From Trichoplax adhaerens (lineage: Eukaryota > Animalia > Placozoa), in the NCBI RefSeq assembly GCF_000150275.1, contig NW_002060953.1, forward strand, positions 779,693 to 843,692: a DNA stretch of 64,000 bases, written 5' to 3'. The translations under genes were made by a program, and so were the position numbers. Below the pieces are notes generated by a model, which was not told where the DNA came from, ran no database searches, and was given only the letters and a program-made list of their open reading frames with translations. Below, piece by piece: positions 1-64,000 of this stretch. Every line of letters begins with the position of its first letter. Position 1 is the stretch's first letter.

Positions 1-112
1 CCTATTACGGTAACTCATTTCTAGCGTTAACTTAATGATTCAATAATTTATTTCTTGCCGTAAAACAACTTGATTTTGGATCGAATAATGATTATAAAAA
101 TGAACCACATAC

Positions 113-158
113 CTGCACATAACAGCAAAAGTCCCAGCGCAATCACTTTGGTCGCCAT
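113..158 (-). CDS. First coding exon (signal peptide) of a secreted or membrane protein gene that continues off the left edge
   Basis: Minus strand reads ...cccacag|CAAGT ATG GCG ACC AAA GTG ATT GCG CTG GGA CTT TTG CTG TTA TGT GCA G|gtatgt = MATKVIALGLLLLCA. It is a hydrophobic leader ending at a phase-1 donor, with an acceptor just upstream. A strong minus-strand donor CAG|GTAAGT near 2614 may end a 5'UTR exon. Confidence 0.55.
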
Positions 159-659
159 ACTTGCTGTGGGTAAGGTGAAAGCAAGTGATATGAATTTTGT
201 GCAGCAGGTAGTTATTCTTATAATACGTGAATTTGTAACCTGAGGGGAATGCCTTATACACTATGCATTCGTATTCAAAGGTCAATAAAAGATTGCAGAC
301 TAGTGTATTGTATTAATTGATATAATGATATTCTAACCGAGTAGAATAGCGCAGTAATATTGTTATGCGATCACGAAGCGAGGTAATTGTTTTATTTAGC
401 TCTACTTTTGATAATAAGGCCATTAATATTGAAATGATAATGACAATTATTGTTTTGTAGAGAGAAAGAGGCAGAGAGGACGATAGGATTGATATTGTGA
501 TATGGTTTCTATTCTTCGCGAACTACGTTAATTAAGTAGTTGATGCACATAATTATTTTAGTAATTATCGCCTGCACCTTCTTGAAAAGTTGAATATTAG
601 AGGTCATTTTTAGATTTTATTCTTCAACACATCAAAAATAGGAAGCTTGTTCACAAAAG

Positions 660-965
660 TTCAATTTAAGGCTGCTAATATTTGAACTAATTAAAGTTGA
701 CTTATTTCCATTAAAATAATATGAAACTCATTCGGAAATGATTTAATTTATAGCTGATGATATTTGAACTATTTAAAATTGACTTCTATCCATTACAATA
801 ATATGCAACCCCTTTCAGAAATGATTCAATTTCTCGTGGATGATATTTGAAATAGTTTAATTGACTGACGTCCCTTAAAATGACATAAAACTTATTGGGA
901 AATGATTCTGTTTATAGCTGATGATAGCCGAACTAGTTAAAGTTGATTAATATCCATTAAAATGA
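660..965. repeat. Degenerate tandem repeat, ~82-bp unit, ~3.5-4 copies
   Basis: aatgatt(c/t)aattt..agctgatgatatttgaacta..taaa(g/a)ttgac..atccattaaaat recurs at about 660, 737, 820 and 901. Confidence 0.85.
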
Positions 966-1624
966 TTTCTTTTAAATGAATTCAAAAGTCGAAACAAAGG
1001 CCAGTCTTGCAAGATTATTGTTGGTTACTAGTAACCCACGGAGACATTGTTCATCTAATTTCTACCGACATCGTCGCATGTTACTGCTTGATTATCTCTT
1101 TTGTGTCATTCAATACTGTTTATTTCATAAGATTGTCGAATAAAAAATTGAAAACGTGATCCTATCATCTAAAGCTTTACCTTATAAGTTAATACAAGCA
1201 CTGATGTCATAAATATACAAATGTTGCATAATATAGGACAGCTGATTGTAAATTGTTTATCCGCCTAACATTCTGTAAGAGAAATGGTAAAGACAATAAT
1301 ATCAACATAGCTTAGACTGTTGCTTTGGGCTGTATTATGATAGGATATAGAACTAGATAGGTCGACCGATAATAACGAGTTTACGCAATACGAAGTTCAA
1401 AAGCTAAGGCTTCCTGCGGTAATTTTAGATGATGTAATTAAATTATCTGTGTAATGGCACATAATACAGTTACTATACGAGTATGTCCTATTTTTTGCAT
1501 AATTGTATTTGAATTTTATTGATGCTTTCAGGCTTTACAGACTTGAATATCATTGAGAGTTTTTCATCTAGATTATTTGTCATAATTATTTACCAAAATT
1601 GGTTTAAAAAATACCAATTTAAGT

Positions 1625-1863
1625 AAAGTAACGGATCACCAATACTTTTCGAAGCTGATTTACACTGAAATTAAGTGATTGATTGCTTGGTGTTAAAAAA
1701 TAGTTACGTGTATATTGAATTTAATATGGTCTAGCGCCGTTTATAGACGTTATGTACAATATTTATTTGCCTCATTTCTTCAAAAAACATTAATTCAGAA
1801 AAGTAACGAATCATCATTATTTTCAGAAGCTGATTTACGCTGAAATTGAGTGATTGATGCTTA
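1625..1863. repeat. Direct repeat, ~63 bp, copies ~175 bp apart
   Basis: aaagtaacg(g/a)atca...gaagctgatttac(a/g)ctgaaatt(a/g)agtgattgat at about 1625 and 1800. Confidence 0.8.
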
Positions 1864-3112
1864 ATCTTAAATAATTATTATGAACATCCTAGCTCATTCA
1901 TAGGGTAATCTGTAATAGGTCAGGAAGATTTTTAGATATGAAAATGTGTGCATTTTTGTTGCTTGAGTTCAACGGATGTAAAAAAGGTTCTACTTAAAAA
2001 GTGCAGATATCAATCCAATTATCTCGACTTTGTTTGTGTAAAACATTACGAATGTGCGTGATGGTAAGAAGTAAATAATCTCATTCCTGTGTGGAAAGTG
2101 CATAGACATCTTCTGTAAATAGGCCAATTTTGCTAACTAATTATGCAAACATGAGTGTCTTCATCGGTGTACTGCTATAAAATTGAGTCCAGAAAAGTAC
2201 GGCAGTTATGCTTCGACTACATGAAGTATTTAACGTTGAATTACAATCAGGTGCTAGTGATTACTTCTAATTTTGTTCAGCTTCATTTGTTGATTTATAG
2301 CTAGATATTTTATTACTCATAGCAGAAGCATTCGTCCGAGTAACGCTGGAGAATATTGCAGTAATTATTAATTAATGCCGTCTAGAATGCTAATTAGGTC
2401 ATACCGGTACTGATCAAACAAGTAAACAATAATAGAAATACAATTCAGTGCAGTATAATACGAGTATACAACAGTGAATTAATAATATAATGCCATATCT
2501 AACTTCAAGCATTCAGTGCTATTGAAATCTCTCAGCGGATGATTATGATTTGCCACGTTGATAGATAAAAAGAAGATTATTGTCAAGGAAACAAGCAATT
2601 ATTAATGCACTTACCTGCATATTTTAAAACTCCAGTTGAGAAGGCTAATTATTGTTACAATGCAAGCACCTTCTTTGTTGCTATGTTGCAGCGGTAGGCC
2701 ATACAACATACAGTACCTATCTAGTTGGGGGCATCTTGCCATCCCCTCTCCTTTTAAGCCTATATGCCATGAAACATGAATAAATGTTATAGCACTTACG
2801 TTGATGTACTACATATGAAAAACATTTACATAATTTATTAAGCCATGATAGGTCAAGTTTAAAGGCATGAAAGTTTATGTTTGTAAAGCGAATATTTCTC
2901 GAGTGTTAATAGTGACTTCTCCTTGAAACTTTTGCGGACTTGTGACATTAGTAGAAGAAGTACTAACTCGTACCATGACAAGTTTTAATAGATCGTTATA
3001 TCGTGTTGTGTCAAATTCTTTATGATGAGACTTAACGAAAATAAGCGATACCTGACCATAAATGGTAGTGAAAGGAATTTGAGATAATTTGAATCACTGG
3101 CGACTCGAGGCC

Positions 3113-3893
3113 AATGGATTAGTTAAACGATAGTATCTGACGGTAAAATAGCTAGATACACTAGACGAAAGAATTAGATGGATAGCAGTATCGATAAAAT
3201 CTGCTTAAGACTAGAATAGAATAATATAGCAATGACCGATAAGTAAATTAAGTACACACTAAAGACTTGAGATTAATGGATTGGTTAGGCGATAATATAC
3301 GATGATAGAACAAGTGAATACACTTGAAAAAGAGCTAGATAGAAGTATCGATGAAATCTATTTGAGATTAGAACGGAATAATACAACGATAACCAGTAAA
3401 TTCATTAAGTATGCTCCAGAAAGTCGCAATCAATAGATTAGTTAGATGATAGTATACGATGGTAAAACAGCTCTATACACTAGACGAAAGAACTAGGTAG
3501 CAGTATTGATAAAATTCGCTTAAGATTAGAACGGAACAAGATAGCGATTAAAGATATGTTTATTAAGTACACACTAGCGGCTCGAATTCAGTGGATTAAT
3601 TAGACGATAGTATACGACAGTAAAGCAGCTGAATATACTTGATGAAAGAATTAGATAGATCGTAGCTTCGATGAAATCTGTTTGAGACTAGAACGAAATA
3701 ATATAGCAATAACCAAAAAGTTAATTATGTGCACGCTGGAGACTCGAGATCAATGGATTAGTTAGACGACAGTATATAACGGTATAGCAGCTAAATAAAT
3801 TAAATTTAATAAAAGAAATTAGATAGATAACAGTATCCGTGAAATCTGTTTGAGAATAGAACGTAGAGATACAACGATAACCAATAAATAAAT
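3113..3893. repeat. Degenerate minisatellite, ~160-bp unit, ~5 copies
   Basis: Unit starts (aatggattagttagacgatagtatacga...) at about 3113, 3275, 3432, 3590 and 3752. Confidence 0.9.
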
Positions 3894-5635
3894 TGATTTA
3901 CTCAGGTCTTTACGCGAAATTAATTATATGTGTCGGGATAAAAACATCGTAATGTTGGATGTCATCCTGAAATATTTTGGCTACGATGTTACAGGATCTA
4001 TTTCGATCCTTAATCTATAACTATCGGCCAATGGTAATAATTATCTACAATATTTAGATTATTTAATGATGCTTTTTGAATTTTTAACAGAATAACATAG
4101 GGTCCTAATCTTACGTAGAATATCGATAAACTAAACAGTGCAGTAACTCTTCTTGGGTAGTAAAGAAGGAATAGGGGACGACCACAAACCTGAAATAGAT
4201 ACTTTTAGAGTGGTATCCATTTCAACATCTTTTCCCATTTTGTCACACGAAAATAGCTTGATAAAAATCAAGATACCTTTTTGTATCATAGGAGATAATC
4301 ATGTAAAGCAATTGATTCTATTCATGATCATAATTTTGAATAACTAACCGCGATAAATGTGCATTCTTCAATGTACTATAACGGTATCTATCGGTAAATA
4401 CGCTAGAGACATTATCAATTATACCCTCTGCAATTCTATTAAAAGCGGTGTCTTTGGTCATTCTATTTATTCACGTTTTTGTGCATTAGCCCCTCGCTGT
4501 ACTTAATCTGTAATTCAAGTTAAATTCATAAATTCATAAAAGAACGTATGTGATGATTTATTCAGTAAGCTGCTATTACTGAGTCATTCTTGAATCGTGT
4601 ACTAGCATAATAACCTAGAAGCCTCGAAGACTATAAAAATTATGTTCGACACTTTAATGTTGGAATGTTATTAAATGCCTAAACTGTTTGTAGTTTCTTT
4701 TAGAACGCTAATACTGTGGTAAAGTACAGGCAATTAATAATTCTATATTTCGACTGTTATCTTGTACAGCATTACGATCAATCAAATGAGTGATAATTAT
4801 ATTTAATGAAATAATTTTTAATCTGTAAATGTTAGTCTTCGGTCATCGTATAGCGGTAATATAAGTATTTCTTGGTTATACACCTTAGCCAACGAATTTA
4901 CTTACTTTTAACTTCTTCTCCTACTAATAAAATGACCTAAAATATAGTACCGTAATTTTTTTCTATAACCCGCAGCTCATGGACTACTAGAAATCTACGC
5001 TAGAAGTAATCCTTAGTTTTGTGTGCGCCTATTCTTATCTGCTGCTACTGCATTTGATATCACTTTATCAAAAACAGTACATATGATTTATCGTTGCGTG
5101 TAATAAAATTTTGACTTACAGAAACAGATTTCATAAGCCATATTGTCTATCATTGTAAATACTAATAGAGCTTTAGTAGTTCGGGTAATCTATGGCTATG
5201 AATAGACTTAACTGGTAAATAATTAGGAAAGCAGAATGATCCAATAAAACCTGATAGCTCATAGGTACGCTACTCAAATTGCAAATTATCGTGGAGGTCA
5301 CATACGTGTCAAGGGAAGTTGGACGCTTGGCAAAAAACTGGAAATTTAGAGTATGTTATCGAATCAGCTTGATGAGCAGTTGCAATGAGACGTTACAAAT
5401 AAACAGATTGCAATCGAATAACTTTAATTTATAAGCATTTCAAGAGGGCAGGAAATAAATTGGCTATCGTATATACTGAAGGTAAGTAGAGCGTTATTTA
5501 TTCTCATTTGCTATAAAACTCGCCTTTATATTGCGAATGGATATTGTTAGATATAAAATTAAATAAAGTATATAAATTCAATTGATAAGTTACCAATATG
5601 GAGATGTGATAAAATATAATATCATAAGATGAAAA

Positions 5636-8600
5636 TTATCTTTCAATATTTAAATGGATATTTAATCCTCGAAGCATATCAGTATCCCTAATTCTTTTAC
5701 AACCATATATATGCAATGACTTTAATCTCTTACAATGTTTGACAAGATAAATTAAACTCTCGTGTGTTACATCCCTACAAAAGCTCAGTTTAATCGATTT
5801 TAAGGTGCGATAGCATTGGCTATTAGCCAAATCTTTGACACTATGAAAGATGAAAAGGCAACAAGATTAATTTAATGTGTACAATAAAGCAATATTTTAA
5901 TAAACTAGAGAACAAATAAGCCGTAACAGTTCTACCTGTCCTATTCTACAAAATGAAATATGAGTTCTTCATTTTCTTAGAATAAGAGTTACTTTTTACT
6001 ATCATTAATTTCATACCTGGATCTAGTAATATTTGTAGAGCTTAAGTCGAGAACTTCTAAGCTATGGCAGTGTTGTGCTATAACATTTATACTGTTATCC
6101 GTTACCATTTCACATCCGCAAATGTCCAGACATCTAAGTTGAATAGCGAAATTCTCATTAAATAAGGTATCAGACTACAAATGCTTGGTATCGCTTGTAG
6201 AGCATATCATTTTAAAAAATTAATTTGTACGAAATGCTTCATAAAGGGGAAAAATTACCTTATAGAAGGTCTATGTATTGCGAGCTCGTTCATCGCAATA
6301 TCGGTAATTTTAGAGCACTTTGCTAAACTAATATCGCTTAATTTTTGCCAATTTCTCGCTAGAAATGATACGCAATCATCCGTTATCTATTAAAAAAGTA
6401 TAAATTAACAATTATTAGCTTATTCCTATCAGTTATGCTCATTTCTAGTGATGTAATGACGCAAGATAAGATGTATTGATTGCACTTTAAAGATTTGTTC
6501 TGAAAAAGCAAATATGGAATAACGTGGTAAACAAATATACTTCTAAAAACAATATTGGTTTCGTAGGATGAGATAAAGCAAATACTTTACAGCGTACAAA
6601 ATGACGTATCCTAATTTTACACTTGGTTATAAAGTAATAAAATTAACGTTTAAATATGCGTCTTAATATGCCGCCGCAAAAAAAGCTTTCATTTTAAGGT
6701 CTATATTATCGCAAGGTATAGATATAGACGTTATTTTATCTTTTTATACTAACCTGGCTGATACCGCGCAATCCAATTTTTTCTATATGCTTTAAGTTTG
6801 CTGCTAGTCTGCTAATGTCATCATTGCTAAGCTAAATGATTAGCAACAAAATGTACCACCATAGTGGTAATATTATTGAGATTAAGGTGATATTTGTCAA
6901 GTATTTACATCTGATACGAATTACTTGTAAATATCTTATAGAAGTTTAATAGTTTACCTTATAGCATTGCCCTAAATTTAGGGAAATAATATTTTTGCAG
7001 TTATAAGCAATCATTTTAGCAGCTTGCGAATCGATTTTTGAACAGCCGGAAATGTCCAAGTAGCAAATACTGATATATTAATGATTAAAATATGACAAAT
7101 GATAAGATTAGATAAGAGCTAATTTATCTCATAATATTCATGAAAGCTATACTAAATTACAATAATAAATTAACGAGTGATAATTATACTCTTTAGTGTA
7201 AATGCTTTATTAAGTAATCATGACTTCAAATAAAGTAATGACGAGATTTGTGAATTCAATTTTTTAATAAAGATAATGCGTATCAATTCCTGGTTAAATT
7301 ACAAATTAGAATTACGTTGGATCTTGATTGATGATGATATAACATTAAAACAAAATTTTTCATACATATTGCTTTCCATATGAATTGATTTAAGATTAAT
7401 GCAATTAGTACTTATAGATATTTTGGTTTACCTATCTCCATGTCGGCTAGCAATCGTTGAAATTGTTCTATTGGAAATGTTTAGACATCCACTGAGATCA
7501 ATGGATATCATACTAAAATGATAAACAAATCCGTAAAATTATATTTTAATTGGGCTCTTGTTGCATTTTACGATATTCCATCGAAGCGAAGACCTATATA
7601 ACATCATGAACTCTAACTTACCTTTTGCAGCCTTCTAAAATAGAGATAATTCCGTCATCACTAACATTGCACTGTGAGCAATGGATAGTATGTACATTTG
7701 GACACCGAGTTGCTATATGAACTAAAACTTCATCGCCAATAGTTTCACTAGTTGTAGTAGGTACATAGGCCATGGTAAACTCCTAAAAGGAAGTTTATTA
7801 AAGAGTATTTAGTTCAGGCCTACAATTAATATTATCAATTAAATTAAATTTTGTCCGACCTGCAGTGAATCCGAACACTGGCGAAACAGTTGTCTTAATC
7901 CATCCACGGTAATGACCACGTTTGAGGATCTGGTTGCTCTGTTGCTATATTCTGATTCAACAACTTCCATTTGTGGTAAAGTTAGGCAAACAGGTTTCCT
8001 TCTTCCAATCGCTTTTAATGACATATTTGATAATGGTACATTTTTGGGTACAATAATTTCATTCCCTAAAGAAAGACCAATTCGAGCAATAAGAAGTTCA
8101 AAATAATAGCCATGACTGTACTAAGTTCTAATTATTAATTTCTATAATTGGCATCGCCTCATTAATTTAGGAGAAATAATTGTAATATATGATCGGAATT
8201 AATGTGATATATTATTAATTAAATTAAATGACTATGAAAGGTAATGTGCATTATCTATGATATACGTAAGCAATCAATTATTAAAACAGGTTGTTTCTCA
8301 AAATAATCATAATGTTATACTATCGATAATATATTTATATCGAGGTATGTTTATACGAGTATTCTTGATATACCTTACTCGTAGTCAGATTTTAAAATTT
8401 AAAATTTCGTTGCTTACAAGGTTTTTAAAGCTATATAGTCTACCTAAGGTACTTACATAATGCTGAATCATTAGCTATCCAATAAAGTCTTCGACATACC
8501 ATGGAGCATTTGATTAACTCTTTTTGGGATATCTTACTTAATATCATGAGAAGTAATTCATCTGGTAGATCTAATAATGATAATGGGGAGTTCACAAGAT

Positions 8601-11600
8601 TGTTATAATAATAGTCACTTAATCTTTTATTGGCTATTCTATTCCTATCGCTATGGTTGTCCTCTTCGGAAGTTAAGTCATCGGTAATGACATCATTAGG
8701 CTTGCTATGTTTTAAAATGGAAATAGTCTGATCTGGATAACCATGAGATGATTCATTAATAATAGCTGGATATAACGAGCTAGCAGGTGGATTAGATAAC
8801 TCGTTAGAATTGAATGAACTCCAAGCTGTACTTGATTTTTGCCAATGTCGTTTATAATTTGAAAGTAGATTTTTAGATGATGTCATTTGCCCTTCATGAT
8901 CACTTGTATCCAATATGGAATCATCTTCATCGGTAGAAAGTATTTTGGAACGATTACGAGAGTCAAGTGATTGTGAAGTTTCGTATCTTGCCTTTGCTTT
9001 GCTAGGTGTCTGACCGGGATTATGTGATCTTATGGGAGTTTTCTTAAAATAAGCTTCCGAATAAGATTTTTGCAATCTTGTTACGCTTACCTTGTCTTCG
9101 CGGCTATCTTGGTTGGTATCCGTTGAGGCAACATTGATCTCACGTTCAGCCTCTTTCGTCTGCAATTTATTATTGACTGGTATTGGATCTACTTCAGCTA
9201 TAAAGCCAGGACTAACGGATATAATGGTAGTGCCACAATCTATGCAAAACATGCTATCATGATTACAATGGCTGCGACATGTTGGGCAGACTTTTACCAC
9301 TTTATTTGTTGTCTGGCTGGGAGTCGGCGATATACTTGGCGATGCTTTAAAAAATTTTGTACTCTTTATAGCTGAGTCATAATCCTTATTTGTACTTGCT
9401 GTAGCTACTGATTGACTATGATCATTAATGGCCAGTTTATTATCTGTCACGGTAGAATAATCTTTCTTTGAAGTAGTTTTATTCGGTGATAGGGCAGAAG
9501 AAAAACTTTGAATTTTCTGTCTTGAATCAATATTCGTTTGATCCTTCATGGTGGATATCGGATCACTGAAATCATGACTGACTTTGTTGTCGTCGTCTAT
9601 TCCCCATATGCTAGCAAGGGTAGAGTAATTGATCCGATTCTCCTTCCTTGGACTTCGCTGTGTCATAGGATCCGTATGTGACCAAGAAAATCGCTGTAAA
9701 TTATCTAAGTCCTCATCATGACTGATTCCGTTCTCAGAATCCTCGCCCTCATAAGTTAATAACGAATCTTTAGGCGACCTAGCTGTAATGCTGTAGTTAG
9801 TTTCTGATTCTCTATGTGTAATAAATGCAACATTCTCATCCGAATTTTCACTATCTTCTAACTCCAATTCTGGTATTTCATTGTCTCGACTATATTTAAG
9901 ATTTGTTGTATTAGGTACTCCAACATTAAGCACTCCCACGTTATCATTACGGGGTGCTGTTGACACCGAACGACTTACTGGAGCAGTGATACTTTCAGAA
10001 GGTTTCCTATACTCGGAACTTCCATGAGATTCAGAGCTTTGGCCAATCGAAGACATTTTATCATTAGTTTTGCTGGATTTTTTATTGTTTTGATTACTTT
10101 TACCAGCAGCTTTTGAGTCTGCTTTATTTACAGTTGTCTCCGCTCTTGCTGCGTTCTTGGCTAGATAGGCTAATCTTTTTTGCCTAATTCTATCCAAATC
10201 CTTTTCATTCCTTGGTGTTCTAGGAGTTTTTAAGTCTGATTTTTTATTGTTCAAAGTTGTAGCTGTTTTGCTTCTAATTGTTTCATTTTCCTCTGAGATG
10301 GTGCCATCTATAATCGGAGTTTCAGCATTTTTTTTTCTATTTTGATTGTCCCTAGAGTGAGAACGGACTGGCTGCAAGCTTGCTTTCAAATCGGTAGGCA
10401 AGTCATCAAAAATCTCTGCTGTAGAGCTTTGTCTGTTAACGGCGTTATATTTAGATCTTCTATCTTCGCGCATTATATCTTGTGAATCTGACACATTGCT
10501 AATTAAGTTTTGCTTACCATTATTCCTATTTAGTTTTAACTCCATACTATTTTCAACTTGGAGAGCATTATCATCTGTTAAATAATTTCTATTTTCTGGC
10601 CGTGCAGCAGTCAGCTTTCTTTGCTTGCGTTGTTGATATTCAACTGGGTTACTTTGATTAATATTCTGTCTTGTATTTTTTGAATTGTCGGTATAGTCTT
10701 GATCAAGATTAAACTCAGATAACTGCCGGTTTTGCTTTATTAGATGAGCATCTTTACGGTTACCTTTTTTAGATCTGGGGCTCAATTTTCGTTCCACTTT
10801 TACCTCTAATCGTTCTCTTTCTTTCTCAATACTTTTAATAATTTCTTTCCACTCTTCGAATTGGATTGATGTCTCGTCACTGTTATGAGATGGATGTTGT
10901 TGGTCTGCTACGTTGCTGCTTAAAGTATTCGAATTCTTACTTAAATCGGTTGATTTATGGCTACCTGCATAGTTTTCCAGTAAATTTCGTAGTGTAGGAT
11001 CAAGGCGGTCCATATTTAAATCGCCAATCATGTTTTCAATGGATTTTGAAAATCGATAAGTGGTTATTTTATCTGAATCACTGTCTTCGTTATTTTCCAA
11101 GTTCTCAAGGTGTAAGTAATTCGATTTCGTTGCCCTTTCACTGCGATCTTGTACCGCTGCGTATAATTTCTTATTTGTATTTTTGCTCGATTGTCCTTTA
11201 AGAGATTGAATTTTAGCCGGCTTTTCCCTGCTATCTTGTTGTTCTTCTAATTCAAACTTGGATGTTAAATGCTTATCGTCACCATACTTAGAATATATTG
11301 CTCTATGGTCATATTGAGTGACAGGAGAATCATCATCTTCGTCATTAATATCCCACATATGATATCTTCGGGGTGTACCAGGTTCAGGCTTCGTTACAAT
11401 ATGTCTGGCATTATAATTATCATCATCGTATTGACTTACATTTTGATTTATTTCATAGCTTTGGCGTGGTGAAATCTTTACAGATTTATTTCTTTGTAAA
11501 TTACTTATTTTGTTATTAGAGGTATCATTGTAGCTAGTATTTACCGAAGGCTTATATTTTGATTGAAGTATATTTTGATCGCTTTCTCGGTAGAAGCCCT

Positions 11601-11688
11601 CCTCGACTTTATCGTCTTCATAATGTCGATATCCAGCATGATCATTGATATTTTTGATAGGTGATGGTTGTCTTCTGTATCGACTCAT
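5636..11688 (-). CDS. F-box/leucine-rich-repeat (FBXL-type) protein with a very long low-complexity N-terminus and a zinc ribbon; 9 coding exons
   Basis: The 3.2-kb exon (11688-8457) ends in an F-box (LLDLPDELLLMILSKISQKELIKCSMVCRRLYWIANDSAL|W). Eight GT-AG exons follow in frame with cysteine-containing LRRs (SIDLSGCLNISN, YLDISGCSKIDS, SLNLGQCYKLSN, ISLAKCSKITD, LDICGCEMVTD, LKSLHIYGCKRIRD) to the stop at 5636. Confidence 0.9.
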
Positions 11689-13520
11689 TGAAAACTAATC
11701 TTGAATATCAAGTAAGGCAATGCTATCCTCACTGCTGATATCGGTTTCAATCTAATAGGGAATATCTCACTGAAATGGTGGATCAAATTATTTTCAACGT
11801 TTACGTGCAGCTTTAAACGTTAATTCTGCAGTTTCTATTTGGCAACATTCGCTGTAGGTAAATGAATGATTGATAGGTTATCAGACGATTCTTAAAAATT
11901 GAGACTCCAATTTGATTGCTGAGAAGTGGAATACTACTAGTGCCTCTTAATTTAACTAAATCAAGAAAACCGAATCAACCTTTTGCTTATATGATGCTTA
12001 TACTCGTATTCTCTTCCAACCGCAGCTTATCAATCGGGGCTTAATCAATATCGATGGCTAAGCAGCCTCTTGTCTTGTACACACCTACTACGTCTGTCCG
12101 AAAGCCAAAGATATTCCAATATTAAACTGCATGCTATACAGAACAACATCCAGCGTAGTAGAATTATATTTCTGCAGTAAGGAGAATATAACGTTCAAAT
12201 TATTTTACGGTTAAAAAATCCCCAAATTGCCATGGAGACCGAAGTCTACAGACGGAAAATACGGACGGCACCCTTCTAGTCTGAGACTACTGCCTACAAA
12301 CTAGCTTACCAAAATGAAGTTCTTGGTGATGGACTACTAAAAAAGGTCTTTTAGTAGTTTATGGCTTGATTTAGCAGTGAATAAGACCTATATCTATTAA
12401 ACAGTGATATGGAAAAGTGTAATTTATCGCCAGGTTGATACAGATGATGGAATCCTATGGGTAGCATTAGCTACTTATACAGTATGTCTCTGCAGCGTAG
12501 CTTATTATTGTATATCGATGACCTTCAACAGTAAAGGGTAGGGATACTAGTAAATGGCACTAATAAACTCATAGGTGGTATATTTGGTCATGAAAGTCTG
12601 ACGTCTTGTAGCTGGCTTACTTGATACGAGTATATTATGATGCTATTAGTCATCGCACAATGAATTATATTTCAACTTTGCTACAATTAAATTTTCAACT
12701 TTTACAAAACTATATAGAAAGTATATGAAGGATCTGGCGAATAAATACGTTTAGCGAAGATACAATATTGCTAACAGAGTTTATAAGAGGCATTTAATAC
12801 ATTCTACAAACCAAATTGCAATATTAAATGAGTATGTTTCGACAAGATTTACTAATGATGTTTCGTTGCAACACAGCTCAATTTGTTTATTTTATATCCA
12901 AGACGTTATCATACAATTTTCGCAATAGTTTTCGAATATTTTAGAATAAGATTTTTTTTCCATCATGTTGTTACTAATGTAACTGGTATTGTGCTTTCGG
13001 AATATAGGGTACACTATATGTACAAAGCAGTGATATTCTTCACCGTACTCAATTTGATTATTGGTAGAGAACGTGGTACAAGGTTAATTTTTCGGCTAAT
13101 TGATAATATTGGAGTGAATCATATTAAAAAGATGTCTTGCATGGCTTGACAGGATACAAGTAATAGTTATCCTACGCATACATACTTTCATACAAGTACA
13201 TCGTACGTTACGAATTTATAATGGTAAGAAGTTGATTGTCAGTCTAGTCTAGGCTACAATCATGCATGCTTGATTATAAAGTGGGTCTTTGCTAATAGTT
13301 AGTAAATCGGTTAACAGTATCATAAAGAGTAGCTCTACATCTTCTAGTAGTTTGTGGCCAGGTATTTCAAGAGCATTTAGGATGTGATTTAACTACTGAA
13401 GCACTATCTCAAATTGAGACTTAATTCATGTGGAAATTGTCTTCCAACTTTGTTGAAAGCTATAAAGGTACTATTTAAAAATGCTGACGATGATGTACCC
13501 GTAATGGAGCATAGTTTCAA

Positions 13521-16500
13521 TTAATCTATCTGCATAGCCGATGGCTTGTGATTTTTCATGTATCGCCTATAAAGAGGGTATTAAGCGGTAAGTAAATTAG
13601 AATAGAATTAGAAAACGCAGTATGCAGTAATTGTCATATTTGAGTAGCCAAGGATACTCACCTGTACATTTTGTATTTGTTACTGCTTGCGTTCTTGACC
13701 CTCATGTCTTCTTCCATTTCAGCCGTGAATGTCTGGATAGAGTAATAAAACTGCATCCTGAAGCTGCTTAAATATCAATATTGTAGTCCTAAATATTCAA
13801 ACCTTAAAATTTTCATCAATCCATAATTCTCTACTCTCAAAATTTGACTGCTTTTCTGCCGGTAAAGACTTAATCCATAGGATAACTTGGTTAATGATCA
13901 ACTTTATTACTGATAGAATTAGTAAGAATACGCTGTCTACTTACTTCCCATTTCGTTGCAGAAAGACCTAACTTTTTTCTAGTGAGGTAAATTCGTTCTT
14001 CTGGTCCGTAGGGTTCTTTATTGACGTTAAATTTCCAAAGCCAACGCAAGTACCAGAAGATGTATTGAACTATGTAGAGAGGACTATGAAAGCAATCAAT
14101 TTAGCACCAAAACAGATCAAATTGAATTTGTTACATGTATTAGGGTCATAATGGAAAGTAACATATGTATTTACCTAAAACAAAGCTGAAAAAATAAAAC
14201 ATCGAATACTGAAGGTTTTTTGTAGCCACCTCTATAGATAACGATTACCAATAAAAATTTAGTTTTTACATCATCTCTATCAATACAAACAGTCTCTAGA
14301 TATGCTCTCAAACAATACTATACGCCTGGCGACCTTATGTCTAAAGATTCTTCAAGGACTTGTCGTAAAATTTGCTCTTCTTCTGCTCTGATCTCTTCCT
14401 GACATGTGATTATTATCATTTAGAACTTTTATTATATAACTACGTTAGAGCAAAGTATTTATTAATAACACTTAATAAATCTATTTCTACGATCGCATAC
14501 ACTTTTTGTACACTACAGACGGCAAGTATACATGCAGAGATTAGGCAAAAATTACCTTCGACCTTTTGCCCTTTTTCTTTGAAGTATTCCATAGGCCCTT
14601 ACTTTTAGCTACTTCTATAGCCTAATACATCAGGGAAATATTTTTTTGCTGTTAAGACGTCGATGACAGAGAACTAAAGCTCTCTAGACAATATTACGCG
14701 ATCAATGTTCTTTACCTGATTTCTATATCTTTGATCTCTTAGCGCGTACTTGATGGCGTCATTATATCTATTTAGTCCTGCAAGATACTAAAGTATGCAT
14801 GTATCATTAGTATTGATTTGTCAGTAAACCCAAAAATTGTCCTTTATTGAAGAAGTGCCCATAGTTAGTTACCTGTATCAGTGAAACTACCGTAACTGTG
14901 ACCATAACCACAACTCTGATATCAACCTTGGGAGATACACGCTTCTTGTAGTATCGGTAGTAGTGACGATATACCAGGTCTTACAGTAAAATGATATGTA
15001 TTATTACTAGGCAAATTTAATATTGATGTAATAAAATATCATTCTTGCACGTATTTTTGGCAGCTTACTTATAGGTCATGACAATGGCTCTACTATGGTT
15101 ATCAACTATCTTTAATTATCTATCATTGCACAAACCTGGATTGTCAAGCATGTAATCATAGTTATTCCTTTCTTCGTCATCTTTTAATATCTGCAGAATA
15201 ATTTGCAATGAAATATCAGTCTCTCGCTATTTGAATTTTATTACCGAAGAAAGGATAGCCTAGGTTCGTGTAAACAATAAGTTATACCTCATAAGCTTTA
15301 GCGATGAGTCGAAACTTTTGTTCAGCGTCTTTACCCTTGAAATGGAAAATGGAAAATGAGCAGATAACCATGGTCCATGGATAGATTGTACAAAGAGTAG
15401 TCCATAGTAATCTAATTTATCTAACATTATATAAGTACTACTGGTAGTACTATTATGATTCTAATATTTTATTTGACATTATGCCTAGCCAGATTCAGTT
15501 TCTATCCATTTTAGTGGCATTTAGCATACTTTATTGACAGTTGTACACTATCAGTACGATTACCCATACGTTGGTATTGATTGCAGCAAAGCTTAATTTC
15601 ATACCAGCACAGCGTTAATTAGTACTGCACCTTATAAATATCAGGATGGTATTTCCGTGCCATACGTCGATACGCTCTTGCAATAGTTGCCTATCATAGA
15701 GGAACGAATTGCTATCAGATTGTGAACTGTAACGATCAAGCCTTAAACCAAGCAAACGGCCTACCTTGACATCACCCCGTTTGACTCCAAGAACTATATA
15801 TTAACAAATTAATTCAATCGATTAGGATATTCAATGTTTTAGTAAATGTATAACTAGGATAGTATCCACGATCTGCTTGACGTAAACCGTTCGTGGCTGG
15901 TTTTGACATGTCGAGCAATGCAAGTAGGGACTTGGTTTGCTTGCTTAAATTAATTAATCCATGCGTGGAAATGGTGTCTATTTATGGCAGAGATACGCGT
16001 GGTAGAGTATTCTACAAATACGGCGATATAACCTGTTCTAAACCTTCCCACAAGCATTTTAACATGTATAGTATAGTACCAAGCAATGCATGTAGGAAGT
16101 TACTTCGTATTAATTGCATGCAGTATGTATGGAAATAGCGCATTCTTTGTTTCGATGGTATTCTTGAATATGATTTATATATGACTTATGCTATTCTTTA
16201 CCATACTTTTGTATAACTAACATCAAATATCTGGCAATTATGGTTCAAGTGCTGTACACAGTAAGAACGGAGTTACAGCTCTCAACCGCAATCCAATATT
16301 CTATCATCTTTTCCATCCAATCTTGCAATACTTTTATCGAACTACAGTGTCTATCTATCATACTACTATCAATAGAAGGAAAGATAACTAACATCCAATA
16401 TCTGGCAATTACGGTTCAAGCGCTGTACACAGTATGACTAGAGTTGCAGCTCTCAACCGCAATCCAATATTCTATCATCCTTTCCATCCGATCTGGGAAT

Positions 16501-17157
16501 ACTTTCATCGAACTACAGTATCTATCGATCATGCTACTATCAATAGGAAGAAAGATAACTAACATCCAATATCTGGCCATTATGGTTTAAGTGTTGTACA
16601 CAGTATGAACGGAGTTACAGCTCTCAACCGCAATCCAATATTCATTCTATTATCCTTTCCATCCGATCATGCAATATTTTCATCGAACTACAATTTCTAT
16701 GTATCTATCGATCATGCTCCTATCAATAGGAGGAATGATAACTAACGTCCAATATCTGGCAATTGTGGTTCAAGTGCTGTACACAGTATGACAAAGACTG
16801 GAGTTCTAGGTCTCAACTGCAATCCCATACTCCATCATCCTTTCCATTCGATCTTGCAATACCTTTATTGAAGTACAGTATCTATCGATCATGCTATTAT
16901 CACTAGGAGGAAAGATTGCAGATCAAGTAGTTTCAGCAGACAGATACATAGAAGTATGATCGCAAGATACCGTTTGGATTAGGCTGGATATTCAAGAAGA
17001 AGAATTTCTCAAGAATCAACTTACCGTCGTAGCAATTTTGCGAGCCGCAATATAAATCTTCTACTAAAGCGTCAACGGTCATGGGTAAGAAGGCAAGTGT
17101 TCCAACCACGATTATGCCTATCAGCCACTGTTTTGTCCATCCATTAGACGCCATCAT
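13521..17157 (-). CDS. DNAJC25: DnaJ homolog subfamily C member 25; 14 exons
   Basis: Spliced product has a signal/TM segment, then LYCGSQNCYDVLGV, a J-domain (IARAYRRMARKYHPD...FRLIAKAYEILKDDEERNNYDYMLDNP), YRHYYRYYKKRVSPKVDIRVV, GGYKKPSVFDVL, and a C-terminal YRRYMKN...ID*. These match DNAJC25 motifs, and all junctions are GT-AG and in frame. Confidence 0.93.
16213..16915. repeat. Intronic minisatellite, 171-183-bp unit, 4 copies (DNAJC25 intron 1)
   Basis: ataactaacatccaatatctggcaatta.ggttcaag.gctgtacacagta... starts at 16213, 16384, 16555 and 16738. Confidence 0.95.
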
Positions 17158-17629
17158 CTTTATTCATGTACAGTATATTAATGGACTACAAATATGTAGG
17201 AAAGATATTCAGTTAGAAGACAGCAATTTTCCGATCGGCAGACCTCAGCAGCTTTGGCAGGTCTTGCACCTTGGTGCAGTGTGTCACTTCACTCACTTGC
17301 AACCAATCCAATTTGACTTCAATTGAAAGTTGACATCCAGAACCCAGTGGTCCAGTAAGTGAAGTAACAGTCCATAGTCCATGCACTTGATGACGGTGTC
17401 ATATCACCCATGACCACGTACTCGTCAGAGTGACATTATTTCTGCTCGCGGCTGATACCGTGTGGTATTCCACTGCTTATAAGTGTCGGATGGACTAGAA
17501 GAGACTGGCACGTCAGAGTGACATCATTTCTGCTAGCACTTTATGATCTATCGTATTGCATTGAAGAATACTGTTTGCCATGATGGATGGTCATAGGACA
17601 TAACCATAGTTTTAGACAGTGACGCCTTA

Positions 17630-17890
17630 TTACAGTACAGTACTGGACGTCTCAGATCTCGACAGTATTCTTCTACTGTACTGTACGTTGCAAAAATCAT
17701 GTCACTACTTACAGTATAGTACGATATTATTTCCATACCTAAGATCAATTTTTGTTACTAGTACAGTAGTACTATCAAAAAACGAAGACTCTTTCGTACT
17801 GTACACTACAGTGTACAGTACTGTACAGTACTGTAATTCGAACTGCTTCATACTGTACTGTACAGTACAGTACATAGTAGAAGAATACTG
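17630..17890. repeat. (TACAG)n/(CTGTA)n low-complexity cluster with perfect palindromes
   Basis: gtactgtacact-ac-agtgtacagtac (17796-17821) and tactgtactgtacagtacagta (17851-17872) are perfect inverted repeats. Confidence 0.85.
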
Positions 17891-18207
17891 TACGTTTTAC
17901 CTGGACTGGAATTCCTTGGACGGACAGACATTGGCCAACTTTGGCCGACAAATGGTGTCCAACACTTCATGATGACAGTACTTGAACTAAAGTATGCAGA
18001 TGGCCGATTCGTAATTGACTGATTTTTTCTAAATGAAGTGATATGACATTGTTATTCTATCGCCTGTTACTAAGTTCTGCTTGGAAGCAGTAGCTTCAGA
18101 TCATCAATATGACTCAAATGGATACGAATGATCTAGAAAACAGACACGGAAGATCCATACTGAAGAATGAATTCTTTTTCCATGTTTTCGGCCGCATTGA
18201 CTATCAA

Positions 18208-18707
18208 GAGTCCATCCATCCGAGTCCAACTCTACACTATTGCCAGTGGGATACCGTAGTTCCAGTAGTCCATCCGTCCATGGTACCGGACATAAGCTTT
18301 CTGTCGGCGTGGAACACCGACTACTGGACGTACAGTACAGTACTGTATAGTAAGCCAAATACAGTACAAGAGTCCATCCATCCGAGTCCAACTCGATACT
18401 ATTGCCAGTGGCCTACCGTAGTTCCAGTAGTCCGTCCGTCCATGGTACCGGACATAAGCTTTGTGTCGGTGTGGAACAACGACTACTGGACGTACAGTAC
18501 AGTACTGTACATTGTACAACACAGTATAGTAAGTCAGATAGAGTACATGAGTCCATCCATCCGAGCCCAACTCGATACTATTGCCAGTGGCCTACCGTAT
18601 TTCCAGCCGTCCACCCGTCCATTTCACCGGACATAAGCTTTCTGTCGGTGTGGAACACCGACTGCCGGACGTACAGTACAGTATAGTAAGTCAGATACAT
18701 TACAGTA
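18208..18707. repeat. Relatively GC-rich minisatellite, 162-179-bp unit, 3 copies, directly upstream of MED16
   Basis: gagtccatccatccgag(t/c)ccaactc...tattgccagtgg...accggacataagcttt.tgtcgg.gtggaaca.cgact..cggacgtacagtacagta starts at 18208, 18370 and 18549. Confidence 0.95.
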
Positions 18708-18814
18708 CTTCTGTAAAGTACAGGACACTAGACGTATTACAAGACCAACTCTCTCTGAGGAGGACACACAAAGAATTCCAGTGCAAGCGGCAAAAGCGTT
18801 TCTCCGATATAGCA

Positions 18815-21800
18815 ATGGAAGTCAACGTATCATGTTATTGTATATGGCCAGAGGAAAAGGAAAATGGACTTACTAATGGTATCCATACCAGAAGTAACTG
18901 CCTAGCTCGTCATACAGTGTCTAGTGGCTGGTCCAATCGTAATTTATTAGCCTTTTCTGCTTCCAGCAAGTCCAAGTTGGAAGATTCAATCAATTCCGAG
19001 TGAGTCAATCGTCTTCATTCCTTCCTTTTCAGCCAAGTTATTCATAGGCTTTCTATGAAAGTAGAAGGAATGGAGACCATCGAATCTTTTCATATTTGCT
19101 GATGTGCTATTTTAATGCTGCTAGCTAAGTGGTGTTGTATTGAAAGTACATTAGATTCAAATCAGCTTTGCAAGTATACAATAACAACGGTGCTATGGAA
19201 GACAGTACAGTCATTGCAAATCATCTTCTTGGCATGCTGTCTCCATGGTTATCTAGTGCCTTGCAATGTGGAATCATGATGTGCATGATAGCACAGCATG
19301 ACTAGCGATAAAATCAGTGTATTTTCATGGTGATATCGATCTCTTTAGTCTGGTATAGCATACCTCATGTTGGTTGGGATAGAGCTAAAGCTATAGCTTT
19401 ATACGCCTAATTGAGGTATATTGTAAAACCGACTCTAGAAGGTAAAACAACAACGTCATGCTGCCTATAGTGCACCTGATGAACACGTAACAGGATAATA
19501 TCTACTTTTTCCAGTCTGACTACAGTTTAACTAAACGCCTGTCGTCATTTGGAAATTTGTTCCTGATATACTGTACTGTATATACAGTAGTGCAAAAATC
19601 GGTCTATTCTTCCACTTATTGGCTGGATTATGGTCGTAGATAAACTTACCGTAGGATTAGAACTTAAATTTTGATCTGTTATTCTACCAGATATTTTAGT
19701 TGGTCATAGGAATGCTAAGGTTTAGGTACAACTACATCATCCGGTGCAATCGATAATATCATACAGGATGGAATTAGTCATTATCAAAGCCATTAGTATT
19801 GGAAACTTTGCAATTGCATATTAACATTGAAGATGCTATAGTCGTCTCAATTCGACAATTTTATCAACTCCCTAATTTTAGTCTTCCCGCATCCTTTTCA
19901 ATTCATTTGGTTAACCTGGAGGAACCTTGGCGAAATCATAGGTATAGATGCGGTACTTAGTGATGACTAGTTGCTGATTGATATTATTTACTTATTAAAC
20001 TAGAGGCAGTATCACATCGAATATACTCTACTATATGCGTTAAACTTGAATTAAATTGAATGCCATAAGTTAAATTTGTAGTCATTGACCTTTTTCAATC
20101 ATTTCTTCATTTCCCAATATACTACATGGGTCATTGCTTTCACTTGGCTTGATCTATGCGAATGAATAGCAACGTCTATTTTTTTCTATCTTTGATAGCT
20201 TTGTTTCTGAACATGTATCGGAGATAATTCAACTTGCCTGGGATTCTCATGGTACTCGATTATTATCTGCTGATAGCAATGGAATAATTAAAACTTGGCA
20301 AATGCAAGTAAGGAAACGGATGAATAGTTTTTACAAGTATTAGTATTATTGGAAACCTTGTGATCCTGTGATAAAAGTGCTTGTAGAAGTGAACTATTAA
20401 TTATGAAGAAACGTCTTCCTTTACTGACAGATATTGATTAATATCATATATGTTATACCAAATGGCTTAGGATAACTTTATAAATCAGTGGAAATGTACT
20501 TCCTCTAATGATCTTGGAGAAGGTGAACATGTACGAGCTGTTCGCTGGTTAGATACCTCAGCTAAGGTAATACTAATAATTTTATCAGCAATATCATTAA
20601 ACACATCCAGGTAGCGGCTACGGTCTATGATTTTTGCCTTATGCCGGTGTTATACAGTACGCCCCCACCCGTATGATGTTAAATCTAATCGCTTATTATC
20701 GTTCATTGATGATGTAGGAGCATTACATTGATAGCAAGTGTAAAGATAAAGAATCCTTTTTTGAGAAATTTCCGTATGCAGTTAAGAAGACTCCATTCGT
20801 CCGATATGGAGGTCGTCCAACGCAAGCCTGGATTGCAATTACTGCAACTGGAATGGTAAAAAATGTTTTTTTTCTTAAATATAATTTTCTTGAATCCTTC
20901 TTTTTCTATTCAATTGTTTTACAGTAGTAATCGATACTGTCGTTGCTATAAGTTTTGCATGGCTGGCCGTATTTGCATCGATTCATCCTAAAAATGATTT
21001 AATTGTGACCTAACAAATTTACTAGATTTACGTCACAGTGCTTGATCCAGTTACTAGAGGTAAACTCCGACTAGATTTACCTAGTGGCTATCGTCTTTGT
21101 ATTAGCAGTGCTGATGTAACGTATAATTATCAGGGTAAGTTTAATTCTAGAATGTTATATTGTAGAGACACTATTTACTACTAAAACGGTGATACTATAA
21201 ACGCAACGATTTATTTGTCCAATTTACCAAATGTTGCTATCGTGAATTTATCATACTACAGATTCTACATTCCTTGCTGCAACCAGCAGTGGTCGTAAGG
21301 GCGATCCAGTGCAAATATTTTGTATAAAAGCTCAGTTAGACTCAGACAATCCGGATAATATCCTTTTATTTCGATGCTATTACTTTTAATTAATCCATTT
21401 TAAATACGAAGCCGTATCATATATTGCAGAACTATGTTGGTGATAATGCGTTACTTAAATATATATTTCCTTAATCACTACTTACGGCCTATTCAGTTGA
21501 GTGCAGAATTAAAAGCTTGTATCAATACTGATTCTGATGAAGAAAGAAATGCAATCCCAAAAGGTTGACGGTTTATAAGAAATTTTTTCATTGCTCTTAC
21601 TTTCTTACGTATGCAGTGATTATATAACGAACTATTCAATGGTTGCATTTATAATTTTTAAATTTGGTACTACAGATTCTTTCGTAGACCAAGTCAGATT
21701 TCTACCGCAAGATGCAAAATCAGCGCCTGCTCTACTGGTTTTATCATCAGGCTATTCGCAAAGTACCATACAGTTATTTACCTTAACTACGGAACCAGTA

Positions 21801-24444
21801 TTAATCCACAGCGCATTTAATAACCCTAACCTTGCTGAACGTGATATTCCAGTCGAGGAGGTAAAAATACTTTCATTTGTTATGTACTAAATTTAAATTT
21901 CCAAGAGTGGTAGGTGATACGGTAAAACATTTTTATCTCAACAAGATCTGGTCCTGCGCTGCTATATATCCTTGCGGTGAAAAAGTTAGCTGCTTTTCAT
22001 TTTCTACATTTCCAATTGCTCCCTCATCCGGTGACGCAGATTATAGTAAGAACGCTAACTCGCATATAATGTTGGCTTGTCAGAAAGGAAACTTGATTTT
22101 ACTGAATCGGTGCGTTAGAAAATTTCTAGTATTTATTTCGTCTTTTCATGTGCTCTGATTGTATGTGTCATTGTTTCCTGTATAAATTCAATAGAAGCTC
22201 TTTAAGTATTGCAGCGTGTTGTAATACCCCATTTGGAGCTGTTGATGATCCTTTGGATTGGGCATTCGGTAGTTTATTAGAATTCCTTAATTATAATCAT
22301 TTTCACAAAGAGCTTGTAGTTGCTAAACGAGAAGGCTATTTTAATGTATCGTTTGTGTCATGTGTTCTATTGTAGGATCTGACCGAACTGTAAAAAGTAT
22401 CAGTTTCTCTCCCTGTGGTTTGTGTACTGCTGTAATAAATGGTAGAGGAGACGTTGCAATTTGCAGAATTCGCTTGTCGTCTTCGTTTGACAATTCAGGT
22501 AAGATACGTTAGCGTAACTGCATTTACTTAATCCTTAAAGGTATTAATAACTTTAAAATTTGTATACTTATAGGTAGTGAATGCTTTAGCTGCTATGTCA
22601 CATTGTTAGAATACTGTCTTACTACTGGTATAGAGTATTGGGATATCTTACATTCTATTTCTGCAACCTTTGGTCCTAGCATTGGTAAGTATTATCCTAG
22701 CGTTTGTTAAGGATTCGTGTTATCTCTTCATTAATATTGGTTCCCTTCATAGATGTAGTATCCAAAATGATAGCTTATATCAAGAATGATCTTTCTAAGC
22801 AAGCTCAGCCACTTCGAGAATCACTTCAGTTGCGTTTTGCAGTAATGTGTGCAGCACTATACCGGTAAGTTTAGAACCGACGCCTGGTACTGATTATTTG
22901 TAGTTAATTAAGCCTGTACATATTTTTGATTACTATCTGTATACATCTAGCTATGGATCGGATGAACATGGCCGTTTCGTCGATCAACGATGTCGTATAA
23001 TTTTATACTGTATATGCAAATTTTTACACTTCGAAATACTGCATAAGTACCAGTCTAAGAATACTGAAAGTAACCCTATCTTAAAACTAGAAGGTGTGTT
23101 CAGAAAATTTTACAAGAAATGATGATATATTTATACTTGAATATGACTTACTAATACATTGAAATAACATTACTATGTTTAGACGCTTGCAACAGTGACA
23201 CTGATGGAAATTTAGCAGCTACAGTGTCACGATTAGAAGCTACCGAATATGTACTTAATCCTGGTATGGCTTACATATTGCACAGTTGCTGGAATAGATA
23301 AGATTAATAAAATTTCTCTTCGCTTCCACAGGCGTTATCCATCACGTCCGAGCAATGATTGATTGGATTGGAAACTACGCTTTATTATTAGCTGCTACCG
23401 TATCCGCACGGGAAATTATACAGGAGGTTAGCAAAAATGCTCTCAACATATATCATAATTTTCTACGCCATTGCTCAGTATAAAATCGTTCGATGTCACC
23501 GTAGGCTTATGGAGTAACAGACATGGAAGTCGTGCGCAACTTGCGCATGTTGCTATTACTAGTAAGTACCTGGGGACAGGGGAATGCGGCCTTTTATCCA
23601 CGATTTTATCCTCAATCAGGTATAGAATAATTTTTAAATAAATGTTATATCTATTAGTCATTTATTCTTGAAGTGATAACTCTTAATAACTATTTGTATA
23701 ATAGATCCGGTGCCAAGTTTATCTACAATTTATCGAATATTAACCAAAGTCTGGATGTGTTACAAGAATGATAACAAGTTGGATAGTATCATCCAATATT
23801 TATCAGGTAAAGACTATCGTGTGAGTAATTTCATTTTTCTTATATAAATTGCGCATGTAACTAACTTTATATAACTATAATATCAACGTTATTGACAACG
23901 TAGATAAGGATCAACTGCCATCATTGCAGTCACTTATGGACACTAGAGGAGCTTTCTTATGTATTTGTAAGTGATTAATGACATCGATTATATGGTCATA
24001 CTTCGCGTAAGTTAGTTGACCTACTGTAAATAATTTTGCAGCTGATAGGTTACTTTTGGGTCCAAATATCGCTTTCTTCCGTTTTGGAGAAAATCCATCC
24101 ACTGAACCTAACATGCGCTATGATGTTATCAGATTGATGGCAATCAATCCATTTTATAACGAGAACTTAAGGCAGTGTGTCAGGTATGCAAAAATAATCT
24201 ATATACTTCTGACGTTATTGCAATATCCATCTCCTTACTTTATTTATGTTTTTCTTTATTAAATTTGAATTAAAGATACGGTAAATAACGTAATTCAATT
24301 TATATGGATATGAATGTTGGATTATAATTTAGGTGCGGTGGCTTAAGCATGATAACTATGAATTCTTCCATTGACGATAACTACAATTGGAATAGTAGAT
24401 GGATTGCGAAGTGTATTTGTGGTGGATCATGGTTTAAGTTATAG
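18815..24444 (+). CDS. MED16: Mediator of RNA polymerase II transcription subunit 16; multi-exon, includes one U12 intron
   Basis: N-terminus SGWSNRNLLAFS...IHLVNLEEPW...SEHVSEIIQLAWDSHGTRLLSADSNGIIKTWQM. Middle LLEYCLTTGIEYWDILHS. C-terminal zinc module LRQCVRCGG...WNSRWIAKCICGGSWFKL*. All resemble MED16. Confidence 0.92.
21358..21485 (+). other. U12-type (minor spliceosome) AT-AC intron in MED16, 128 nt
   Basis: 5' site ATATCCTTTT (21358-21367), branch site TTTCCTTAAT (21466-21475), 3' AC (21484-21485). Excision joins ...AAT CCG GAT A|GG CCT ATT CAG (NPDRPIQ) and keeps frame with both flanking exons. Confidence 0.92.
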
Positions 24445-26234
24445 CACCATTATCTGCTGGTGTTTATCTGCGAATTAGAAAATTATTGTATCAGATTATT
24501 ATCCGATACCTATACTGTTAATTATAATATATTTACTTTAAAAAGTAGGTACATGCTGGAGGTGTTATAAAACTTTATAGCCATTGAAAATTTTACGGCA
24601 CTGATGCTCAATGACTTGAAATTTAAGCTTTAGTATGTTACACAGCTTAACTTTCAATTTTTGTAACTCAAACTTTAAGCTGTAACAACTTAAATTACTT
24701 TTCGAATGTTGATATATTTGACCTATTGAAGAAATAGCGTTGTAAATATAACATTATTATAAGATACGGTTAGTATAATTTCCAAATTGTCCAATGCGAT
24801 AAAAGTACAGCTATATAACAGTAAATCTTTAGAGAATTCTTGACTGTAACACTGCACCTTACATCTAATTGTAAAGTTCACAGTACATGTGTTAATGATG
24901 TGCGTTACCTTTAGGTAGATGATTATGTAAAATAAGAAAAAGTACAACACCCGAAAGAAACATCTACTAATAATTACAATATACTGTCTAAGTGCATTCA
25001 AAATTAATTTGTAGTGGTGCTTGGAAATAGCTTGGTATGAACGTGTATGATGCTTGCATGCAAAGCAGCTGAGGCATCGCGATAGTTGTTGTCAAATTAT
25101 ACTGTATGTAAGACATTTGATAAATTAATCCTAATGTAATGATTTGTAAAATGTTTTTGTTAACTATATTGTTTCATTATTTATTTTCATTTCATCTATT
25201 AGTGTTCTAACTTGACTGTCCAATTCTGCGATTACTTGTACACCTTGTCAAGGAATAATTATTGTGACAAAATATTTTGTAAGCTAAATATAATTATCAT
25301 TGTATTACATTAATAAAATGAACTCATAGTGGTCTATGTCACCGTCATAACACCTAAATCAGTTTCTATGGGTGGACAGAGTAGGTATATAAAATGGAAT
25401 AAGAAGAGCAGACATCGCCAGAAGCTTGTTGTAGTTCCTAAATTCCGTACAATGCACTAGTAGGCGAGTACAAGGTAATGTCATTTGGAATGGAAAATCT
25501 GGACATACTATCCATCGTAATCACTACGAAACTTACCTCATTTTCTCTCATTTTGACCGTACAACCTAACATCAGATACTTTAAGCCTAGATGAAACTCT
25601 AAGTAAATCAAGAAGCTGCTACAACTATAGAGCATCTCTAAGCGAATTATTACCAATACGGCATTGTATTAGTAATTAATATTGGACATGGATGGTTGTT
25701 ATATGTACATTACAATTCATTTTTGGGAAAATTATATAAACTCCTTCTACACCATAGCTAGTACTTCAGTAAGGAAATTTTATTGGAATTTACGAGGATC
25801 ATATTTTTAACATTCGTTTCCTTTAAATATTAGGTACTATATCATTATTATTTATTTAAATTGTATGCAGTGATTGAGTTGCTAATGTTCACGGAGTATA
25901 AAAATATAATACATATGGAATAGGCGTGAGCACTTTGCAGTATAAAGGATCTCTTATAGCGCAAGGTACTTGCTTAAGTATCGGCCATGATCTTGGGTCG
26001 CAGTATGAGATCTCTCATCAGTTACAGTCTTCATCGTGTCTCTCCATAAAATGGTAATATACAATTGAGTATAAACAGCCAATCTAGTGTAAACACTAGA
26101 GTCCGTAGTCCAGATTCCAAAGCACGCTCAAGTAGCCAATGCAATATAAGTTGCAAAGAATTATTCTTCCATACAGGTTTCAAGTTTGAGTTGGGAAAAG
26201 TGAATAGTGAAGTTTAATCTTCTTCAACTCAAGA

Positions 26235-29108
26235 ATGTTATCCAATTTCGCAGTTGTGGTACGATGTATAGAGAGCTATCAAAATGTCAGGAGTTGCAGT
26301 GGGGTAGTCATTGATTTTGAACGTGGATTAGTGTTGACGAGTGGCTCCTTACTCTCGTGTCTAATCGATACAAACGCTGCTGATCGGCAAAGTCTTGCCA
26401 CTGTTGATCAGTTAGCTAAAACGTTGAAATTTGAAATTATAGTTAAATTAGAAAACAATCATAGCAAATCTTCATCATTCATGGCCCTTAAATGCCAACT
26501 TCGTAGTCGATGGTATTGTCGCCAGGTGCAAGAAGTATTAGATAATAGCATGCCCAGTCATCGCTGGTCGTTTACTATTCCTCCTGAAAAGCAATGGGAT
26601 AATATGGATGATGGAACCAAAGCTGCAAATACAAATCCGTTAGCTGAAGAGAATCATTCTAATCAGAAAAGTGATCCTTCTGTAATAACCCAATTTCTCC
26701 TCTTACAGATTACTGATACTAATAAAAAGTTTTTAAATAGGTAATCGATTTACTAATATCAGTAGCATTACTGTACATGTCTGCAACATTGGTGATTAAC
26801 GTATTCCAATCGTTGTTCTTCCATCTATACTCTTTAAATGAATATATTAGCTTCCGTAATAAGAATGGCAATTGATATGAAATAATGGATGTAAAATTCT
26901 AATTCATTTTATGCTCACTTCCTTCACTTAGTGATCCAATTGAAATGGCCGATAGACGATTATTGAAACGTGGTGATGTTGTAGAAGTCATTTCCACACC
27001 TTTTGGAGATAGCTATCCTTTGATATTTTACAATAGCTCAACTAAAGGCATAATTTCCAACATTTGCGGCAAAAAAAATCAACTCTTTCTAACTGATGCT
27101 CGATGCTTAGCTGGAAGTGAAGGTGGAGCAGTAGTTTGCAAATTAGCTGGTCAATCCAAGTAAGTTGTAATAGGAACTATAGTATGAATGCTTGTTGTCT
27201 TAATTCTATTGCATAGTATCGTGCGATTAAATAAACACATTACTAAATTCATTTGTACTTAAACATTATTATGAAAGTATCAGATCATAGACGTAAGAGT
27301 ATTTCATTAGTTCCACATATACTGTAGTGCACTATAATCAAATTTTTGAATCAGCTTAGTATGTAGTAGTGGATATTAAATGTAAAGTAGTTTGCTATTA
27401 TAATCGAATTGGCCCACATTGCATCATTTGTAATCTTTTCCATATTACTTTAGGGCTTCTCTTGTTGGCGTTGTTATGTCGCCATTTTGCTTTAAAGACA
27501 CCGAATGGACAGGCTTTACATTAGTAGTACCCATTGATCTTATCCTAACATCACTACCGTCAAAGCATCATCCTTTGGTGCATGATTTTATGGCATTAAA
27601 ATTACCCAATTCAACTCGTAGCAATTTAACACCCAACAGTGATATTTCCTTTTTTGATAAGGTGTCATCTGCAGTTGTTTATATCCAATCTTTATCCTCT
27701 TGGGGATCTGGAGTAGTTATTGACCGTTACAAAGGACTAATTATCACCTGCAGCCATGTTGTCCACCCATGCAATTCCAATTCTGATGATGATTGTAACC
27801 ATGGCGAAAGCGATCGCAAAGGTTATTCAAAGTTTATCTATAGTATCAACACCAGCTTGCATTTATTTTAATAAATTACCCATTTAAATTGATCCATGGC
27901 AACAGTTAAGTTCTTATGCTTGGTCTCATGTTTTCATACGCGTATTATTTATTATTGTTCAATAGTTCGTGTTCTGACGACAAAACCAATTAAACGTTGG
28001 TATAATGCAGTAGTTCTCTATCCTAAACAACACTGCCAAGTCTTGGACGTTGCTGTTATTAAAATATTAGATTTTCTTCCTAGTCAACTATCTTCTATAT
28101 CACTATGCAAAAGTGATTCTGCTATCAGTACTGGTAGTGATATTCTAATTATTGGTTATGGCATGTTTCCTCCGCATACCTACGAAGCCAATGAACCTAC
28201 AGTTACTAGAGGTAGTATAGCCAGCATTTGTCGAATCAATAATAAACCAATGTTAATCCAGGTAATTATACGTCTTGTCTGTCGAAGGATCGATTCACTT
28301 CATGCAAATGTATAACTTAACCTTATACCAGATGATTAGAGTATCGACTTTGCAAAATTGCCAACTAATTTTCGTTCTATATTTTGTATCTAATTTATTC
28401 TTTAACTCATTTAGACATCCGCAGCAATACAATGTGGAACTAGTGGTGGAGCTCTCATTAGCAAAAATACCGGAGAACTTTTAGGTATTACCGTTAGCAA
28501 AGTGAAGTAAGTGAACGTAAACAATACATAGTTACTCGGAAGATGGTTTACCATCATAATAACATTGTTGCTAATGCCTTCAAGAACTTATTGCTATGAT
28601 TTATTCAGAAACGTCAATTCAGGTGGCATCTATACGTATATTAGTTTCTGCATTCCCGTTACAAGAATATATCCTCAGATTGTGAAGTATAATCAAAGTA
28701 AAGGTGAGATCATAGCTTCAATAATGTTTCTATGTGTTACCATGGGCATACGTACATGGACTGTACTTACTGTACAGTATTTGTAACAAATCAACATAAT
28801 TAGGATTTAGATTTTATTTAGATCCCTGACCTATTCTTTAAACTTTCTTTTCAGAGGTATATTATAAAATGTAGAAATCTATTAACGATTGCTAAATCTG
28901 TCTCCTTAGATATTTCAGATTTAAAAATGCTCTCTTATCAGAATGATTCAGCTGTCGGACAACTTTGGCTTATGAAAGCCACGGCAGGTAGGTAGCACAC
29001 AAAATACTACGATTGATTTTATAGCTAACTATCGCCAGCTCGATCTTAGATACACTATGCAAAAAATTCTCTGTGAATATTCTAGTCGGCCACACAAGCA
29101 GACTTTAA
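26235..29108 (+). CDS. TYSND1: Peroxisomal leader peptide-processing protease (trypsin domain-containing 1); 8 exons
   Basis: Two trypsin-like modules: SCSGVV..., STPFG...FYNSSTKGIISN...LTDARCLAGSEGG. Catalytic domain has ITCSHVV, LDVAVIK and IQTSAAIQCGTSGGAL. The last exon (29086-29108) gives ...VGHTSRL*, a PTS1. Confidence 0.93.
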
Positions 29109-29834
29109 TGATATCGTCATGTAGCAGAAGCGAAGTTCTTAAAGGCAGTTACAAGAAATACTGAACATTGGACGTTGTATAAATGAAATTTTATTCGCCA
29201 AAATGGTAACTACTTCGTAATTGGCACATCATACAGACAGAAACATTATCATGTAATGTTATTAAAAACCAAATAATTCAGGTTAATTTATAACTAAACA
29301 CTGTAAATGCCTCATGGTCAAAAACCTAAATAGAGGTGCAGTGAAATGTAATATTTAATTTTATGTAAATCGATTGCGAAGTATATGTCCTACTTAGTGT
29401 ATAGGCAGTCTAATTACTATCGCTTTCGTGCAAAATGTTGTCGCTCAACTTCCTAATGATTAAACTAATACAAACCGGATAACGATTATTTTATATGCTT
29501 TTTAACAAATAGTGAACATTGTGAAAATCTTCTATATTATGAGCTACTCTATCGACTATATTACGGTACGAATTAAGAATTAAGGTACAATTTAATATCT
29601 AGAATTCGCATATCTATACCAATAAGAAATTGGATACTGTGTAGTTAATGTAGCACCAGTAACGGTCGTCAAACCTACATAAACGTAACACTAATACAAT
29701 ATCAAGTTCCATAACTGATCATTGTTGATATAATTTATGTCTAAGTTATAACAATGTAATCTAAGCATACGGGCTATCGCATAGTTAGCAAGAGAATGCT
29801 TATTAGAATCCACTACTTTCTTGCAAGCCCGCAT

Positions 29835-32800
29835 CTACTCCATGTTGGCTTGTACTTCACGAATAGTCGCTGCTGGATCACTCGTTTCATCATCACCGGT
29901 AGCAACTTTCCTATTTTCATCTAAGGCAGCAGCCATAAGGCAGGCGAAGACCGTCATAACCATCTTGGGTTTGACCTCCACCAAATCTTCAGGCAAAGCG
30001 TAGACAGATGCGCCAATTTTCCTCGCCATAGAGATAGCATACTTAGCATTTAATAGTTTCGCTTCCTCTGTTATGCCCAGACAAACATTTTCGTAGTTGA
30101 TTGATTCCGGCTCAATGGATTCGACTAAGTCTATAACAGCTTTACTACTTGAAATTTCTGGGTCTTTAAAACTAGAAATTTTCGTCGATTTTTCAGTGCC
30201 TTCTAAAACGTTGTTAACCCATTCCACTATCTCCTTGTCACTGATAGGTTTTTCACTGTTGGCTAAGCTAGTAAGGATTGTTAGAGTATAGGCACGCATC
30301 ATTTGCCAAATCAGGGCTAAACGTATAACAAATGCATTCAAAAGTTAATCACACCTATCGAGTAAAACTAAATTTTATGATTAAGAAAACAATTATTCTA
30401 AGGTTTACAATAATGATACGAGCAAATACAAGTACCTAAAGTCAAAGTTCTTGTTCCATTATGGATATCTTCGCCACCAATGCCTACTAAACTAAATTTA
30501 AGTTGCAATCCAAGTTCCACAGCATAGTTACAGTTCTCAATTCGCTTCATTTTACCACCTAAAGCCTTAAAAGGTGGTTTGTTTACTCTAGACCAAGATA
30601 CTACGCCAGGCTTGATCTTATCAAAAAGCTACATTATAAGTGCCGTAAAACGTACAATAGATGAATTAGTATTGTTATTATGTAGTACCAAATTTTGAAA
30701 CTATATTTACCTGAAACAATTGCATTGCATCGTCCAAATCACTGAATAAATTGTTAACTGTGGGATCGACACCTAAACTATTCATCCAATTCCTAAAAGC
30801 TGAGAATAGTTGTACAATACATTCAGTCAATGAAGTCAACACAATGTATCGACTGCATGCTGTAAATACTTTTCTCCTCTCTGGTTTCAACGTAAACATC
30901 CAAATCTTCATCAACATCAACTGGCTCGAGAGCAGGAAATGTATTGAATAAGTTGGCTACAAACGCCATATTCAATCTAGCATGTCCAGTAGTAACGTCC
31001 TAAGTTGGTCATATGAGATTGCATATTTTAATATTTCCTTTATGAGTACAGCATATCAATTACATAGTAAACGAAATTTCTTGGCATACTTTCGCGCTAA
31101 CAAATTGACGACAACCAATTTTCTCAGCATCATTCAACATAAGCTCTGCACGCTCACGTAAATTTGACTCCTACACAGCAAAAAGTCAATGAAGCTGAAA
31201 TTGCTTGCAACATGGTAAATGCAATTCAAACCAAGATAATGTTGATATAATGCTTGCAAAAGATAGACACAAACACGAATATGTAATAGAAGGCTATCGT
31301 TAAAGAAAATCATTACCTTTAATGCATCGGTTGTAAGCATAAGCTTAGAAGGAGCAATTTGCTTCAGCAAGATGATGTAACACTCAGAGTCCTAAAATAA
31401 AAATAACGATTAATTATCAATAGGTTTTCTACTAGATCAACATAATTTAAAGCGTCTTACTTTAATGTCACCGCTAAAATTTTTAACACGTCTTGATACA
31501 CCAGCTGCTTCAAGGTGATGGTTGAACCAACGCAAGAGTAATTCCTCAGGTGATAGCTTCAACAAGTCTTGTACAGTTTCATTTTCAAGTAAAAGGCGAG
31601 GTAGTCCAGGACAATCTTTTAAAGTAATTTTAGCAAACAAACCAATCTATAATATAAGAATGCTATATTAGCTCATATTACTTTGTCCAATCCTTCGAGC
31701 GTTTATCAGTTGAGTAATGAACTAGATCCAATGATAAATGCAATGGAAATAGATCAATTACTTAATGGTTTAGGAATTAGGCAATGCTACGAACCCTAAT
31801 GATTTGCCACAAGAGGCCCATGACTAAATGCTCACGACCTGCAATGAGATCTTCTGCTCCAATATTGATGATGTTACAGCCGATGGCTCGTGCACTATTG
31901 ACAACCAACGTTTGGTTGGCGTGCTTACGATAAAGATTTAACTTCTTGAAATTGATGGCACGTTCATCAACGGTATCTTTAACAGATCGGTTGATCATTT
32001 TGCTATAAAAATTTTAAGATAAACAGCATAAATGCAACATACTTGAGAAATCTATAAAAGTATTAAGATCAAGGGAATGATTGAAGATAATTAAAATGAG
32101 ATCTGACGTTAAGTACGGTTAAACGACTATAACTTTGCAAAGTTTTGTATTGATTCTTACATTTCGCTAAAACATAGCAAGAAAAGAATTGGCAATTGAA
32201 AATTGTCTAGCAACACAGTAGGTTAACGAAAAAGCTACCCAACATTGATAAAGATTAAGTCATGCCCGATTAGGTAATAATAAAAAAGTGCAACTGTCAA
32301 TGGGGTATTTCTACATTGTCCCAATGGCTCAATTGATAAACTGCAAGGTTACGCTAAGACAAATTATATAAGATTTCTAAGACAGCAATCGTTTTCTTTC
32401 ATTCGAACTCATAGTGAATTTCCATGACTGTGCAGCATGACTACCGCGACGATGATGCGTGCCTCACTGATTATATCATCATAATATCTATTTCAAATAT
32501 CTAGTATAAGCCGTTATTGCGAGTTGGGAGTCAGGACTCCTATATACTTGTATTTACCATGATTTAATTAGTTGCGGTGCAAAATACAGTCGCTGCAACT
32601 CTGCCGGAAGTTGGTACATCAAGAATACTATGGTAAACTAGAATAATATCGTTCATAGAATCGTTCAATGTATGAGCGTAAAATAATCATTCGAATTTAA
32701 TCTCGACCAATGTCGCAGTCTGATCCAGATTGTTTACATCCAGCTATATAGAATATATTACACTGGCGTTAACAATTTCAGGCTATAGCAAGTCGAAAGA

Positions 32801-35800
32801 GATAGTGAATAATACAATCGATGGTATAAAAGCAATGTTTAACCTTTCTTTCCACGCTTAAACTGAAATCGATTTTATTGCATGGGAACGTCAATCAAGA
32901 ATAACGTATGTCTATTTTTAGTCCCGAGGTATTGAATTCTAAATAAACAGGAAAGTTAACTACAATAACTGCATTTTCTGTTTAAAAATAACTGGTTATT
33001 CTAACTCGGTGTATACAAGTAGTCCGTATGTATGCTACTGTACAAGTGTATATCTACCAGTATACCACATATCCGCAAATGATCATTTGAAGATCTTCAG
33101 TTACTAAAAATTTTACTGCCTTATACACTTCTGTAATTCACTAATAATATTTTAGGACTGATAATATAGTTACTACCAATCCTATCCGTCACTCTTAAAT
33201 TCAATTCTTTAACATATTGTGAATTCACGATTCTTTTTGCAATAACAACGATTAATCTTTTGTTTCCCATGATTAAACAATACTATATTAAATATCTGTA
33301 TACAGTAATCATGATCGGCACAGTTGAAAAGGTTATCCTCTAAATCACTGTTCAAAGACAGACATATGGGGTACCAGACAATATGGAAGGGCAAAAATGA
33401 ATTACTGACAGCGAATACCAATCGAGATTGACTAATTGAATTTGAATTAAAAAATAAGCGTATCGCTGACTTACTTGATTCAGCTACTTTACTCATTCAA
33501 TGAGATTCAATCGTTTTATAGTCGTTTGTAAAGTAAGATATTAATATATTCAAATGGATTAGTTTCAAAGTTAAAAATTAAGAATTACTGTCGATTACAA
33601 ATGGACTATGGGATTCTCTTTTAGTACAGTTAATAACTTTCTGTATCTCCGTGACAATGAGGTGTTGATTAGCACTAGACAGAATGCATCGAACTCGTTG
33701 TATACTTCGCTGAAACGTCTCTGCATATGCATTATAACGATTTCGATGCATTCCGTCTGGGGCTAGTGTTCATTTGCGCTTCACAGTAGAGTAGGGAAGC
33801 TATCAATTCAATATGAAAAGTTGCTTTAATTATCAAAAACTGCTCCTTATTGTACTGCCATGCCATCTAATTTTTTGATCTTTACTATGAAGTTGAAATA
33901 TCGGGGATGCAACTTAAACCATGAGTTTACGTTAACAAAATCTTTTAAAGCAATGTTTTTGTTGATGTCGAAAAGGAACTAACTTGAAATTATGAAAGAA
34001 TTGGACTAGAAAGCAATTCTTGACTGTTGACTAATGTTGCAGAAAGCTATGGCAAAGTTTTTTGCCAGTGCTGTCAATGCACAGACTACTTACCACAAGA
34101 GAATACCGTCCTCGCAACGCTCAAATAATTCATGATTTTCGGGCTCGTGATTTACTGGTAAATAATTATTTCTAACCAAGTAATCATCCTTATTCAATGA
34201 TGTGTTAATCCAATCAACAAAGGCAATATATTCTTCATCGGAGAAAGAATGAGTTGTACCATCGGCAGTAGTTGCACTGCTACCAGTTAATTTCTTAACA
34301 TTCTTACGCGTTTCAACCGCCTTTCGGAAATCTTTAGCAGCTTCGCCTTCCAATACTTTGGTAAATAACTAATATAAATTGAGGAACAGCATGTAGGAAA
34401 AGATGTTAAAGCTTCGAATAGATCATAACGAGGTAATTGTTATCTGATCTTTTCTTAGAAAAATTTGAACTTTTAAATGAAGCTTAATCCTTTGATAGAA
34501 TCGATTCATTTATGATTATTCTACTGATACCGTTAGTGAAAAGATGAGACTGATCAATTTCCATCATTTGGTATCAACATTGCCGTCATGATAGTATTTC
34601 TAAAGTATAGCCGTGAAATCGTCGATTTAAAATGTAAATAACTACCAATGCATACAGCATTGGTTTACTAGTTCCGATGATTGGCAATCATCATCGTCCC
34701 AAGCTCGATTTACATATTACTTAGACACAGTAATCCATATAAGACACGATAAGTAAACATGTACTTAAAAGTTTAAGTTAATTTAATTAAGTCTGCTAGC
34801 AGTATAAATAGGGGGTGACTTAGGATTTACGAAGGCGGTGTAAATGGGTGGTAAGAAAAATAAATCGATAACAGTTTAAATATAGACATTTCTATGTTTC
34901 AATACGGGAGAGATACAAGCACAATCATGTAGAACAAATTTCATCAATAAAAAAGCTACTGGGCAATGTTAGCCATTACTGTACTATGGTATAGATATGA
35001 TGAATGATGATGTATTGATAAGCTGTCGATATTAGTAGTGTCTAAAAAATGGAAAATACACCATAGAGTACTAAGAGCGTCCTTGCAAGATAAGTAAAGC
35101 TATTCAAGTTTATCAGCAATTTGATATAAGATTTCGATCAATCAATTGCATCGATTAAACTTTGATATTTCTGTTGACTGAAACAACAATTACTCATTGG
35201 CCATTCCTAATTAATGTTGCTGATGATGGTGAGAGAGAGAAAGCTTTCATTGAACGGGCAATGACTGTACTAAAAGAGCACATGCTTGTGTCCATTCTAC
35301 TGGACAGGATAATATACAAAAAAAAGTCATTATCCGCGGTGGGGATGAGAGGAAATTACGATGATGATGATGTCACCATATCACTGGTAGGCATCAGCAA
35401 AAAATGTTGTGGTTAAGGTTTTAAAAAAAAAATGGTAAGAATAAAATGAGTATAGTGCTACACAATCTTACCTGTACAAATTCATCAAATTCGATTGTGC
35501 CATTCTCATCTTTGTCAATCGATTCGATCATTTCACGCAATTTGTAACCAGGCGTAGGCTTACCACAAGCTTTCATAACATTACTCAATTCTTTGACCGT
35601 GATATGGCCATTTCCATCTTGGTCGAACTAAATATAGGCCAAAAAAAAAGAAGAATTATTGTCTAGTGGAAATGTTGGCAGGATATTTCTTGACATCTTT
35701 TAGGACTGAGATTTGCTGACTTAGAATAGAGACAATTAGCCATTATGGTTATGCAAATGATGTCTTCAAATACAATCATGTTTTTGGTGACAACGATAAT

Positions 35801-36727
35801 ATAGTACTGTACAGTACTATTGAACGTTTTTCCATGATGACTAAAACGATCAACGGTAGAATGGCGATTTTTCTTGGTGAAGTCGCTGATTCCATAATAG
35901 TGTGGCAATTCTATGTATGTACATTATCATCCTAGCTTAGAATTTAAGAATGTGACAAGAAAAAAATGCTCAAGGAATAGTGAAAAGTGACCATGAAGTT
36001 TCATGATCTTGATGAGAAAGTGGGTTGGAAAATGCGCAAGTCATCAAGTGATATCTAGTCTATGGTGGTAACATGAACAAGACTGCAATAAGTAGTCTAT
36101 AGAATAACTTGTTATGGCTATTTTTCGACACGAAATCTATTTCTAATTCTACTCATTTTGACTAACCATTATCCACCTTGTATACAGTGACAAAAAAATC
36201 CATGAAGAAAACTAATTTTTTCCCCTAGAAAGGTCCGACTTAGCAATGAAAAATGGTTGTACAACCTACTACTCTTGCCCGATAGCTACTCATCCTTTCT
36301 AATTCTTTCTAGTCAGCAAGATAGAAATTCAGTACATTATGCCATTGCTTCTATTCCTATTTCAGCCATGATTTTAACGCTACTGTAGTATTCATTTTCA
36401 CTCTTTGAAATGCAGCCGCCATTTTTTCAGTAATGCAGTGAAGTTCAATCAAAAGTGCGTCAACTATACTATGCTACATACACAGCATGAACGACAAGTT
36501 GTTGAATGACGCGTTTCAACACACAGACACGAGAAGACGATAACAAGGCACGCAGGTTAATTACACTTTAATAATTGTATCCATTCCTAGTAGGATCGTC
36601 TAATCAAATAGCAATTGTAGATTCGTTGTAAGGATAGTGCTATTGAAATTAGGTTTAAATTTACCGCAGTAAACTGCTCTCGAGCATCATTGACTTGATC
36701 TTCAGTGAGCTTAACTTCAGTGGCCAT
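29835..36727 (-). CDS. PLS: Plastin/fimbrin paralog 1 (2 EF-hands + 4 CH domains); 11 exons
   Basis: [21 protein letters not shown]|FDQDGNGHI...[14 protein letters not shown], then [25 protein letters not shown]...IGAEDL...[39 protein letters not shown], and [36 protein letters not shown]. Confidence 0.96.
33670..33765. repeat. Imperfect inverted repeat (~33-bp arms, ~30-nt loop) in plastin-1 intron 3; possible MITE remnant or hairpin
   Basis: Left arm tagcactagacagaatgcatcgaactcgttgta versus reverse complement of right arm tagccccagacggaatgcatcgaaatcgttata. Confidence 0.8.
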
Positions 36728-36808
36728 GATCAAAGGGCGTTGCAACGTTGCACTGACACAGCTTAGAGAGTCAACTGAACAGATGGGTGTCAACCTGGAC
36801 TGCTTCAC

Positions 36809-36823
36809 TTTATATATGACTCA
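36809..36823 (-). promoter_or_regulatory. TATA box directly adjacent to an AP-1-type site upstream of plastin 1
   Basis: Minus strand TGAGTCA-TATATAAA, about 82 nt upstream of the ATG. Plastin 2 has TATATAAA at a similar distance (~87 nt). Confidence 0.55.
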
Positions 36824-39800
36824 TTCTCCCTTTCAGGCTTCACCCCCCCCCGGCACGGACGACCGGACGACTGGTACTGTTCGCTCAGTGTTCACTCACG
36901 GTTCAGTGGAATGGCGTGGAAACATGGATAGAACTACGTCAGTAAATTTCCTCTTGGAAATTTCTGTCCAAGATGGCTTAGTCTATTTGCATAGGACTGC
37001 TAGAAATCACATTTCCTTTTCATGTAATAGTCGTTGAGCCGTGTATCTATATAGCTAGGTTTCAAATTCTTCTGTGTCTCTCAAAAAGGATACCATCTCA
37101 AGGAGAGTAGAAGAAAGTGGCAGCGTTTATCCGATATGCCCAAAGCGGTGTACCGTACATGAATGCATGTACCTGACTGATGGACACTGTATAGGCACGA
37201 TTGCTTACATTAAACACTATATAGCATTGACTATCGCATAGACTTTACGTTAGTCATTGGATCTTCACCTCTAAAATATATCGTCAAAGCAAAGAGAGAA
37301 CGACTGTTGAGCAAAATGGTCAGCCATAACATTTTTGGCTATATCAATCGTTAACAGCCCTTCTCTCTTTCTTGTAGTAGTCCCTGGCCATATTCAGAGC
37401 TCCGAGTAGTCTATGGTACAGTGAACAAGCGCAGGGGCCACTCAATGAAATAGTAGTGAGCCAAATCTTCCCTTTCCTCCTTCACTCTTGCCCTGTCATT
37501 CCACCATAGGAACTGACTATCGATTCTATCGCTACTGTGCAATATTCATTTGGGTGCTTTAATCCTGTTCATCACATTCATGACAGTCGTTTAGGGAGTA
37601 TCGATGAGTGTGGTTAGTAAATTATGCTTGATATTGATTACTAGCTGACCATTTGTCCTGTACGGTCATGCATTCCAATGGAAGTGCAAAAGGACAGTCT
37701 CATAATTTACTCTAAAGCAAAAGCTTCTGCAATCTCTTCTACGTTACCCCGTGAGGCTCATTGCACACTAAATTGAAATCCATCATTAGACTGTGTTGTA
37801 TAAAATTCTCGAGTTACTACGGTAACTTTGTGCTCATGCCGAGATATCCGATTACTGGTACTATTGTTTCGGCTATAAGAATTAATTAAATGTAGAGTAC
37901 AGTCTTGATTGGTCTACTTGTGTCAATATGCTTTTCCTTTCTACATCACAAACCAATATCAAGCAAGCAGACTAAGCTAAGGCACTTAAGTTATTTTCAG
38001 TCAGTCAATAGAGCTCCGTTTAGCTTATATCGTATAAGTCATAGGCATCCTACTTTAATTATGAATCGACTTCTACTGGTGTCTTTAGTATCGGTAATTG
38101 CGACATTTCCAGGACTTGTAGCACCCCTTGATGGCCATCATTAATTGATATTAGCAAATGACTATGATAATGCTATGCTATAGAATGAAAGAATGAATGT
38201 ACTGTTCGTTTGTGAGCTATAGTTTGCATGGAATGATAGACAGTAATACTAATGAAATCATTAGTTGTTTCTTACAAGCGGGTAAGTTACACTCTTGATA
38301 TCGGCAGCAAAAAAAGTAAACAAATTTCTAGTATCGTCCATCGATCCACGCTTGGACACAATTCAGTGAAATAAAAGAGTGGTGTAGTCCATTATTTACT
38401 AGAGAAAAACTTCACGATAAGTGACAACATTGAAGAATATTACGAAATGTTTCTTATCAATTAGATTTGGACGTAGAAATCAAGGTTGATCGATGACGTT
38501 TATGCCTGCGGCATTTAATAATAACAAGACATCTCCTTTGCTTTCAGCTTTATCTTGCCTTCGAGACCTTTCAGTAAAATAGAAGAAACAATGGAGCCAA
38601 TTTGTCAGCTCTGCCTCGTATAGAATAATAAGCAGCAATATTTTAAAGATAAACTTAGCCATTTCTTACTAATTCAAATGTTAATCATATTTGCAGGATG
38701 ATCGATGGTGTCTACTATTGCAAGCATACTATATACCATAGAAGGCGAATACGTATTTTTAATATCGTTATTAATATCTTTCTTTGGCATTAGACTCATA
38801 TAGCAATACTGGTGGAACCCTCTTGCTTTGAAGCGAGCGTTCACGATTCCATAATCCTTCCTTTACTGAAGCTACACCTATAAAAGTATTCAGTACTCTC
38901 TCTCTCTCTCTTGATATATAACTATATATAACATACATTCGCATAATTTTATTGATTTTAGTTCTCTGGCTATCTACTTGTGTCTGATTATTATCTATTG
39001 TAATCATATACAACAGAATGCTATAAACTCGAAATTTTATTTTATTACTTACCCTGGAGACTGGATAGACACTACTAATACATACTAATGAGAAGATAGT
39101 CTTTTAATTACGGTAACATTGAATTTCCGAGAAATTCAGATTCTTACCGTAAGACTTTGGTTTATTCGAACTGTAGTGTGATAAGTTTTTAAGCATGCAA
39201 GTACCCTAGCATTGATGTACAAATAAATGATTTTTCCTACTATATCAAGATGGAATTGATTATTAAAATTTTATTTTTGCCGAAACAGGAGCTAATCTTT
39301 TACTTTGAGTAAAATGATATAATCCAAAAAAAAACAGAGGGTATAGATGATGATGACCGTAAGCATCAATCACTAGAAACAAATTAGTAATGAATAAGTA
39401 ATATTTTTAGTGATACACGCCATAATACCGAAATCGAAGATGGAGTAATAAGTTGTTATAGTTATGTCTTGGCGGAAGCTGACTAGTGAATCAAACTATC
39501 TCTGTATTACGCATTGAACGATATAAGAATTGCCGATCATATTTGATTTTAGCTAGGAATACCTTGGTTAAGATGTTAATGTTAGCTGCGTATACAATAC
39601 ATACAAGAAAGGAATTGTTATGATTACTAAATAATTTATTTTGTCATCATTTATCATCGCAATATTGCTCAGGATTTCGATAGCCCTGTATGGTTAGATT
39701 TTAGACCTCATATCATCGTCTAAAACAAGATGAAATACCTATTTATAGATTTCGAATTTTTTTTCCTTTCATTTTGATAAAATATTGAAGTAAATTTGCT

Positions 39801-41025
39801 GCACAGCTTACCAGTGATAGCGATATAATGCAGTATAGCATAGAGTTATCACATGCAATAAGTAAAGAATGTACATAAAATATTTCTCCTTTCTTTTAAC
39901 TTACTAAGCGTAGATAATAATCATTACTATATGGGCGTATATGAATAAAGTTAAACTATACTCGTATACGTAACCCAGTTGATAGTTTTATATAACATTA
40001 CTGTACAAAGATGTCGTTAGATTATTCACTTTATGCATGTTTGTGGGAGTGTATTTGCCTTACTACACAAATAAAAGTTCACATGATACTACTAAAAGTA
40101 TTTCATATTCATACTGATTAGTCCTAGTTGAAATATTGAGCCATTTATAAGATACATTGTAGTGTAGGTTATAAGTTATCTACATCTGAAATATTAGAGT
40201 TTTAGTTTTGATGTGAGAGTGTAAATTGCACGTAAATTAATACTGTGCGATAACAGGAAAGTAATTTTTTATTTTTAATTACTTATAGCTAAGCTATAGT
40301 ATAGTCTAATAAACTACGTGAAATCTACTGGCTACACAAAAGCTAACGGTCTTTGTCGGTAGACTTGGTCTGGTTCTTCATTCTAAAGCTTCAGAAAATC
40401 ACTAAAAAGGATATAATCAATTTATAAACGAATTATTCCACTCTATAACAATGACCAAATCAAGGGAAATTGCTAGACCATGATCATACCTTTGTATCAC
40501 TATAATAAATATCGTAATCGTTCTGTCAAGGTTGATACATAGAAATGGTAAAGTTAATTAAAGAGATTAATCTATTGCTAAAAGTAGCCAATGATTTTTT
40601 AGCAAGATATATTCTTTAAATAAAAAACATAGCTTAGCATTAGCTCAAATTTACTATCTCTAATTAAATATTAATGATTTCTTTTCAATTCGTTAGACAA
40701 TACAGGAATGTCAGAAGACACACCCGTATTTAATTTCAGATAAAATACCCACATATCCTATCGATTTCATTCGTCGAAATATAACAGTTAAATAAATAAA
40801 TCGTTATTACCTTATTATATCAACGTTACGCCCTTAGTTTTATTAACTGTAAACTGGCAATAAAAGGCTACCACATCAATTGCTTTGGCTCGTGATGCAT
40901 GGTATATCATCACTTGATATAGAAAGTTATAAAAGACCCAGACTTTCTTTATTCTTGATATTTCAGTTCTCGTCAATTGTAGGTTTTAAATAAAAGTTAC
41001 TAAATAATCATTAAATTTAGCAAAG

Positions 41026-44000
41026 ATGATTCGTACTTCAGTATCATGGACTACTAAAATATTATATATAGTATTATTTCTGAGTTACACTATGCTATTT
41101 AGTGATGCTACTTTTACGAAACTGAACAACTGTCCAGCAACTTGCACTTGTCGCTCAACCGAAGTGCGATGCAATTCTCTTACCTCTTCTGTCCATTCTG
41201 TTTTAAAACCAGGATTGCAACAACTGTGAGTAACAACTGGTAATACCTTTTAGTTTTAACACTTTGTAGAATATGTTCGATGATGGAATGTGATAACGAT
41301 TAAAAATCTTAAAATGACATTACTGATGGCTAGTATAATTCACGTGCTCACAGTCTCTTATTGTCGATATTTCAATAAATCAAGTTTCAATAATCTTATA
41401 CTAGGCCTAAATTGTGGCTTGAAAAGACATGTGCCATCATTTTTTGTAACAGTTATGCACGTAAACAGGAATGATTTAGGCAGGAAAACTTGTATGATTT
41501 AAGTATCTTTACAATTACTAGAACTTTTACTTGTATCAATGTGCTCTATATCTCAAATTAATGTGAGAATGACAAAGATGTCCTGAGATCAGACTATCAC
41601 AATATTATCAGTTTTATATGAAGATCTGTTAGCAAATGTATTTACTCACCACGAAAGCTAAGAGTAACGGACATTGAAATTGCTTCAAAGTTTGGAGTGA
41701 TTAGCGGTTGTGCGAACATTGCATAATTAATCTTAATACGAGATATATAGAGGTACAAGGAAAAAAGTACCATACTAGACATAGGAGAGTGCAAACAAAT
41801 TTTATGTCATAAAAATCATTCCTACAAAAGAAATTGGCACTTTGAGGCAACTTGATTTGCATACTAATGTAACTAAATTACTAGTGAAATTAAATGAATT
41901 ACAAGCATGACTGATTTTAATATATTATAAAGTATAGAGCTCTAATGCTAGCCCTAGATTTAATCCAGACATTAAAACTAAAAATTTCTAGGACATATCA
42001 TACAGCTGTCTTGATAATCAAGTACATATATATATAGAATGAAATATATTTAAGCAGATTAGTTAGGTTTGAAACGTTGCCATAATTCATACTATCCGTG
42101 TAGAGTTTTCCATCAAGGTTTGAAGTGCGACAGTGATGGTGCACGTGAAATATTTGCCTTGGCCAATTTTCATGACGTTTCATTAATCGGCCACTGCAGT
42201 CAACCAGAACGCATGGCAGGTTTTAAATTGCGCGATGCAATGAATCTGCTAATCGAAGGTAAATTAATTAGGAATTGAAAGCTAGGTTTCATTAAAACTT
42301 AATGACTTGCAATGTCAAAGGTTATCTTTTTGATGCTATTTTATCTAAGAATTATCTGTATTTACTGTTAATAGCGTATATCATGATAGCATCACGCTAA
42401 TACTATACGGTATCAGCATGATACATAACCTTTCCTTTTAGACCGATAAATCGAAACTAACGAGTACGAAAATTATTTATTTTAGATCCTAGCTTGAAAT
42501 TTAAAGCTCTAACTAGAAAGCATTTATATCTAGAATTACGATTTATTAAGCTATCAGTGTAAATTAAAATCAATTAAATATTACGATTTACATTTTACTT
42601 CGCAGGTAAAGCCTTTAGTAGATATTTATAATGCATACACATACTAGATTATTATGTTATTCTGTTATAATACGTTGAGATTTCATAGTTTTGTAAATCT
42701 GAAAACAAATGTAGAATATAACTCCGTATTTTATTCTATATTGTACTGTAGACATAGCGTTAGCTACGATAGTATTAGCATTTATTTATGTGTAAAATAT
42801 GAGACAGATAATGCATATTTCGCAGGCAGCCGTCCGATGAAAAGAAGCATCCCATCCTTAGCAAGCACAGATCTGATTGATGGTATGTCTACGAAATATG
42901 ATTAATCGATTATTTATTTATATCATAAGTAACTTTCCGTAACGTCGTGAGAGAATTTTATTTCTTAATTATGTATTTATTATAAGCCTGATGTTACTGT
43001 TGTATACCAAGAAAGTGTCAAGGATACTTTTCAACAAACTGATTGAATGTTACTTTTTAGTTCCACCCGTCAGTTCAATATTTTGCACATTTGAAAAGGA
43101 TATGTGCAATTTTCAACAAGCGTATGGAACAGACTTTAGAGAATGGTATCGCACTAGAGCTGGCCGAAGCATTGGCCCAGGAGTTACAATCACTGATCAT
43201 ACAACTAAATCAAGTAAGCTAATCCTTAAACTATAGTGTAATTTAAATCTTGTACATGCTCTTATTGAAGAAATTAGATATTATAAGATTTAAAATATTC
43301 AATAAAGTCAGTTTAGTTTAAGGTGGGTAATTTAACAGTTATATAAATTCAATATCGATACCAAGGGGATATTTTCTATAGTAAGGTACTAGCATTAATT
43401 GATTGCTAATTTATAAAAATTATTATACTATAGTTCACGGCCATTATATGTTGTTCGATGCCATTGGTATCGTTCGCGAAGAAACGATACGGTATGCTGA
43501 TTTAATTAGTCCGCCTATGCTAGCCGTGGGTACTTTTAATTTTGTTGAGGTTAGGTCAATAAAAATTAGCGACATTACAAGGCTAAATATCGCATTCCAT
43601 TTTCAACTATTTCAAGATGATTGATTAAACAATAATTTTCAGGTCACAATGTCCCTTCTTGCCTATGGTACGCCAGCTGGTAAAATTGAAGTCTATGTAC
43701 TTTACCCTAAGATGACTGCTACACGATATTTGGTAAATTCGATAAGACCAGCATCGAGTAACAACTGGGGAAATTCAAGATTTCGATTTAGAGCAAAATA
43801 TTCTTATTATCGTGTAAGTGATCAATATGAGATTAAGCATTGTGAGGTTTAAAGCAGAGAAATATGTTAACAAGTGAAATGATATCCCCTTGAAATGTTT
43901 AATAGAATAATGGATTTCATACTTAGTGTACTACTACTTAGAATAGATATTTTGCACAATTGCTATTACTTTTTTTGTATTGATAGGAGACTCTAACTAA

Positions 44001-47000
44001 CCATGCTATCGAAGTTTATAGTTATCAAACTATTCATTATTTATTAACAGATAATGATTCGTGGATATTGTGGCAAGACTTCAAATAATGAAATCCTAAT
44101 CGATGATATTGATATAAGATCACCTAGTAAGTTGCCATATATATCGTGCAGCAAGAATTGATTGATTGCTTCAATGATTTCTGTATCAACCGCGTGCTAG
44201 CATAATATTGGCCAATTGATGCTTAAGTAATGATACACTGTAGAATTTTATGACTGATAATTAATCCTACAAGCCTCAAGTTTTGGTAATTTTACTATGG
44301 CACTAGGTGCAAACTGTAGAATAGGCAATGGCCAGTACTACCGCGGACCTCGCTATTTCTCAGAAAATGGTACACGTTGTCAACCTTGGTCACTTAATGG
44401 CTCATATAATCCTACAGGGTATCGCTACTCGGATTTAATATCGAACTATTGCCGTAATCCTGTTGGAGCTCGATCTAGACCGTGGTGTTATGGGAATACT
44501 GCGCGATACCAGTATGTAATAAAACCCTTCAAACTGCACAGTATCCATTTGGAGGTAAGACATATCTAAGTTATTATTGTTAAACTGAAAGTTATAATAT
44601 TATTGAGTAACTCAAAGAGTATCTATTTATTTTTATTGCTTTTAAGTTTTTGACTCTATGTGCGATATGAATATCAGGTTATTAGCGCTAAGTTTAAGTT
44701 TAATATAATGTATAAAGTAACGATAACTCAAAGAGAACCTACTTATTTTTATTGTATTTAAATTTTAAACTTTATATACTATAATATTAATATATTGATG
44801 TCACTCACAGGAGTAATACCACTGTCTACTCTCTTCTAATGTGAGTGATCAACTAACTTATCAGCTACTTAGTCACTCCAACTAACTATGGAGAGATACT
44901 GTAAGTAAGACTAACAACTTCCTCACAAGTATAATAAGCGGCTTGTTGTAAGATTAGCGTTATGAGTTTTACTTCTATTCATACAACGAAAGTATAGTAC
45001 CTTGTCGTACACTAGAGAAGTATCAACTGAGCGATATATTTTCTGCTTGAGCTTATATACAGTCGCCACATGTAGGTGGTGCAAAGTAGAGAAACACATA
45101 TAATACAATTTACTCACTTAGTATGAGAAACACGATGACTAGTATCGTAACACTTGGTTATTATTGCTAAATTTAAGCTTAATATTAGTGATAGAGCAGT
45201 TCAAAGAGAGCTCATTAATTTTTATTGTATGGAAATTACAAACTCTGTNNNNNNNNNNNNNNNNNNNNNNNNNNNNNNNNNNNNNNNNNNNNNNNNNNCA
45301 ACTCTGTTAGAGTCTAGATTAAGATTTAGTTATTCATTTCACATATCATTTGTATTCATCGTTATGCTATTCTAGCAAAGTATCCACTAAAAGTCATAAG
45401 TACTGGAGGAAGTCCTTACGGTGGTCGTCTGGCTATTTACTATAATGGCACTTGGGGTACGGTTTGCAGGCAAGGGTTATCATCGATTACTATTAAAGCA
45501 ATGTGTAAACAATTAGGTCTAGGATCTACTGGTTATCTATCTACGGGTAAAAAACATTGCTACGATATCAATAAGATTCTATGAATTAATTAATTAAGAT
45601 AGAAATCGCATTTTTCCAAGAATAAAAAGTACGATAAGCTATACTAAGCTACTTCAACTTGATTTATAATAATTATAAATTTTATGTAAAAGCCAAGATA
45701 CTCCCTTATGCTGACACACGAATTTGGATTTCTGGCAATAATATCACCTGCCCAGCGATTGGGACATCTCTAGAGCCATGTAGCTTAGATAATTGGGGTG
45801 AGATCGGCTCTTGCACACATGCTGATGATGCTTTTATAAATTGTTTCAAGAATCCTTCATTTCAGCCACCGCTATCAGGTTAGCGATGCTTAAAAAGTTC
45901 TAATAGTAAATAAAATGAAATTAATGCTACTTCGGAATTTTTCAAGTATATTATTCTGATATAGACTTATTCCTATATCGTTAATTTAGCAATAGGGGTA
46001 CTGATTGCACCATTTGTCCGGGAAATAAGAAAATATGACGTTCTATCTGCCAATACTCTATCGATTAGGAATGGACTGAACTCCACTAGTGGATATCTGA
46101 ATATGAATATAAATGGTACAAACGGAACAATTTGTTCCATAAATTGGAACATGAACAGTGCAAATGTTGCTTGTCGGCAATTAGGCTATCTAGGAGCTAT
46201 CACTTCTAATGGTAAAGAAGGCGACATTGTATAAATTTACACCAGTTCTGTTTTGTGCTGTGTATTTAATTAAATCCTACAAAAGAGTTAGAAACTATTG
46301 CTGATAATCATTGAAATTAATAGCTAGAATTAAAATCAACTACGAAATGATTTATACGATATTATTTATTTGAATCTAGCTTCACATAATGTTCCTTCGG
46401 ATATTCGAACATGGATAAACTACATCGATTGCTCAGGTTTTGAAAGCAATCTTCGAGAATGTCGAATTCGCTATTCAAGTCGAAGTACTCCTTGTCCTAG
46501 TGCCAATGTCTCATCTCTTACTTGTATTCCGAAGCCATCAAAATATGGTACCTTAACTGCCGTTAGCTTTTATCAATTTCTAAATTTTTTTTTCATCTTT
46601 ATTTATTTCCCATTTTGGTAAATATTACGCACCGAGCAGATTATCGTTCCGGCCATGAGCCAGATAGATGCTTTTTTAGCTATGGCTTATGTGGTTGGGA
46701 GAATGCTGGTAAAAGAATGTGGATTTGGGATGGGAGAAGTCGTTTTTTCCATAGTCCAGTCTATCCACGTAAGATTATTAATATGATATTTTTGCAATTA
46801 CGATCATGCATTAATTGCCAAATAATTTTTATGATATGATATATCATAGCTATCAGTGAAGCCTATGCATACGTATACATAAGCCAGTATGATACAACAC
46901 CTTCGAAAGCAGTATTAAGAAGTCCTCTACTACGCAGTATAGCTAATGTCCGACAAGCTGAAAGAAAATGACAACTTAATGTATTATAGTAATTCTGTTA

Positions 47001-47739
47001 CGTTTTTAATCTCTAATAATAGTTCAGGCCTTAATATATGCCATGATATTGTACGTATATTAGATGAGGATCCGCTACTACCTCGCAACCGATCATATTA
47101 CAGGCTTTTATGCACAATATAGAAGTATGAATACACAGCGTACGAGCTTTATTGACAACTTCCCCATAAGTTTCAGTATACAAGAAAACTGGGACGGTTA
47201 TACCACAACTTTGTTCAATGCTAATGGCACTTTTAAGGTGCAAAATCAATTATTCAAGAGTCCATTTATTTAGAAAATTTTACTAGTTAATAAATAGGCT
47301 GTTTAAAAGTCATCAATTTCAATTTTACAGTTTTATTTAAATGTATTATCATTATAGATAGAATTAGTCGTTGATTTCCAGATGGAGAATACTCCAGCAT
47401 TGACAAGAAATTTAATCGCGGTGGAAAGTTTGATAGTTGCTGGCGTAACCTATGGTATGAATCTAATTATAATCATCATACAGGCGTGTTGTTAACTGAC
47501 GTGATTATAGCCAACGATAACTATCATTTTAGGTGGATGGTAGTACTATAGTATTAGCTTACAGTCTATAAGATAATTTACAATTACTAATCTTATTCCC
47601 TTCGATTAATATTCTAGATCATCCATTGTCAGGCGGTGCTATTGCTGGTATCGTAGTGGGTTCAATTGTTGTCGTTATCTTAATTGTTATTGTAGCTAAA
47701 TACTTTGCAAATGGAGGTATTAAAAAGCAAGGAAAATAA
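41026..47739 (+). CDS. Mosaic type-I membrane protein: SP-LRRNT-LRRCT(reduced)-MAM-kringle-[gap]-SRCR-SRCR-MAM-TM
   Basis: Exons encode CPATCTCRSTEVRC; LKCDSD...HCSQPERMAGFKL; MAM (FCTFEKDMCNF...DHTT...GHYM...LISP...ILIDDIDI); kringle (CRIGNGQYYRG...CQPW...NYCRNP...PWCY); SRCR1 (GRLAIYYNGTWGTVC...MCKQLG...CTHADDAFINC); SRCR2 (NGTICSINWNMNSANVACRQLGY...IDCSGFESNLREC); MAM2 (CFFSYGLCGWEN); TM (LSGGAIAGIVVGSIVVVILIVIVA). The end of the kringle and the exact 3' end are uncertain; an extra exon could extend to ~47890. Confidence 0.85.
45249..45298. other. Assembly gap (50 N) inside the mosaic receptor gene
   Basis: Run of N; both flanks carry aactctgt. Confidence 0.99.
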
Positions 47740-50076
47740 CTATGAAAGAAGCTGAAGATGTTCTTGTTCAAATGCTATAATGGTTCTCACTGTAGATTTT
47801 ATTCAATTTAATGGCTGTAGATGGCCAGTCAGATTAGTATTTACCAATAGATCTTGCTTCAAGTATGTAGTAGAGCTTATCACAACTTAAATTGTATCTT
47901 TAACAGATTTGGAAAATGCTGCTATTCATAATTAATGTAGTGAATAATATTTTAGAGCAAAGAAATTTTTATGTTTTCGTAACGAGTTACTGAAACCACC
48001 TGAGCATTCTTTAGCACATTTTAGAAGTGAAAAGAAATAAAACTTAAAAAACGTTACTCGTGTATAGTCTTCCTAAATATGTCTTATATCTATGTTGCCC
48101 AATAATAGACTACATCAATGATTTAGCTATCATAAAAAGATAGCATAATATCCCAGTTTCTGAGTTTATTGACTTGGTAATATATTAAGTCCAACACTGG
48201 TTGCTTTTGTACTGCGTTTTAGCTGTTTAGACTTCATTTGGCTGAAATTCTGACGCGATAAAGCACTCGAGCTTGACTAGCAATATTTAAAACATACGCG
48301 TAGTTTATCTCATAATGCAAGTCAATTTCTGAGGAGTAATAAGATTTTAGTTTGTTTAATTAGACTATTCAATAAGAATTTGAAATGAACTGGAGATGAT
48401 GTAATAAAATTACTCCTAGGATCATATCTCGTATATGTAAAGCATTACTATGTGCAACTTAAACGTGTATTGATTTCAGGATGATAATTACTTCATATTT
48501 ACTCACGGCAATCTTCAATTATAATTATTAATAGTTACAGCAATAACAAGTGGTTCACAATTCAAACCATTTAAGAATCATTCTTTATTTAGATATCATG
48601 AATACAGTTATATACTCATCTTGTCTGTAGAATCTGTCTGTAGAATCAAAAGGAGTGAATTCTCGTTGATTTCGGGGTATACTCGAAGTCAAACACAGCA
48701 ATAGTTACGTATTTATATGGCGCGTTGACGCAAAAAATTATAGAATAGTTATAATTTATATTTTTGCAATTATCTATGGTGTTATATTGCAGGAGCATAG
48801 TCTGCAAATATGATGATACTGATATTCAGTTAGATTTGATAAATTGTTCAATTACGCAAAAATAGGCTACTTTATTACTTTTTAAGATTGTAAAACCAAT
48901 TATAGTAAGGATTGTTTTATGCTATGTAATCAGTCGTTAATTAAGTTATACAAATAAAATTTTTATTTTATGCCACTAGAGTTTTCAAACTTAGATGGAT
49001 ACTATTGAAACTGAAGGTAATATTGCAACTCAAATGTACTTAATTAGGCGATTTCTTTGGTCTCAGTTATCTTGTGATATATAATGAGCCTGCTACAGGA
49101 CTGTATCTATGTTTATTTCTTCTTGTTCATGACAGTTAAGTGGTTCTTCGATTTTATAGCTAACGATTGAGCGTGAAATACCAAAGGATTGAAAGAGTTT
49201 GGCTATGTAACAGTACGCTATTGGTAGATTGTAATTTTACCAATTGATATGGCAACTAGTCTCACTAGTGTCCAATAATCATATCGGATTAATACCGCAT
49301 ATACTGTTGTATTGCGAGCAATATTATTGTCGATTATTTAGATTTGCCGTAAAGTTATACCGGATAAATTTATGGCGAAAACTACGTCTGCTGTAAGTAA
49401 AGATAATATAATGACCATGGCTACAGTCTTGAATTAATTACATCATAATGATAGCGTCACGATACTTTCTTTTTTAAACTATAAGTAGTTTAAAAAAAAG
49501 TGACAAACTATTGCTATGATATCCTCTATTTTGAAATAAAAGAAATTTACAAGTCGATAGAGATTCCATGCAGTCAATTTATATAGTCATAATAATATTA
49601 ATTTAGTCTGTTCACTACCAATTTTGCGCAAATGGTTGAATCATCGCAGATATTAGCCATTCAATAAGAACAGCTCGGTTAAATGATCATTTTATACATT
49701 TATAATACAAGGTAAGCAACACCAAAAGGCCTTTTATTATGAAGCTAAGTGATTTGCTATTCTATTGATTATATAGTGCAGGATAGCAATCTAAAACTAA
49801 GATACATGTATACCGTCAGCGATATATATCACATAATAAGTTACACAAATTTATTATTAAAACTTAGTTGTTCCAGAGAACGCGAAATTTAATTGTGTAA
49901 TTGCTATACTACCTTTAATGACCATTAAACTAACACAGTAGATGTTTCTATAACTGATTATTGTCGAAATTGCTAATTTCGACTCCTAACAAAGTAATCC
50001 TAGCATATTCATCACGGATTTAGTGTTCAAATGCTACTGGCTTAGAACTCACAACTATTATGGCTTGATAGCTTTA

Positions 50077-53000
50077 CTATTTCTGTAACGCAGCTGTTTG
50101 AAGGCTCGCAAAGATAGTTAACACCATCTTGGGCTTGATTTCAATTAAGTCTGCAGGTAAAGCAAACACGGCTGCTCCGATTCTTCTTGCCATAGTGACA
50201 GCATACTGAGCATTTAATTGTTTCTCCATTTCTGTTTGGCCCGAATTCACAATATTGTAGTCAACTGAGCCTGGTACAATAGCATCGACTAAGTCGATAA
50301 CAGCTAGACTAGTTGAGATTGACGGGTCTTTAAAGCTCGAAATTGCTGATGTTTTTCTTGCTTTTTTCAATTTGCTGTTGACCCAGTCAATAATTTCCGA
50401 ATCGGAAATAGGCTTATCACTATGGACTAATTTTGCAAGTAAAGCAAGTGTATATTCCCGCATCATTTGCCAAACTAGTGCTAAAGATGCAGTAAAGTAA
50501 TTTGAGAAAGTTACTCAGCTTTGCCAAATATTTTAATTATACTTTTTTAAATTACAGTATAAATATTTAAAACTATGCGAATAGAATAACTGCAACAAAC
50601 ATTCATCAGATAGATATACACCTGTGACCAGTGTCTTTGTTCCGTTGAAGATATCTTCACCACCGATACCAACTAAAGAAAATTTAAGATTTTTTCCAAT
50701 TTCTACAGCGTAGTTACAATTCTCGATTTTCTTCATTTTGCCACCCATTTGCTTAAAAGGTGGACGGTTTACTTTATCCCAATTCACCACACCAGGCTTT
50801 ATTTTGTCGTATAGCTACATCAATTAAGAAGAACATAAAATGAGAGAGAGATTGATTGCTGTCGTTATTGCTCATATGTGGTCGCATAACAGTATATTTG
50901 AAATTTATATTTACCTGAAACAGTACCATTCCGTCCCTTATATCATAGTACAAATTGTTAATGAAGGGATTTACGCCTAAGCTATTCATCCAATTTCTAA
51001 AAGCTGAGAGTGTTATATATTTAGTCAAGGAAATCGAAAATATGATCTTGTGTATAAATAGAAATACTTTTTTCCTCTCTTGATTCATCATACGCCTCAA
51101 TTTCTTCATTGCTTTTTGGCACCAGAGCAGGATAATTATTGAATAAGTTGGCAACGAAGGCCAGATTTAGTTTTTGATTTCCCGCAACGACATCCTAAGT
51201 TAAGCATACATCATAGCATGTTTAAATATTTCGTTAATGAAGATATCGTGTTTATGGTGGTATAAAATTTGACACACCTTTGCTCCAATAAAGTGACGGC
51301 AACCAATTTTCTCAGCCTCAAATAATAGACACTCTGCGCGCTTAGTAAGATCCTTGGCCTATAGAATAGCAATAGGTAATTTTAATCTGAAACTTTCCGC
51401 GAAATGTTAAATTTATTCCAAGTAAGAATGATATTGTGACTAGTAAAAAGGAAGCCACGGGGATTATTACTGCAGAAAGTTACCTTCATTATATCTGATG
51501 ATGGGCAGCATTTGGAAGGAACAAGCTGATGCAATAAGACGCTATAGGCTTCTGAGTCCTATGATAAAATATCGATCAGTTATCTATTGGATTGTCGACA
51601 TAAGATAGCCTGACTTGAAAATAATTTACCTTAATATCACCGCTGAAATTATTAATACGCCTATTTGAACCAGCAGCTTTAAGGTGGTGATTAAACCAAC
51701 GCATAAGGATTTCTTCTGGTGATAACTTTAATATATCATTTAGAGTTTCGCCTTCGTGTATAACAGCAGCTATTGCAGGACAATTATTAATATTAGTTTT
51801 AGCGAAAAGACCAATCTATAAAATAGAAACAGTCATATTAGTTCATATTATGGTATATAATAGTTCTTTGATTAAGACTATTTCCTCAACTTATTGTAGT
51901 ATACCACAAGTAAAACTAGATGCCACATTAGTAATAATAATCAAGTGTATAAATCATTTAATCAAGGAATATAAATATAATATTATTAACCCTGATAATT
52001 TGCCATAAAAGACCCAAAATTAAATGCTGGCGGCCTTGCATGATATCTTGTGGTCCAATGTTAACTACAGTACAACCGATAGCTCGTGCACTATTGATAA
52101 CCAGCGTTTGATTTTCTTGCATAGTAAAAGCAGTCAATTTAGTTGTGTTAATTGCACGCTCATCCACGGTTTTGCTAGCAGATAGGTTGATTAACTTACT
52201 GCAATAATTTAATAGAAAAAACAAATCACGGTTTAATGATTGATATCCATATTGGATTTATTGGGATATTTTACAGACAATAATTGCTATTTTTTGTATA
52301 GATTAGTTAAGCTATCGTAACTTGACTAATAATTAAACAACAATCAGTTGTTTAATTACAGTATCCTAATAGTCCAAATAGAGCTGATTAAAGATACGTT
52401 TATGATTGAATCAAGAAAATTTATCGTATTCATTGACGTTTACTCGTAATGGTAATTATTCATAGCGAATTCCTTACACGTGTAAGTGTAAACATAAGCG
52501 ATATTGGAATGTTGGGCTATTGTTACTAGTAAAGAACTTACTGAAGATATTGCCCGTTCTACAATAGTATTTGATCGGTATTAACGTCCAAAATGGGACT
52601 CTACTACGCTATGAACATCGAATATATTGCAGTAAATTGGTATAGGAGGTGTTCCTCAATTTAAAATGGAACCAAATTGAGGTATAAGGATAAAATAGTC
52701 CAAAAGGACGAGAAGATTAACCAAGTTAGCTATCATTGGCTATTAATGCAAGCTATATCTATATTTCTTAACTGCATGAATGGATTATACGATACTAATT
52801 ACAGTTTTACACTTACCATAAGATGATGCCATCTTTGCAGCGTTCAAATAATTCATTTTTTCCAAGGGTATTATCAATTGGTAAATATTTAGCCAAGCTA
52901 CCATCATTTTTTAAAGACGTGTTAATCCAATTAGTAAAGCTTCGATATTCTGCGTCGGAAGAAGAATGTTTCGTACCCTGGTCATTCGCTTCAGTGGTAC

Positions 53001-55587
53001 TGCTGGCTACTTGTATGTTGTCAACCTTTTGAATTACAGCTTTGAATCCATGGGCTGTAGCCTGTCCTGTAGTTGATGCAAATATCTAAGAAAAAAATGC
53101 GTCAAAGCAGTAATACTTCAGCAATATAACATTTTGCGGAAAATTTACTCTTTAATTTTACTATTAAATGTTACATCGCAAAATGATACACACACGTATT
53201 GCACCAGATTATAGTCACTTCTAATGTTAGGCAATAATCAGTTACTAATCTTCTATTAGTTAAATAGCTTTTTCAATGTTGACAGTATTTTTCGTGCTTA
53301 TTGAATTGCATACTTATATGCGAAACTAATTTATCTTATATGTTACTGTCAAAGTCTAATATATATATACCAATAGTAAGACATTTTATTGGTCAGTTGC
53401 ATAGTAATCATCATACTAATAATCAAAATCTGAATAGAATAGTAATCAAATCAGGCTTTTATCCTTGCTTCTAGCATAATATTAATGAACCACTAGAATT
53501 TAAAAATAAGATTATGCTATGGATAAACGTAATTACAGTATAGACGTTGCGATTTTATTATACTGTATATATGAGTTCGGTTTTAATTATGTGGAATAAA
53601 TGAGCTTAAATGCACATTTTGGATAACTATATAATGGTTAGAGGATTAATTGCAATGAATAAGAAGTAAAAAATTTTTCGACTATACCAGATATGATTGA
53701 AATACTAAGAGTAAATATTTCTAATTACTAATCTGGACCTTGTTGACTAAGATACGCCTGTGAAAACAGCTACGATATTAATTTTGAATATCGTTGATTT
53801 CTGATTAAAATACGATTTTTGAGTTTAAGCACCTATGTGAGAATGTGAAACATTAATAGAAAAATAATAGCGCTTGAGTAGATCGATGACGCACTTTTCC
53901 TCTTTAGTTTTTATGTAGAGGAATTGTTTAGGTTGATAACTGAATTATAATTATGAGAATCTACCCGTAATATCGTAATAAAGTAGGCAGTTAAGAACTG
54001 TAAGCAGGTGTTTACACCATTCGAGTTATGAATACTGTACTTTAAATATTACAATAGAAACTCGTCAGCAATAATTGTATAACTTCCATTCAAAATTTAT
54101 CTTTGATTCTAGATTATTAGTAAAACATATAACTTATATACGACTAAGATAGAGTATCTCGGTCAGATTTATTTTGTTCATGAAATTACATCAATTATGA
54201 TACTATCGCTAGTGGAAATTGTAGTTTAATTACTGGACTATGTCTTTACTGGTATAAATCAACAAATGCCTTCGACCAGTCAACCTAAGTTGCTTCATTT
54301 ATTGTTTGGTTAAGGTGCTTTAAGCAATGTTTTAGTTACATAGCTTATGGTTTAGTTTCTGTATTAATGATAATATTTTAAACCATTTCCGAATTCAGGA
54401 TCTCACATCTGTTGTAATTTCTCAGAAATTGAGAAGAGAACTCACTGATTCTATTTAACAGATATCTAATGGATAAATTTCGAATGGATAGTTACATTAT
54501 AGTTTTTATGGTAATCATAGTGCTGTTGATAGCAATACAAGATGGTGATTGATAACAAGCTAAGCGGGACTGAGTTTTTTGTACCTGATCTGTGAGAACT
54601 GGTGCGTCAAATGCTTCAATAAAACAAATTAATAATTGATTGGAAAGAAGTATTTTCATATTTCAATATTCAGGAGAATAATCTTGTAAAATATAGTAAG
54701 CTAATGTTTTTACTATTAATCTGGGTTTTATTCAAATTACAATAATGTAACAAAAATGATTAAGTAAAGTAGGTTACATGTATTGTAAATGAAAATGATA
54801 TAGTAAACGCTATCTAGGGCAAGGGATTTAGATTATATAATATAATGATTTAAATTTTATTTAATTTGTTTATCGACAAAATTATAATTTATGTCGTAGG
54901 AAGAGCAGTCTTATCCGTAATAAGACTGAAAGTAAGTAATGATATTAACAGTGTAATAACTTACAAGTAAATTAAAATCAAATTTTATCATAATCACGGG
55001 ATTAATATTGCTAAGTAGAATATCGACTTTAATCTTACTTGAAGAAATTCGTTGAATTCAACAGTTCCATTTTTATCCCTGTCGACTTCGTTGATTATTT
55101 GACGCAATTTGAAGCCCGGTATGTCTTCACCTAGTGCTTTCATAACGTTGCCTATTTCTGCACTGGTGATGTGACCATTTTTGTCTATATCGAACTGAAG
55201 TATTAACAAAATTATAAATTAATAAATTAGCTAAAAGATATTAACAACATCTTTTTAAGTTATTTTTTACAGCGATATACTAATCGATAAAAAAATCAGT
55301 TATTATGGCCATCTTATCATACCAGAATACTACAGTTACAGAACGCATTATCACGAAAAAGGTGCTAAATAATATCGGCATCAAATCAATGAAGGAAAAA
55401 TAAGAAATTGATTCGAGTTACAGCAGTATCGTAACTTGCTGTAAGTTCAATTTTTCACTGGATATGGTGAAGAAACGACGAATTCGGCGTTAACTTTAGG
55501 CATAGTGCTATGAATAGGTTTTACCTTATTAAATGAGTTTCGGATTTGCTTAACTATACTTTCGGGGAGTTCAGGAGCTGCAGCCAT
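50077..55587 (-). CDS. PLS: Plastin/fimbrin paralog 2; 11 exons at positions equivalent to paralog 1
   Basis: [21 protein letters not shown]|FDIDKNGHI...[14 protein letters not shown], then [18 protein letters not shown]...[38 protein letters not shown], and [36 protein letters not shown]. Confidence 0.96.
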
Positions 55588-55639
55588 CTTGAGAGTGTAT
55601 TGCAGGTACAGCGTAACAGCACTACAATCAAATTTCAGT

Positions 55640-55868
55640 TGGGAAATGGTGTCGAGTTGGGTTGGTCGCAAAGTTTATATAGCCTGTTTGCATTGACCAA
55701 CTGTACAAAGGCCCAATCCTTCATTCTGCCACAGCATTGTTTTGTAATTTGCAATGGGAAATGGTGTCGAGTTGGGTTGGTCGCAAAGTTTATATAGCCT
55801 GTTTGCATTGACCAACTGTACAAAGGCCCAATCCTTCATTCTGCCACAACATTTTTTTGTAATTTGCA
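55640..55868. repeat. Near-perfect tandem duplication (2 x 114 bp, period 115) of the plastin-2 core promoter
   Basis: 55640-55753 and 55755-55868 differ at 2 positions. Each copy contains a minus-strand TATATAAA and a CCAAT. Confidence 0.95.
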
Positions 55869-57505
55869 GTTGGTTAACATTCTAAGAAACTACGCCAAGA
55901 GCGCCACAGTAACAATTAAGAAATATAACAATGGGTTATATATCATTACAAATAGAACATAATAACCTTGATCGTAATCGCATATAATACTGTATATTAT
56001 TTCTGCTCATCTAATTTGAATTTTATGATATTATTGAATACATAAGGAAAGGGGCAGTAATAGCGTGTACTAGTACTAAATTTCAACATCAAATTTTTCC
56101 ATAGGAGTGTATGGTGTTGATGCGTATGTAATTAGACATCATTATTTAATAATAATTTGTTCTGCATTATCTTCAGGATAATTTGATGATCATGATAATA
56201 CATTAACTATAATGTCTCGTATATTATCCATATTATAATTTTACTTTTTATTAAGGAAATATGCGTTGTATTAAAGTAATATCGCTACAGTATGGTCGTT
56301 GTCCTATAAGTAAGATATCGTTTATTGAATTTTGCACAATGCTTGTTGTTTAGTAGCAGACGTCCAACACGAATTATATATTATAACACGTTATCGGCAT
56401 TGTGAATTACATTTCATTCTTCAATTCTATTTGTGGTCTTTTCTATTATTGGGGAAATGGTAATTTAATGTGCAAGACAATAGAACTGTGTAGATGAATG
56501 TCTCGACACAAGTACGTGTATAAGCACTGTTTTTCCGGCATTAAAATTTCTCAGTAATTAGGCTAAAAATTTATCGTGCCTTACTTTACGTATAACAGGA
56601 AAACCAAAATCATAGATCAACAAAACCACATTCAAGTTTGCTTCATACAGAAAATGCTACAAATATCATTAATTTCATTAAAAGTTATAATCTCTATTTT
56701 GTTAATTTTTCTTTTTATTAAAAACAACCCATCTTCCTTGGATACGGTCAGAGAATAGAAGCAGCCTTCTCATTGGCCGAAATATGACCAGTCTTCCTAT
56801 GCTAGAACTGTAAAAAACACAATATGAATATTACTTTATCTCGTATTGTGGTTGCAATTAGTCATTCTAATGAAATAATTTCGAGATTTGTAACGGAAAT
56901 TTCCAGTGTTGTTCTGGATTAAGTGTAAATGAGGTAAAGAAATAATTATAATCTTTGATATTTTTTATATTTATCCCTTACTGTATGTTAACGCTAAGGT
57001 GTATAAAAAATAGTAATCAATTGATTATTGTCTTCCCTATTTTTGCTTCGTACTTTGTTTCTATATTCAGTCTTCTCAATGCTAGTAAAGAGTAATAATT
57101 TTATTGTAGGGAAATAGGTTCTATAATGAGTTCCAATAATTCTACGTAAGATGGCTGCGCTAAAACTAAGTGGACTGGTGGTGTCAGGATTTATATTTAA
57201 GGGCAAAGATAGTTGTGTGCGATTAAGAAGGATATAAAAGGCTGACACCTTCAGGAGGGACTTGAGTTGATAGCCTGATAAGTAGGGGTGGGGTGCATAT
57301 TTTTAAAATGCCCAGAGCTGTAAGTTGCTAGAATTTTTCAATCAGTTTAAAATTAAAATGAATTGAAAGTGCATACAATGATTCTTAAAAATCATCCAAC
57401 AGAAGTATAAAGCATTGAGGTACCCTTTATGTAGTGGTAACAATAGAGAGTCTCTTGATGGGCAATTGGGCCTTAAGCTGTGGCAGATAGAACGCTTAAC
57501 CTATC

Positions 57506-57650
57506 TTGAAGTTCAAATATGTCATATCGTATTCAGGGATAGCACGAGACTTGGGAAGTTTATCTTACCTTCAGAATACTAGTCTTATATTGAAGTTCAA
57601 ATATGCTATATCATATAGAGGGATAGCACGAGATTTAGGAGGTTTGCTTT
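57506..57650. repeat. Direct repeat, ~84-bp period, 2 copies
   Basis: ttgaagttcaaatatg..atatc.tat..agggatagcacgaga.tt.gga.gttt at about 57506 and 57590. Confidence 0.8.
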
Positions 57651-58046
57651 GCCCTATCGGCGTAGTGACGTAAAATCAGGAAATTTTCAGACGGCGGGTA
57701 ACCGTCAATCATGAACAGAATTGAAAGGGCGATTAAGTGTTGACGTAAAAACAGTGATTATTCCTTACTCAGTTGTTCACTATTGCCTTTGAAAAGTATT
57801 AAATGGACCTATGGCAAATGCAATCATTGTGCTAATGATCAAAATTTTAGTAATCGCTAACGTCTTCAAGAAATGGAAAATATTTGGCTAAAATAGTCCT
57901 TTCCAAGATGAAATGTATATATCATGCATAGCTTTGGGCAGTATTTACGATTTATTTACTATTGGGTCATGTTTACCCGAGCTTGCAACGCCATGTCATA
58001 TAGAATTTGACCATCAGAAGGTAATGAAAAGTTGTATGGTATAAGC

Positions 58047-58415
58047 GTCTATTCAGAAATAATATGTTTAATATCTTTCTGATAGCTATAATTGTCTTTC
58101 TAGCTTCCCCTTCAGATATTAAAGGTACAGTGAACCTAAACAAAATTCTTCCCATAAATATGCTTAATATGAAAACTGACCTAGAATGAATATACGATTC
58201 TTGCAACACTGGAAATGATATTTTATAGTTTAGTTAGAATCATTAAGTTAATAAAGTTGTACAATGTAAGTGTCTATTCAGAATAGGAAATAATGTGTTT
58301 TTGGTATCTTTCTGATAGTTCTGATAGTCTTTCTAACTTCCTGTCAAATATTTATGAGCACACTGAACCAGAAAAAATTCTTCCCGTAAAATATGCTAAA
58401 TACGAAGACAGACCT
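58047..58415. repeat. Degenerate direct repeat, ~135-145 bp, copies ~225 bp apart
   Basis: gtctattcagaa...tatctttctgatag...gtctttcta.cttcc...aaaattcttccc..aaatatgct.aata.gaa.ac.gacct at about 58047 and 58272. Confidence 0.8.
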
Positions 58416-60400
58416 GTTTCTCATATCTGTACATGCAAGTCAGAATTCCGGGCAACGAAAAAATAAATGTGAAGGAAATTCAAAGTATACCTGCTCTAAA
58501 GAGAACCGATTCATTTCAAATTCGTAATCGCAATTAACTGTACATATAAACTACAGGTATGTAATGACCGGTGTGTAGAATTTGAATTTCCGCGAGCTAT
58601 GTTTATGTTCTACCTTAATCCTCCAAAGATTTAATTGATTGCATTTCATACTTGAGTACAAAAATAATTTGAAAAGTAAGAAAAATCTTTAAGCATAATT
58701 TTTAAAGATATTACAGGAAAATTGGGTACGAAAATATAGAATTCTTATAAAAATAATGATATGCTATGCGAAAAATTGGGTTAGGTTCTGGGCATATTGG
58801 TGCACTAAACTGCGAATAAAGACCGCAAACTACATGTTCTATGTTGACTCTCTTAATAAAGAACAGTAAGCTAATGGTATTTATTTTTAAGTGAATTATC
58901 AAAGTGTTGTAATATTGATGATATCAAATGGAAGCAGCTCATACGTGAGATTCTAATCCTGTCATTTTAATGCGTATATCCTATATTTTCAATTCTGAAT
59001 CATATCTTGATAGTACTATACGATACAGTGCTTTCTGCTTCAACTGAATATTGTAGCTTAAGATCCATTATAGAAAGCAATGATGCTTAAGCGTTGTAAA
59101 TTTACTTTCAAGTCCTGTAATATTTATTTATAAAGTTATCAGGAAGTGGCTTTCGTTAACAAATGCGAATTTTCGTAGATATATTGGTAGCGACTAATAA
59201 TACTGCCATCTATGGTGCTTTAGATCTTTTACAGATAATTGCGTAATTTCGCAGTTTTATTAAAGTATTAAGAACCGGTATTTACGTAAATATAAAATGA
59301 ATTGACTAATTTTGCTATAAACTTTGGGTTCAGCTTATTCTAAGAGAGACACATAGCTCATTGTAATCTGACGATTAAGAGTTTTTCGGTATTTAGAGTC
59401 TAGTATTGCTCATTTCTTGTAGTACATTTAATTTCCTCATTACAAATTTTATGTTATGAATATTGTGATTTTGATAATGGCGAGTAGATAAAATCGATTG
59501 GTACGAAATGATTAGACACTGTACAAGTAATACTGTAGAAACTTGACTGCAGGTTCCTGTAGATCACCGTGTTGGAGCTACGCAATACACTATTATCAGA
59601 AATAAGTGACGGAAGAAAATTTGGTAAATACCCCTATCACGGCAGATTTTGTATTATGATGTTCTTAACGATTAATGCTAATTTAAGATTTTTTAATTAA
59701 TGCTAGGACAAAAACCATTCATAACTGGATGATTTACAAAAGATTTTAAGTGATATTTACATTGTTTATCATTATAATACATTAATTTATTAATGAATAT
59801 AATTGATGAAATTTAGTCAGAATATTGAATCTGTGTAGACATTGACTGTTTTGAATATGTACTAAAGCATCGGACAGATATTTGATTACTGTGCTTGAAT
59901 TATAATTACCAGTATGTACGTATCAACAGCATTAAAGTTGCAGCTATTTCATTAGCTTTCATTCTAATGTTAGAATCAAATTACCAAGATATGATCTGAT
60001 ATTCACAAAGTGTAGTTAGAGTCATAAGAAATATATTAGGGACGTAATATTAGATTAAGCATCTCGAATATTAGTTGCGAGATAAGAGAGCCTGAATGCT
60101 GATTAAATATTAGAGACGCAAGATTTAATCAATGATTTGAAAGTAATGGTTTTAACATGAATATTTCTATTATGGTTTTATTCACTATAACGTATTTAAT
60201 GTCATTATTATTACTATGTGCAATTGACTACGACGTCAATTTCTTCGGTAATGTTTACTTAATGTAGATAGAGCAGTTAATAAAATAAATGACCCTTGTT
60301 TGCAGTGCAAAAAAGGGTTAGGCTAGCACAAAGAACTAATAAATGCTATATCACACCTGCCATTACCGTGATCTCTAATTACAATTTTCCTAAAACTGCT

Positions 60401-63400
60401 ATGGTTAAGTTGACCGTAATGGCTGTTCATTACGGTTATTTGATCATGGTAATTTTGCTACCAGTTATATCACAAGTTATTACAGCGTCTGCCATGAAAG
60501 AGGACAATCGCTTAATCTATCAAAATCGATGCCCTAAAGATTGCACTTGCGACAATTATCATGTCCGCTGTAATTCTATTTTGGATTTTTCATTATCTTC
60601 ATTACCTGCAGATGCAAAGATCGTGTAAGTCTTTGAGGCTGGTAAAATTTTTTGTCAGTGATATTTTCTTCACATCTAAATCTTCAGTTATTAAGCGTAT
60701 CAAAATAAGACGTTTATAAAAGTGTATAATGATAAAACTGTGAATTATAAAATGGTATCCCTTTAATGATACGCTTGTGTAAAGATTAGTTAGATAATAT
60801 TAAATTTTACCGTTGTTCCAATACAAACTCATGGAAAGTAGGTTAGTTTTCGTAAGATATTAAAATTATTTAGTCGTGATAGCAATATCACGGTAATTAC
60901 TTTCGATTTGGGTTAGTTTTAAGCGAGTATATACCCAATACTTATACATTGCAGGTGCCGATAAAAGTATTATGAATTCTCATTTTTATTAATCTACTGT
61001 TTGGAAGATTAATTTTAAGAAGCTCTAATATTTTCCGAAGTTCAATAGAAAAGAAAAATTATGACAGTTAATAATTTATGCGTCAAGCTACAACAAGGGA
61101 ACAACACTGTTACCGAAATTTATATTCTTTACGATAATAGGTCATGACAACAATCTTCATGGAAACGTATTCTGACTCCGACTTGCACGAATTTTTAGCT
61201 ATTTTCTAAATGATAATGTTCTGGCGAGATACAATTGCCCCATTATTTTGGTAATTTAGTCAGTTGAAAAACAATTTTTCTCAGTTTCCATTTACTTTGA
61301 ACTGAGGTTAATTGATAAAAATTGCATTAGGGCTATACTATTTCACTTCTCAAGGAAAGTAGCCCGGAAAAATATTTCATTATCTCCTTTAGAACGCCGG
61401 TATTAATTATTGCAAAAATTATAATTTAAGTTTGCGTTGATTCGCATACTCGTTAGCCAGTTATCCGTTCAAATTTTATTTTTGATAATATAATCATCAG
61501 GCGATAAAATATACCATATTATAGATATTAACTTTTACCAATTAAAGTTGCACTGAGAGTATCCATGTTCAATTGCGAGAATGTTACCATAGTTTGACAC
61601 TTAATCAGTAATGTAATATAACCATATTCATTAAAGAGTAATCATTAACGGTGCATTTATTTTACTTGACACCGCTCTCATTACACATTAAATGAATGCG
61701 AATGAACGATGTTGTGCAAAACAACTTTTCCTAGCATACAGTTACAAAAGACCGGAAATTCATTTCGAAGTTCATAGCCTACTGACATTTGATTAAGAAT
61801 GGCTTTCTAGATTTAATTCAATAAATTGCAATCCTCGAGCGCTATTTATGTTAATAGGGGATAGATGTAAAAATTGCTGAATAATTTGCCTGGATTACCT
61901 ACGCTTTGAATCAATATATAGACTTTCAGAAGTGACAACTGCTTACTGAAGGCTTTCATTGATAGATTACGAGCATTTTATTACCTTTAAAAAGGGAATA
62001 TCAGCTAAGATATTTGTACATAAAAAATTCCAATACGATAAGGCAATAGGTTACACTCTTCTTCTTTACTATATTTAAGTCTTTGAGAAGAAAAACATAA
62101 TAATTCTTTTATAACCTTTGCTTATATAGGATTTTCAAAGAAAATTTTCCTTGCGATGCCGATGTTCTAAAATTAATGATGTTATTGAGACTTGCAAAGG
62201 CAAGACCCCTTCGAATTGTAAGTAAATGCAGTCAACGGCAAAATTCACAGGGGTTGGCATTAATTGATCTCAAGCAATTGGACTTTTATCCAAAGTCTCC
62301 ATTTGAATCTCGAGGTAAGAAAATATTTATTATTCTAACAGTCCTAAACATAGAGTATAAGTATTTAATTATTCTAATGGTCCTAAACATAAAGCATGAA
62401 ATACGTACCAAAGATTGCAATAGTAAATATGGTATAGGTACATGAAATCTATTTTTACATACTACATATTTTATGGATATATACAGTGTGTATGATTAAG
62501 ATATAATAGTAGTATTGGTAATAATTCAGTACCAGTATTCAACCCCTAAGCATTTCAGTATTTTACAACATTAGACAGTTTTCTTCATAGACTAAATCTC
62601 GTACCGATGGCTTTCTGTTAGAAAGACTAAAACATAATATACATTCGACTTTTATTCATATTATGATTCTGGATTTATTCACGTTAGCACTCTTTAAGAA
62701 CTATTCACGATGTGCTACATCTTTTAGCATCAATAAAAGATTGAGCGTATTTACTAGTTGGGCACGAGATTATTTGCTTCTACGTACATAAACTACTCTG
62801 TATTAGCGATCGCCAGTGCATGTAAGATAATACGACGGTTATTGCAGATATGCTGTACCTTAAAATTTTTTATCCCGATTTGGCTTTGACTGTACTGTTA
62901 TGCAACAATATCAGACCTAAACGATAAAAATCGAATGTTTTCTAACTGTGTAGTAATGGAAGCTTGGTTAAAAATGGTAAGGTAAATATGAGTTGATGAA
63001 GTTTACTATTCCTTAGGGGTGTTATCTAGAATAAGCTTTTTTACATGCTAGAAAAAATCAATTATTCTACTGCTGGTGAAGCTTCTTTTTAAAAATGCAT
63101 TAACTGTGCTATTCAATACCAGATTTTAAGTAAGCTTTGCATTGCCTTATATGCAGTTACTTATTTGCTTTATCATGAAGGTTTGCGTTTACGACGTGCT
63201 ACTCCTAAAAATCTCTTCATGCAAGCTATAATTCTCGGTACCTGTTTTAGTGGAGGACTTGCACTTGTAATTCTAATTTGTTGGCGTAATCGAATGAAGA
63301 GAAAACTTCTGGATCGAAGTGAGGAAAATTCGACTATTAATAATACAAATGGCGAGAATAATTTGCAAGTATTTCCTTCAACTCCTATAGCGTGCGTCTA

Positions 63401-63954
63401 TAGTGATACTTCTGATCGGACTCAGATTGGTAGGTAGTATTAAAAAGTTGCATCACTCTTTTAGATTTTGCTATTTTATATAGTACGCAAGCATACATTC
63501 GAATGCAAGCTTAAGGAGAGCACTAATTATTGTTATTTAGCTATTGATCCAATTTAACCATTGATAGGTAATTCTAATGCAGCTACATCCACTGACCCAC
63601 TTGCACAACCAGAAGGTAATGCGTCGAGATAGCTTATTGAAATTAATTAATTTACCAATGGAATATGCTTCTCATTGTTATCATCTCCCCTATTCGCTTG
63701 TGTAGCTCCTCCGCTATATCATGGTAAGTGTATAAGCTTAATATGAAAAAAACAATAGTGCTTTTGGTAAATTGCCTACCTTCCTCTACTTCGCAATTCT
63801 AAAATTGGCGGTATGGGTTAAAATAATTTGATTGGTGCAAATTATAATTACAGAGTTTAGGAATTATGAGTCTACTAGCTTTAATCCTGAAATTTCGAAA
63901 ACAGCTTATAAAGAGTCAGGTGAAAAATATTCGAAATTATTGACATGTGTATAA
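60401..63954 (+). CDS. Small type-I membrane protein (~282 aa): SP-LRRNT-LRRCT(reduced)-RLRR-TM-cytoplasmic tail with PPxY and PDZ-type C-terminus; 6 exons
   Basis: Exons 60401-60624, 62130-62314, 63157-63429, 63568-63615, 63706-63723 and 63854-63954 are all GT-AG and total 849 nt, open to TAA. Motifs: CPKDCTCDNYHVRC; FPCDAD...KCSQRQNSQGLALIDL; TM AIILGTCFSGGLALVILICW; APPLYH; KYSKLLTCV*. Confidence 0.8.
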
Positions 63955-64000
63955 CTTAAAAGCTAGAAATGAGTAATATTTTGATTTGGTAGATTACCCT

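What the first reader, a model, noticed from the sequence alone, without database searches (positions are those of the whole stretch)
41026..42882. Apparently LRR-less LRRNT-LRRCT mini-domain shared by two paralogous receptors (copy A; copy B at 60401-62314)
Seen: in both genes exon 1 is a signal peptide plus LRRNT (CPxxCxCx6C) ending at a phase-2 donor. The next phase-compatible exon is an LRRCT-like cap: A = L|VFHQGLKCDSD...HCSQPERMAGFKLRD, B = V|IFKENFPCDAD...KCSQRQNSQGLALIDL. I found no phase-2/2 LRR exon in either intervening intron. Both copies keep only two cap cysteines. Established: LRRCT caps have four cysteines paired C1-C3 and C2-C4. Inference: both paralogs lost the C2-C4 pair and kept C1-C3, which is structurally coherent and suggests a real compact fold made of the two caps alone (~90-100 aa), possibly a new extracellular domain family.
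Basis: partly seen in the sequence, partly recalled or inferred. Interest (0 to 1): 0.8.

Follow-up and report, generated by a model that had tools for sequence, protein, structure and literature searches.

The report
Repeat-less LRR cap mini-domain in Trichoplax
Two neighbouring Trichoplax surface-protein genes, and at least eleven more in the genome, begin with a small domain made only of the two end-caps of a leucine-rich-repeat domain with no repeat between them. It is a real and unusually minimal variant of a well-known fold, not a new fold.

Summary
The genome is Trichoplax adhaerens, not human.

**Exon structure.** In both genes exon 1 (signal peptide plus a 4-Cys CPxxCxCx6C N-cap) ends at a phase-2 GT donor. 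The next phase-compatible exon is a 2-Cys C-cap-like exon.

**Family.** The same two-exon layout, with the same intron phase and position, occurs in at least 13 loci. One of them (TRIADDRAFT_51903) still has all four LRRCT cysteines. It shows that the two cysteines kept in A and B are C1 and C3.

**No hidden repeat.** The introns hold no LRR motif, no LRR-like phase-2/2 exon and no ORF conserved between paralogs. Public gene models of T. adhaerens and Trichoplax sp. H2 join the caps directly.

**Fold.** AlphaFold2 predicts a confident module of about 85 aa: hairpin, one strand, helix, strand, helix. Its best PDB neighbours are capped ends of LRR proteins (NgR, LGI1, TLR3, GPIX, GPIb-beta). The scores are modest.

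**Limits.** Pfam scores are below threshold, no transcript was examined, and gene B has no public model. An exhaustive profile search found relatives only in placozoan sequences.

**Verdict.** This is a new minimal variant of the capped LRR domain, one repeat shorter than GPIb-beta/GPIX. It sits on receptors of the SRCR class that a published survey lists as putative scavenger receptors. The scan met a sibling gene earlier on other DNA (s1-759544).

The parts
41026..41225 (+). Gene A exon 1: signal peptide plus 4-Cys LRRNT-type N-cap, phase-2 donor
   Evidence: Pfam LRRNT E 0.029. The family alignment A3 has four invariant Cys.
41226..42103 (+). Gene A intron 1 (878 nt), no LRR exon
   Evidence: There is no LRR motif. 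Four phase-2/2 AG..GT open segments exist and none is LRR-like. No ORF is conserved with paralog introns. Pfam on all 10 ORFs of 22 aa or more gives only LRR_2 at E 0.13. One-nucleotide indels against Trichoplax sp. H2 at 41484 and 41815 break the two longest ORFs.
42104..42258 (+). Gene A exon 2: LxL strand plus 2-Cys LRRCT-type C-cap (C1 and C3 kept)
   Evidence: Leave-one-out HMM score is 35 bits. Pfam LRRCT E 0.17. The H2 ortholog model has pLDDT 69-89 over residues 12-95.
42826..42882 (+). Gene A exon 3: linker with the dibasic site RPMKR|S (42831-42845)
   Evidence: The exon is phase-compatible. KR|S falls 26-27 residues after C3, in register with RX(K/R)R in the paralogs.
43061..47739 (+). 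Gene A body: MAM, kringle (cut by the N gap at 45249-45298), two SRCR, MAM-like domain, TM helix, short tail
   Evidence: Exon ORFs. Pfam on the H2 ortholog P0006. AF2 helix at residues 821-847.
60401..60624 (+). Gene B exon 1: signal peptide plus 4-Cys N-cap, phase-2 donor
   Evidence: It is 44% identical to A over the N-cap.
60625..62129 (+). Gene B intron 1 (1505 nt), no LRR exon
   Evidence: Pfam finds nothing on the 10 longest of its 20 ORFs of 22 aa or more; the other ten were not scanned with Pfam.
62130..62314 (+). Gene B exon 2: NFPCD... 2-Cys C-cap-like exon, the most divergent family member
   Evidence: Leave-one-out HMM score is only 14 bits. No public gene model was found.
63157..63437 (+). 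Gene B last exon: RLRR (63186-63197), TM helix (about 63225-63284), cytoplasmic tail, stop
   Evidence: The acceptor is phase-1 compatible. ORF listed.

Best explanation
Both genes open with a self-contained 'cap-to-cap' leucine-rich-repeat mini-domain of about 80-85 residues.

How it is made: exon 1 encodes the signal peptide and a normal 4-Cys N-terminal cap, up to its 'IPxGxK' tail. A conserved phase-2 intron follows. Exon 2 starts with the single 'LxL..' strand that normally leads an LRRCT, and continues with the C-cap helix and the 'CxxPxxxxGxxL' turn. Ordinary splicing joins them, so the C-cap's own leading strand takes the place of the first repeat and no 24-residue LRR exists.

How it is held together (inferred): the two N-cap disulfides plus one C-cap disulfide (C1-C3). 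The C2-C4 pair was lost in all family members but one.

Where it occurs: the module heads a tandemly expanded, apparently placozoan-restricted family of type I membrane proteins. Most are MAM/kringle/SRCR proteins of the scavenger-receptor class. Gene B is a small module-TM-tail protein.

What it does (inferred, about 30% sure): a module with only three strands has no concave LRR binding face. It therefore most likely acts as a compact N-terminal interaction or pro-piece. A proprotein convertase probably separates it from the receptor body at the conserved RX(K/R)R site 20-42 residues after C3.
For: Gene structure:
- Splice sites and phases are identical in nine genes with both exons resolved: A, B and seven paralogs. 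Two further loci, L003 and L013, need a manual reading of their junctions.
- At least 13 loci carry the exon-2 profile.
- The 4-Cys member L018/TRIADDRAFT_51903 aligns its C1 and C3 with the two invariant cysteines.
- The introns lack LRR motifs: 1 hit against 1.8 expected. They also lack LRR-like phase-2/2 exons (none at all in L010 and L018) and conserved ORFs.
- As a control, Pfam LRR_8 finds 84 LRR exons elsewhere in this genome and none at the family loci.

Public models:
- In an exhaustive HMM search of 1.84 billion representatives, the 16 true hits among 20 are T. adhaerens or Trichoplax sp. H2 gene models, or unnamed metagenome fragments taken to be placozoan from their family exons and about 30% G+C.
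- In all eight models that include the N-cap, the C-cap starts at residue 46-70, directly after the N-cap. These include RDD40320.1, the H2 ortholog of gene A (99% DNA identity).

Fold:
- AF2 gives pLDDT 76-88 for P0001 residues 28-110 and 69-89 for P0006 residues 12-95, with the same topology in both.
- Foldseek hits are all capped LRR proteins, including the NgR LRRCT (51 columns, rmsd 2.0, probability 0.99).
- In an unbiased VIA search the top 9 hits are LRR proteins: TLR3 Z 5.6, GPIX Z 4.3, GPIb-beta Z 4.0.
- phmmer against the PDB gives 16 hits, all of them LRR caps. N-cap hits map to residues 25-59 and C-cap hits to 64-102.
- The ESM Atlas's own model agrees.

Dibasic site: register shown.
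Against: - No transcript or split read was examined.
- The H2 models come from MAKER with transcript evidence (PMC6057997), but this particular junction is not shown to be read-supported.
- Pfam LRRNT and LRRCT scores are below the gathering thresholds.
- The exon-2 profile finds no canonical LRRCT in the PDB or in the big library.
- Structural Z scores of 4-5.6 are in the range the tool calls 'middling', and unrelated alpha/beta folds follow at Z 3.7-3.9.
- Both structures are predictions from an alignment of 17-18 sequences.
- Gene B has no public model, scores 14 bits, and could not be folded.
- The cleavage and the function are inference only.
Confidence: 0.78

Rival explanations
1. Missed repeats. 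The real mRNAs contain one or more small LRR exons from intron 1, or use other splice sites, so the domain is an ordinary short LRR domain and the 'LRR-less' look is a gene-model artefact.
For: - LRR exons can be as short as 72 nt and are easy to miss.
- Intron A holds an ORF reading ...LRQLDLHTNV... (41785-41907) and an ORF with a weak Pfam LRR_2 match (E 0.13).
- No transcript was seen.
Against: - Neither ORF can be spliced in phase 2/2.
- Both are broken by 1-nt indels in Trichoplax sp. H2.
- No intron ORF is conserved among nine paralogs.
- L010 and L018 have no open phase-2/2 AG..GT segment at all.
- All eight public models that include the N-cap join the caps directly.
- The joined module folds confidently.
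Confidence: 0.05
2. Not LRR caps. The two exons encode an unrelated small cysteine-containing domain that resembles LRRNT and LRRCT only by short motifs.
For: - Pfam scores are below threshold.
- The exon-2 profile finds no canonical LRRCT.
- Z scores do not exceed 5.6.
Against: - Every sequence hit of P0001 in the PDB is an LRR cap in the right order and place.
- All Foldseek rows are LRR proteins, and nine of the top ten VIA rows are.
- One member keeps the full four-cysteine CDC...C...C pattern.
- The Atlas's independent model matches chondroadherin-like, LRRC17 and LGI1 ends.
Confidence: 0.07
3. Germline-VLR-like arrangement. The cap-only gene is an unassembled template into which LRR cassettes are copied somatically, as happens in lamprey variable lymphocyte receptor genes.
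For: The gene-level layout (signal peptide and N-cap, a non-coding spacer, then the C-cap) recalls germline VLR genes. This is my own knowledge. VLR caps are also the best sequence hits of the N-cap.
Against: - The spacer has canonical, phase-matched GT-AG sites in all paralogs.
- No LRR_8 match lies in the window or in the two gene clusters. Only two sub-threshold minus-strand rows lie 21-28 kb from L002.
- The spliced product folds on its own.
- Thirteen diverged copies keep the layout, which fits a functional spliced product.
Confidence: 0.01
4. Gene B is a decaying or unexpressed duplicate, so only gene A and the other paralogs make the module.
For: - No model of B appears among the hits of a profile that included B itself.
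- Its C-cap scores only 14 bits in the leave-one-out test.
- It lacks the CxxP motif.
Against: - There are three open, phase-compatible exons with a signal peptide, four N-cap cysteines, both C-cap cysteines, RLRR, a clean TM helix and a stop.
- The flanking CH-domain gene is duplicated with it.
Confidence: 0.2

Closest known systems
Platelet GPIb-beta and GPIX ectodomains (the smallest capped LRR domains known to me)
   Same: - N-cap with four cysteines and a C-cap.
- Small type I membrane protein (as in gene B).
- Whole-chain structural alignment to the model: 3rez_D Z 4.5 with 77 aligned residues; 8wfs_c Z 4.3 with 74-79 aligned; 3rfe_A Z 4.0.
   Different: - They keep one full LRR between the caps and a four-cysteine C-cap. 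About 100 chain residues align to about 84 model residues.
- The Trichoplax module has none, and in A and B it has only the C1-C3 pair.
- There is no significant sequence similarity, and no evidence of a GPIb-like complex.
Canonical LRRNT/LRRCT-flanked LRR domains (Nogo receptor, LGI1, Slit, TLR3/7/8, lamprey VLR)
   Same: - The N-cap sequence is closest to VLR LRRNT (E 0.009).
- The C-cap is closest to LGI1 LRRCT.
- The C-cap superposes on the NgR LRRCT over 51 columns at rmsd 2.0.
   Different: - Those domains have from about 3 to more than 20 repeats, which form the concave binding sheet. Here there are zero repeats, so that surface does not exist.
- Pfam thresholds are not reached.
Placozoan SRCR/MAM/kringle transmembrane 'scavenger receptor' repertoire (Kamm et al. 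2019, PMC6321704)
   Same: Gene A's H2 ortholog RDD40320.1 and its paralogs are SRCR-containing TM proteins of the class that paper counts (45 SRCR proteins).
   Different: The paper's text does not mention an LRR cap module. Gene B has no SRCR domain at all.
Germline (unassembled) lamprey VLR genes
   Same: Gene layout: signal peptide and N-cap, a non-coding spacer, then the C-cap.
   Different: Here the spacer is an ordinary phase-2 intron and the spliced product is a complete fold. No LRR cassette lies at the family loci.

Membership tests
LRRNT (PF01462 / SMART LRRNT) | Four cysteines in the pattern C-x3-C-x-C-x6-C, followed by the 'L..iP..ip' tail | tested here: met
   The four cysteines are invariant in all nine exon-1 sequences. 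The tail 'IPxGxK' is present in most of them. A and B read CPxxCxCx6C.
LRRNT (PF01462 / SMART LRRNT) | Score at or above the Pfam gathering threshold (25.8 bits) | tested here: not met
   A scores 14.4 bits (E 0.029). Four of nine members match, with a best E of 0.00095. B has no match.
LRRCT (PF01463 / SMART LRRCT) | Four cysteines paired C1-C3 and C2-C4 (pairing known from the NgR and GPIb-alpha structures; my own knowledge) | tested here: not met
   A, B and 10 other loci have only C1 and C3. Only L018/P0001 has CDC...C...C. The pairing itself cannot be tested here.
LRRCT (PF01463 / SMART LRRCT) | Score at or above the Pfam gathering threshold (20 bits) | tested here: not met
   A scores 12.9 bits (E 0.17). 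No other member matches. The genome-wide PF01463 search found nothing.
LRRCT (PF01463 / SMART LRRCT) | Cap fold: leading strand, helix, then the 'CxxP..G..L' turn packing on the last strand | tested here: met
   In the predicted models only. The NgR LRRCT aligns over 51 columns at rmsd 2.0 with probability 0.99. Capped C-terminal ends give Z 4-5.6.
Leucine-rich repeat domain proper (LRR_1/LRR_8 clan) | At least one, normally two or more, 20-29-residue LxxLxLxxN repeats | tested here: not met
   There is no repeat in the exons, the introns or the public models. About 17-18 residues, the normal N-cap tail, separate the N-cap's fourth cysteine from the C-cap strand.
GPIb-IX-type small LRR subunits | One LRR between the caps, and assembly with a partner chain through the ectodomain and TM helix | tested here: not met
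   The repeat is absent (above). Assembly is not testable with these tools. The resemblance is of form only.

The most novel reading that the evidence does not exclude
The cap-only module is a convertase-released disulfide-locked piece of about 9 kDa. It would be a placozoan-specific secreted ligand or pro-domain family encoded at the head of its own receptor. Gene B would then be a minimal membrane-tethered precursor of the same piece. This would be a way of using LRR caps that has not been described in any other animal.
Probability: 0.25. Interest if true: 0.6.

Novelty: new variant of a known kind. Interest (0 to 1): 0.45.

Why it matters
- **Structure.** It would be the shortest natural member of the capped extracellular LRR class. 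It would show that an LRRNT and an LRRCT can close on each other with no repeat between them, and with one of the two C-cap disulfides gone. That bears on how the caps fold and evolved, and on the design of minimal LRR scaffolds.
- **Placozoan biology.** It labels the so far unannotated N-terminus of a tandemly expanded receptor family. Together with the conserved dibasic site, it gives a concrete processing hypothesis that can be tested.
- **What it is not.** It is not a new fold or a new kind of system.

Tried and rejected
- **Intron scans.** I searched the introns of nine paralogs for LRR motifs, phase-2/2 exons and conserved ORFs and found nothing.
- **Pfam on intron ORFs.** I scanned all 10 ORFs of 22 aa or more in A's intron and the 10 longest of the 20 in B's intron. 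The only result was a chance-level LRR_2 hit.
- **The ORF 41785-41907 ('LRQLDLHTNV').** I considered it as a relic LRR and rejected it. It has no phase-compatible splice sites, its N-x-hydrophobic spacing is wrong, and it is frame-broken in H2.
- **Exon-2 profile against PDB sequences.** It gave only a chance hit to RFC1.
- **Genome-wide PF01463 search.** No hit; the model is too short for six-frame use.
- **Repeat-protein hits.** The four hits P0015 and P0018-P0020 of the big search are spurious. Two are bacterial LRR proteins and two are other tandem repeats, each matching half of the profile many times.
- **Metagenome contigs.** L019-L021 are too short to reach an upstream N-cap exon.
- **Literature.** I found no paper on an LRR-less cap module or on this module in Trichoplax.
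- **H1 versus H2 comparison.** At 99% identity it is too close for an exon/intron rate contrast.
- Exons were searched one at a time by reference. The joined form was studied only through database proteins that already carry it (P0006, P0001). B's joined module was therefore never folded.
Full report
**What the window is.** It is AT-rich eukaryotic DNA from a 105.6 Mb assembly of 1414 contigs. Proteins identical or nearly identical to those encoded by paralogous loci carry the names TRIADDRAFT_... (Trichoplax adhaerens), and their counterparts come from Trichoplax sp. H2. It is not human.

**The observation.**
- Gene A starts at 41026. Exon 1 (41026-41225) encodes a hydrophobic signal peptide and C-P-x-x-C-x-C-x6-C with the usual tail, and ends at a phase-2 donor.
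- Exon 2 of A (42104-42258) completes the split codon as Leu and reads VFHQGLKCDSD...GHCSQPERMAGFKLRD.
- Exon 3 of A (42826-42882) carries RPMKR|S. After it come MAM, kringle, two SRCR domains, a MAM-like domain and a TM helix.
- Gene B has exon 1 at 60401-60624, exon 2 at 62130-62314, and a last exon that I add at 63157-63437 with RLRR, a TM helix and a tail. It is a protein of about 229 aa.

**It is a family, not a coincidence.**
- Searching the genome with exon 2 of A found three paralogs. A profile of five sequences then found 15 places.
- Thirteen loci were aligned. The two cysteines are invariant.
- In nine genes where both exons are resolved by the splice enumeration, the intron sits at the same place and in phase 2, just before a hydrophobic 'I-V-F'-type strand. 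L003 fits the same junction on manual reading.
- The loci lie in tandem clusters (C1414 5.73-5.83 Mb, C1397 0.97-1.02 Mb), with two on C1399 and A plus B here.
- In leave-one-out HMM scoring A is clearly a member (35 bits). B is only weakly one (14 bits).
- B's membership is helped by three other facts. Its N-cap is 44% identical to A's. It has the same intron. And a CH-domain (plastin-like) gene on the minus strand lies 10-11 kb before both A and B, with 59% identity between the two copies. Together these point to one tandem segmental duplication. That is an inference.

**The cysteine argument.** One member, L018 (TRIADDRAFT_51903, B3RL74), reads ...PCDCKYLFPLLW...GYCSTPSRF...LLC. That is the full four-cysteine LRRCT pattern. 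Its first and third cysteines fall in the two invariant columns. Its second and fourth have no counterpart in A, B or the other ten loci. Established knowledge (the NgR and GPIb-alpha structures) has LRRCT pairing as C1-C3 and C2-C4.

**Are repeats hidden in the introns?**
- Across nine introns (616-1505 nt) a strict LxxLxLxxNxL motif occurs once, against 1.8 expected in shuffles.
- I enumerated every open AG..GT segment that could be spliced in phase 2/2. There are four in A, eight in B and none in L010 or L018. None looks like an LRR.
- No intron ORF is conserved between paralogs (all below 20 bits), while the flanking exons score 25-100 bits.
- Pfam on all 10 ORFs of 22 aa or more in A's intron, and on the 10 longest of the 20 in B's, gives one chance-level LRR_2 match.
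- The two longest A-intron ORFs are each hit by a 1-nt indel in Trichoplax sp. H2.
- As a positive control, LRR_8 finds 84 LRR exons in the six-frame genome. None is in the window or in the two gene clusters. Only two sub-threshold minus-strand rows lie 21-28 kb from L002 on C1399.

**Public models.**
- An HMM of exon 2 was scored against 1.84 billion representative proteins and gave 20 hits.
- Four are repeat artefacts. The other 16 are Trichoplax gene models, or short ORFs called on three short, AT-rich metagenome contigs that carry the family's C-cap and MAM exons. I read those contigs as placozoan DNA.
- In all eight models that include the N-cap, the C-cap begins at residue 46-70, immediately after it.
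- RDD40320.1 of Trichoplax sp. H2 is the ortholog of gene A (99% DNA identity) and reads ...GLQQ-L-VFHQG....
- The H2 annotation used MAKER with transcript evidence (PMC6057997). That makes the junction plausible, but it is not proven read by read.
- Gene B has no model among the hits.

**Fold.**
- With the family as the alignment, AlphaFold2 gives pLDDT 76-88 for residues 28-110 of P0001. The order of elements is hairpin, strand 58-65, helix 69-81, strand 85-90, helix 101-110.
- For the gene A ortholog P0006 it gives pLDDT 69-89 for residues 12-95, with the same order of elements.
- Every Foldseek PDB row is a capped LRR protein. The LGI1 LRR domain has E 2.5e-3. The NgR LRRCT aligns over 51 columns at rmsd 2.0 with probability 0.99. 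GPIX and GPIb-beta align over their whole chains.
- A Foldseek-independent search of 48,161 chains puts nine LRR proteins on top: TLR3 end Z 5.6, Slitrk1 Z 4.9, GPIX Z 4.3, GPIb-beta Z 4.0. Unrelated small alpha/beta domains follow at Z 3.7-3.9. The structural signal alone is therefore modest.
- Sequence adds to it. All 16 phmmer hits of P0001 in the PDB are LRR caps.
- The ESM Atlas's own model of P0006 residues 11-95 matches chondroadherin-like, LRRC17 and LGI1-like models at TM 0.57-0.67.

**What it is.** It is an LRRNT fused directly to an LRRCT. The C-cap's own leading strand ('LVFHQGLKC', 'IVIFKENFPC') sits where the first repeat would be. It is about one repeat shorter than GPIb-beta and GPIX: about 100 chain residues align to about 84 model residues. 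Those two are the smallest capped LRR domains I know of. Pfam's thresholds for both caps are not met, and the definition of an LRR domain (repeats present) is not met. I therefore file it as a new minimal variant that works like the two caps, not as a plain member.

**How it may work.**
- Three strands cannot form the concave LRR binding face, so a classical LRR ligand site is unlikely.
- Nearly all members have R-x-(K/R)-R or a related dibasic site 20-33 residues after C3. B has RLRR at +39 to +42, and A has RPMKR at +23 to +27 if exon 3 starts at 42826.
- In the MAM-first subgroup a conserved S-x-F-x-x-P-S-[IV]-Y-N-F-x-G follows the site. The four-cysteine member lacks the site.
- From this I infer, without proof, that a convertase separates the module from the body, as a pro-piece or as a released or tethered partner.

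I made no joined spliced sequence of A or B for any search or fold, and I searched for no junction-spanning DNA pattern. The joined form was examined only through database proteins.

**Earlier scan notes.** s1-777478 (the convertase site) is consistent. s1-759544 describes a sibling gene of the same family on another contig and calls the family already listed as putative scavenger receptors. I agree about the host proteins. The cap-only anatomy is the new point.

Noticed in passing
window 29835-30341 (-) and 50077-50466 (-): These are two CH-domain exons of plastin/fimbrin-like genes (EF-hand plus CH in the H2 annotation), 59% identical. Each lies 10-11 kb before gene A and gene B respectively. 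The unit 'plastin-like gene plus cap-module gene' looks tandemly duplicated.
   Followed up: partly
window 41060: Trichoplax sp. H2 has one extra T here, inside the signal-peptide codons of gene A. Its public model (RDD40320.1) therefore starts at a downstream Met and lacks the signal peptide. This is either an assembly error or a real difference.
   Followed up: partly
window 42486-42560 and 42753-42825: The H2 model of gene A inserts two extra coding pieces between the C-cap and the dibasic site. They are absent from all paralogs and fall in a stretch with pLDDT below 50 (P0006 residues 97-166). Splicing 42258 directly to 42826 puts KR|S in register with the family, so the public model is probably wrong here.
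   Followed up: partly
window 42831-42845 and 63186-63197; L004, L002, L010, L011 and the metagenome fragments: A conserved RX(K/R)R-type site follows the module. In the MAM-first subgroup it is followed by S-x-F-x-x-P-S-[IV]-Y-N-F-x-G. The four-cysteine member L018 lacks the site.
   Followed up: partly
window 45249-45298: A 50-N assembly gap lies inside gene A and cuts the C-terminal part of the kringle (Pfam positions 1-61 of 79 in the H2 model).
   Followed up: no
window 55514-55960 and 57382-57670: Direct repeats between the second plastin-like gene and gene B. The ORFs repeat the same peptide of about 38 aa (…VELGWSQSLYSLFALTNCTKAQSFILPQH…) and a unit of about 29 aa.
   Followed up: no
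window 8440-11688 (-): A single 1082-aa ORF, low-complexity and Ser/Asn-rich, ending in an F-box (Pfam F-box-like, E 9e-10).
   Followed up: no
window 17600-19000: A patch with raised G+C (0.39-0.41) and overlapping ORFs on both strands that carry repeated 'YSTV/VVPVV' peptides. It is probably a repeat or a mobile-element remnant.
   Followed up: no
L019, L020, L021 (ENA ERZ27263980, ERZ23499115): Short metagenome contigs (about 30% G+C) carry diverged C-cap, dibasic-site and MAM exons of this family. I infer that placozoan DNA of other lineages is present in environmental assemblies.
   Followed up: partly
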